From contig NC_090360.1 of NCBI RefSeq assembly GCF_035084215.1, forward strand, positions 10,292,001-10,356,000: 64,000 nucleotides of DNA, in the 5' to 3' direction. Of this stretch, positions 1 to 64,000 are shown in pieces. Each line of letters starts with the position of its first letter. The first letter of the stretch is position 1. The stretch comes from Heptranchias perlo (Eukaryota). Under the pieces are notes generated by a model. That model had not been told where the DNA came from. It worked only from the letters and a program-made list of their open reading frames with translations, and searched no databases. The position numbers and the translations under genes are program-made.

Positions 1-930
1 TGGCATCCTTCTGCTGATCCGAACAGCTCACTTTGAAAGATTCCTGGTGGCAAACGCTCTGGTGCCAACAAAAGGCACTTTTTCTTTTATTCATTCTCCA
101 GGAAGGCCGGCATTTATTGCCCATCCCTTGTTGCCCTTGAGACTTGTGGCAAAATAAATAAATAAGTAACAAACTACACCTGGCACTAAGGCTCGTGAAA
201 GCCTAAATGCCATATGTGAACAAAAAAAACACAAGAAGTGCGTTTAAAAGGCCGAATGCACTTACCTTGAAAGTGTGCGTGCCTTTTAGATGTCCTCCCA
301 CCTGCAGGTATGCCCGAGGTCTTGTCCTTCACCAGGTTTCACTGGCGTGCTGGATACTTGCCGTCCAGCATGCCCCGGGACCAAATATGACATAGAGCCA
401 TTCCACACACTCCTTTTAAATATGGTGATAAAGCACTGGCCTGTTTCCAGCAGACGCTTCAGATGCCTGTACTAGGCCCTGACTCAAATATCAAGAATGG
501 CCCTGACTGAGCGGGAACCTGGGAGAACTCAGTTCCACTGGATTTTCATTCCTCCTCCATCATGCCAAAATAGGAAGTTAACGAGATGAAAATCACCCCC
601 ACTGTTTCTACTATAATTCCTAAATATATTTTTGTAAAACTTTTGTTCAAGACTATGATGTTAATGAAAACATTGTGTCACTCTTGGACTTGTTTGTTGC
701 TTTTGTGACTTATAATAAGACGTGAATAGGGCTGCTTGCCAACTATACTACGCACAAGATTTACCTTTGGTTTTGTAGAAGTTGAACTGCCTATGCCATT
801 TAACTGATACAAATAACGAACAGTGTTTTAAATTAAATATATTTAACATATTGCTTTAGTTTCAGAATCATAGAATGTTACAGAAACAGCCCATCAACTC
901 TGCACTGATGTTTTGCTCCACGTGAGACAC

Positions 931-1165
931 CTAATCTAATCCCGCTCTCCTGCTATAGCATCATTGAATTTCATCTCTGCGTTGAATCATTTCTCTGCAA
1001 TTAAATGTTTATGCCTTTAAAGAGAAGAGAATATGACTGGGACAATTCACACACTTGCATGTTATTTTTTCTCGATATAACATTGTCCAGAACATGTGCC
1101 ATTCCCACGCTTGCAGGAAGCAATAAGCACCTAAGTGAAAATAACTAAAAAGCCCTCCTTAATCC
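931..1165 (+). promoter_or_regulatory. Putative LRIT1 proximal promoter with CRX/OTX-type K50 homeodomain sites
   Basis: CTAATCTAATCC at 931-942 and TTAATCC at 1159-1165, 145-380 bp upstream of the ATG of a retina-expressed gene. Short motifs, function inferred. Confidence 0.4.
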
Positions 1166-1308
1166 ATTTCTATCCTTTTTATCTCAGGATTCGCTCTGTA
1201 GCAGCTGAGCACTGTGGGATTGTGAGCCATGAAGACAGGGAGATGCTGCTGATGTGGAATTAAGCAGGACAGACCTTCAAATCACCAGTGCCGTGACCAG
1301 CAAAGAAA

Positions 1309-1430
1309 ATGTCGCTCAAAGTCTGGTTGCTTTGCTTTTTGTGTTTTGGATATCTAGCTATAGCATTCTCCTTGTGTCCTTCCCAGTGCATCTGTACCTT
1401 CCAGAGTCGCAGTGATGAACTCAAGACAAG
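1309..1430 (+). CDS. LRIT1: LRIT1 coding exon 1 (signal peptide, LRRNT start)
   Basis: MSLKVWLLCFLCFGYLAIAFSLCPSQCICTFQSRSDELKT(R); donor AAG|GTATCT; 122 bp. Confidence 0.88.
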
Positions 1431-4400
1431 GTATCTCACCATTTCAAATATGGTCTTAGATTGGGAGGGGCGTATAATTCTTTGACAAATTCATACTGAA
1501 TATTTGTACAGCGGAAATTCTCCTTTGTGAAGCTCCACACACTTTATTTACCATCTCCAATGTTCAACATATTTACTTGCAAAGAGATTCATTTTGGTTG
1601 TGTTCTTTTAATCTGTTTCGAGTGACTATATTTGATTTGGTTCCCGGGATAATGTCAGTGTATATGTATTTTGTACTGTGGTAAATTGTAAACTATCGTT
1701 GTGTATTTCTGGAAATATTTTACAATGCTCAAAAAACACTTTCTCACGAGGACAATTTTGCTGTGTTTCAGTTTCTTAAATCCTCTACAGAATATTTAAT
1801 CTTTACCATTATAAATTTTTTTCAGTACAATTCACTTTGCACCTCATCTGTATTCTTAACAGTATGTGTGATTGTGTGGTGAGACACATTTGGTAGTAAA
1901 GCAAGGTTCTGCCCTTGTTAAAGTTGAAACTTAAATTTGTGAATTTTCTATTTGAGAGTTCCTGACTTTGTATGTTTCTACACAGCTTGTGCTCAAGATG
2001 TGGGATGAGTGACAATACTGGAAGATCTTTTTCCATCACTCATGGGAGTAACATGCAACCTCCCATAATTCATACAGCATTGGTCAGTTGCAAGTACCTA
2101 ACACTTCCCTCTACCAAATTCTATTTCCTACCTCAGTTGCAGTTATTGCACATTTTGCCCAGTTTGGGGTGGTGCTTTTGTGTAGTGGGTTGATATTCTC
2201 CGTGGGCTGAGTTGAAACTGCACAAATCTTTTCTTTCTGCTCTCTCAAACACCATCAAAATACTTTTTGCTGCATTTATTTGAGTTTGATTTACATCCCG
2301 GACCCAGTAAATACCGTTCCAAGCTCTAACCCAGAGTGCCACACATTCCTGAGATATCATTTCGCTGTTCATTTATTTTTCCCACAACATTTTTTTATTT
2401 TAACACAATTTTATTTCAAATAATAGCACTTCATAAAGTTGATTATTGAGGTAAAAATTAGGTAAGTAAGATACACATCACCCTATGTGCTTTCCAAAAA
2501 GTCTTGTTGCAGCTTAATGTCAGCAAAACATAAGTCATCCTTTTCAGTTCCTGGCAGTACCTACGTGTCTCTGGCCCCAACTCCATCAAACTCCCTTGCT
2601 GTCCTCTCAGGATAAATTGGGTGATGATCAATCTTGATATCCTGGTTGGCCCTGCACTGAACTTTTCAGCAGACTACTAGACCATCACCAAGACACATTC
2701 TCCCACCTTCAGAACATTGCCTGCTTATGCCTCTCTCCCTGCCCGTAACTGAAGCCCTAACCCACACCTTCATCGTATCAACGATTGAGTTGCTCTCACT
2801 GGCTTCCCAGCAATCACCCTTCGCAACTTCAGCTAATTCAAAATTCCTAGGGCCATGTCCTCTCTCACACAAAGTACTGGGCACTTGAATCTCTATCAGT
2901 GCATCACTGTGCCCCGGCAAATCGACTCGAACATCCTTGTCCTTGTGTCAAATCTCTTCATGGTCTTACTCCAGATCTAAGCAATCTTTCCAGCCATACA
3001 TCTTTGCCCACATCCTCAACTCATTTGATTCAAATTCCCACGTGTTCCATGCTCTCCTTGTTCCATAATCAGAGGCCAGTCTGTGCCCTGGAATTCTCTC
3101 CTAATCCAACTTGCTTTGATCCTCCCCCACTGCCTTCATAATCCTCCTAAAAACTCTTCTCTTTGACCATGTCCTTCAGTCCCTCTTCCTAAATTTCCTC
3201 CTTTTGTTCTGCTCAGTGCCCACTTTTCTGCAGGTTAATGCGCTCTGCGACATTTATTTTTTATGTGTGGAGTACTATATGATAGGAACTTATTACTGTT
3301 ATTACAGTGTGCTACTGAACCATACAGTCTAAGACGGACCCAGTTTTGATCTCGGCTCAATGCTGAGCTAGCCGATTTCAGTTAAGGCTGGATTGAGGGC
3401 ATTACAATTGGCATCATCATCTCATGCGTGAGGGAGGGTTAAATCAGTCAGGGTTCCTTCACTGGTGGAAAAATTGGCAATCAGATGGAGGATCTGTCGT
3501 TGCTCTTATGGCCCCTGCCCTTCACAGTAAAATAACCTGCTGCCACTCACTGCCTTGGCCCAAATTTGAAGATGACTATTTGGACACAATGCAGAAGGAC
3601 TGGTAGACCCTCATACCAAGTGGCAGTCTTCAGGAGAAGAGGGTGAAAAACAAAAAAAGTAGACATGTGGCCATGTTGCCTTTTCTTATCTTAAAAACTC
3701 TTTAAATTGTTTTGTACATTGTAGAGAATAATTAAACAAACAAGAGATTTTCTTTACTTTCAGGACTGTGCTGTGTAACAACCCAGAAATGACCTTGATT
3801 CCAAACAACATCCCGGCTGAAACTTTAAAGCTGGTGATTGAGAAAACATTAATCAGACAAGTTTCCACACGAGCCTTTTCTTTTGCCTCCAGTTTGGAGT
3901 GCCTTTGGCTGTCCGGTAATTCCATTAGCAGCTTCAACGGGGAGAGTCTGCGGGGCCTGATCACAATGAGGGAGCTTCGTCTGGATGGCAATGCCCTTTC
4001 AACCTTTCCATGGGAAGCACTTTCCTACTTACCACAGCTCTGGCTCCTTGATTTACATGGTAATGTCCTTCGATCATTCCCCACCCAAGCAGCCACTTAT
4101 TTCAGAAACATCATCTACCTGGATTTATCGAATAACAGGCTGGCCACACTGTCATCCAAAGTGATCTCAACATGGTTGATTGCTCCACAGGTAGCCAATG
4201 CAACTTCATTAACAGACAATTCAAAACTTTTCATAGGTGGGTATAAGAAACACTGGTTCTATCTCATCTGTGTTGTTTGAAGGAATAATTTATAAACAAA
4301 CCCTTCAACAACTCGGTATCCCAACAAAAGGTAGATCTTTAGCTGAATTACTGGCGTAAAACTGCAATAAAGTAATGTTGGATTTGTGTTTAGTTTCTTG

Positions 4401-7400
4401 CTAAGATAGCAATTTTGAAAAAAGCTGTAGTGTCACAAATAACAAAGATTTATTATTCTCATATTAGTTTGCTCACACTTTTCAGCATAACACGTGTCTC
4501 TTTACTATCTTGTCACATCACCTTGGCTTCTTTGAATCTCTTGACTTTGACCTGCTGTGGTTAAAAATGTCTCTTGCTCAACTCACTACATTCATTTTCT
4601 GTCTTCACATTAATGACTTTTAAAGATTTTTTTAACAAGCAAACTCAAATCTGTCAACTCCAACTTCATCTCTGGTGAAATCATTATTCTTGACAACTTT
4701 GGTATTTACCTGATAGAAGTCTTTAAGATTATGAAAGGGTTTGATGGGGTAAACGTAGAGAAGATGTTTCCACTTGTGGGGGAGACCAAAACTAGGCAGC
4801 ATAAATATAAGGTAGTCACTAATGAATAGAAACTGCTTTATCCAGGGAGTGGTTAGAATGTGGAACTCGCTATCACAAGGGGTAGTTGAAGTGAATAGCA
4901 TAGATGCATTTAAGGGGAAGCTAGATAAACGCATGAGGGAGAAAGGAATAGAAGGATATGCTGATGGGGTTAGATGATGAAGGATGGGAGGAGGCTCTTG
5001 TGGAGCATGGACTAGTTGGGCTGAATAGCCTGTTTCTGTACTGTACATTCTATGTAATCCTCTGTAAATCATACTCTGTAAACTGTCCCCATCCTGATTA
5101 CCACTATGGGGGTAATTTTCAACTTTGTCACCTGGGCAGAACGGTACGAGCAGATCGCCCGCCCGTTGGAGGCAGCGGCTGATTTTCGTTCCATTGATTT
5201 CAAACAACTAACTCATCACTCAACCTACCCGTATCTCAATAATTCAACTGATCCCCTAGATCTTTTCTGATTATTTGCTGCCTTTCTCTGATTTATTTTT
5301 ACTTTCACCTGTCCTATTTAAACTTGATTGTCCTCCTGCAAAGAAATCACAAAAAGGGCTTTGACTTATGTGTGAACAGCTATTATTTAAAAGTCACACA
5401 GTCAGAATGAATGATATCACAATAGCTCAAATTTATGTTCGGAGACCAAATAATACTTGTTTGAATATAGATCATCTTATTGTCTTATTACCTGAGGGTC
5501 ATTATCATATTTCTGTTAACTAAAAGTTCTAACTTATTGCTGCTGCAACAGTTTAGAATTAGAAGTTATTACTGTATTAGTATAAAATGGTGCCAAAACA
5601 AATCTTAGTTGGCACATTGTTAGATGACTGAAGCACCTGGTACTGTGCTCACCACCGTTTAATAGCAAGGGCAAGAAAGGTAAAAAATAACACCCTTGCA
5701 ATACAAAATAATGGGAGACTATTGTGGACCCTGCACAGCCAGTTTGACTTTTCCTAATTACAGTTCAGATCATACTGAAGAACCCAGCAGCACAGTGTTT
5801 AACTGTTGTTACAAAAAAAAACTGTATGGAATATTAATTTGCTCTCATGTACAATTACAGCCACTGTTGATATTTACCACAAAATAAATTAGGAGTGCAA
5901 TTAATTTAATGTCATTTTTCAGCACATTTTTATCATGATGTTTCATTTTTCAAGTACTGGCCTCAAATAAATTAGGGCAATGTAGATCTAAAGTTGGTTA
6001 AAGCCACACTCTTTTCTGTGGTAAATGTAAAAAGTGTTGATTGCACCGCAAATTAACATTGTAATACAGTTTTTCTGTACCAACAATTAAACACATAGTG
6101 GTTGCAAAGGTCATGTGTAGATTGTACGTTAGTGTAGCACTTTGGTTGCATCACCTATCAATTCTGCTATACTCAGGAACAGATGCTGCTAAATGAATAT
6201 AGGGATCATTATATGGCCCTCTCTCCATTTTAACTTTTTTTCTTAATCGTTTTATATTATAAAGTAACTCAACTTCCTACTCACAAAAAATCCTTCCATT
6301 GTGTTACATTGGATGTAGAATAATTTATCCAACAGACGAGTAAGGTCATATTTAATATCTTACATGTGCTGAGTTAGCCAATCTCAGGTAGGGTCGTAAT
6401 GGGAACACTACAACTGAGCTTAGCATTGCCAGCGAGGGGATAAGTCACCCAGGGTTCCGGCTCCTAATCGGTGTCCAGTGCTGGTAAGTGCACGCGTGCA
6501 TGTCAGGTGAGGATATGGCGGTGGTTGGCTGTGATGCCCTCCACAGTGTAATAGTTTACTGAGGCTCACTGCCTAGTGTCATGCATGAAGATTGGCCCCT
6601 TGGGCTACCAGAAACTGTGGAACCATACCCTAAGATAATCATTCATTTCAGAACTTCAGAAAAGAGCTGAAAACTGCAGGGGGTTGGGAGGGGGATGTAG
6701 AATTAAAGAGTGCGTGTATATATCGTAAAATGGAAGGATTTATATCCAACAATTCAGATGAATGGCATTTTTGTAATCTTTTCACCTCCACAAAATATGC
6801 GAATATGTTCCCTTCGACAGGACTACATGACAATCCTTGGGAATGTGACTGCAGACTGTCAGAACTAGTTCATTTTGTTAAGATGCACAATCCAACTGCA
6901 GCATTGCTCGATCCTCGATTAACATGTTCTGGGCCAGAAAACCTCTCGGGAACTCTCTTCAGCAAAATAGAGCTAGAAAAGTGCCAGAGTCCAACTATTC
7001 ACGCCACGGAAGCTAAAGTGACCACAGTCGCGGGGAGCACTGTGTCACTTCATTGTGTGACTACAGGGGTCCCCATCCCCAAGGTCAGCTGGAGTAGATT
7101 GGATAATATCCTGCTGAATGGAACAGGTAGGTGTCTGGGCACTGAAGGTAATTTTTCAACTGGTTAAAGCATACTGAAGGGACATATGCAGTAACGATTA
7201 TTTACTTGCATTCATTCTCAATAAACTTAGTGATTGCAGCACAATTATTGAGGATGTCAACACATTGATTTTAACCAGTACACCTGCTGAAAAAAATATG
7301 GATCAAAAATAGATCTTATTAACTATATGGACATGTGGCTGTGATTACAAAATAATAATCTAATTTGGAGAATTAAACGGTGATTTTAAAACATTCAAGT

Positions 7401-9275
7401 TTGCTCTTACAGTTTAACAACTCTTGAACTCAATTGAATTACCGTCTTGAAGCCACACCCAGTGATCCATCATAATTTACATAATCCATCTGTTGCATGT
7501 TCATAAACATTGTTTTATTTTAAAAGTTTACTCCAAACTATTGCTGAGAGGTGAATGTTTACTTCTACTGTTCCCAATAGGTTTATTTTTTACTTAAAAT
7601 TTTGACATCTCAACACCCAATTAAATTGGATTGAGGATTGTAATTTAGTTACCAGTAATATTTTGTGAAACATGCCAGCTGTGGTAAATGGTGAAGACCT
7701 TGAAATTCTGTTGTGCAATAACAACGTATGATTACTTATTGCATTGATATGAAATACATCTGTCTTGCTATTTTTAGCTGCCTGCTTGACCTGTCTCTTT
7801 AAGACCACTGTTCAAGAACTCCCTGTGGTCAGGTGATCTAAGGAGGTGAATCCAGGTCATTGTAACTTCTTGTAAATTCATACGGTCAATCAAAGAGCAA
7901 TTGTAACGGGTTGTGAATTTCAGGCTTCGAGTCAGAAGAACCCAGCATGAAATGAATGACTTTTTCTCTTTTTTAAAGATTGTTTTGCAATCTGTAAGGA
8001 AAGGTGACACCTGGTTTGTGGAACATTTGCCAGATGCAAAATTGATAGATGAGGAAGAACAGTAGGCACATTTGAGTGGCTTTAATTTTTAATTAAAATT
8101 TATGTGCTAGGAACCAGTCACAAATATAATCTGAAGTGTATCATTGTGTGTTACAGTTGCAATCATTGTGTTTTACAGTGATACTGGACAATTCTGACAA
8201 GAGATTAAAGTGGTCTACACTCAGTCTATTGGCTGTATCCCATCAGGATTCTGGTGAATATTTGTGTACAGCCAATAATTTGGCGGGGACGTCAGGTGCT
8301 TCTATGTCCCTTCTCATAGTGAACTCCGCCATCGCATTGGCACCAATCAAAAGCACATCCAAAAGAATGTGGGTCAGAAAAATGAGAAATCAAAAGGCTG
8401 CAGTACACAGTAGGAAGCTGATGGCCAGGTATGTGAGTACCCTGACCACCACAGTGTCACCAAGGGCATCACCAAGGAGCTCCTATTCTATAGGTAGGAC
8501 AGATTACTTTGTCATGCGTAATCACCAGATTTATCCAAATGAAGATGCATCAGAGATTGTTTCCCAGAATATTAATCTTCCCGAAGTTAGTGGCTTATTG
8601 GAGAATCGAAGAAGCGTTGATGATCCCAACAACATAACAACTAGTCTGTCTTCAACACAACAGGAACCAGACTGTCTGGTCAGATCTGTTAGAGTTATAG
8701 GGGATACCTATCATAGTGTTTCCTTGGCTTGGAGATCCCCCAAGGCTACAAACACCACTATTTTTAGTATTCTATATACTACTTTTGGCGAAAAGGACAT
8801 GCGTAGAATAAACGTGGGCCCTGTAAAGACTAAAATTACTATTGATGGCTTAATGCCACAGACCAAATACATTGTCTGCATTTGTGTCAAAGGACTCGTC
8901 CCCAGGAAAGAGCAATGCGTGATTTTCTCCACGGATGAAGTGGCTAATGCGAGTGGGATTCAGAAACTGATTAACGCGGTGGTGATCACTGTGGCCTGCG
9001 TGATTGTAGTCCCTCTCACCCTCACTGTCTGCTGTGGGGCCCTGAAGAGGCGCTGCAGAAAGTTTCTGATTCAGCCCCCGGAAGAGGAATATCAAAACGA
9101 CTCGTATGTCACATTTGAAAGCCTGGCAACAGGGCCCAAACCAAATGGCAATGAAGGAGAATATCTGACCTGCCACAATAAAGACGAGTCCAATAGACTT
9201 CTGTCACCGCGGTCCAGTTTGGATTCTGAAGAAGCAACAAATAGTGAAGCACAACAAAATGAATATTTCTGTTGA
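1309..9275 (+). CDS. LRIT1: LRIT1, leucine-rich repeat, Ig-like and transmembrane domain protein 1; join(1309..1430,3764..4236,6821..7126,8179..9275), 665 aa
   Basis: Signal peptide-LRRNT (CPSQCIC), LRRs, LRRCT (GLHDNPWECDC), Ig, FN3, TM, C-terminal EYFC as in vertebrate LRIT1. Splice phases 2/1/1 are consistent and the 1998-nt total is in frame. Synteny with LRIT2 and CDHR1. Confidence 0.93.
2520..3300 (+). mobile_element. Highly degenerate L2-like LINE 3' fragment
   Basis: Collinear similarity to the younger copy at 52125-53315 (e.g. CATCACCAAGAC, GGAATTCTCTCCCTAA, CTCTTTGACCA). Confidence 0.6.
3300..3645 (+). mobile_element. Old tRNA-derived SINE-like repeat; related copies at about 6330-6640(+), 38180-38480(-), 41780-42125(-), 51770-52060(+), 62280-62590(-)
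   Basis: Shared blocks such as TGCTGAG(C/T)TAGCC, ACAATTGGC and CAGGGTTCC recur in all copies. Confidence 0.55.
3764..4236 (+). CDS. LRIT1: LRIT1 exon 2 (LRRs)
   Basis: TTTCAG acceptor; TVLCNNPEMTLIP...LDLSNNRL...SKLFI; donor AG|GTGGGT. Confidence 0.93.
4711..5067 (+). mobile_element. CR1 LINE 3' fragment
   Basis: Encodes LIEVFKIMKGFDGV...VVRMWNSL (CR1 ORF2 C-terminus), followed by CR1 3'UTR ending in TTCTATG-like repeats. Confidence 0.85.
5797..6092. repeat. Old palindromic MITE-like element
   Basis: Imperfect inverted arms ...ACAAAAAAAAACTGTAT...TTAATTTGC / GCAAATTAA...ATACAGTTTTTCTGT. Confidence 0.45.
6821..7126 (+). CDS. LRIT1: LRIT1 exon 3 (LRRCT, Ig N-terminal half)
   Basis: GACAG acceptor; GLHDNPWECDCRL...VSLHCVTTGVPIPKVSW; donor CAG|GTAGGT; 306 bp. 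Confidence 0.93.
8179..9275 (+). CDS. LRIT1: LRIT1 exon 4 (Ig end, FN3, TM, cytoplasmic tail)
   Basis: TTTTACAG acceptor; DSGEYLCTANN, FN3 ...TKYIVCICVKG, TM LINAVVITVACVIVVPLTLTVCC, ends EYFC*. Confidence 0.93.
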
Positions 9276-9387
9276 TTGACTCGTATCCATTGAATCAAAT
9301 GAACCTGTTCATCAAACTAGACTAGAAATTTTTCTGCGAAACTAACATTTAGGTCAGTGTAATCTGACCACAATATCCCAGCACCTC

Positions 9388-9430
9388 AATAAAACCAGTC
9401 TGTTTGGGTACCATATTAGCCAACAATAAA
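9388..9430 (+). terminator. Candidate LRIT1 polyadenylation signals
   Basis: AATAAA at 9388 and 9425, 110-150 nt after the stop codon. Confidence 0.35.
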
Positions 9431-9648
9431 CCATGTTCCTTGGACTTTTCTTGAAAGCGATATTTTTAAAGATATTTTAGAAATGGTGCACTAATTGGTG
9501 TTATGATCTCTTTCACCTTTGGCTATGGGAATGTATAACTGTAAATCTCAATTGTATCACAGCTCGTAGTTTTGGTTATTTTTTTATGATCAACAAGGTG
9601 AAAGATGGCACCTCTGGGAAATAAAACGCTTTCCATTTCAGGCACCTA

Positions 9649-10046
9649 GGGCTCAATTTTAAAACCGAGCCGGGAAGGGGGCGGGGGGGTCAAATTGAGG
9701 TTGGGAAACCCATCAGCACGGGTTTCCCAGACGCCCTTACAATTTTGACATAAGCTGTGTCTTTCTAGGCACTTGCCTGTTAGTCTCAGGCCTTCTCGCC
9801 TCCTTTCATGAGGCGTAAAACAGAAGGCCCAGAAATCCTGGCCCCCCGGAGTCGAAATTGGGAAGTCCAGAAAAATGGAGGCCCAAGGCCTCCTTGAAAG
9901 GTTATCGGGCCCGACCCGCCTCCTGGGAGCGGGTTGGTCGCCCGCCCCGGTGAAAACCAGAAATAGGTGGGTTGGGGGTAGGTCTGAAATTATGGCAATT
10001 TTCAATGGCCCCACCCCACCCATTTTTCACTTTGAAAATTGAGCCC
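9649..10046. mobile_element. PIF/Harbinger-type MITE
   Basis: TIRs GGGCTCAATTTT / AAAATTGAGCCC; internal similarity to 30049-30940 and 54856-55652 in opposite orientation. Confidence 0.75.
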
Positions 10047-10372
10047 CAAGTGTCGGCATCAAGCATTCCCAGTTCAGGTATAGCACAGCCAGATGCAGAG
10101 CAAAGCTCCTTCCAATCTGCTCCAACACTGCGCTTCAACCACAGCCTCAGACAGCACTGCCTCCTGCACCATGTGACTTTTTTCCATTGCCCACACCAAC
10201 CATCATTGGGACTCGCTGAGTGACATTTCCAATTAGCTTCAAAGTAGGGGTAGTTTTGTGCTGTAGGCTGGATTGAGACATTAGCCAAAGAGTGCTATCA
10301 ACCCATCAGTCTCGGCTGGATTTGAACCCAGAGGTGAAAGGCCAGTCTCTAATCTTCTGCTCTCCACTAGCA
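10047..10372 (-). mobile_element. LF-SINE-like tRNA-derived SINE, interrupted by the MITE; a second copy at about 12760-13080(-)
   Basis: Minus strand reads GGCCTTTCACCTCTGGGTTCAAATCCAGCC (B-box region resembling the LF-SINE head as recalled); body shared with the 12760-13080 copy. Confidence 0.5.
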
Positions 10373-11829
10373 ACCTATATTTTAACATCTATTTTTATTC
10401 ATTACTTAGTGAATTTGGATGTCTTTCTGTGCACAGTGGGAAGCAAGGAAAGATAAACACATGCTTCATAAATTAGATACCAATCTTTTCTTTATCATGT
10501 TTCGCATCAAACTATGATGTTATTTCTGTGCTCCTCCCCCAGAAGGGTGACAGGTGCTTTATGTAACAAAATGGTCACCATCGGGTTATATGTTACCTTT
10601 GTATTTTTGTGGGACGACAGTTGTGTATTTTACGTATGCTGTGAACCTCTGTGAGAATACTACAATTAGGTATGTGGATGTTTTTCTACCAGCACTTGAT
10701 TTTCCCTTTTATGCTGTTATATAAAGTTTAGTGTTGTCTCGATGAAGGGAATAATTTCGAAGGTACATTTTGCAGGTGGCTCAGGACTTTGAACATTTGC
10801 CACTCGTCCAACATGCACATCATCTGCACAATAAATGTTGGAATCCCAGCAGTACCTGAAGGCACTATTCCCCTTGATTGAAATTTAATGCTCATTTATC
10901 ACCATGCGAAAAATGGCAATCGAGGTCTTAAGACAACTTTGGACAGAACTAATGCCAGCTTGACTAAAGCATTAATTGAGCTAATTCTCAGGTGCAGATC
11001 CAACTAACTTAAATCAAGGTACAGGGAGTTCCCTATCCTGAAGTCACACTCAAACAGGACCTTTAACTTTGCCAGCAGACTAAAGGCTGTATAATTGAAA
11101 TGTTTTTGGACATAATTTGTCAAAATGTATCAGATAATGGGTGTACACACCATATTGATGTATGTTGAGGCATCATGAAACTAGAATGAGTCAAGCCTTC
11201 TTCATGACTAAAAGAATAGAACACCACAAGTAATTAGACATTTCCAGAAACTGAGGGAGAGGGAGTGACTTTCATTAGATCCTAACCAGTGCACTATATG
11301 GAGTGCTGGGTGATAGTGAAATGAAAAATATCACTAAGATTGACTAACACATCACATTGGGCTCTTGCCTCCTGCTACTGATCATGAAGCAGAATTGATG
11401 CTTACCTGGACTATCACTGCAGACCTTCCCAACTGAAGAAAGAGATGGTTTCTTATTTACAGAAGCTGCACTGTTGGTAAAGCTTGTAAAACATTTAAAT
11501 CAATTTCTGCCAGCTATATGTAAACTTTCCTAGTTTTTGTTTCATATGTATATGCATGTTTATGTATAGTATATGTGTGGAAGTCAAGATAGAGTTAGGA
11601 TTAAAATTGTCTCCCGTGTTCTTTCTCTAAAACCTTATCAATAAATAGTTACATTCTCAAGTTCACACAAACTAGGGAGATTATTTTCAAGGAAGTTGGA
11701 TGTACATTAATATTCTATGAAATGAGCATTTATTAACAATTAGAAATGCATATTTGCATTATGAAATATTCAGCATTGTTAGCTGAAAAACTCTGAAAGC
11801 AGGGGACCAATTTTAGGAATGCTGGCTGC

Positions 11830-12540
11830 ACATATTAGGAGATCATGGGTGCACTCTGCTCAATACATCTCCCCAGTCCCATATCATTCCCCTAATGAGT
11901 ACTCACCCTTCCTCTTTTTAAGCCAATTTCTTATCCACCTACAAATTTCGACTAAGCTACCCACTGCCTTGAGTTTATGTAACAGGTTTTCATGTGGAAT
12001 TTTATCGAGGGCTTTCTGAGGGCTGAGTTTTATTGCTAAATCAGTAGAGTATAAGCCTGAGGCCATTACACTGAAGCTTCTTAGTGCTTTTGTAAGGCCG
12101 CACATTGAATGCTACTCTTGGATAGAACGAGGGAACCATCCAAGCCCAAATGGTGCAAAGAGGGGCAATAAGGCTGATCCCAAAGTGCCAGAGGACTGAG
12201 TAATAAGGAGAGATTATAGAGTTTGATCCCTTCAGCCTCGGAAGGAAATGAATGAGAGGAGATCTAATAGATTTATGGAATGGAATAGTTAGTTAATTCT
12301 GAATATTATTCCAAGTTAAATGTTGAATGCAGGACAAACAGACATAAGTACAAACTGGGTAAAAGGTAAATTAAGGGCTAATATCAGGAAGAGTGATCAA
12401 TATCTGGAATGGTAGAGTAATAGGGCCAAAGCGTTTGGAGTCATTCAAGGGGCAATTGGACGCTGTAATGGGGGAATTGTAGGTTTCTATGGTAGGATGA
12501 CCGAGAGGATCTGAATGGCCTCCTTCATTTTTGTGATCCA
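11830..12540. mobile_element. Degenerate CR1 LINE with inverted 5' part (11830-12017 minus, 12020-12540 plus)
   Basis: Minus: KALDKIPHENLLHKLKAVG (RT). Plus: LSFIAKSVEYK...FVRPHIE followed by CR1 3'UTR. Confidence 0.65.
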
Positions 12541-12680
12541 ACAACACCAAAAACAGATTAACTGCCCATTTATCTCAATACTGTTAATGGGATCTTGTGC
12601 ACAAAATGGCTGCTGTGCTTGCATACATCACTGCTTTTCAAAGTAACTCATTATATGTGAAGTGCTTTGAGACATACATA
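12541..12680 (+). mobile_element. Deu-domain SINE 3' fragment; others at about 14468-14575(+), 56640-56730(+), 61420-61640(-)
   Basis: Matches the 3' half of the full copy at 49336-49801. Confidence 0.6.
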
Positions 12681-15324
12681 AATTTCATATTGGCCTGTGA
12701 CTTTTAGTTCCCATCAAAGTGAGGCATGTTAGCTCTGAGGACTGGTACGATTTTCTAATTCTCATACCCAGTTAGATACTTCAAGGTCATACATAGAATG
12801 GGTCAGATGCAGAGTAATAATTCCCAACCTCTGTCCTAACACTACCGCAGAAGAACAATTAGAAGGTGCACCGGTTTGAGATTTCTGTTTCTCACATAAG
12901 CCCATGTGCTTCTCTGATGAGTGAGAGCAACACTTTAGTGCTAAATTAAAAAATTGTGTTCTGGATTTATACCCTCCGAGTCTGGATTTAACTACCCGAA
13001 GTAATTTCACTCGGGATTCTTATAGAAAACATGGCAAGAAAAAAACTAATTTCGTTAATCTAGGCTGGATTCAAACCAATTCTACTAAATTTCAAGAAGC
13101 AATCTTTGCTTGACGCTATAGTGACATATGTCCCTCTATGCACTCTCTGCAGCACTGCTCTACAAGACAAGCGCTTGGTGTAAGTCACTTTTATCTACTG
13201 TTGTAATTTTGTTCTTGGTACATTTATTGTTCGTAAGTTCTGAATGCTTGTAGCTGAATAGAAAGAATATAGGGAGATTTTATACAAGTACATTACCTAA
13301 AATTGTGAAGCAACAGAGAACATAACAAAAATAATTTCCCCCTGTTGAGTTAAATAGAAAATTTGTTCCATAATAGTGTTAATTGTGTTCGTGTCAAGCA
13401 CAAGTTTGTATGAATGTGGAATGATGGATTGACTACCGAGCAATACCCCTTTGGTCCACAAGGCGACGCGGATAAACCTTTATTGGAAAGGTCCAGTAAG
13501 TGAGGTGAGAATTTATTTTGAGTTTTCGCTGTAGTCTTTACCTCGCTGCGCCGGTAATGATTTATTAAAACGTGTTTCCCCCATTTAAACAGAAGGTCGT
13601 TGAGTTTCAGAGTCACTTTCATCTTTCGATGCAGATTGAAATCCCTCATCAACAATAACACGGTTGTTCACAAGACGCTGCTTGAAATCCTGACAATTGT
13701 TTCTTCTGTTTTTCCCAGTTTGAAGAAATCTGCTGCAAACTTGCGCCGCAGTAATGACGTATTATCGGCGTACGACTTCCTGGAGGCAGTAATCTTACGC
13801 TGCTTTGGTTTGACATCAAACAGTATAAATCCAGTGCCATTTCATACCCAATTTGCAAAGTTCGCAGAGGGGCCACTGGAGCCCTCTGGACAATTTTCAG
13901 AAAGCTATCTATCTGACCTTAATTTAAATATTTAGAGAGTTTAGACTCCCCCATCTCCACTCTGTAAACAAGCGTTGGGGATATAGCTCTGGGGACGCCG
14001 GTACCCGGGCATATACAGGACATTTAACAGTTCCAGCCAGGAAGGAGCCAATAATGTACATGCATTGGTTCTGCCCGGCTGGAGCCTGAACTGCAGCGAC
14101 TGGTCTCAGCTTTTTGGCTGCAGTGTAAATGCACCCTGAAGTCAGTGGCGTGAGACCCCTGCTTCATTTCCTCGTGTTTACGTTATTTGTCACGAAGGGA
14201 ATTCTGGTGGAAACTCATAAGGTGATACAACTCCTGGAGAGGTCTGACCCTGTTCGGCCTTAATGCATTTGGGAGTCAGATTGGGACCAGTGTTCCAAGT
14301 TTTTGGCACTCAACCATTGTCGATCCTTGCTTCACAACGATGCAAAAGCCACAGTATAACTGCACCAAAAGTAGTGTTGTATAGTCCATAAGAAGAGCTT
14401 TTCCAGTAACTTTAGATATATAGATCGTAAATTAGAGGTGTTAACCTATTTAAAATAAATGGATTAATGCCTACACTACAACAGTAATGAAGTGAAAAGT
14501 GCTTCATTGTCTGTAAAGCGCTTTGGGATGTCCTGAGGTCGTGAAAGGCGCTGAATAAACGCAAATCTTTTTTTCCAGCCATAAAGACTTTCCTCTGTTG
14601 CAGTTTGCACTAATTTCTAAATATATTCAAAAAAGAACTCATCTTACAATTTTAATCTGTATTGTAAAGTGTAGTTAGCTAAAGGATCTTGTAATTTGCC
14701 TCTGCTTCAAGTGCTGCAAAATCAGGAACCCTAAGACCACTTGTATAAAGCGCCCACCTGTCCTCAGAGAGGAACTAATCAGACATGCACCGGGAGAGAC
14801 ACTTGGCTATAAAGTGTACTTGAAATCCTTCCCAAAGGACGTCATCAGAAGTAGATTTAATGTGTGGGGCTGGTAACTATTCTTGCCTTACAAAGTAAAA
14901 GGCACTATATAAAGACAAGCTAAAAGCCAAGAAGAATGATCTTTATACTATACAATAAGGAGTATGTGTATTTAGACCATATATAATAACCTGCAACTCT
15001 TAAAACGAAGATGCGTGTGCGAGAGGCGAGTATGTGGGGCTTTTAAGCTGTATTAAAAAGAGTATATGTTTATTCTATTTATTTTAGTTTAAAGGTTATA
15101 TATTCTTATTGTAGTGATTTTCGTTTCTCGATTAATTCTCTTGTTACTTATACTGAGATTCACTAAGCAATTTAAATATACACTAATAGTAAACATTTTT
15201 CATGAGATATGTTGGATCGAATTTGGGGTTTGGGTGACACGAACTGTTCTCTGTCGAACGAGAAAAGGACCTTAAGGCATCTTCTCTGACCCACCTTGCC
15301 TCTGGACGAGTCAAAACTTACGTC

Positions 15325-15418
15325 AGATAAGATTACTGGTAATGTGATTCGATATAATCTCAAATCGTGGATGCATCTGGTTGCGAAGACGAACGCATTG
15401 CCCGCATTTAAGTAATCA
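15325..15418 (+). promoter_or_regulatory. Putative LRIT2 proximal promoter with CRX/OTX-type sites
   Basis: AGATTA 15330, TATAATCT 15353-15360, TAATCA 15413, all within 90 bp of the ATG. Confidence 0.4.
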
Positions 15419-15524
15419 TGGACATGATTTGGAACATTTTCTGTCTTCTCCTCATCTGTTGTGCTAATCGAACGGTTGGATCCTGTGTGGCAGGGTGTTC
15501 TTGCAGGAATGATAGCTTTGGAAG
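15418..15524 (+). CDS. LRIT2: LRIT2 coding exon 1
   Basis: MDMIWNIFCLLLICCANRTVGSCVAGCSCRNDSFG(R); donor AAG|GTGAGA. Confidence 0.88.
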
Positions 15525-18500
15525 GTGAGAGTTAGGTTCCTACGGTTACTGAGTACCATTCCGTGAAGTTTGTGGATAGATATTTTAAATAAAGATCGTT
15601 TATATTTCTATTTTTTTTACAGGAGTTTGATTTGCATGACTTCCGCTTTGCGAAGAATACCAGAGAATATTCCACCAGATGTCACAAAAATCAGAATAGA
15701 AAATTCTCATTTGGCAGAATTACCTCGTGATGCATTTTCCACAGCTCGTGCCTTGGAAAACCTGTGGCTGAATTTTAATGACATTACACTCATGCATGCT
15801 AAGAGTCTGCAAGATCTGAAAAATCTGTCAGAGTTGCGACTACAGGGGAACAAATTGCGTTCAGTACCATGGACAGCTTTCCAGGACAGTCCAGCTTTGA
15901 CAATTTTGGATTTGAAGCACAATAGACTGGACGTTCTTCCAGAACACGCACTGAGGTATCTTACTAACTTGACCTATTTGGACATATCCTTCAATCAGCT
16001 TACAGTGATTTCTGGAGACGTGTTCTTAAACTGGCCCGTCTATCAGAGAACACAACGGCGTGAGGGTCGAGAAGAGAGTATCTCCAACGCTGTCCTGGCT
16101 CTCCATGACAACCCATGGCTCTGTGACTGTCGCCTTAAAGGTTTTGTACACTTCGTCAAATCCATCAGTCCCCCTATTATTCTGATGAATTCTTACCTAT
16201 CCTGTTCAGGCCCAGATTCCAGGGCAGGGAAATTTTTCTACGCAGTGGAACTGAAAAGTTGCTTTAAACCGTTAATCACGTCTGAGAACACGAACATTAG
16301 TGTTTCGATTGGAGAGAAGGTAAATTTATCATGTGAGGCTAAAGGAAATCCTACCCCTACAGTGTGGTGGACAAATGGTGTGAAGATAATTCGGAAATTT
16401 AATGGTATGGTAAACACGCTATTGCCACTATCTGAAAGTTAGACATTTTTTAAATTTTACAATAGCAATTGTTTGTAAAACTGTATTCTGACAAATGAAA
16501 GCCATAAAGTCTACCTGCTTTTTATGAGATGGCTTTTGAGTCTAACAGAAGTTTAATTTACAAATCATATAGTCATATATCTCGTGATTTATAAACGAAT
16601 TAAATTGTGGTTATTTACATGTATAATGCAAAATCTTGCATATAGTCTCACTTCCTGTAAATGTCACGCTCACTTCCTGCAATACTTTCCTGGGCACCTT
16701 TTGTTGGTAACACCCCTATTATAAAACAACAGTTCCTCTGACTCACCATGAGCAAAGCCTTGAGTATTCAGTAATATTGCTGCTCTGATGTTAAATTCTA
16801 CTGTACTATTGCACCTGCGCCATCACAAACCAGTAATGTTCTAACTAGTTCAGTTGCCTGCAGCACCATAACATCTCATGAAGAAAGATGAGGAAAATAT
16901 AGTTTGCATGCAACAAATGGTCAGGGGATGGATTGTAAACATTTGTGATGTTCTTTAACTGGTTTGAAATCAATTTACCATCATAGCGATGGAACATCTT
17001 CCTTTATTTTCAGGATAAATCAGGTAGCACTTTCATGACCATTGTACTACCAGTTTTGTGTCAACGCAAAGTGATTTCAGGTGCACAGCAACAGCAATTT
17101 CACTGTAACACGTTGGGAGTCAGAATTCCTTTTAATTTCTAAGTGCAGTTAAAGTGAGAATTGTGAGACCATCTGTAGTAGGTAGTCTTGTCTCATTTGG
17201 GCTTAGGACCTGGTGTAGTATAACTCCAACCCAGGGCAAAGTCAGATTTTAAAAGTATCCAAGCAGTCCAGTGGAGGGCTAAGGCACTTGTTAAAATCAA
17301 CATGTTAGGAGAGAGCCCAGACTCCCACCTGCTCTCTCATCACATTACAAATTAGGCACCCAGAAGGCTCAATCTGTGAAGCCAACCACACCTAAAGAGC
17401 CCTTTTTTGTTGCGCTCATTGTGACCTGCTATGATTGGTAGTAGAATGGATACAATGCAGTGAATGTCCTAACTAGCTAATTAATGAGTTGAGTAAAACT
17501 TATTTTTAAAAGAATGCAAGAATGTTGGAATGCAAAAGAAGACAATTCATCCTACCCAACTCACTTTGTCATCAAAGTCATGTTTCTGTACCTGATGTGA
17601 CCATATTTCATCTTCCTCTACTTGTTGCTGAATCATAAAATGAAATCTATTTTATTTATTTAGTCTGAGCAACATTACAGACCTAAATAAAAGTCACTCA
17701 GGAAGGCGGGGAGAATTGGAGGGATAGTTGTTCATGCACATATCCTGCCAGGCAGCTAAACAACAGTATTGATAGAGGCCCTGGAGCATGTGTTTCTCTT
17801 TATAATATTTGTTTTTGGGATGTGGGTGACACTGACAAGGCCATGTTTATTGGCCATCTGTAGTTGCCCTTAGAAGGTGGCGGTCCTTCTTGAAGCAGCA
17901 GAATTGCTTCTACTACTGAATGGTTTGCTAGGCTACCTCAGAGAGCATTAAGACTCGTCCATATATACTTTTGACCAGGAAGGGTGCCTGTGGGGAGACT
18001 CTTCAGGGAGTAAAGCGGGAAAAGAAATAAATGTTTAAAAAATGCATGTGATGGTTGTAAATGGTCCAATCGAAGTGGATTTGAACAATTGTGTCTCAGC
18101 ACAATTCCATATCACTTCTCAGTCTCCGAGAGATTGAATAGATGGTATAGAAAGTAGGAATAGGAATATTGCATTACTGCAGTAACAATGTTTTCTAAGG
18201 CTAAGCTACTTATCAGTGAAGTGGAATGAAGATCAACTGTTTATGGTCCATGCCATCCATGAGTTTGAAATGTTTCACTCTTAGCATGAATGCAAAGCAG
18301 GTAAAATGTTCACTTTTGTAGAACTGTGTTCCCTGCCCTTGACAATACACCCGTGCATTGAAAAAAATGTCTAATATTAATAAAATAATCCTTGAAAAAA
18401 AATGTAACTGTGTCATGTAATGCTCTATTCTGAGCTATTTAATTAAAGATGTGTTTTAGTTACCCTGAGCAAAAGGACATCCTGATTAGGAATTAAATGA

Positions 18501-19558
18501 AAAGCTGGTTCTTTTTTAAGGAAGCAATCTTGTTCTGGCTTAGCTGAAACTTTTTGAGGGAGGGGAAAAGACTGACCATACAGATAAGCTCCAAGGAAGC
18601 TTAAGACCCTTACCATTGTCATTTGACTCTTAATGTTTTTTCTTTGAGGTTATGGTGGGAATGTTGGCGATATACATTTTATTAAAACTAATGTTAATAT
18701 TTTGCAATTATGGAAATGATGTAAGTAAAACAAATCTTTGAATTAATTACAGTGACTTTCACAAATATTGATGAAGAAACAGTGAAATCAGAGCTGGTGA
18801 TTCCATCAGCACGTGGTACAGATGGAGGAAATTACATTTGCACTACTACTAACTATCTTGGAAACTCATCTGTGCAAATCATGGTGAAAATTTTAACTTC
18901 AGAAACTTTACCTATCCCATCATCCTTGTCCCCTTCATCCTCGGAAGAAGAGAATGTTTATATAGATGTTAGGATTGCAAAGCAGATGGTATATGGCATA
19001 ACCCTGGAGTGGTATGCAGCAACACAGAACCCTGCTGAGACCTGGTACACCCTGCACTTTGGGAAATTTGAAGATGCTAAATTGGAAACGATTTACATTG
19101 GACCAGGAGTAAATACTTATACAATTAATGATCTGTTTCCAGCAACAAAGTACAAGGTGTGTGTGGCACTGAGGAACCAGTCTCCGAAAAGAGGTCCATG
19201 CATTGTGTTTGTTACAGGCAGTGATATCAGTGAAATGGAGCAAAGAGAGAAACTCATTCACATTATAGTCATTGTATGTGCCATGGTTCTGGTAGTCCCA
19301 GCTGGAATGTATGCCTGCACGACAGATGCCCGTTTCAACTGCTTTGACAAATGTGGCAAGTTTTGTCGAAGACAAAGACGAGGAAAGAAAACACTGAAGA
19401 GAGGAGCACGGGATGTCACCTTTGATAGTTTGCAGACAAGCAGCGATGCTGAACTCTGCAACAGGAACTCCAAGGAAGACAGGACAAAAAGTAAAAAATC
19501 AGATGACAAAACTCACATGGACAAAACAGAGCACAAGAATAGTGATGAATTGTATTAG
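15418..19558 (+). CDS. LRIT2: LRIT2, leucine-rich repeat, Ig-like and transmembrane domain protein 2; join(15418..15524,15623..16404,18753..19558), 564 aa
   Basis: Signal peptide-CVAGCSC-DSFGRSLIC, LRRs, LALHDNPWLCDC, Ig, FN3, TM. The 3-exon layout and position between LRIT1 and CDHR1 match LRIT2; 1695 nt in frame. Confidence 0.93.
15623..16404 (+). CDS. LRIT2: LRIT2 exon 2 (LRRs, LRRCT, Ig half)
   Basis: Poly-T ACAG acceptor; 782 bp; donor ATG|GTATGG. Confidence 0.93.
18753..19558 (+). CDS. LRIT2: LRIT2 exon 3 (Ig end, FN3, TM, tail)
   Basis: TTACAG acceptor; DGGNYICTTTN, PATKYKVCV, TM LIHIIVIVCAMVLVVPAGMYAC; ends NSDELY*. Confidence 0.93.
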
Positions 19559-21709
19559 GCAAAACCATTATTAGCTTTTTGTAATCAAAACTTATTTATC
19601 CACCAGTGGATATTTAATAATTAGGGCTGAATGCCCTGAATATTGCACATTTGTTGACAATATGGCACAGTTATTGTGGTCTGAGTTAAAACACAGCTAT
19701 CTTGTTATTGCCATCTATAGACTCTATTGGGGTTTAGACCAATAGCCAATAACAAGCAAAGTAAAAATCTTATATATGCTAGCTGATCTGTGGTATCGGA
19801 CATGAGGGATTAACAGCAAGTGTCATCTTCAGATGAAGTGGGATTAGAGGATGGGATATAATTTGAGCAGGCATAATTCAGTCCCCACTTTAAAGGTTTT
19901 AATATAACATTTTGATTTGATATTATTTATAAATAGAAACACTTATGGCAAGTTGGGAAGCAGAGAAGTAGAGTTGGTTGGAGTCTGAGTTTCTCTGCAG
20001 TACAAGCTGAGGAGCTGGCAGATGTAGAACTGATGGGCTACAGTGCCATCACTGGTGGGAGGATGTAATTCTAATGTGATAAGTTTACATAGGCAGTTTC
20101 AATTATAAGTGCAGAGATAGAAATTCATAACAGATTGCATGCAGATGTAAGATTTTTGATATTTATAGATATATTTATTATGTTATTTGTTTCCTATCAA
20201 ATGATTGACTTTCTCACTGTCACTGGATAATCTTAGTAATATTTTGCTGTGATACAAAGGCATCTGGTCAAATGCAACTAAAAGGAATTTTCACTCAAAA
20301 CACAAACTTTTTCTTTTCCTATTCAATGAAAAACATTCAGGAAGATGAGGATGTGTTGATAGTGCTGAATGTTGATCAGGAATGTACTGTAAAATAATTA
20401 ACAAAAGAAATTGGTTTCAGAATATGCTTGTAAACAAAAAAAAAATAATAAAGACAGCCAGCGTTTGAAAAACATTTTAAAAGTTACTCATTACATCCTG
20501 AATAGAAATGTTTTCATCAGAAACTGGTAACCCAATTTTTGATTAGGTTAATCTAATCCTAGGAATAAAATCAACCTTTGGTATAGATCCAGTCAAAGGG
20601 AGCAAGGGAGAGCTGTGCCTTGCCAGCAACCGCATAATACAGCAGAGAAACAAACAATGAAGAATCAGAGACGGAGCGTGGAGTCTACTAATAAGTACAG
20701 CATGCAAAGAACAGCCAAGTGATTGACATGAATCTCTGATCACCCAATAGTCAGAAAGAGAAGGCAATCAGGATGATCGAATCACTGTTTGGTAAAAAAG
20801 ATGAGACTAGAGAATCTATGTTCATCTGGGATCAAAATGAGAAAGTTAAGATTAATGAATCATAGGTCATAAAAGCAAGACAATTGAATGTGGGGGGAGG
20901 GGGAGGGGGTGGTGGGTGGAGAGAGAGACAGATACTGCAGAGGAAGGATGGAAACAAATGCTGAAACAGAATGCGGAATTTCCATTAGAACTAGCCAGAC
21001 TCATACCAGAAGGTCGAAGCGCCTAATTGCCCACATAGCTGAGCAGAAGAGGATAACCTGAAGGCTGGCAATTGCCCAACTTTGCCCTGTTGGCAGTTGG
21101 ATCCTCGGTTCACTGCCAGTGGTAATTGTCTTTCCAAGAAGAAATCGGCAGCCATTCAAACTTTCTTAGCATCTAAAATTGCAGTTGCTTTGCTGGCCAT
21201 TATAAAGTACACGGAACACTCATATAAAATAACATAATTTAAACATATAATATTTGAATTAATAAAATGAAATGAATTGAGTATCTAAAGATGGAAGAAA
21301 GCTCTCCCAATGGCTCAGTGAGTATTTAAACAAACAGAGCAGGCAGGTCTTACACTAAATCTTGTGCTTGTAGTTGATCTCATTACAACTGCTTTCAACT
21401 GCTTTCAACACTCTTGTGTTGGGGGTGAGGGGGGAGGCGGTGAGGAGAATTGGCCACACAATCCTCAAACTTCTGATGAAAATGCTTGTGTTTGGACATC
21501 AAATGACATGTTCGGACTTGGCTGTGATGCCTGCAATAGCGGAAGAGCCTGGCAACACCATTTTGACAAGGCATTACACATAATGATGAGGTACAAGATG
21601 GTCTGAGGAACCATACTCCAGCAAGGCGTAAACTCCAGCAAGGCATAAACTCCTTCAGGAGATAAGGAAGGGGAAGAACTGACAAGCAAAAAAAAAATTC
21701 AAATAAATA

Positions 21710-23606
21710 AGGAAAGTTCAGAGGGGAAGTGAAAAAGGAAATAAGAGGGGCAAAGAGAGAGTATGAGAATAGACTGGCGGCCAACATAAAAGGGAATCCA
21801 AAAGCCTTCTATAGGCATGTAAACAGTAAACAGATAGTAAGAGGAGGGGTGGAGCCGATTAGGGACTAAAAAGGAGATCTACTCATGGAGGCAGAGGGCA
21901 TGGCCAAGGTACTAAATGAGTACTTTGCATCTGTCTTTACCAAGGAAGAAGATGCTGCCAGAGTCTCAGTAAAGGAAGATGTAAGTGAGATACTGGATGG
22001 GCTAAAAATTGATGAAGAGGAGGTACTAGAAAGGCTAGCTGTACTTAAAGTAGATAAATCACCTGGTCCAGATGGGATGCAACCTAGGTTGCTGAGGGAA
22101 GTAAGGGTAGAAATTGCGGAGGTACTGGCCATAATCTTCCAAACATCCTTAGATATGGGGGTGGGGCAAGAGGACTGGAGAATTGCAAATGTTACACCCT
22201 TGTTCAAAAAAGGGTGCAAGGATAAACCCAGCAACTACAGGCCAGTCAGTTTAACCTTGGTGGTGGGGAAATTTTAGAAACGATAATCCGGGACAGAATT
22301 AGCAGTCACTTGGACAAGTGTGGATTGATTAGGGAAAGCCAGCACGGATTTGTTAAAGGCATTTTGTGTTTAACCAACTTGATAAAGTTTTTTGATGAGG
22401 TAGCAGAGATGGTAGATGAGGGCAATGTAGTTGATGTGGTATACATGGACTTTCAAAAGGCATTTAATAAAGTGCCGCATAATAGGCTTGTTATCAAGAT
22501 TGAAGCCCATGGAATAAAAGGGGCAGTAGCAGCATGGGTACAGAATTGGGTAAGTAACAGGAAACAGAGAGTAGTGATGAACGGTTGTTTTTCGGACTAG
22601 AGGGAGGTGTACAGTGGTGTTCCCCAGGGGTTGGTACGAGGACCTCTGCTTTTCTTGATATATATTAATGACTTGGACTTGGGTGTACAGGGCACAATTT
22701 CCAAATTTGCGGATGACACAAAACTTGGAAGTGTAGTGAACAGTGAGGAGGATAGTGAAAAACATACATTCAAGGCTGGTGGCATGGGAGGACACGTGAC
22801 AGATGAAATTTAATGCAGAAAAATGCATTTCGGTAGGAAGAATGAGGAGAGGCAATATAAACTAAAGGGCACAATTCTAAAAGGGGTGCAGGAACAGAGA
22901 GACCTGGGAGTATATGTATACAAATCATTGAAGGTTTCAGGGCAGGTTGAGAAAGGGGTTAAAAAAGTATACGGGATCCTGGGCTTTATAAATAGAGGCA
23001 TAGTGTACATAAGCAAGGAAGTCATGATGAACCTTTATAAAACATTGATTCGGCCACAACTGGAGTATTGTATCCAGTTCTGGGCACCGCACTTTAGGAA
23101 GCATGTGAGGCCTTAGACAGAGTGCAGAAGAGATTTACTAGAATGATTCCAGGGATGAGGGACTTCAGTTACGTGGATAGACTGGAGAAGCTGGGGTTGT
23201 TCTCCTTGGAACAGAGAAGGTTGAGAGGAGATTTGATAGAGGTATTCAAAATCATGAAGAGCCCAGACAGAGTAGATAGAGAGAAACTGTTCCCATTGGC
23301 GGAGGGCTCAAGAACCAGAGGACATACATTTAAGGTGATTGGCAAAAGAACCAAAGGTGACATAAGGAAAAACTTTTTTACACAGCGAGTGGTTAGGATC
23401 TGGAATGCACTGCTCGAGGGTGTGGTGGAGGCAGATTCAATCATGGCCTTCAAAAGGGAACTGGATAAACACTTGAAGGGAAAAAATTTGCAAGGCTACG
23501 GGGGAGTGGAACTACCTGGATTGGTCTTGCATAGAGCCGGCATGGACTCGATGGGCCGAATGGCCTCCTTCCGTGATGCAAACTTGCTATGATTTTATGA
23601 TTCTAT
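21710..23606 (+). mobile_element. 5'-truncated CR1 LINE (about 1.9 kb), ORF2 reverse transcriptase disrupted by stops and frameshifts
   Basis: KSPGPDG, NYRPVSLT, QHGF, YMDFQKAF, SGVPQG, FADD, RPQLEYCIQFWAP; 3' CTATGATT repeats; possible TSD AATAAATA (21702/23607). Confidence 0.95.
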
Positions 23607-24625
23607 AATAAATACGCACATAAATAATTAAAACATAAGAGGAAGAGAAAGTGTGAATAAAACTAAATTTAAATCACTGATGGAATCCTGTGATATTAAA
23701 CTGAGAATACTGACTCAAATAAAAAGAATTTCAAGGACAGTATGTTGGCAAAACTTTGTTGTATTTAAAGATACCTAGTTTTACCTGGACAAATGAGAAT
23801 GTTCTCCTTCAGAGAAATTTGACTCAAAATTGATGATGATTAAAATATCAACAGTGTTGATGTGATATTTAGATTTTTATTAAATGGTATGCACAGTTTA
23901 AATGGAGTCTGACTAAAATCAATTTGCATCAAATGATAGTATTATATAAGAGCAGCATATTGAGATAAAAGGGCACAGAAGCTGCTTACATGGTCTCAAC
24001 TCACTGATCCAACATCAACTAAAATGTAGGTTATATCCGGATTAAAGTTCTGCGTAGTGCACTTCAGGCATTTGTTCTAGGTTTGTACCGTGGGGATACA
24101 GTGACTGAAGCATTTTAATATAGCATGAGCCAGTTAACAGGCACCTGGTCTGCTGGTTGTAACATTTAGTTGTAGGTAAGGTTTGCTCAATTGCAGTGAT
24201 CCAGTCCTTGTACCGATTGTAGGTTATAATAAGTTGACAAAAGTTGTTGCATCTTGTCTAAAAATCGTAGACTGCAGCAAGTCTGATCCATTGCGGGATC
24301 AAAAGGTGCATGTCCTTTTAAGTAAATGAAGCATAGCTGCTGATTTTTCTAGTCTTGTTAATATAGCAGATCCACTTGTACAGAACACAGAGTAAACTCT
24401 GCTCATCATCTTAGAATTTTGCTGTTGGGTATGGATTAGTTCTTGAGTATCTGAGTACATAGTGACCAGTTTTAATTTTCTCTGTTTCTCCCTCCCTTTC
24501 TGTAATTCTAAATTCTCACTTATGGACGACCTAATGATATATCTTTGCCATTGCCCTGCTGCATGGCAAAATGAGTTGTAAATCTTACATACAATCAGAA
24601 GATAGATATGCATAAATTCAATTGC

Positions 24626-25178
24626 TTTTTTTTTTATTCGTTCATGGGATGTGGGCATTGCTGGCAAGGCCACTATTTATTGCCCATCCCTAATTGAAGG
24701 TGGTGGTGAGCCGCCTTCTTGAACCGCTGCAGTCCGTGTGGTGACGGTTCTCCCACAGTGCTGCTAGGTAGGGCGTTCCAGGATTTTGACCCAGCGACAA
24801 TGAAGGAACGGCGATATATTTCCAAGTCGGGATGGTGTGTGACTTGGAGGGGAACGTGCAGGTGGTGTTGTTCCCATGTGTCTGCTGCCCTTGTCCTTCT
24901 AGGTGGTAGAGGTCGTGGGTTTGGGAGGTGCTGTTGAAGAAGCCTTGGCGAGTTGCTGCAGTGCATCCTGTGGATGGTACACATTGCAGCCACATTGCGA
25001 TGGTGGTGAAGGGAGTGAATGTTTAGGGTGGTGGATGGGGTACCAATCAAGCGGGCTGCTTTGTCCTGCATGGTGTTGAGCTTCTTGAGTGTTGTTGGAG
25101 CTGCACTCATCCAGGCAAGTGGAGAGTATTCCATCACACTCCTGACTTGTGCCTTGAAGATGGTGGAAAGGCTTTGGT
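24626..25178 (-). mobile_element. CR1/L2-superfamily LINE 3' fragment (second family); tails also at about 86-140, 17805-17895, 58233-58355
   Basis: IFKAQVRSVMEYSPLAW...QDKAARLIG...SKSWNALP; 3' GGGCAATAAAT...CCCACATCCCATGAACGAAT followed by polyA. Confidence 0.85.
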
Positions 25179-25189
25179 AGAGGCCACCT

Positions 25190-25545
25190 GCCTCTACATA
25201 CAAAAAATATCCCAAGGTGCTTCACAAAGGCTTGGGAATAATTGGCACTGTGTTAAAGAAGGAGGGGTGACCAAAGACTTGGTCAAAGAGGTGGATTTTA
25301 AGGAGCACCTTAAAGGAAGAGAGAGTTGTGGCAAAGCATAGGTGCTTTACGAGGGGATTCCAGAAAGTGGGATGTAAGTGGCTGAAATCACAGTCAGCAG
25401 TAGTATCGCAAAAGGAGGAGGGGAAAGAAAGGCTGGAGTTAAAGGAACAGAGCCTTTTGGGGGGGTGGGGGGAGCAGGGGGGGTAGGGTTATAGTGCTGG
25501 AGAAGGTTATGGAGATAAGGTTAATGAGGCCAGAGAGGGAGTTAA
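25190..25545 (-). mobile_element. L2-like LINE 3' fragment
   Basis: Reverse complement of the 3' end of 52125-53315 (TTGGTCAAAGAGGT, TTTAAGGAGC). Confidence 0.6.
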
Positions 25546-26100
25546 AAGACAAATAGAGATATGGAGAAAAAAAACTTTGAGACGAAATCATTCAGGCCTC
25601 ACAGAAATTGCAATGCTATCATTCCCAATTACTTCTTCACTTTTTTGCAATTATTTGGCAAACCATTACTGTCACATTAACCATAATGAGCATATGTATA
25701 AAAAAAATGTGATAAATAAATGGACTTGGAACATGGGCCCCACAGTGTGCTAAAATGGATGGAGTTAATCTTCAGGATGTTAAATGGAAGTTAATCTGCT
25801 CCTGACAGTCTGCTGAAATCAGCCCAGATTAATGGAACAAAAGCCTCTTCTGCCTGCTGCCTGTAAAGGTCTGAAGTGAAATGACTTTGGCAGTCTCAAC
25901 CTTGTTCTTATTAATATGAGGCAACATTGGCACTCATTTGGCAGCAAAGATGGTGTGTTGCAATTATGCCTTTGAAGCAATGGGGGATTCTGTAGGATGA
26001 TTCTGGATGGTTGAATTAAAATGGGCCGAATGGCCTCCCTTGTCTGTAATTATCTTGTGAACTTATAAACTTGAAAATCAGGGACAGGTCCTAAAAGTCA

Positions 26101-27304
26101 GGGACAAAGAGACAAAACCAGGAGCACTTTATTCTGCATAGTTCAGTGAATATTCAAATGACCTAATATTATTATTTATGTACTTCTAAAGAGTTTAATG
26201 CATTGTTAAGGCTTCCACAGACCAAATACAAAATAAAGGCGTTTCAGTCTCGAATGTCTCTAATTTACTTTTTTCACACTTCACAATCAGGTGGATTAAT
26301 GCCTTCATATATTTTGATGGCACATAGATTACGCCTTAAAATATGTAGCATCAAAATACAAAACAATATAACATCGTAACATTTGAGAATTCATCAGTAA
26401 AGTCGTGACAGTAGGACAGGACTGAAGTTGACGTCTAAAATTGGAATTTCCCAGTGTAATCTGCACAGTCGGGTGATATGGTAACAATGGAGTCCGTGTC
26501 CTCAGCAGAGGGTCCATTGGCAAGCACACAACAGAAATCCAGGCACCCACTGGCCACGATTTTGTGCTATGCCTGACTGAATGTGATATTGGGTGCAAGA
26601 GGTGGAGATATGTTGCAGTCCCAACTCTAACAACCTTCATCTTGACGTGCAGAAAATACACCCCAAAATTTATTTCAAGTAAGGTGGTTTTCCAACTGGT
26701 TTTATATTGAGCAGCTGGACAGTTGGAGAATGAAGGACATATAATCACCTAAAGTAAAGCTGCAATTAATATTCAGCTAAAACAGGCATAAATCTGTATG
26801 AAACATGTAGGACAATAGTTCAGATGCATTGCCAAATCAGAATTAATCAATACACAAATTTTATTTTTCAAAAGAATGTAAAATACAAATCAGCATGTTT
26901 TAACACTGGGAAAAGGTTATGAAATATATTTTCACAAGACCTGTTGTAAACTCATAAATTCCAATTTTAGACGTCAACTTCAGTCCTGTCCTACTGTCAT
27001 GACTTTACTGATGAATTCTCAAATGTTATGATGTTATATTGTTTTGTATTTTGATGCTACATATTTTAAGGCGTAATCTATGTGCCATCAAAATATATGA
27101 AGGCATTAATCCACCTGATTGACAAGTGTGAAAAAAGTAAATTAGAGACATTCGAGACTGAAACGCCTTTATTTTGTATTTGGTCTGTGGAAGCCTTAAC
27201 AATGCATTAAACTCTTTAGAAGTACATAAATAATAATATTAGGTCATTTGAATATTCACTGAACTATGCAGAATAAAGTGCTCCTGGTTTTGTCGCTTTG
27301 TCCC
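26101..27304. repeat. Long inverted repeat: 349-bp arms 26101-26449 and 26956-27304, 506-bp spacer
   Basis: Arms are reverse complements with about 5 mismatches counted by eye. Confidence 0.95.
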
Positions 27305-29066
27305 ATTGCTATTCTCCCAACATCTCAGTTTCATTGTCCATATCTTTTGGTAATGGTTTTCAACTAAATACAGCTTCCCTTAGCTAAAGAGGAGATGTAG
27401 GGAGTTTGACTGAGTTCTACATAACCACTACTGAAGCATCTTTGAGGTGCACTGGTTACAGATGAGTCACACTTCCATCATTGTTCCAATTTCAAGACAA
27501 GATATGTCCTTCCGTTAGCCACAGGATGAGATCAAAAGTTCAGATCCTCTACCACTTCCCCCCAACACTGGTTGCAGATGAGACAGGAAACACCAATCTC
27601 TTCAGTCATTCCATTCTCCCTCGTTCCCCCTTTCATTCTACCCGCACAGGATAAGGGATAATAGATAAATTCCTCCATCCTCCCACCAACTTTTTTCAGG
27701 TGATGCTCCACTTAACTGAATGGGCACAAATCACCAAATCTATCTAATCTAGAGCAGGCAGATTCAAGTGATAATCTGGGCTGGAAAGCATGCTCAATTA
27801 TAGCTACATAATCTTCTTGGCCATGAAATTACTCCATGGAAAAGTATGGAGCGCCTGACATGTTTGTATGAAATTCCTTTCTCCGCTATTTTAATGAACA
27901 CATTAATCTTTTAAAATGCCTCCATTAAAATAGAAGGAATTTCATATGAGCACATAAAGCATTTGTACACCAGTGTCTCACAGCATAAAACGAAGGTGCT
28001 TGCTTTTAACTGTACCACTGATTGTGATCATATCTCTAATCTATTCTGGTGATTTTATTCTGACAAGCAATATATTACAAAGTAACATGATATCATCAAT
28101 ATTTAATTTTCTTCAAATTGAATGGTCGGTACTATAGAATACGGTCAGTATGCTTTTGCAAAATATACCTGTAAAAAAATTGCTTTGCGCCATCGGACAT
28201 TAGATTAACATTAGCAATTTGAGGTAGGTCAGCGTAATAGAAACAAAATTTGATATTGTATATCATTTAAAGCCCAGAAACAAAAAATAAAGCTCAAGAT
28301 AAATAATTAATTTTCTTCAAAATTAATAATATATGTTTAAACTTTTCATTCCTAAACCAACAAGGTCAGAATTGAAATGATTCACATTTATTAACAGCAT
28401 TGGATTTGTTAATAGTTTCCAGAGGCTAACCGCCTTTCTTAACTTAACACTGTTCTTGTACGAAAAAAGGTCAAAGCTACACACACACACAGCATTTGTC
28501 GAACTTTCTAATGTGGCAAACATTTTTCCTTTGTCCTCAATGTTTTGCCTGTTAGTGTTAAATTGTAAATTTGCCAATTTTCACTTTGACTACCTAATGT
28601 CTGATTTAAAATTTGTAACGCACCATTTAAAGAACGATAAACCATAAATGAAATGTAACTAAGATCCTTTTTAATTGAAGAATGTGCTGGAATGTTTTCC
28701 TTGAGTATTTTCCAGAAGCGGGATCCGTTTTCCTTTAGTAGCTTTAACAAAACAGGGTTTGCTTTAAATTAAACCGTAGGTTACTGCAGTGCTATTTCAG
28801 GTGCTGCTGTTTGACTTTAATTATAGCAGGTCATTCCTTTTAGAAAACAGGGTGAAATGTGCTCAATTGATCTTGGAAAATTACTGTTATACAGAAGTTT
28901 GGAAAACCATGTCAATGTTTTATATATAAGTCACTGTGGTGGTGCTGCTGGGGAGTGCATTCATCCACTTTTGACCCAATTCCACTTTCCTGACTATTCT
29001 GGATTCTCCAGTGCTCTCTTTCTCACTCCCCTCTCTCTGGCTCCCAATCTCCCACTCCCTAACTGT

Positions 29067-29793
29067 AAACAATTTTACAACACCAAGTTATAGTCCAGCA
29101 ATTTTATTTTAAATTCACAAGCTTTCGGAGACTTCCTCCTTCCTCAGGTAAATGTTCAGGAGCTCCTCGAAGCCTACGCATTTATACATATAGAACAATA
29201 CATGGTGTTTACAGAATGCCCCTGCAACTGCCCGTTGCCAAGGCAATCACCGTGTTCAGACAGAGAGGTGTCACCTGCAGAACCCCCGAATACACATTCA
29301 ACAAAAAAACAAACAGGAAAAAAAACAGAGAGAGGCAGAAACATCCGGAAGGCAGAGAAAGCCAGCAAATGACCCATTATATTAAAAACAGATAACATTT
29401 GTTCGCTGGTGGGGTAACGTGTAGCGTGACATGAACCCAAGATCATGGGTGCGGAACTTGGCTATCAATTTCTGCTCGACGATTTTGCGTTGTCGTGTGT
29501 CTCGAAGGCCGCCTTGGAGTACGCTTACCCGAAGGTCGGTGGATGAATGTCCATGACTGCTGAAGTGTTCCCCGACTGGGAGGGAACCCTCCTGTTTGGC
29601 GATTGTTGCGCGGTGTCCGTTCATCCGTTGTCGCAGCGTCTGCATGGTCTCGCCAATGTACCATGCTCTGGGGCATCCTTTCCTGCAACGTATGAGGTAG
29701 ACAACGTTGGTCGAGTCACAGGAGTATGAACCATGCACCTGGTGGGTGGTGTCCTCTCGTGTGATGGTGGTATCTGTGTCGATGATCTGGCAT
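29067..29793 (-). mobile_element. 5'-truncated Penelope-like retroelement (GIY-YIG endonuclease plus pLTR tail)
   Basis: SCDSTNVVYLIRCRKGCPRAWYIGETMQTLRQRMNGHR...VGEHF; flanked by 15-bp direct repeat CCACTCCCTAACTGT (29052-29066 and 29794-29808). Confidence 0.92.
29113..29153 (-). ncRNA. Minimal type I hammerhead ribozyme motif
   Basis: AUUUAC-CUGAGGA-A-GGAG(GAAGU)CUCC-GAAA-GC-UU-GUGAAU: helix I, conserved core, helix II, palindromic AAGCUU helix III. Confidence 0.75.
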
Positions 29794-30048
29794 CCACTCC
29801 CTAACTGTGCATTGGCTGTGGCAGTGTGTGGAACAGTCAGCACATGTTAAAACTGAATTTTCTGTTCTCTGGGAAGCTGCATTAACGGATGGGAGTGTTT
29901 TAATACGGCATCATTTTCAGATGGAAAGCAAAGGCTTTCATCTTATAGGTAGGTAAACTTATATGCAGGTATTTAAGGTAATGAAATATTTTGTGCCATT
30001 GTAACCTGTGTAAGTTTTAAACTTTGCACTGTGTATATAATATAACCA

Positions 30049-30940
30049 TGGGCACGATTTTAACATTGAAAAACGGGTGGGTTGGAGGCGGGGGCAACGA
30101 AAATCGCACCCATTTTAGACCCGCCCCTAACCCGCCTCCAACCTGCCCATTTCTGGTATTCACCTGGGTGGGACAAGGGGTGGGCAACCAACCCGTTCCA
30201 AGGAGATGGGTTGGTGACTAAAACCTTTCAAGGAGGCTGCGGGCCTCCATTTTTACAGATTTTGCAATTTCAACCCTTGGGGGCTGGGATTCCCGGGCCT
30301 TCTCCTTCACGCCGTGTGAGAGAAGGCGAGAAGGCCCAAAACTGCAGCTGGGTGCTCTTCTAGCACAGCTTGTGGGCTTGGAGGAGCAAGAGTGCTTCCC
30401 CCAGGCCCAACAAGCCTACCTGCAGCCACCCCCCAATGATCGCAGACCCCCGTGATGACCCCCGATCCCGACACCCAACCATCGCGGACCCCCGTGATGA
30501 CCCCCGATCCAGACACCCCCCCCATGACTGACCCCCAATCCCTCCCCCCATGAATGACTCCCCCACTGTGAGCCCCATGCCCATCATTGCCCAATGCCCT
30601 CCCATGCCAATCAGTGCCCCATGCCCCTATGCCCACCCATGCCCAACCCCATGCCCACCCATGCCCCATGTCCATCCACGCCCCCTCCCCCCATCCATAC
30701 AATTAAAGTTTTATCTGAAAACTTACCTTTACACATCCTCTCCTGGCTGCTCTCCCGTCCGATGGAGGCTAGCCTGTCAATCAGGCCGGCCAGTCGGACT
30801 GCAAACCAACAACAAAAATAAAAGACATCCTTACGTCAAAATCGTAAGGACGTCCGGGATACCCGCACTTCCGGGTTTCCCATCCGCAATTTGAACCCCC
30901 CCCCAACCCCTCCTTCCCTGCTCGGGGTCAAAATCATGTT
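30049..30940. mobile_element. Non-autonomous Harbinger-like element with internal C-rich tandem repeats
   Basis: Ends GGGCACGATTTTAAC / GTCAAAATCATG; internal (CCCATG)n and GACCCCCG repeats; homologous to 54856-55652. Confidence 0.7.
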
Positions 30941-30995
30941 TTTGACATATGTAGAAACCATCCGTGAAGCATTTCAATCACAGCATGTACTTGAT

Positions 30996-31001
30996 TTTAT
31001 T
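30996..31001 (-). terminator. Candidate polyA signal for canonical CDHR1 terminal exon
   Basis: AATAAA on minus strand about 15 nt past the stop codon. Confidence 0.35.
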
Positions 31002-31016
31002 GTAACAAAAAACATT

Positions 31017-31580
31017 TTATAAGTAAAGTCTAGAAGCATCTTCATTCATTTTCTTTTCCAGGCGTTGTTTGAGCTCTGAGACCAGGGCACTGTTGATGTT
31101 CGATGTCTTGCTTTTTGACTGCTGAGGGATATAGCTCCTTTTGGGACTGAGAGATCCTGACACCGTAGGCAGATTCCAATCTGGTTTGTTGAGTGTGGCC
31201 GGGGGTATAGTCGGGGGAGGAGGAAGCAAAGGTGCACATGGCAAAGCCAGAGGAAGGGCTGGACCGTTTTTGTTAGTGCTCACATTCTGCAAATATTGGT
31301 TAGCCTCGGAAGTCATGAAACCAGTTGTTTTTTTGGTGGATTTCTTACTTCGGAACCATCCCACTCTGTGAGTCTGCGACTGATGGATCGGCCTCTTCTT
31401 TATGATACGTCTCACAGGGCCAACTCTATTGGACTTTTTGTTCCGCCAAAACATGATCGTTGAAATTAAGATCGTAAGAATCACAAAAAAACAAACTATT
31501 CCAGCTAGCACTCCTAGGATTTTCATAGGATTATCTTTAGATTGCAACAAAAAGTTTGCCATATGCCCATTTCCAGAAGT
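31017..31580 (-). CDS. CDHR1: CDHR1 exon 17 (canonical TM and cytoplasmic tail)
   Basis: [27 protein letters not shown]...[11 protein letters not shown]...PTVSGSL...[10 protein letters not shown]; TTTTGCAG acceptor. Confidence 0.93.
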   Translation of the reverse strand, partial: TSGNGHMANFLLQSKDNPMKILGVLAGIVCFFVILTILISTIMFWRNKKSNRVGPVRRIIKKRPIHQSQTHRVGWFRSKKSTKKTTGFMTSEANQYLQNVSTNKNGPALPLALPCAPLLPPPPTIPPATLNKPDWNLPTVSGSLSPKRSYIPQQSKSKTSNINSALVSELKQRLEKKMNEDASRLYL

Positions 31581-34500
31581 CTGCAAAAGAGTACAAAGAA
31601 AACAAGTGATTTAGTCCAAAGGACTAGCTTCTTGATTTGTACAACACATGTGTACCGTTCATTAGATATCCCATTTTGAATACAATTTTCTCAAGTGTAC
31701 AAAAGCCACACTCGTTCCCTGGATCACACTCATCCAAAGTGTTTTATTGGTCTACATTGTGGAGCCAAATCCAATAGTCGGGGAATGGAGTTTGTCTCCT
31801 GCTTTCAACTAAAACAAGCACCAGGTCGCAAGGTTGATTTTCAGTTAGTGTGTAATGTAGATTCATTTACTTATTTGTTGCTTTTGTGCGTTTTAAAGGT
31901 TATTTTTCTTCCCCAATTTTAAGTCCTTAGATCATTATCCAGCTGAGAGTTGGATAAGCAACCTGCTCCTTGGCCTCTACCAAAGTCAGCTTTAAGCCAC
32001 TCGTTTAGATGTGTGTGAGCCATCCAGGGTGACTCACCTGTGAGGAGGCACCTGCCTCAGATAGAATGATGACCAGGATTAGAAGCTTGCCATATGGGGG
32101 AACCATGGAGCAAATTGAGAAAACTGTGGCCTATTCAGTGGCATAACACATTGGAGAATCAATGCAGCTTGTTGCCATGCAGCCTGGTATACACCCAGTG
32201 CAAGGTATGCAGCCAATGACCGTCACAATGCAAATTTAGTACAAGTTCTAAAATTCCACCCATCGGTGATTCCCATTGACTTTTTGCACTCTTGCAAAAA
32301 AAAAATCATTATTCTGAATGATTCCACTGCACGGAAAAACAAAATCCATCACACATCCATTTATTATTACTTCTGTACTCTTTTACAGACCTGCACAGTG
32401 TAAGTATTGGAAGAGGAAATAAAAATGTTTTATGTGTCTCATCCGACATATTGAGGATAAGTGGATGTGCAGTCCTGCACCACCAGAGAACGGGCACTAA
32501 TCAGCCACTTTTTTTTTGTGGTGGTCTCTTGACAATTTTTCGGGCCATGCAGCGTGGATGTGTTCTGGATCTTTTTGCGGTTTTCCAGAACATCAGGCCA
32601 GACATAATTACTGTTAGAGCAACAATGAGGATGATCATGCTCACACAAATCCTAAATATTCTCCATGGCTGGTTCCTTAGGCCCAAAATAAAAGTGTTTA
32701 GTCTTGATTTAATCTGGAAATGTTAAAACACCAGGTTTCAGTAACTCAGAGCAAAGTGTTTGGTCAAACTTATGTTCTGAGGTCAGTTTGTACAACTGTG
32801 TGACATTCAGATGTTAACCCGTCCTGACACTAATGTTTTAAAGCAATGTGGTTAACAGTAAAATGAGCAGTAAGATAGAATCAGCAAAGGAGGCGCTGGA
32901 TAAAATGTTAAGAATTACTTTTTTTTTCTACCTTAACTTTCTTTGCTTAAAGTTTGGGTTAAAAACACAAGATTAAAAATTACTTTAAAGGATATTGGCT
33001 GGTTTGAATTTTTACCCCAACGAGCCTGAGGTCAGGGTTTTCTGCTTGTACACTGGCTACTACAGGATTGCCCCCACTGGCAAGTGGAGAAGTGGAAAAA
33101 CACAGCCTATATGGAGAACTTTAACCATTTACAGACACTCCAAACAGTTCAGTTTAAAAGCTGCCTTCATAGCACTTGAGATTCCATCTATAAGATATGA
33201 ATTTCATTCAATTCTATGAACATTTCTTTGATTCCATAATGAACATTATTGTTTATTTTTTAAATTGTTGTATATTATGGACCAAACCACTACTGCAAGA
33301 CTAGAACTGAGGCTTTCCTGCAGAAATATTTCTGAGGAGAAAATGGCAGCTTCCTCTTTGAGTCACAAGTAGCCTGAGCACTCTCCGTCTAAGCCCAGCC
33401 TGTTGATGGCACACGAGCGCAGGAAATAAAAATTCCTCACTCTTTCCACCTAATTTTTCCATTTCAGTTTGGAAAAAAGTCAGATCTGTGCATGTTGAGA
33501 CCCATAATAGGCACCCGCTACAGAAAAAGAAACCCTCAAGTCAGCATATTCGGTGCACCATAGGGAGACTTGGAAGCCCTATCGCTGAGGTGCGCCAGGT
33601 CATATCTGATGTCGGAGCACTGATTACTAATCGATGGATGCAAAAGGTGATGGAGATCTTCTGTTGTTCTGAATTAGTGCTCTCCACCTCAGTGACTCCT
33701 CCAAACCTGACAGATTGTAGCATTTTACTCTTGCATTCTTGCACAGTTTATGTGTACAGCTTCGGGGAACATATACTTACCTCTTCTGTAATATCGATCC
33801 TCACAACAGCTGTCGTGCTGAATGAAGGAGAACCTCTGTCCTTAGCTTGAACTACCACAGACCACTGACAGTCTTTGTTTCTGGTGATGTTGTGAATGAC
33901 CTCCAGAGATTTGATGTAGGACTTCAGCACTATCTCGCCAGTGGCTTGATCAATGTCGAAAACGTTGGCTGGATCTGCTTGCATTATCGAGTAATCTACG
34001 ACATTATTTGGCTCCTCTGCATCTTCATCTTTGGCCTGCAGTAAAAGTTTGATATACACAACACAGTTCATCAGATCACTCCAAACACTCACACAGAGGG
34101 CAAGATGTTGGCACCAACACTGCTTGTTATCCAGCTGAACTGCAAATGTTTCTCATCTGTGCAGTGGGACAAAACAATTTCCACCTCTGCCGAGTGCTAG
34201 CTGGCAATTTTAATAAGATTCAAATCGGATGGCAGGCATTTCTCCTCCCCCCCCACCTTAGCTGCATTGGCTGCCATCTTGCAATGGAATAATTGGTCTT
34301 GAAGCCGATTGGGAGGCACCAGGTTCTCACTTGTTTTTTTAAATCTTTCCACTTTGAAAATAATCGCAGATGTGCTATGGTGATCTTTGTTTAATGGGGA
34401 GAAAGGACCGTAATGTATTTAATTTTAAACCCATCCTCCTCAGTGAGATGTGTTCTCAGTGTGGCAATTTTTGAGATTTTTGGTCTCGAGGAAAATTAAG

Positions 34501-37500
34501 TGCCAGATGTAGAAGTGATCACCCTGTCCCTGAAACCCTCATCCATACCTTCATCACCTGAAGGCTTGATTTCTCTAACATGCTCCTTGGCCTCCCAGAC
34601 GATACCTTACATAACACCAAATCACTCTGAATACTGCCACCCACATCCTATCCCATATTAAATCCCAAACACTGATTGCTCCCGTCATAACTGACCTCCA
34701 TTGACCTTGCTCTACAATACTTCTACAGTGTTCTCCAATCCAATGTCCTAGCATGTGCCCTTTTCTCTTCCAGCTGTGGTTGATGATGCATGTTCCCCCT
34801 CTGCTCTTTGTGCCAGAACTTTCAGCCACCTGCACTCCAGCATGCTCTTTCTAAATCTTTCCATCGTCCTACTTCTTCCCACTGTCAAGATCTTCCTTAA
34901 AACCTCTCTCTTTCACTGCACCTTTGGTCATCTTCCCTAACGTTCTCCCTCACCTCCTGATTGGTGCCTTCCAATCTCCTGTAAAGAACCTTGGGATGTT
35001 CATGTGAGATGTCACCGTTGTTGTCAACACCAATGATGTTGACCTTCCAGGCACAGCCACAGTGCAGGCTATATTATGCGAACTAGTCACAGGTGCCATT
35101 GTTAACACTAAATGTCCTACTTTTATAAATTATCGTCCAGTCTACTGATGCCCCATGCACTGTGCAATTGCAATCAAGAATGCAGATGAGCCATCTGCTC
35201 CCAGGTCTCCGGCAATGCTCTGTACTGGCCACAGGGAGGTGGGTGATAGAAGTTTAGGGTGAATCTCCCTTTAAATGTTTCCTCTTCCTGCCAGAGCTCA
35301 GTGACATGGCTAGAAACCCACTGGAATGGCTGCAAATCCAGAGCCCACCACTCTGTAACACTGCATATTGGTGCCAGACAAACATTTTTAACCTGAAACT
35401 GTACTTGAGAAAATTGAATTGCTGTAAACTCTGATCTTATTCATCTGCTCACACATCTGTACATTATCGTAGAATCATAAAATCGTGCAGCACAGAAGGA
35501 GGCCATTCGGCCCATCGTGCCTGTGATGGCTCTCTGAAAGAACTACCAATTAGTCCCACTCCCCTGCTCTTTCCCCACAGCCCTGCAAATTTTTCCTTTT
35601 TAAGTATTTATCCAATTCCCTTTTGAAAGTTAATACTGAATCTGCTTCCACCACCCTTTCAGGCAATGCGTTCCAGATCATAGCATGAGTAAAAAAAAAA
35701 TGCTTCCTCATCTCCCCTCTGGCTTTTTTTGCCAATTATCTTAAATCTGTGTCCTCTGGTTACCGACCCTCCTGCCAGCGGAAACAATTTCTCCTGATGT
35801 ACTCTATCAAAATCCCTCAAAATTCTGAACACCTCTATTAAACCTTAACGTTAACCGTCTCTGTTCTGAGGAGAACAATCCCAGCTTCTCTAGTCTCTAT
35901 TATAGTATACTATATTAGGAGACAATAATATACTAAATTATTTAGCTCCTATTCCTTACCTCAACTTTTACAGGTGATCCAATGATCAAAACCTTCTCCA
36001 AAATATTCTCATTAAATTCTGGATAGTGATCGTTTACATCTAGAACTGTTACAAAGACTTCAGCCAGGCTGTGCTTCCCCTCCACATCATCCGCTCTGAT
36101 GTGAAAGTTATATTTAAATTGTACTTCAGCATCCAGCACAGCCCAGGGCTGAGTGTAAATAATTCCTGTAGTGGGGTGAATCAGAAATCTGAAAAATAAG
36201 AATTCAGGAAAATAAGGGACCCCTCTATAGTTACACACTGATAATATGATGTACTGAGCAGCCATCTTGTTATGTTGTTCTGACAAAACCGAACATTTAA
36301 CACACTCAAATGCCAATTCAAAAGTTTTGATAATTATTATTTTTTTCTGTGACTTTATTGTTCATCAATTTAAAATTGTCATGAAAAGAAAGATTAGGAG
36401 AAATTTCTTTACACAGAGTTGGAATGTGGAATGCTTTGCCACAAGGAGCAGTTAAGGTAGAGACTCATAATTGCATCTTTTAAGGGAAAATTCGATAAAT
36501 ATTTGAAGCAGAGGAAGATACAGGGAATTTAAGGGAGAGAATGGGGCAGTGGGATTACATTTGCATTGCTTTAGCAATGACTTGTACAGGCACAATTTAG
36601 AAGCCAAATGACCACTTCTTGTGCTTTAAACTTTTATGATTCTGAGTTGAGGGATTTTTGTGCTGGGCAATGGAACACTTCCATTTTGCACATGCAGTGT
36701 CGTTAACAGGCAATCACACTTTTCCATGCCAGCCATCCCAAGGCTTCTCTGAGTGATTTTTGCAATTTAATGCCAAGTTAAGTACTGAGTCCAGCATGTC
36801 CTTATTTAAAGCAGGATTGAGAGAATAGAAGCTTTAAAAACACTGATCAACCTCTGCGATAAAACGATCAACTACATATTAATAAAAGCACTCTGTTAAC
36901 AGAACACTGACGAACTGGCAGCTCTCAGCTAATTTGAGTTGATGCGGTCAGCTAATTAGCCTTCATTCCATGTAACACTGTGACAAGGAAGGATAATGCG
37001 TGGCAGTTTTCAATGTAGTAGTGTCTGCTTATTTATACGCTGATTATGTAACATTGCAGCTCTACTTTTGTACAATATGGGGTGGGTCTGTCTGTAAATA
37101 TGATCATTGGGACTAGGTGAGTCAATAAACCTTAGCGCTGTGGGGTTTTATAAATGATTGCAGTACTATTTAAGCTATAGCACATAAATAGCAAAATTCA
37201 TGCTGTCCCATTTTGGTTTAGCTGCTGGTGGAATGTAGGTTAAATAGTACCGTAACTATTTTTAAAAATCTCAGCATAAAAATTTTACAACATTACACAT
37301 GTAACCTTAATAATTTTTAGATATCGTCTGGCATGCTAAAGGAACTTTTGCCAATTTGCAATTTTTCTGAAACAGTGTGGATGAGTGTCCACTAGAGGGG
37401 GTGTTAGTACAAAAGGCACAGACTCATCCAGTTTAAACATTAATCTGATTTTAAAACAAAAATGTTTGTAGATATTGTTGAAAGTACTTTTTTACTCCAC

Positions 37501-40500
37501 TTTTTGCAGTAATACACTTGGATGGAAAATACTCCCCCTAAAGATATCAACTTTTTATTTTCGTGTTAGCAACAAAATAGATTGTTGATAAAGAGTGATG
37601 TTATTGCTCCTGTTTACCTGACTCGGCCGAACATTTTTGTCAAACAGTTGTCTTTCTGGGTTATCCAGTTTGTGTCAAAGCACCTCAGACCCCACTGAAT
37701 GTATCTAGACTTGGAGATGCTTGAAGCTGGACAAAGTTCTGCTGCAACAATCTCAGCTCAAGTCCTCACATAAACGGTGTCTGTTTTTTCAAATGATTGG
37801 AAGTACAGTTCTGACATTGAAAAGGACTTGTCCATTATAGATAGAATATAGGACAGATGGCTGGGTGGGAGGGGGCTTGGAAGGAGAACATGATGTTACA
37901 CCTACTGACCTTGAATGGTCACACATGAACAATACCAGAGTGCTGTTGGTGACGGTGTAACCATTCTCCAGCAGAGAATCACTGGCTTGAGGAGAGAAGA
38001 GGATGGGAAAAACACTCTGTTTGGAACCACTTCCACTCCAGAATCATCCAATTCCTGGGGGGCCCTTTAATTCTCACTTTATCCCTGAATGCTATCCACT
38101 GGTTATTTACTTTGTTAATATGCCACTGTTCTCAATTTTTATCCATTTCAATTAACTTTGCTTTAAGCATTTTCTCCTCTCTCCTGCTTATGACATTACT
38201 CCCTCACTGGAGTGGAGTTCTACAGGTAGCTGTTACCCTCTAGTGCCTCACCCCAGTGTACATTGTTCACTGTGAGTCTGAATCATGTTTGCTAGCAGGC
38301 TATTCCACCGTGAGTCTTGTCCTCACCCGTTGTTCACAGATTCGTCCTTCCAGTATGGATACTGTATAGCAATCAGGAGCAGGAACCTGGATTAATTTCC
38401 CTCCTAACCCAAGGGCACTGCAGCAAATTTCAGCTCAGATTGAACTTGGGAACTTCCTGATATCTTACGGCTTAGAAACAGAGGGAGTGAATTTCCATGG
38501 GGTTTATCCTCTTCAGCCCCCAAAACTGTGGCAGGGGAGCTGCGGAAACCCCAGAAAAATAAGTAAAGGGAGCAGGAGAACCCCCTGGGACTTTACCCTA
38601 AACACATTTCAGGTCAGGTTGTTTTGACACAACTGCTGTTCAGAAAGGAAACCTGTTAAATGCAGATCAAACTAAATGTTCAGTTTCAGAATTTAGAGTA
38701 AAGTTTTATGGTCTTGGTGCCTGTTAAGATATTATTTGGAAAAATATTATATGCTCAATTTGTAATTTATAAGAAATAGAATTATACGAAGTATTCAATT
38801 TATACATTAGGGTTCGGGTTAGGGTTAAGCCCTCAATCTGCTGTTTAAGCAAGCAAAGGCCCATTTGACATGTTTGTTTATCTGAATCCTGTCAGGTGAC
38901 CCCAATGTCCATCCTGAGCCAATTAAAGGTTTAAGAGGAGATTTACTGTGATAATTTATAAGCAAATACTTAACAACTGGAACACTGAAACATACTAAAT
39001 TCATTATACACTTTGTAAACATTTGGCTAATGGCACATTCTTGAGAAACTTGCCGTGTATAGAATATGGAGAACAATGGGAGAAGAGGCACAAAGTTGTA
39101 GCAAAATAACCCTGAAATTGCGCTGTTGGACACTAGAGTACAAGTACTGAAGACATTTGTTTGAAATTCCTCTCTCTGCTATTTCAGTGGAGCTGCCAAC
39201 CTGCTTAAAATAATTGGGCTAATGTCTCCACTGAAATAGGAGAGAGAGGAATTTCAGACAAATGCAGTAAGAGTTTGTACGATAATAAAGCCCCCAACTT
39301 GGCTTCAGCAATGAAATGGTTCTGGAGACATTGTAAAGAATATAGTTATTGTAATCTTGAGATTGTGTTCCATCTATACTCACTTCAGCAGGTACAACTG
39401 TTACATTTAAGTGCTTTTCAACAGTTGGTGGACTTACTATACATTTTCATTATTTTGAATGCACTATGGCACTTAACTCCACTTTTGTTGTTTTAGCCCC
39501 TTATGATGGCAGAAGGATGTACAGTAAGTCAAGGAAAATGGTACTGTGCATGCATTAAAGGATTTTTCATGCACGTGTACTGGCAAATTGTACCAGCATT
39601 TGGTGGTAAGTGCCATATTGAGCTCAAAATAATTGAAATGTTTTTGGCTTTGTAACTACTTGGTCTATTGAGGGAGGAGGATCGAATACCTGGACACTGG
39701 GAGAATGTGTCCTCTGTGCATTATGTGTAATGAAATCTAAAACCCATTTAAAAAGAATGGGCTCAAAATTCCTGCATCCCTGTCCCACTCCTGGAAGTGA
39801 AACAGGACGAGACTTCTGGGCAGTGGGCTGCTTAGGATATAGATCCCATCTTAAATCTGCTTGAGATGTTTGGGGCCTGTATTGAGCCCATGCCTGCTCT
39901 CATTAGAGCAGCTTTGCTGGGCCTAAGGGTGGGCATGCTGGCCCAGGTTTCCCAGGGTAGCTATGGGAGTACCTCTAGATCCAACCCCAAACCTGGCTCC
40001 AGGCGTAGGGAGAGTGGGTGGAAGACTTGCATGATCCCTTTGATCACAATTTGGGACACAACGTAAACAGGGTGGAAACCCACTGGATCTGGGTTCCTCC
40101 CCAGATTCCTGCCCCCCCCCCCAGGTAAGTAATCCGCCCGAATAACACCCTCTCCCACTCCAGGAATTATGGGCCCAACAGAAGTTATATGGTTTTATTA
40201 CACACAGGAAAACTTCTATCACCATGCTGGAATATGTGTCCTGTTTATCTGGTGATGTTGACAGACTGGAAAAAAAAATTCTAAGATAAAACTTAAAAGG
40301 GGCATTTTCATCACAAAAAAAAAGGGTTTGGCAAACCTTCACTTTTTGGAGTGAGAGGAGCCAAGCTGTAATCACGATGTCACACAAAATGTGATACATT
40401 CTGAATTAATTTACATCACGCATTAGACTTGGAAATAAATGGGAAAAAATGCTTGCCAGACACTTATTCAAGTAGCCAGTGCAGTTGTAAAGAGAAGAGC

Positions 40501-43500
40501 CACTGAAACCCAACAGAAACTCGTGCATTTTGGCCTTTGTTTAATTGGATTTTGTTTCTAATTATGTGGATTGCTCTACTTAAACCTCCAACTACGCCTT
40601 GGAATTTTAAAAAAATATAATATTACTCACAGATCAGCCCCTGTTCCATAGATCGAATACTTGATTTCTCCCCACATCCCTGAGTCAGGATCATTTGCCT
40701 ATGAAGATAATCAAAGTCCTGAATAGTGACAAGGTTGGTGCTATTTATATTATAATATTTGATAGCTATTTACTCACCTGCTGCAAAAAATACACGAAAA
40801 TGAATGCGGCAGTCACATGATGCCATATACAACATGATTCATTTACCTGAGTTATTAATTCTCCACCTATTTCTCCCCTCCATGTTCAGTTGCCTTGGTT
40901 CGTAACAGTGAGAAAAGTAAATAAGAGCACTTGTGTGCTTCTGGATTTACTTTGAGAATGTAATTACCAACATAAAGGGAGGTAGTGAGTGATATAGGAG
41001 ATTTGTATGAAAGTGGGACCATTTCAAGAAGTTATAGGGTACAGTAGTGTAGTGGTTATGGTACTGGGCTAACAACCCAGGGGTCATGAGTTCAAATTCC
41101 ACCAGAAATATCTGGTCATTTGTGGGCAAGCACCAGACAATGACCATAAAAGCTGTTGGATTGTTGTAAAAACTCAACTGGTTCATTAATATCCTTCAAG
41201 GAAAGGAATCTGGTCTGGCCGACATGTGGCCCCTGTCCCATACTACATGGCTGACTCTTAATGCCCTCAGAGCAGCTATAGATGGGCAATAAATACTGCT
41301 TTGTCGGTGTTGCCCACATCTCAAGAACAAAGCTGCTGAAGAATGGAATTGCTGACTTTGCATTAGTAACTCAGCACCAGGACTGTTTTGACATTAGAAA
41401 CTCCATGGCTCCCCTGATAGCCTAGTGATAAAAGGGCGTCAGCAATTGTAAAGTTGAACCCCAAGAAGAGTCATTGCTTTCAGGGACCGTGAGGAGAAAG
41501 TACATTGGCAAAAAGCTAGATGCACTGTGGGATTTGCTTTGTAGATGTTAATTGTATCCATGTGATTTATATCAATTAGTGCTAATTGTATTCAGGTGGT
41601 ATATATCAGACGCAGCTCTCTTGTATCCATGTAAAAGAGAGCTGATCTAGGGTGTGGTATGTGTAATGTGGAGCTCTGTGAATAAAGGTTAGGAAGCAAC
41701 TGAAAATCAGGCTCTAGTATTCTATCCAGCTTATAGCAGTAGAGGTGGACACAGAGTGGATGATACCATGCCTGGAGCCATTTTTGAGGTGACGCAGTTG
41801 TGAAAATGTGCAGGGAACCCAAATTTAATTTCAATTGGAATTAGTGTAAGGTTGCTGAATGTCAGCAGACTATTCAAGCATTGAGGGTATCACAATGGAG
41901 CCCAACCCTGCCTCCATCTGATATCCACATATGAAGATTTGGCAGCAGTGGTTACTGGATAGAAATCAGGCTTACTTTCCCCTCCCTAGGACCATTGCAA
42001 CCAATTGTCGCTGCCCTACTACCACACCGGCTGAGACCAGCTAACTTAGCACAGACTGGGAGTCAAACCTGGGACCTGCTAGTCTGCAAGGCTATGCCTT
42101 TGCCAACTGAGCCACCTGGGGAGCTACTTTAAAAGGAAAGCTTTACGAGATCGTTACACAAACATCCTTCACTTACAGTTACACATATAACGGGAGACCC
42201 CCCGGGTGAGTTCTCTGGAATCCGTGCAACGTAGAATTCGGAAGTGAACTTGGGAATATTGTCATTTGTGTCCACCAGATGAATGATAATGTCAGCTGTG
42301 GAACTGAATTTTTCCGGAGTGTCCGATTCGACAGCAAGGAGCTACAGGGAAGCAATAGCATTTTTATTGAAGTAGCAAAATTTCCGTTAATCCAAATTGA
42401 CAAAACCTACTTGGATCCCAAAACTCATGTACCTTAAAAGTAAACACTTGGAGCTTTTCATAGTCAATGGCAGCCGAGTTCTCCACTATTATCGTGACTT
42501 GTGCTTCATTGAGGACAGTTTGGGGAATAACTCGGAATATACCTTCAGGCCCCACCAGCCTCAGGCTGAATTGTGCGTTTGTTCCCTGAAGCAAAAATGA
42601 AATGTTGTTACAGATTTGTTTGCTCTCTGTTATTTAGTTCCAGAGTGTTGAAGGGATCCTGTTCTCGGTAAAATGTTTGGCAAATCTTTTCTTCCATTGC
42701 TATTTGGGATGGAAGGAAAGCCTGAAGAACCCTGCACAATTTTCATCAGAATAATACACATTGGTGGTGTCACGGTGCATTTTGACACAATTTACACCAT
42801 TCTATCACGTGTTTGTAAACAAATTTTAAAAATGTTTAGCAAGTATTATATCCTTGAATACCTTGACTTTTTAATATTTTGCACAGAGGTTTTTATTCAC
42901 GAAGCCTTTAAGTACTCTTTGGCTGTTTTATATGAAGCCAATGATGCCAGGTTTACTTGTTATCTAGATTCAGTCCAGTCAACATAATTCAAGCCAGTTA
43001 CTGTCATTGAGTTGGGTTTGATGAATCAAATAGATGTATCCTTACCACATGTCAGATACCAATCAGTCTTCCACCAGAATGTCAAGGACACACAAGTATC
43101 ATAAGGCTACTGGAAGCCTCAGTACCAGATGTACAGGTATTGCACATTCTACTACCATAAGATTGTACACTCACTCCCAACCCAATTGGATTACCAGAGA
43201 TGCATACTCCCCCTGGAATTCATTTCCTTCAATGGATCACCAGTCACATGGTATGTTTGTTTTAGGTTTTAAGTAATTTTTAAAAGATACCGGGGATTAT
43301 GTTGGATAACCCCTGAAAACGGGCGTTGGGCTCAAGGTGCGCGATTAACCCTTGCCCAGTCGGAGCAATGCAGGCAGCACATAACATTCATGCTGCCTGG
43401 CGATTTCAATAATTGCTGCGTGCAGCCAGTGCTACCTGCGCTGTTGATTGGCTGCACGTACCAGCAGGGGGCCCCGATATTGGGAGTGGCTAGCACTACT

Positions 43501-46500
43501 TAAAGGCAGCCTGCACCTCTTGAAGGGGGGATGCCCTGTGGCTGCAGGAAGTCCTTTGGGAAGTAACTCTGTGCTGGAAGATATTGAAGAATGGCTGGGC
43601 CTGGGAGACAGCGTGCACCAAGGTGCTCTGATGTGGAGCATCCATGGCAACATGCGTGCAGTCAATGGCACCCTGCACCATGGGGAATCCTGCAATGTGA
43701 GCAAACCTTAATGCTCGCTCATGTTGCTTGTCTCTAGCAAGAGTGAACGAGATGAATCTGTTTTGGTGTGCGTACAGCGCCTCAGTGACCTCCCTTATAC
43801 AGCGATGCACTGCAAACTGTGAGATGTTGCTTATACCTCCAGTAGCAGCCTGAAAGGAGACAGAGCCATAAAAATTAAGTGTCATGGTTAACTTGACAGC
43901 CTTGCCCTGCTCTGAGGCAGCAGTTGTGGCTGCAGCAATTGACAAATTTCTAACGCAACGTCTTTAGTGAACTGCAGCCGTCGGATGCATTGGTCATCAC
44001 TGAAGATGAGTAAAGAGAATTGATCCCTGAATACCCTCGTTGGATATAGCCTCCTGCTGAGTGCCCTGCACCTCTTCCTCCTCGTTCTTCTGGCAGCTTG
44101 TCCTGCTCTGTGTGACCTCTCTGCATGCTCCCAGTCATATTCAATTCCCAGAGGAAGCCCTAGCAGGCCACCCATGTCTGGAAGCAACTTTTTTTCAGCA
44201 CACTATTTTAAATGCCATTAACAGTACTGCAAGGCCAACCAGACAACTCTCTATAGACTATTGCAGCTTTCTCCAAGTATAGGAAACTTCCACAAACATG
44301 CACAATTGTACCAGCAGCCAGAATAACTAATCCAGCAACTGACCTGTAACTCCTGCATGATCCCTTTAAATAGTGCTGGTAGAGGGGGGTTCTTCATGCC
44401 GATTAAGTCCTGTTCAGCTGTGCGATGTTAAGACAGTGTGTTGGCTGGAGCTTGGAGTTCCAAATTGCACACTAATTTATGTCATAATCGCCCTACTCTA
44501 CACGCTGCCAGCATTCGTTAGGTGCGCGTGCGCAAACGCCTTTACCAAGATGGCGTCCTGTGCACTTCACGTCGGAAGTGTGCATACGTGCGCACCTCGG
44601 ACGCCATTTTGGGGACTTTGGAGCCTACAAAACGGGCGTTACACGGCCCAATTTCGTCCCCATTGTGGTTCCAGTCATAAATGCATGTTGCAAACTTGCC
44701 CTCTGTTAATTACAACAGTGAAACGGGTAGCAATAGAATAGAGTGCTTCTGAATGGGGACAATTTATTCCAATGCACATGTGCCACCATATTTTAAAGGG
44801 ATAATCCACCCCAAACCCAAAATGATACATTTGAGCCAAAATTCGGACATTTGCAGAGAAATGATCCAGTATTGGATACTCCTGGTTTCCAATTCAGTTT
44901 AGGTTTCAGCCTGATCAGTACCCCAGGTAGTACAAATCTGTCAGCACAGAATACTTTGATAAGAGCAAGAAATGGCTATGAAACATCCACAATGATTACT
45001 GTAATGAACTGCCTGATGGACTGGGGCTGTTACTGTAAATCACAACTTCAGTTACATGGGTGAGATGGGTATAGAGGGATATGGGCCAAGTGCAGGCAAT
45101 TGGGACTAGCTTAGTGGTATAAACTGGGCGACATGGACATGTTGGGCCGAAGGGCCTGTTTCCATGCTGTAAACTTCTATGATTCTATTCTCTGCATACA
45201 TTGCTAACATCAAAGAGATTTTAAAGAATGTTTTAAACCAGCAGATGGCAATATATTCATGAAATAATTTCAAAGAGGTCCTTAATAAGCTCTGACAAAG
45301 ACTGCTTTGCTGTTCCATATAAATTTATATAATGGTATTTTCATCTGAACTCGGTAATCTGTGATGTATTCTGTACGCTTTGACTGTAAAACAAGTAAAC
45401 AAACCTGATCAGAGTCATTTACTGTTATTTTTAGTCCTCGCAGTATCTCTCCTTCTGGGGGGTGTTCATGCATTGTAATCTCGAATTCCGACTGTGGACC
45501 ATTTTCACCATAAAAGGTGGGGAGATGATTATTGAGATCCACCACTCGGATTGTCACCATAGCTGTCGTAAACACTAGTAAGTCAACATCTGGGTTAACT
45601 TCTGAGACCTTGTACAAAACACAATAAAGCATCTGTGTCAGTTACGACTGTACTGTCATGTTTCACTTATGAGTATCAGTAGGAATACATGGTCTGATTG
45701 GCTTGATGACGCATGGCTCAGGAGTACCAGTGCACTGCACTGTGGAATCAGATGATGTGGCTCCATAGTGCAACCCACCACTTACTGAGTTACCAACTCA
45801 ATTTCACTGCTGTGGAAGTCCCAAATGAAGCTCGGACATTTCCCCATTAGAAATGTCGGCCTGAACTGCTCTGAGGCAACAGGCAATTTTAGAGCATCAC
45901 TGGAGGTGGTTTGACAGCAGATCACCTGCCGGCCGCCCTGGCTAATTATAGCGTAAGGCAAAGGAGACCCATTTAAAGGAGGAAAATAACTTGAAATAAA
46001 GGCAGTCTTTCTTTCATTAAAAAAAATGTAATGCTTATAAGACCAAAGCCTATATTGCAATACACATTCCCATCTTTTTAACTACGTTTATGTACCTCCT
46101 GATCTTTGATTCACAATTTTTCAACTGAGAGGAGGAACAGACAGGCTGCTTCAGTCTTTAGCCAATACCATGTGGGTGGGGGGTGTAGGATAGTGACCCA
46201 CCTGCTACATTTGCTTCTCTCCCTCTGGGGAGGTCTGTCACCTCTGCTTGAAACTTTCGGTGCAGGCGAATCACAGGGATGATCCCTTGTTCTACTGCTC
46301 TATGGTGCAGTTTGTTGAAGCATCAAATGACTGCCCTCTCTTTATAAAGAAGTCAACCACTAATATTGTTGAGTTACTTTAGTTTTATTTTTGTGCAATT
46401 AACATAACACAAAAAATCTGAGCAGAATATTAAAGAGTGCCAATTCTACAAGTGTTCAGACCCATGGTATTGGTGAAACAACCTAATGCAGATGATTAGG

Positions 46501-49500
46501 TTGTTTCTTCTACATTGTTTCAGCTACATTCTTCATAGATTAAGATAGATTTAACGTTCATTTCAATGGGAAATGATTGTTAGCAGTTATGGGCCTTCAA
46601 ATGACACTATGAATATTAATGCACTCACACTTAACACATTTTATGAGGCATAAACCTGTCTTAAGTAAAGGGCTGATTCTGTGTTCAGGCATTCTTGGCA
46701 GGGAGTGCTTGCTGAGAATTCACAGGCCCACAGTGTCTGATTTTTGCATTTGTTAATTTAAATGGACAGAAAATCAGGTACTGTAGGCCCACGATTTCCA
46801 GTCCAGTACTCTCTGCGGATGTAATTCTGCGCTGGGAAAGCCCACTCATGGAAGCAGCCCATGGATGTCTTAACATTTCCATTGAAATAGTGGGATGAAA
46901 CATTTCTTAGAAACACATTAAGTGTTCATTCCCTTGTATTTATACAGATGTGAGTCCAATGCTATAGTTTCTGACTATTTATGACCCACCTGAATTAGAA
47001 GATTGTAAACCTCCTTTTTAAGAAGCGCTGTAGTTTGCAGAACAGTAATAGCTCCACTTGTGCTATTTATGTCAAAAGATCCATCATTTCCTATTAATAA
47101 ATTGCAAAGTATTGATAAAAATGAACAGTATCCAAATAATGCTGATACTTTAAAAGCCTGGCTTTACCTAGCTACTCACATGAATTGAAATTCAATCTGA
47201 TTGCCACTTTCGTACCATTCAAGTCTACCATTTAACTGAGGACACCTCACTTTCAGCAGCCACAAAGCTACATCTCCCACCTACACGGTCTGTTCAGGGA
47301 GTTGCTCATTTCACAATTCCATGGCTTTTTATTCATTTTTCTGGCTGGACAATGAGAGGAAGAGAGAAAGTAGGATGGGAAGTTGTGCCCATTTCCTGGG
47401 AACGATTGAGCAGCTGCGAAGCTGGTGCAAATCCCTGATGTGGACCTGGATAGGGAACGAGTGTTTAAATAGTGTGCGCACAGGAGACCAGGACCTGGCC
47501 CAGGCCCAAGCACAAGGGATCATACCAAAAAAAACATGGTGCCAATTCTAAACCCTACAGCCAGCCAGGCTGTGAAGAAAAAGGAGAAAAGGATCAAACA
47601 TACAAAAAATGAGAAGAGAAATGAAAAAAAGTGGGGTGAAGAGAACAAAAAGAGAGAAGAAAGGGAGAAGAGAGACAATAGGAAAAGAAAAAAGAAAATT
47701 AAAAAGTGCTGCTTTCACACTGCATCGGAGGATGAGTATCAGTTCCATTATCACAGGAATGTGAGTGATGTTTTTACATCACGCTGATATTGTTGTGAAA
47801 TTATGAAAGCAGAGCCTCCTGCATCCGTCAGTCACATGCACGGAGAGCTGCTCGCTGATCTCCCACTGCTGGTGTGATTCTTAGTGATTGAAAAGAGCTG
47901 AGAAGATGGTCAACTCTTCAATCATTCAAATGTGAAGTGATTGCACAGTTTGTGCCTTGACTACTCTTTATGGCCTCTGGACTCTTTAGTTGAATATTGA
48001 TTACATCCCATAAAATGTTTTCAAGCATTTCCCTAGTCTTAGGCTGACTGATTCCTAAACATGTGGGATTCATTCAAATACACTCACATTAGCACCAACA
48101 CAAGACCTGCTCTAAGGCAGCTCTGGTTTGCACTGGTACTGATTAAAAGCATAGAACTTTGCCAATTTATGGCGATAAGTGGAGATCAGATTTCATGTCC
48201 AGTAACATTACAACTGTGACAAGTAAAATGTGGGCCACCGCCACGGTTCATTGTTAAAATTCTGTTCTGCACTCCATCACGTAGTTCAGGGATGTCCCAG
48301 GTTTTTGTCTTCATTGGCCACGTAGGTGGGCACCGTGGATCTTTGGAGGGGGCCACATATAAGGGCAAACTCAGCGAGGCTGCACTTCTGGAGTGGAACC
48401 TCTCGAGATAGGAGCACAAGTCGGAGATAAGGATATATCATGATAAGCCTGTTTCTTCAACCCACACTCCCACTTCACTGAATTTGCCCTTTCACACTTA
48501 AATCCATGTTCCTTTTAATTTGAAAATATCTCAGGTTGGTGATACTAACATAACTTGGTGTTCAGACTTCGGATTTATCCACCAATAAGGCAACAGCCGC
48601 CGAGTCCATGAATTTCAAACAGGACAAACCAGTAATTAAAAAAAAAATAAGTGCAAATAAAACTGAGTTGTTTGGGTTTGAACTGCATGGGCTCACACAG
48701 CCTGCAGTTCGAACATCTCCGACATAGGCGATGGGGTCACTTTCATCCTGAAATTTTACTTACCGTATGCAATATTGTAACGGATTGGATTTGGGTTCCC
48801 ACGGTCTCCATCATAGGCCATCACACTAAATATTTCCGAACCCTAAAGCGAAAATTAAAATATGTTGTTTGTATGAAACTGCACAATGTTTTCTTACCCG
48901 CTTTATTAATATGAGGTTTTTTATATCAATAAGCTATTGATTATTTTATCCAATTTCATTTCTGTGGACTTCCTGCAACAGCCCCCAAAGACATCCTGCC
49001 AATGTCACTATGTAACCAGCCACTAGGAGCCTTCTCTCCTTTTGCTACCTCTTAACAATTGCACTCATGCGACTCACAGGTGCAAATGTATGTCTTCCAC
49101 CCATGGTGCAGTCCATTGGAGCTCCAGCAAGCTGTGGCTATTGCATTGTCCTAAGCATAGATCTTTTCCAAGTTGGTGACTTTTCCCCTTTAAACTTTCT
49201 ATCAAGCACAGCCAACAAATTCCTCCACAGGGTTGCTGCCAAGTTATCTTATTCTATGGTTTGCACTTCCTGGAGTCAAGTTATAGAAAACAGCAGATGT
49301 TTGACCTGCCACTTAGGCACTACAACCATGTAGGCGTCAGGCGTGGCTCAGTGATAGCATTGTTGCCTCTAAGGCTGTAGGTTCGAGCCCTACTCTAGGA
49401 GCCTGAGCACATAATCTAGGCTGACACCTCTGTGCGGTACTGAGGGAGTGCTGCACTATTGGTGGTGCTGTCTTTTGGATGAGATGTTAAACCGAGGCCC

Positions 49501-52500
49501 AATCTGCCCTCTCAGGTGGACATAAAAGATCCCATGGCACTATTTTTGAAGAAGAGCATGGGAGTTCTCTCTGGTGTCCTGGCCAATCTTTATCCCTCAA
49601 CCAACATCAGTAAAAAAAAAATCAGATTATCTGGTTATTATCTCATTGCTGTTTGTGAGATCTTGCTGTGAGTATATTGGCTGCCGTATTTCCTTCATTA
49701 CAACAGTAACTACACTTCAAAAGTACTTCACTGGCTGTAAAGTGCTTTGGGATTTCCTGGTGTCAGGAAAGGCGCTATATAAATGCAAGTTCTTTCTTTT
49801 CTTTATGTCAAATTTCATAAATACTCCTTCTGATTGGTTGAGAAAAGGACTTTGAAACCAGTTTACACCCAACCAGAAGGCTCATTTTACATGAAGTGTC
49901 CAAATTCTGAAAATGGGCAATGAGCAGGTGCGGACAGGGGCAATGGCTACGTCTGAAAGGAAAGACAAATTAGAGATGAAATAAGAGAAAAAAAATGATA
50001 AAGAAGGGGTAAAGCAGAAATAACATTTTGCAACGAGCTTTGTCTGGGATATTAATTAATGCTACAGCAGTAAAGCCACAATTCAGTAGCAAGTAATTCT
50101 TGTGTTTCAGGGTGTCAAAAGCAAAATGTTAAAAATGGCTACGGCAGATATCACAAAATGCTCCGTACATATGCTACTCTAAGTGTTCATTTCCAGCAAG
50201 TGTTTGAATTAACTCTGATTATTTATTACTTTATATTCTTGATTGTTCTTTCTGAATTTCACATCTGTTCATTCTCTAACTTTCAGCAATATCTGGGAGT
50301 GCAGACAAGAGCTGCAGATTCCCCCAGTGCTCTGATGCATGTGTTGGCAGATGGGTTTGGAAATTGAATAGGAGTAGGCCATTCTGCCCTTTGAGTCTGT
50401 TCTGTCATCTCAATGTATCTTAACTCCATCTATCTGAATTGGTTCTGTAACCCTTAATACCCCTGCCTAACAAAAATCTATTAATCTCAGTTTTTGAAAT
50501 TTTCAATTGACCTAGCTTCTTGTGGGAGTTCCAGATTTCCACTACCCAAGTAGAATTGCCCCAGTCATGACAATAATTATTGGCAAATTCTCATCACTTT
50601 TTCCTCAACTGAGGATGAACTTCTTCTCACAGCTTGGCTTTGAATTCTTCGCACAATAGAAGGGCAGCCATCTTAGCTGAGCCCTGGCCATGTGACTGTC
50701 AAATGTAAACACATCCACTTACAATAGTGAATGAGCATGTGATGGGTCACAATCCAGTACTTACAGGCTGTGTATCTTCATATACATATCCAAAATATGG
50801 TGTGCCAGCAAATATGGGAGGGGTGTCCTGAATATCCACAACATTGATCGTTACGGTGGTTGTAGAAGAGCAAATTTGATACTTTCCTCTCAGCCTCCCA
50901 CCTCCATCCTAAGATAAAAGTAAAGTCAAATTTGCATTTCTTATAGATGCAACAAACTCACTAAACTTCATTTTCCCCTCTGTGCTGTAAAATTGTCAAC
51001 ATACTTTCGCTACAACAGTGACAAAATGAGCCCTGGACTTCTCGAAATCCAGAGATATACTTGGCTTTATTCGAAGGACCCCGCTGTATCGGTCCATTGA
51101 AAATTTGTTTTTACGCATATTCTGGAAGAGGTAAGAAAGAAGGAGCATCAGTTCAGTGTTGAGAACCAACAAGGAAAATCTAAACTGTTAAAATAGTTCA
51201 ATGATGAATAAGAATTAATTTCTTTAAAAAAAAATAAGGTAAAGTTCATATTTAAAAATTCAAAAATAGATGACTTATTATTCTTAAAAGCATGGTATAA
51301 ATAGAATGAGAGTAATTTTAACTTTTGGTGATAGTATAAAATGGGCAATATCAGATTGGCCACCTGTTTTCCATGTCTCCCGATTTCCCTTTCCATGAAA
51401 GTCAACGGAAAGGGAAATCAGGAGAGGTGCTTAACAAGCAGCTGATCTGAGATCATCCGTTTTACACTATCGCCAAAAGTTAAAATTACCCCCAAGACCT
51501 TCTGGTCACTGGTACATGGAAAGTATTTCAATCGTGACCCTTGTGACTTGGGATGAAAGTCTTAAACCACTCAGTTATTTCCCGTGTCCTATGGTGAACT
51601 AAGGGTGATGTTTACATTCCCTTTAATTCTCCTCAGTCTCATTCTTCCAGCTGAAATAGATTAATTTCATGCCAAATTAAGTGACATTTTTCTTTCTCTT
51701 CTGGTGTCCAAGGTATGTTAGGCTGTTACGAAAATAAGTTGTAATTATTTCTGTAGATTATTCCAAAACAGAACGTGTGCTATCTTCAGATGACTCACTG
51801 GATAAGTTCACGATGTGGAGCGGTCCTGAGCCATGTGACCAGGTACTCTCAGGTTCTATCCTTGGTGCTCATCTCAGTTGGAGCTGGGTGCTGCAATTGG
51901 CCTCAGTATCTCTGGTTGAGGGATGGGAAAAATCAGCCAGGGTCTCTTTGTGAGTGTGGCTGTTGGCTCAGGATAGTACTGAACTCAATGGTCAAATTCT
52001 CTCTTAATTCGCTGACCCTCACTATCCAGGTGTGTATGTGAAGAATGAGCATTTGGATGATTAAAAAAGGGGGTTATTAATAGGTTCTCAAATTATTGCA
52101 TTCTTAGGATTTTATTAAATATCCATGTTGACAACACCACCCTCCTCCAACGCCTCTTCTCCGTCGTCCAGCTGGGTGGGACTCCGCTCGCCTGGTTCCA
52201 TTTTTATCTATCCAGTCGTAGCCAGAGAATCACCTGCAATGGCTTCTCTTCCCGCTCCTGCACTATTACCTCTGGAGGCCCCCTTGGCCCCCTTGGCCCC
52301 CTCCTATTTCTCATCGACGTGCTGCGCCTCCGTGACATCATCCACAAACACAACGTCAGATTCCACATGTACACTGACGACACCCAGCTCTACCTCACAA
52401 CCACCTCCCTCGACCCTTCCACTGTCTCTCATTTGTCACATTGCTTGTCCAACATCTAGTACTGGATGAACAAAAATTTCCTCCAATTAAATACTGGGGA

Positions 52501-55500
52501 AGACCGAAGCCATTGTCTTTGGTCCCTGCCGCAAACACCGTTCCCTATCCACCGGCTCCATCCCTCTCCCTGGATACTGTCGAAGGCTGAACCAGACCGT
52601 TCGCAACCTTGGCGTCCTATTTGACCCTGAGGTGAGCTTCCAGCCACATATCCACTCCATCACCAAGACCGCCTACTTCCACCTCCGTAACATTGCCCGT
52701 CTCTGCCCCGCCTCAGCTCATCTGCTGCTGAAACTCTCATCCATGCCTTTGTTACCTCTAGACTGGACTATTCCAATGCTCTCCTAGCTGGTCTCCCATC
52801 TTCCACCCTCCATAAACTTGAGCTCATCCAAAACTCCGCTGCCTGTATCCTAACTCACACCAAGTCCCGTTTTCCCATCACCCTGTGCTTGCTGACCAAC
52901 ATTGGCTCCCGGTCCAGGAACGCCATGATTTTAAAATTCTCATCTTTGTTTTCAAATCCCTCCATGGCTTTGCCCCTCCCTACCTCTGTAACCTCCTCCA
53001 GCCCTACAACCCTCCGAGATCTCTGCGCTCCTCCAATTCTTGCCTCATGCGCATCCCCGATTTTAATCGCTCCACCATTGGCGGCCGTGCCTTCAGCTGC
53101 CTCAGCCCTAAGCTCTGGAATTCCCTCCCTAAACCTCTCTCTCCTCCTTTAAGACGCTCCTTAAAACCTACCTCTTTGACCAAGCTTTTAGTTACCTGTC
53201 CTAATACTTCCTTATGTGGCTCAGTGTCAAATTTAGTTTTGCTCCTACGAAGCGCCTTGGAATGTTTTACTACGTTAAAGGTGCTATATAAATGCACGTT
53301 GTTGTTGTTGCTGTTAATGTAATATGATTATGATTATGATTAAGGATTAAAAATATCACATAACTCAAGATAACTTTGTTAGAGTCTTTACCATATTTCA
53401 GTATCTGCCTCCTTCACTACATAGTTGCTCTGTCTGTTTGTCTCTCTCTCTCGAAAAAGGCACTGAATATTTCCACAGGCTAATGCGTGCTCTGCCCTTT
53501 TGAATTCCCGCAGCCATCGATATTATTACTGTGATGTCAAGTCACAATATCATAACTACAAAAACAGAAGGTGCACCTTGCATAAATGTGGTTTCTTTTG
53601 CTCTATTTTGTTAAATTATTCTATTTATGTGTAAAAGGGTCACATTGCCTCTCTGATTTATCGTGTGAACAGTGCAAGGATATTTTCATAAAAAGAGTCA
53701 ATAATTATGCATTGGATAAATCATACCTGTAGAAAGTAGGTGACACTGCCTCCAGACCCATTATCTTTGTCCACTGCATGTACTTTGAATATGCTACTTC
53801 CTGAAGGTATGTTCTAGCAGTTCCCAGTCCAAGAAAAAACATTAGGCATAAGAAGCTTTGCATTGAATACTTGTCAGTCACCAATTAAGGAATTTACAGT
53901 TCTGAAAAGAAACTTACCTCAGGGACACTAATGATATAAGGTGTCTTAATAAACTCTGGGCTCTCATCATTGGCATCTGTTACAAGTATTCGAACCTTTT
54001 CGACAACCTGTAAACACAAATACAAACATAAACACAGCTATCATTGTGCGCTGGAAGAAGATTTTGCAGACCTGTATCCATGTTACCTGAAACCTCATTT
54101 AGAAAGAATTACAGAACAAAACAATATCACAAATTCTATACATCACATACACTAAAAGCAATAATTCAGGAAAATATTTTTCCTTGAGAATAATTTTGAC
54201 AAAAAGCCCTCTGGTGATAATACAAAAATGGAACGCTCACCCTGAATGTACCTGAATTATTGTGTTCTGAAATAACACTATATACATTTAAAAGGGTCCA
54301 TGCATGTTACATTGTTTCTCAGGCAGGTATTCTCAGTACTAAGCAGGCACTTCTAAATGAATGAAGAGTGGTAGAATTATATCAAATGCTAGTTGCAGAA
54401 GTATTTCTCAAATCAGTTCATAAACTGAACACACATCATTTTGCCACTTTAAAATGATTTTGTTCGCCCAAGGAACTGTACTGGCTAACTATGATATTTC
54501 TAAGAAGTTGTAATGAATCACAAGATTGCTCCTACAAATCATAAAGGTCACAAATCATTGAGAGCTCTGTCCAAAGCCACGTTCTTAAGGAAAGGAATGC
54601 ATGGCCACTTTGATCTTGAAATACTTTTTTTTTTGGTTTAGTAAAGGATGTCTGTGATTCAAAGTGGTTGCTGCTTTGTACTTTGTTTACTTGGGCTGGT
54701 GCTGTAAGAGTATTATCCTCTTTCAGTGTTTACGTATGTGCTGGCCTTCTGTGCAAACCAGGAGGATTAGAGTACAGAAAGCTAGCAGTGGAAAAGGCCC
54801 TGATGAGATTACTGATACCCAGTATTTAGCACAGACTGCGACCTTTTCAAACCATGGAGTAAATTTTAACCCCACGAACGGGTGGGTTGGGGGTGGGTGG
54901 GAGGGTAAAAATTGCAAAAAAATGTAAACCCCAACCCAACCCGCGCACTTCTGGTTTTAACGGAGGTGGGTCAAGGAGCGGGCGACCAACCCGCTCTCAG
55001 GAGGCAGGTCAGTCAGTAAAATCTTTTAAGGAGGCTGTGTGCCTCCATTTTAACAGCGTTTTTATTTTTAATTCTTGGGGGCCTTCTGTTTCACGCCACG
55101 TAAGAGGAGGCGAGAAGGCCCAGATCAACAGGTAAGTGCCTTTATTGCACTGCTTGTGGGCCAGGAGGAGCAGGAGTGTTTCCTTCAGGCCCAACAAGCC
55201 TACATGCTGCGATCCCACACACCCAATCAACCGAACCCCGCCCATGTTTGACCCCCCCCCCCCCAACGATCTCTGACTCTCCCCCCACCACGAGCTCTGA
55301 CCCCCCCCCTAATGTCCATGACTGAGCCCCTGATGACCAACCCCCCCATGACTGCCACTCCTGGTGACTCCCCCATGACCCCTGACCCGATGACTCCCCC
55401 ATGACCCCTGACCCCCCCCCACCATGACTGAATCCCACACCCCACCCTGATCTAAGACTTACCTGCTGGCATCCGATCCCTGGCTGCTCTCCCGTCCAAC

Positions 55501-58500
55501 TGACAGCCAGCAGGAAACTTACTGAAAAAAATTGAAAGACGCCCTCACGTCAAAATCAGATGGATGTCCAGGAAACCCATACTTCCGGGTTTCCCATCAG
55601 GAAATCCCCACCCCACTGCTCTCTTCTCGGCTCCCCATTCAAATTTGCCCCCATTGTGTATGGATGACAGAAATTACTAATTATTACTCTGGCTCAAAAA
55701 TCCTTCCCACTTGCTCAATGTCTATTTTAAAAACTTCTGCTCCACTGATTTATTTTTGCCTCACCCCCCACCCCAACTGCTTCATGTTCACATTTGCCTC
55801 CTCTTGCGCAAAGTCCACTTCAACATCTCCTCCCTCCCCCCCCCGCCAATTACCACTCTCTCTTGGCCTCAGTCTCACAGTAATACAAAGAGCAATATGG
55901 AGGAAAATGGAAAGAATTTCCTCGCTTTCGTGTGAGTGAAAGACAAAGAGAGAGTGGCTGCCAAGCTAGCGGCACAGGTAAGAAGCAGATAGTTGGATGC
56001 AGATGTTGAATTGGAGGCAGGGTTTCAGGCGACCATGGAGTTGAGTATGGGGGGATTGAAGCAATCAAACTTCAGATGAGCAGAATATTAAGTGAGGAAA
56101 TGAAAGGTATTGGGCTGTGTTAGATATAAATGAATCATTGGCTTTCAACACCTCCATCAGTTGATCATTACCAAAACAAGAAAACACGTTGTTAATTGCT
56201 TTTGCTAATGTTTCAATGAGAAAGCATTACATATGCACCTGTCAAGATCCTAATTCAACTATTTTGATTTGATCTTACTGTACGGAAAATGTCTCAGAAC
56301 AGAGAGACCATAGCTTTGTAATGTGTAACAAGTCTTACTTTATTCACACCGTCAGAAATACTGACAAGTACTTCAACTTCATCTTCTTTCTGGAAAAAAG
56401 GAAACAACACACTTAGATATTATTGAATAAAATATAATGGTTGATGTTCCGAGTGAGAACCGCAGCCAGCAGGACCGTACTTTGGGAAATTACCCCTTCC
56501 ACGTGAGGACCATGCCCGTGATTTCGCAACCAGTGCTCCCCATTTGGTAAGGCTCCAAGACGGGATTGTGCATTCTGAAACACAACCCCATAGTGTATAT
56601 CTCATTGTTGTTAATAGTCACCACACGTTTGATAACCTGACTACATTACAAAAGTACTTCATTGGCTGTAAAGCACTTTGGGACATCCTGAGGTCATGAA
56701 AGGTGCTATATAAATGTAAGTTCTTTCTTTAAATTTTGCTATGGACCAGTGACAAAAGCAAGCCTTTCGTCAAGAATGAATAACTGCAGGGACTAGTTGG
56801 CAGAGCAGATTAGATTATTGTCTTTTCATCTCCATCTGAATGCAAAACCGTCAAATGGGGGGGGAAAAATCTCTCTTTTAATAGCTTTAAGAGTTCTAAG
56901 TGAAATGAATCGGGTCCATCTCAATCTAATGAGTGCAGGTTCATCAAAAATGTGGTCTTAATTCAGCATCAATTGGCAAGCTCACTCACAGGGGGCAGAG
57001 GGAATAAGCAGTACAGCATATGACACTCGAACCAAGAATGTTTGATATGGACAATGGATGCAGCTGGATGAGGGAATGATATAAAGCTTCATTAGTCTAG
57101 ATCACTGAAAATAGGCTACACCGTATTCTTTAAATACATAAAGTGGGAGTTCAAATGGGATTCTGGATTTTATATGTAGATTGAATATAAAAACAAACAG
57201 TTGATGTTGAATTTATGTAGGATAGTTGGTTAGGCCACAGTTGGATTATTACACTCAGTTATAGGAAGAATGGTACAGCCATCGAAAGGGTCCAGTGAAT
57301 ATTCTTTAGATTGATACATAAAATGAGAAGCTATGGTTATGCCGAAACACTCAAAAAACTGGCTCAAAAAGGAGATTAAGGAGGAATTAATCGAAATTTT
57401 AAAAATTTTGAAAGATTTTGAGAGGGTAAAGAATGACTGTGCTCACTGGCTAATGATTTGGTAATAAGGGGGCGTAATCTCAGGATTATCACTATGAGGG
57501 GGAAGTTAGAAGAATTTTTTCAGTTATTGGAACGTGGAATGCTTTACTACAAGTAGATGTTGAAGTTGAGACTATAGGGCAAATCCAGCAAAGTTGTGCT
57601 TTTGTGAGCCAGAGATGGAGCTGTAAACACGATCGCACTGATTCTCTGGCCCAGGCTCCCATCTAGCGAGGCTCTGCATTGGGAGCACAAAATTTACCCT
57701 TATTATCGTTTTAAAGGGAACTGGATAAGTATATTAAACAGAGCATAGAAGGACAAGGAAATGGGATTAGAGTAAAAAGCTCCAGATGAAGAACTAGCAC
57801 CAGCACTGGTGCGATGGGCTGAATAGCCTCCTTCTGTGTTATAATTTCTATGATTTCTTGTTTCTTTGATAAGTAGTGTCTACCAGTTGAATTGAAAAAT
57901 ATGATAGTAAAATAAAACAGTAACGAGCCTTACCTCTCTGTCCAGCTCCTGCACCAAAGTGACATTGCCTGTTTGTGGATCCACTGCAAAATAGTGTTTT
58001 GATCCAGGTTCAAAAGTCATGTCATAAGTGACTGAATTTCCCTCTAGATCTGTACCATTTAAAGTGTACAGATGTGATCCTAGGGAGGAATGCAAAATAT
58101 ACATCTTATATCAGCTGGATGACTTTAGGAATTTCAATTTAGTCCTTTTGTTTAGCGCATGTGAAGGAGCAACACATTTATTCAGTGCACTTTTTAGGGA
58201 TTGGGTGTGTAACAGGTATCTTGGGAGTACCTTCACCACATGAACTGCAGTGGTTCAAGAAGGCGGCTCACCACCACCTTCTAAAGGGCAATTAGGGATG
58301 GGCAATAAATGCTGGCCTTGCCAGCGACGCCCACATCCCATGAATGAATAAAAAAGAAGGTAATGCACAAATGAGGAGCCAATCAATACACCTACAATAA
58401 AGCTACTGAATCATTCATTAGCCCATAAGCACTGTGTAGTAATTTTGCAAGGTGAGATGAGGTGAGGCAGGAGGGCGAGTCGCAGAATTGGCCCTGTAGT

Positions 58501-60509
58501 GTTACATTCCCAGCTCCAACCCACACTCCTGTTTAGTAAGCTTCCACGGAGCCTCATGATATTATCCCTTAAAAATAAAGCACAGAACAACAATCCAGCT
58601 GTGGAGCTGCAGGTTTGAGTGCACCACCCTCCATCACCTGAAAGGGGGAACCAGCCTAGATATTCACATTTTGGAAGGCCTTCATGAGTTTGAGGAAGGA
58701 AGACAAGATGAGTCACTGACTTCGAGTGAGGAAAGAGTAGAGATGTTGGCTGAAGAAGGTCTCTATACTGCTGAATTCCAGCATCAATAGCCTTGCTCAG
58801 TTATTTCATGATTTGACCTCGTGAGGCCAACAATGAAATGGAAGAAACGTCATGAACATGAACTGGTGAAAAAATTGCTTATCTCAATGCGTAATGTGAT
58901 GCAAACTGTCTGTGAAGGGCTGAAAAATCTACTGCCCAGTTGGGCAATATACTGCACCAAGAGGTGTCTGCTTTGCTAGCTGCCATTGAGCAGGGAAGTT
59001 GTCAGAAGTGTGCTGCACCTTTCAGGCTTCAGAGAGCCCAAATCTGGCGGGCTAGGCCATTTGCATGGCTGGTCACACCCCAGATGCCGACTTGCCTGCT
59101 GGTAGGGCCTTGTGCCTGGAAAGGGGAGCAGGAGCCCAGGCGTAATTACAGGCTTGAGAGGCCTGCAGCTCTGGGACCGGGCTGCTGGCCTTGGGACCTG
59201 CTGACTCTGTTGCAGATCAGCATCTAAAACATGCAGGATCCTGTCCAAGATAAAAGAATAAAGTGTGATAGTGTTCATCTCGAGACCATAAATAAATACA
59301 GTGCTCTAAACACGTAAGAGCTCTGTGTTAAGTGTTCAACCTGGTCGGACAAAATGTATAAGAGAGTATGGGCTGATACTCCTTCCACTCTGGCAGAATA
59401 CATTAGAAGCATGCATGACACTCCCAGTGTGGAACCTTTGTTGCCAGCAGCAGAGATCAGAGAATTGGGCGCAGAGGTCAGTGTGCCTGATTCTCTCCTG
59501 ATTTCCCAAGATTCATCTTAATACCTGTAAAATTGGGAGTGTCGTGGATCAGGCACACTGATATCTGCGTACAATTCTCCATTCCACACTCCTGTCAATG
59601 AGGCTCTATGCTGGGAACAAGCATTGCAAAATTTACCCTTGGTTCTCAAAGAAGTGTCTGTAACACATACCTACAGGTGTGTCCTCAGGAATGCTCAACA
59701 TTGCCATGTTTCCATTGGTGCTGTTTGGTGCATTGTCATAGAAGTAAGGAGCATAATCTGCTTGAACTGAGGAGAAATTCAACTCCAAGTTAACCATTAG
59801 CTTGTCCAAGACTTTTAAATCATCAAACAAGGTGTGAGTATTATGAACGCTGGAAGCCACTTAACACAATCTTCTCATTCAAAAGGATTACTTTAAATTA
59901 TTCATAAATAGTGTTCTACAATCTAGTGGTTACTGGACTTCATTCAAAACCAATGTGGACAATTTGGCAACAGTTTCATATAATATCTGTCTATAGAAGC
60001 AGTAGCTGATTGGGTCAGTGTAACAACAATTGAACTCTTGTAAATTGTTGCGGAATTTATTATTTAAAATACATTTTCTGACAAGTTCTTATAATTATAT
60101 AACAAAGTGCTTACTGACTGAAACGGTGAATGCAGACATAGTGAGGAAACAGAAAATGGTGAGACATCGTGTTCTTGCCCCATGGTCATGCAACATATAA
60201 TATGATCACAAAATATCTACTAAAAAGTCACCAAACCACCTTCCAAAAACAAAACCACATTCAATGTTAAATGTTAAAATAGTTCAGTCAAAGGAATATC
60301 CTAATTGATACTATTATTCGAAATGAACGGTTTGGACGACACAGCCCCTGATGTACGATGATAATTACATTGAGGATTATTGTGGATTACGCTACTTTGA
60401 TCATGCTGTTTCAGACCTTTTTAAAATATGTAGATAAGGTGTACTTACCTAGAGAGATGTATGTCACGGTGAAAAGAATGGATTTGCAGCAAATCTCTAC
60501 ATGCTTCAT
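31017..60509 (-). CDS. CDHR1: CDHR1 (photoreceptor cadherin, PCDH21), 17 coding exons, 869 aa
   Basis: Six cadherin repeats, TM and Pro-rich tail ending [14 protein letters not shown]...; exon sizes 61,96,146,51,90,87,117,144,79,101,204,153,165,68,229,255,564 sum to 2610 nt in frame, all GT-AG. Confidence 0.96.
32360..32365 (-). terminator. Candidate polyA signal for alternative CDHR1 terminal exon
   Basis: AATAAA on minus strand about 135 nt after the alternative exon stop. Confidence 0.4.
32501..32713 (-). CDS. CDHR1: CDHR1 alternative (duplicated) terminal exon: TM and short basic tail
   Basis: TTTTAACATTTCCAG acceptor in phase 0; [50 protein letters not shown]...KRPPQKKSG*; aligns without gaps to the start of exon 17. 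Confidence 0.72.
   Translation of the reverse strand: MKSRLNTFILGLRNQPWRIFRICVSMIILIVALTVIMSGLMFWKTAKRSRTHPRCMARKIVKRPPQKKSG
33781..34035 (-). CDS. CDHR1: CDHR1 exon 16
   Basis: [17 protein letters not shown]...[23 protein letters not shown]; donor GTAAGT. Confidence 0.95.
34520..35030 (+). mobile_element. Degenerate L2-like LINE 3' fragment
   Basis: Collinear with about 52730-53315. Confidence 0.55.
35470..35900 (-). mobile_element. CR1 LINE 3' fragment
   Basis: [26 protein letters not shown] followed by CR1 3'UTR. Confidence 0.85.
35960..36188 (-). CDS. CDHR1: CDHR1 exon 15
   Basis: [21 protein letters not shown]...[10 protein letters not shown]...PVKVE; 229 bp. Confidence 0.95.
36370..36645 (+). 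mobile_element. Degenerate CR1 3' fragment
   Basis: [10 protein letters not shown] motif; tail TTTTATGATTCT. Confidence 0.65.
39154..39264. repeat. Short palindromic hairpin element (MITE-like)
   Basis: About 38-bp arms CATTTGTTTGAAATTCCTCTCTCTGCTATTTCAGTGGAG / CTCCACTGAAATAGGAGAGAGAGGAATTTCAGACAAATG. Confidence 0.75.
39759..40176. mobile_element. Harbinger-type MITE
   Basis: TIRs GGGCTCAAAATTCCTG / CAGGAATTATGGGCCC. Confidence 0.65.
40631..40698 (-). CDS. CDHR1: CDHR1 exon 14
   Basis: [22 protein letters not shown](L); 68 bp. Confidence 0.93.
41038..41330 (+). mobile_element. tRNA-head SINE with LINE-derived tail
   Basis: A box TAGTGTAGTGG and B box GAGTTCAAATTCC; tail GGGCAATAAAT...GCCCACATC shared with the LINE at 24626-25178. 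Confidence 0.7.
42177..42341 (-). CDS. CDHR1: CDHR1 exon 13
   Basis: [32 protein letters not shown]...[13 protein letters not shown]; 165 bp. Confidence 0.95.
42433..42585 (-). CDS. CDHR1: CDHR1 exon 12
   Basis: [51 protein letters not shown]; 153 bp. Confidence 0.95.
43292..44661 (-). mobile_element. Internally deleted PIF/Harbinger DNA transposon with transposase remnant
   Basis: [11 protein letters not shown]...[12 protein letters not shown]...[16 protein letters not shown] (Harbinger DDE motif), frameshifted and truncated; imperfect TIRs GGGGATTATGTTGG / CCAATTTCGTCCCC. Confidence 0.85.
45055..45190 (+). mobile_element. CR1-type 3' tail
   Basis: GGGCCGAAGGGCCTGTTTCCATGCTGT...TCTATGATTCTA. 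Confidence 0.7.
45405..45608 (-). CDS. CDHR1: CDHR1 exon 11
   Basis: VSEVNP...[18 protein letters not shown]...[13 protein letters not shown]; 204 bp. Confidence 0.95.
46990..47090 (-). CDS. CDHR1: CDHR1 exon 10
   Basis: (G)[33 protein letters not shown]; 101 bp. Confidence 0.92.
48764..48842 (-). CDS. CDHR1: CDHR1 exon 9
   Basis: [26 protein letters not shown]; 79 bp. Confidence 0.93.
49336..49801 (+). mobile_element. Full-length Deu-domain SINE (SacSINE1/AmnSINE1-like)
   Basis: tRNA-like head (GTGGCTCAGTG...GGTTCGAGCCC), Deu core GGATGAGATGTTAAACCGAGGCCC...AAAGATCCCATGGCACTA, tail GGCGCTATATAAATGCAAG. Confidence 0.85.
50765..50908 (-). CDS. CDHR1: CDHR1 exon 8
   Basis: [48 protein letters not shown]; 144 bp. 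Confidence 0.95.
51005..51121 (-). CDS. CDHR1: CDHR1 exon 7
   Basis: [39 protein letters not shown]; 117 bp. Confidence 0.93.
51309..51493. mobile_element. Palindromic MITE
   Basis: GTAATTTTAACTTTTGGTGATAGTATAAAATG / CGTTTTACACTATCGCCAAAAGTTAAAATTAC; a related half copy at about 5107-5205. Confidence 0.7.
52125..53315 (+). mobile_element. L2-like LINE 3' fragment (RT C-terminus)
   Basis: [55 protein letters not shown]...PKLWNSLP; (GTT)n tail. Confidence 0.92.
53727..53813 (-). CDS. CDHR1: CDHR1 exon 6
   Basis: [29 protein letters not shown]; 87 bp. Confidence 0.95.
53918..54007 (-). CDS. CDHR1: CDHR1 exon 5
   Basis: [30 protein letters not shown]; 90 bp. Confidence 0.95.
54856..55652. mobile_element. 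Non-autonomous Harbinger-like element with C-rich internal repeats
   Basis: Ends GGAGTAAATTTTAAC / TTCAAATTTGCCCC; homologous to 30049-30940 and 9649-10046. Confidence 0.7.
56339..56389 (-). CDS. CDHR1: CDHR1 exon 4
   Basis: [17 protein letters not shown]; 51 bp; TTTTTTCCAG acceptor, GTAAGA donor. Confidence 0.92.
57050..57858 (+). mobile_element. Very degenerate CR1 3' fragment with a small MITE inserted at about 57576-57700
   Basis: [19 protein letters not shown] remnants; CR1 tail GGGCTGAATAGCCTCCTTCTGTG...TTCTATGATT. Confidence 0.6.
57934..58079 (-). CDS. CDHR1: CDHR1 exon 3
   Basis: (G)[18 protein letters not shown]...[12 protein letters not shown]; 146 bp. Confidence 0.95.
59460..59580. 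repeat. Short palindromic MITE-like hairpin
   Basis: GAGAATTGGGCGCAGAGGTCAGTGTGCCTGAT / ATCAGGCACACTGATATCTGCGTACAATTCTC. Confidence 0.65.
59671..59766 (-). CDS. CDHR1: CDHR1 exon 2
   Basis: (V)[31 protein letters not shown]; 96 bp. Confidence 0.95.
60449..60509 (-). CDS. CDHR1: CDHR1 coding exon 1 (signal peptide)
   Basis: [20 protein letters not shown]; consensus donor TAG|GTAAGT in phase 1, joining exon 2 as ...LVQA. Confidence 0.8.
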
Positions 60510-60620
60510 TATAGCAGAGCAACAGAGTTGTTTCTTGAAAGTAATATTGATGTTATTCCAGAGGGAGCATTCTGATGGACCTTGGACAGAACCTGGCACT
60601 GGACAGAAGGAGTAGCAGCA

Positions 60621-60720
60621 GCTAAGATTTTAATCTGATGACTCATTGTTCTGAGGAGACTAGAAGCTGCTTTCTTGGGTAAATCCATCACATAACTGAC
60701 AACAGATTTAAATCTGCCAT
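60621..60720 (-). promoter_or_regulatory. Putative CDHR1 proximal promoter (CRX/OTX-type site and bZIP TGACTCA site)
   Basis: TAATCT at 60631 and TGACTCA at 60639, about 120-135 bp upstream of the ATG. Confidence 0.4.
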
Positions 60721-62899
60721 TTACATGATTGGGGACCCTTCCCCCTTCCCAAAAAAACTCCCAAAAATGCTTGGGGTCATCACGATAAATAACCATCTCG
60801 GTAAGTTTACAGAACCGAAAGCATTGCTGAATTTTCATTATCAGTCCTTACATGTGAACAATGCAAAATTATCATTAATGAGGATGAGTAATAACGGAGA
60901 CATTTCTCAGGTGAAGTTTAGGTTTCTGCAACTTGTTCCTTTAACTTTTTGAATATCTTTTGTTTCCAATGTTTAATACGTATGCATGGCGGTAGCACTG
61001 TGTCCACAGATAGCTGATCGAGCTTTCGCCCTCGAAACCGTGAAATGCTCTAGCTTTGTGGGCAGTAGGTTATGTAATATTTGCCCTTAGTTTACTGCAT
61101 TATACCACTTAAAGGGGCACAGTCTTCACAAAAAAAAAGCAAACAATAAAGTAAAAATGTGCAAAAGAATAAACGTCCAAAAGAATAAAGCTGTGCATTG
61201 AACAAAGTGCAAAAATGGAACCCTGAAACTCATACATCCAATTATCTGAAAATCAATCCCAAACGACCACAACTGAGCTCGTAGAAAAAGAAAATCTACG
61301 ATTTTCATTAGGCCCCGGTTTTTGGTGCCGAAAGCAATGCCTGTGCATTTCTCGGACAACCCACAGGGAGTCACCGAATTACCATATTTTGGTACAATGA
61401 AAAAAAAGAACTAGCACTCTTCACATCTTCAAGATGCCTCAAAAGCGTTTCACAACCAAATAATTGTTTTCGAATATGTAGTCACTGTTGTTTTGTAGGC
61501 AAGCGTGGCAGCCAATTTAAGCACAAGTAGGCCTCAGCAACAGCAAATGAAAATAATGACTGGCTAATCTGTTTTGGTGGTGTTGATTGAGGGATAAATG
61601 TTGGCCAGGGCACCAGGAGAACTCCCCTGCTCTTCCCCTGCGTATTCTTCAAGCATTTCACAATTTTGTGTTAATTTCCTGTTAAAATTGCTTTTATTAA
61701 AATAGTTGATGAATTTGTGAATATGTGCTCTGTGATACAAAATAATGCCGTGTAGATCATTGACCTTATATTTAGGCATTTGAAGAAATGCAGAATGTGG
61801 GAAGTTTTTTTTAATGATGGCTTCATCATATAACCCACAACGTTCAAGCACTGCCATTTACTCCCTCAATGCAAAGAAAGTATCCGCCAATTTATTGCAG
61901 TTTATAACTTATTTTCATTGGGTTTTCACCTCTTCTGAACCGTGCGAGACTATTCCAAATTTATTTCCACATTCCAGTAATTAAGAACCGGGGATTCCAG
62001 CACTGAATGAGTTGAATATCGCAAAAGCTGCTGTCCTATTCTGTGAGTCGGTACGAAACAGAGAAACTGCATCATTGCAGCCATCAAAATTACAGCAGGA
62101 TTAAAACAACCAAATGGTCCGTCCAATCTTGTCAGGTGGTGTTCTGCATCCCTGGCAACAATCCTCCAAATAGTTTCTCACCAGACAAACTAAAATCCCA
62201 TTGGTTTTGGATGTTTCAATCTGAAAAAGAAAACTGGAAATTATCATATTAGTTTCATGAATCAATAAGCTTTTTATTCACCTTATGAATTTTCTCCTCT
62301 CCTTGTGGTGCGAACTCCTTGCTGGTGTACAGTTCTATGGGCACCAATCATTCTTCAGTACCTTGCCCAAATGGCCATTATTCATTAATGAGTCTTGACA
62401 ATGTCCTGTTTGGCCGCAAAACAGCATTGCAGTCAAGCCCAATCCTGTACTTAGCTGACAGCCACGTGTTCACTTGTAGCAAGGGTCACTGAATGGCAAT
62501 CAAGAGAGGACACAATTTTCCTCCTGAACTCAGAGGAACTAAGGCTGATTGTGATGTTCTTGTTTTGTCATGAACAGTTGATCCCCAATCAGAAATCATG
62601 AGAATAGCCTTGAAAAAGTCCTGAATTTTAGCCAGGAGTTGTCAAGATACAATTCTGTGTCTATTCTGATTCTGATAAGACCCAGCTTATTCCTGCACAG
62701 AAAAATAGCCCAATAGCTGAAAAGAAATTTATATTGTTTTTGAAAGTGCCATGAATTTATAATTTGTTATGTTGGCAGAACTTGGACCGACATGGTTTAG
62801 AATATAGGAGCAGGAGTAGGCCATTCAGCCCGTCGAACCTATTCCACGTGGTCTGCATGTGGATGTTAGGACAGGGTGGAGGGTCCTATGGGCTATGTC

Positions 62900-63590
62900 A
62901 ATATTTGTACAGTGGGGCATTGGGACAGTGTCAAAATTTGTAGTAGGGTTCTTGGGACTGTGTAAAACATTTGTAGTGCATGCCTGGGACTGTATGAAAA
63001 CTTGTAGTGGGTCCCTGGGACTGTGTAATAATTTGTAGTGGGTCCCTGGGACTGTGTAATAATTTGTAGAGGGTCCCTGGGACTGTGTAATAATTTGTAG
63101 AGGGTCCCTGGGACTGTGTAATAATTTGTAGAGGGTCCCTGGGACTGTGTAATAATTTGTAGAGGGACTGTGTAAAACATTTATAGAGGGTTCCTGGGAC
63201 TGTGTAATAATTTGTAGTGGGTCCCTGGGACTGTCTAATAATTTGTAGAGGGTCCCTGGGACTGTGTAATAATTTGTAGTGGGTCCCTGGGACTGTGTAA
63301 TAATTTGTAGTGGGTCCCTGGGACTGTGTAATAATTTGTAGTGGGACCCTGGGACTGTGTAATAATTTGTAGTGGGTCCCTGGGACTGTGTAATAATTTG
63401 TAGTGGGTCCCTGGGACTGTGTAATAATTTGTAGTGGGACCCTGGGACTGTGTAATAATTTGTAGTGGGTCCCTGGGACTGTGTAATAATTTGTAGTGGG
63501 TCCCTGGGACTGTGTAATAATTTGTAGTGGGACTGTGTAAAACATTTATAGAGGGTCCCTGGGACTGTGTAATAATTTATGGAGGGTCCA
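62900..63590. repeat. 31-bp minisatellite, about 20 copies
   Basis: Unit (T/A)GGGTCCCTGGGACTGTGTAATAATTTGTAG, degenerate at both edges. Confidence 0.95.
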
Positions 63591-64000
63591 GGCCCCACAG
63601 AAACATTCGAAAACCTCTGTACTGGATAAGAACAGTGTATTTGAATAATGTTTAATTAGTCTGGAGCCTGGTTCAGGTTCTGTTGTGTTCAGAGTCTTAA
63701 TTTAGTTCACCTTTGGATGACATTGCTGTTGAGCTGTGCCCAGCCAATAAGGGAGCAGCGTTTGCTGAAGCCATTTGCTGCTGACGTTATCCCGAGACAC
63801 AGTTCAGACTAATCTGCTTGTCAGTAAAATCCAGGACCATCCTGCATCGAGTTCACCAATATCTTAAAAGCCTTTGTTATCGAGGCTCAGAATTTCAAAG
63901 TCTAAATGCTTTCAAATAAATTAATAATCTAGATGAAAACCACACCACTTTTAAACTTATATATTTAATGTTTTTTCTACATATCAGCATTAAGGATGTG

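Follow-up and report, generated by a model that had tools for sequence, protein, structure and literature searches.

The last intron of CDHR1 in the sevengill shark Heptranchias perlo holds a second membrane-anchor exon, here called 17a, which, judged by its encoded peptide, is an intact, diverged tandem duplicate of the canonical last exon, 17b. It likely serves as an alternative last exon giving a 752-aa cadherin, and a predicted RNA helix would hide the 17b acceptor and so likely help to set the ratio of the two forms. What is new here is the helix; the isoform itself is already present in pipeline models and is apparently unstudied. CDHR1 is a cause of human cone-rod and macular dystrophy, and its main nonmouse models are zebrafish and Xenopus. 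Throughout, the window is the whole stretch of 64,000 nucleotides that was analyzed.

Two paralogous membrane-anchor exons in CDHR1

The window contains a complete CDHR1 gene on the minus strand, starting at 60509, whose exons match the RefSeq protein of H. perlo almost letter for letter (Table 1). Exon 17a comprises 70 codons in phase 0 followed by TGA at 32503 to 32501, and since both last exons are in phase 0, either is compatible in sequence with the same exon 16 junction. The first-pass annotation had described a phase-0 exon with a good acceptor, a stop codon, and a downstream AATAAA. The exon, stop, and signal all lie on the minus strand where it placed them, and an acceptor is present before 32713 (...TTTTAACATTTCCAG), but that acceptor is only moderate and weaker than that of 17b (11 of 17 pyrimidines with a longest run of 4, compared with 14 of 17 and a longest run of 7). 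The lengths it had given for the two isoforms, 752 aa with 17a and 869 aa with 17b, are consistent with the 682 residues common to both forms in other sharks. Only 2 of 342 acceptor-like sites on the minus strand of the window open into a frame of 50 or more codons with a strong hydrophobic stretch, namely those of 17a and 17b. Exon 17a is predicted to fold as an amphipathic stalk helix and a long membrane helix separated by a proline break (mean pLDDT of 73). Neither exon matches a Pfam family, a PDB search with the exon peptide returned only generic membrane helices (E values of 0.1 to 0.2), and the ESM Atlas gave generic cadherin membrane-tail clusters and nothing more specific. Near the signal peptide, at window positions 59812 to 59768 (minus strand), the RefSeq model of the Heptranchias gene is 15 residues longer than the models of other sharks (884 versus 869 aa), probably reflecting choice of an upstream acceptor at exon 2.

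Table 1. Positions of CDHR1 3′-end features in the window
Feature	Position	Strand	Evidence
Exon 16, end of cadherin repeat 6, common to both isoforms	33781..34035	-	Donor GTAAGT after 33781; joined to 31580 in RNA-like contigs X1 and X2
Exon 17a acceptor, moderate polypyrimidine tract	32714..32733	-	Sequence
Exon 17a coding part: 15-residue basic amphipathic stalk, Pro, transmembrane helix, ~27-residue basic tail, TGA	32501..32713	-	Sequence, orthologues, predicted fold
Predicted helix, 5′ arm, in 17a 3′ UTR, with the only UGUA (32387) of the 200 bases after the stop	32372..32392	-	Pairing; teleost translated trace in 4/10
Exon 17a AATAAA (32365-32360) and GU/U-rich downstream stretch, just inside the helix loop	32330..32365	-	Sequence alone
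Predicted helix, 3′ arm: polypyrimidine tract, AG, and first 4 bases of 17b	31577..31597	-	Pairing; translated trace C[AT][LP]LQ in 7/7
Canonical last exon 17b, coding part: stalk, transmembrane helix, 142-residue tail with Pro-rich, PTVSG, and ALVSELK motifs	31017..31580	-	Sequence
Exon 17b polyadenylation signal	30996..31001	-	Sequence; X1 contig end at 30987

The 17a and 17b peptides are 28% identical over 64 residues, with a BLOSUM62 score of 100 that lies beyond chance (maximum of 48 in 2,000 full shuffles and of 73 in 5,000 shuffles keeping the stalk, transmembrane, and tail blocks). The ungapped 47-residue alignment on which a duplication had initially been proposed holds, and homology continues for 15 residues past a 3-residue gap. 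A six-frame search of the 3.25-Gb genome with the 17a peptide returned itself and 17b (E = 5.8e-4) and nothing else below an E value of 8, and at the DNA level the two exons share only a weak 38-nt match. In an unrooted tree of 54 exon sequences picked to span taxa (29 of 17a and 25 of 17b, over 69 columns), 17a was split from 17b with support of 100/100, and sharks, ray-finned fish, and tetrapods fell on each side. If the root lies on that branch, the duplication is therefore older than the split between sharks and bony fishes. The root was left unplaced because a 50%-cluster search returned 20 matches, all 17a- or 17b-like and none fit to serve as a jawless-fish outgroup. The shark 17a stem in this tree is long (0.63).

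By these relationships, we classify 17a/17b as a C-terminal substitution derived from tandem exon duplication, of the kind described for NECTIN2: the exons are tandem and homologous, share an upstream junction and phase, and are ancient and conserved, with the 17a joint seen in proteins of other species. Like CDHR1, NECTIN2 is an adhesion molecule with two homologous transmembrane-plus-tail ends, which the available text of PMC8373072 describes as chosen by alternative polyadenylation and dates to jawed vertebrates, the same depth as the CDHR1 event. CDHR1 differs in that each end is a single exon, that the short tail has no shared C-terminal motif, and that the pair seems to be lost in mammals. 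The first-pass annotation had instead likened CDHR1 to PCDH15, and the likeness holds insofar as one cadherin ectodomain carries alternative C termini in sensory cells. The CD1 to CD3 tails of PCDH15, however, are not known to be duplicates and follow one shared transmembrane exon, whereas in CDHR1 the exons are paralogous, each has its own membrane helix, and the stalk and helix are exchanged along with the tail, which makes that comparison loose and NECTIN2 the closer parallel. PCDH15b is itself a reported partner of Cdhr1a (PMC13090022, available text).

Conservation of exon 17a across jawed vertebrates

Relatives of 17a were gathered with the 70-residue peptide, with one shark/ray homologue, and then with a 14-sequence profile. 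The exon 16-17a join occurs in 104 of 243 stored proteins (some of them repeats of one species); together with the 100/100 split, this supports, and extends, the earlier proposal of an old exon duplication kept by selection as alternative last exons. Named models ending in 17a come from three elasmobranchs, bowfin, gar, sturgeon, eels, cyprinids, cods, many percomorphs, and frogs, including both Xenopus species, and among amniotes from python, girdled lizard, softshell turtle, and birds, including emu. The frame-preserving conservation that the first-pass annotation looked to in other species thus extends from sharks to birds. Most of these proteins are pipeline models, and RefSeq/GenBank models named “cadherin-related family member 1 isoform X2/X3” represent the same isoform (e.g., XP_048419205.2, XP_031762259.1, and XP_026655543.1). 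Automatic annotation already lists an isoform of ~750 aa, uncommented, in many species; paralogy, age, and helix form no part of this pipeline output, and no such model is annotated in H. perlo. Three unnamed 17a proteins of 707 to 747 aa sit on assembled contigs of only 2.7 to 3.0 kb, too short for the unspliced gene, and hence would come from spliced transcripts.

The window 17a peptide is 71 to 75% identical to 753-aa “isoform X2/X4” models of zebra shark, basking shark, and electric ray and, among the top matches, 39 to 56% identical to bony-vertebrate orthologues. Between zebra shark and emu and between bowfin and emu, identity is 59% and 75% for 17a, 68% and 75% for the paralogous part of 17b, and 34% and 43% for the 17b distal tail. 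Among bony vertebrates, 17a is 64 to 75% identical, the matching part of 17b 75 to 81%, and the distal long tail 43 to 47%. Sharks are more distant (50 to 62% for 17a, compared with 65 to 68% for the matching part of 17b), and the window copy of 17a is likewise less conserved than the matching part of 17b (72 to 77% versus 79 to 92%). Nine columns are invariant among 14 17a sequences.

No named mammal was found among the 120 listed of 278 matches, the 84 profile matches (from candidates capped at 7,999), or the cluster members listed (15 of 44 for the amniote cluster), and CDHR1 is absent from the curated human catalogue of 236 duplicated-exon swaps in the available part of PMC8373072, in which the controls NECTIN2 and GNAO1 are present. 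Taken together, these absences make loss of 17a in mammals likely. Missing short models in skates, chimaera, bichir, and lungfish were not counted as absence, since the intact 17a of Heptranchias is itself unannotated. A cichlid-type sequence in the amniote cluster also bears a ferret label from one source, evidently a mislabel. A human CDHR1 isoform 2 of 745 aa (NP_001165442.1) is reported in the available text of PMC6201214; like the 17a form, it diverges after exon 16, with the first 680 residues in common, and ends in a 65-aa tail. It is not listed as homologous by human curators, no mammalian protein is among the 17a profile matches, and the likeness is one of layout.

Several models depart from the two-form pattern. 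In long-form models of three lizards (P0088, P0098, and P0099), 17b starts with four added residues, IKSR, the same as those that open 17a (window positions 32713 to 32702), which suggests that squamates may also use the start of 17a as a 12-nt microexon via an internal donor; the shark 17a has no GT at the corresponding site. The models of one cod paralogue (P0159) and a burrowing owl gene (P0188) both end in 17a and have no isoform suffix in their names, and so the short form may dominate there or be the only form modeled. Two Narcine models (P0008 and P0013) are annotated read-throughs in which exon 16 is joined to the retinal G protein-coupled receptor RGR and both anchor exons are skipped.

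The suffixless cod model is also the one observation that favors a further idea of the first-pass annotation, that teleost cdhr1a and cdhr1b each retained one of the two exons. In an ectodomain tree (57 rows, FastTree), however, short and long forms occur in each of two euteleost paralogue clades (support of 96 and 98), and both paralogues yield a short form in perch, darter, and cod. The tree has no named zebrafish row, and so neither clade was assigned to cdhr1b. For the euteleosts sampled, the partition is refuted, and we consider it almost certainly wrong.

A predicted RNA helix and the proposed use of exon 17a

A repeat scan of the last intron found a 17-nt inverted repeat (32374 to 32390 and 31579 to 31595), and the helix predicted there has 21 uninterrupted bp, including 3 G-U pairs, at -31.5 kcal/mol, with its 5′ arm 6 bases before the 17a AATAAA. 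We regard it as a previously unremarked candidate RNA switch. None of 500 dinucleotide shuffles of the intron matched its energy, and the longest helix in 60 shuffles was 16. Pair probability is ~1.0 over 16 pairs in a 920-nt fold, and the core pairs close an 861-nt fold. Among 16 acceptor sites tested, several of the controls being only approximately placed, this was the longest uninterrupted helix, followed by one of 17 bp with 5 G-U pairs; the control acceptor at 51121, whose purine-rich partner is broken, had a duplex energy below that of the helix (-37.2). The 17-nt pattern occurs four times in 3.25 Gb, two of these being the helix arms, and is not a repeat.

Conservation of the helix was judged from noncoding flanks translated in miscalled protein frames, not from DNA alignments. 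Translated from the window, the 5′ arm gives VCKRV or SVKEY. Of 10 teleost frames that continue beyond the 17a stop, 4 carry VCKRV, SVKEY, or SVKEN, with both paralogues represented (0 of 5,000 shuffles as good), and in one of them the arm lies as far from the stop as it does in the shark. The other 6 frames are without the arm, some being short or liable to truncation by a stop. For the 3′ arm, the window translates as CTLLQ, a finch model has CTPLQ, and six fish-like frames, two of them almost identical, have CALLQ. C[AT][LP]LQ is found in all 7 frames running into 17b, whereas the 17 frames running into 17a share only [FL]Q. Given these translated traces, both arms look conserved across jawed vertebrates, apparently from the ancestor of sharks and bony fishes. 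The arm substitutions in the teleost frames include an A-to-G change that gives at best a G-U pair and, in SVKEN, an implied mismatch, with no compensatory change evident in these frames. Farther upstream, the window reads SPLD where five fish-like read-in frames have SPM[DN], and conservation thus reaches ~40 nt upstream of the 17b acceptor. A small hairpin (6-bp stem) lies just upstream of the 17b arm, at window positions 31612 to 31626 (minus strand), near the likely branch point.

Long-range pairing of this sort has precedents. In Drosophila PGRP-LC (PMC6191721, available text), it is tied to choice among duplicated 3′ cassettes, as proposed here for CDHR1, and among human conserved complementary regions (PMC8052449, available text), some pairs mask an acceptor together with its polypyrimidine tract and others place a polyadenylation site in the loop, as predicted for CDHR1; CDHR1 itself is absent from five supplementary files of the latter, which may not include the full pair catalogue. 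Unlike docking-site/selector systems, CDHR1 would have one helix joining the polyadenylation region of the first exon directly to the acceptor of the second. Competing pairings of the docking-site/selector type were considered and, for the acceptors and last intron of this shark, rejected: no uninterrupted partner of the 17a acceptor exceeds 12 bp, and the last intron has only one strong helix.

For evidence of use, we compared contigs of four runs with window positions 30700 to 34300; none of the runs is on record as RNA, X1 and X2 are RNA-like, and X3 is from a related species. The first-pass annotation had proposed looking for the junctions 33781 to 32713 and 33781 to 31580. The canonical joint was found in two runs (X1 and X2), a canonical loose end in one, and no CDHR1 contig in one, and there was no joint into 32713 in the contigs of the four runs, one contig in X2 and one in X3 being unbroken across that position. 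Contigs drop rare variants, and so the missing joint does not prove absence; 17a is at best minor in the contigs of these runs. For the Heptranchias protein identical to the window gene, annotation lists just the long form. Contigs of X2 and X3 extend over the entire last intron at depths (38.6; 30.6 and 8.4) far below that of exon 17b and leave the adjoining stretch of intron 15 uncovered. This coverage might fit a slow last intron, whether the helix masks the 17b acceptor or acts as a brake; retained last introns are common in polyadenylated RNA, and contig depth is a poor measure, which tells against reading a brake into it. Listed indels relative to the related species spare the coding part of 17a, accounting for 48 of 49 gap letters in the contig piece. 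The related-species contigs span window positions 31557 to 33810, and read-through of exon 16 there would stop after 10 codons, giving a secreted ectodomain.

We propose that exon 16 would be joined to 17a, the transcript then being cleaved at the 32365 AATAAA, or would skip 17a and be joined to 17b. Once polymerase has passed the 17b acceptor, ~780 nt farther on, the arm in the 17a UTR would pair with that acceptor and delay it, and the weaker proximal acceptor and its polyadenylation site could then compete with the stronger distal one. Melting of the helix would lead to the long form, the dominant one in the contigs seen. The 752-aa form would have the same ectodomain with a new stalk, membrane helix, and short basic tail.

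Since the helix also covers the UGUA beside the 17a polyadenylation signal, the direction of its effect is not fixed by sequence. It may be that 17a is used and that the helix acts in the opposite direction or as a brake, masking the UGUA or bridging cleaved pre-mRNA in favor of 17b, or detaining the last intron. This UGUA is the only one near the 17a signal, the signal lies in the loop, a layout for which the available text of PMC8052449 proposes suppression of intronic polyadenylation, and both the dominance of the long form and the intron coverage in X2 and X3, which the intron 15 stretch lacks, could be read in the same way. However, the helix buries the polypyrimidine tract and AG of 17b, which should hinder 17b, and we consider such a brake unlikely. 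That 17a is functional in bony vertebrates and decaying or silent in this shark lineage seems less probable again. The contigs of the four runs have no junction into 17a, the exon is unannotated in Heptranchias and absent among the matches listed for most other cartilaginous fishes, the shark branch is long, and the window 17a has a Thr at an otherwise hydrophobic position of its [RK][IVL]xP motif. Against decay stand an intact frame, stop, acceptor, polyadenylation signal, and helix arm, the 71 to 75% identity to the annotated isoforms of other elasmobranchs, and the indels that avoid the coding part.

The dominance of the long form where seen and the absence of any distal motif from the short form would also suit a 17a that serves mainly as a dosage valve, removing long-form mRNA, with a short protein that matters little. 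Such a valve would not need residues of the stalk, helix, and tail to be kept for more than 400 million years at rates like those of the paralogous 17b part, with nine invariant columns among 14 sequences, nor would it account for retention of 17a in both teleost paralogues, and we find it very improbable. The reading that we prefer remains that of an alternative last exon with a helix that masks the 17b acceptor.

Two likely forms of the CDHR1 protein

The short tails (89 distinct) have ~24 cytoplasmic residues, compared with 138 in the long form, and no shared C-terminal motif. Stalk net charge is +4.7 in the short form and +1.0 in the long form, and the membrane helix of 17a has twice the Ser/Thr of the long form and usually a Cys. 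The Pro-rich, PTVSG, and ALVSELK motifs are found in 73, 80, and 82 of 84 long tails, respectively, and in none of 103 short tails. Both forms have a basic stop-transfer segment and an [RK][IVL]xP motif after the membrane helix. Motifs of the [RK]VxP type act as ciliary signals; the match after the helix is loose in both exons and does not discriminate between them.

In the available literature, ectodomain cleavage is reported in mouse CDHR1, is apparently dispensable in Xenopus, and has been hypothesized to be rod specific, and Siah1-driven turnover is reported for zebrafish Cdhr1a. The available text of PMC7719784 puts the Siah1 degron at residue 857, beyond the end of the short form. The pattern as printed there matches none of the 103 short or 84 long proteins, and a 7-residue variant occurs in four long proteins. 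The “VmP” core of the degron resembles the juxtamembrane site, where 22 of 103 short tails have VxP, which makes its place ambiguous; we therefore do not claim loss of the degron in the short form. Differences in cleavage and turnover would be encoded in the swapped stalk and the missing distal tail. The short form would keep ectodomain adhesion but would no longer be coupled to the long tail's partners and turnover signals, and ectodomain shedding may be altered by its more basic stalk.

We found no discussion of 17a or the helix in the open PubMed Central and bioRxiv literature; subscription papers, including the original 2004 shedding study, might mention the isoform. Neither is described in the available text of PMC13090022, bioRxiv 2020.08.23.263780, PMC6201214, PMC4642573, PMC7339444, PMC6191721, PMC8052449, PMC7335077, PMC12840604, PMC7917623, PMC5539332, PMC8373072, or PMC7719784. 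The word “isoform” is absent from the available text of PMC13090022, PMC7719784, and the Xenopus preprint, which treat CDHR1 as one protein with one tail, whereas the gene has a further membrane-anchor exon in frogs, fish, and birds. Antibodies to the ectodomain and knockouts of early exons would not tell the two forms apart, and single-cDNA rescue and binding assays test one. The questions of rod-only cleavage and of the difference between frog and mouse become testable isoform by isoform. The helix, if confirmed, would be a compact and very old RNA structure linking the polyadenylation site of one exon to the acceptor of the next.

We can only speculate on a broader scheme, improbable though not negligibly so, in which a single gene ancestrally gave jawed vertebrates two photoreceptor cadherins, with a 450-million-year-old attenuator-like RNA helix as the switch between them. 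Of these, the long form would be the shed, rapidly turned-over rod-disc tether known from mice, the short form would be stable and unshed and would tether cone outer segments to calyceal processes, and the short form and the switch would have been lost in mammals. If true, this would explain differences among frog, fish, and mouse CDHR1 in localization, cleavage, and knockout phenotype.

The wider locus has several features of its own. Two LRR-Ig-FN3 genes at window positions 3732 to 9272 and 15567 to 19555 (plus strand) lie tail to tail with CDHR1 and are presumably the LRIT pair of the human locus; RGR is not in the 64-kb window. Upstream of the CDHR1 start is a tandem repeat (62828 to 63655) whose open frame is made up of repeating units, and several LINE-like reverse-transcriptase fragments, identified by eye, occur at ~21870 to 23589 and 52061 to 53319.
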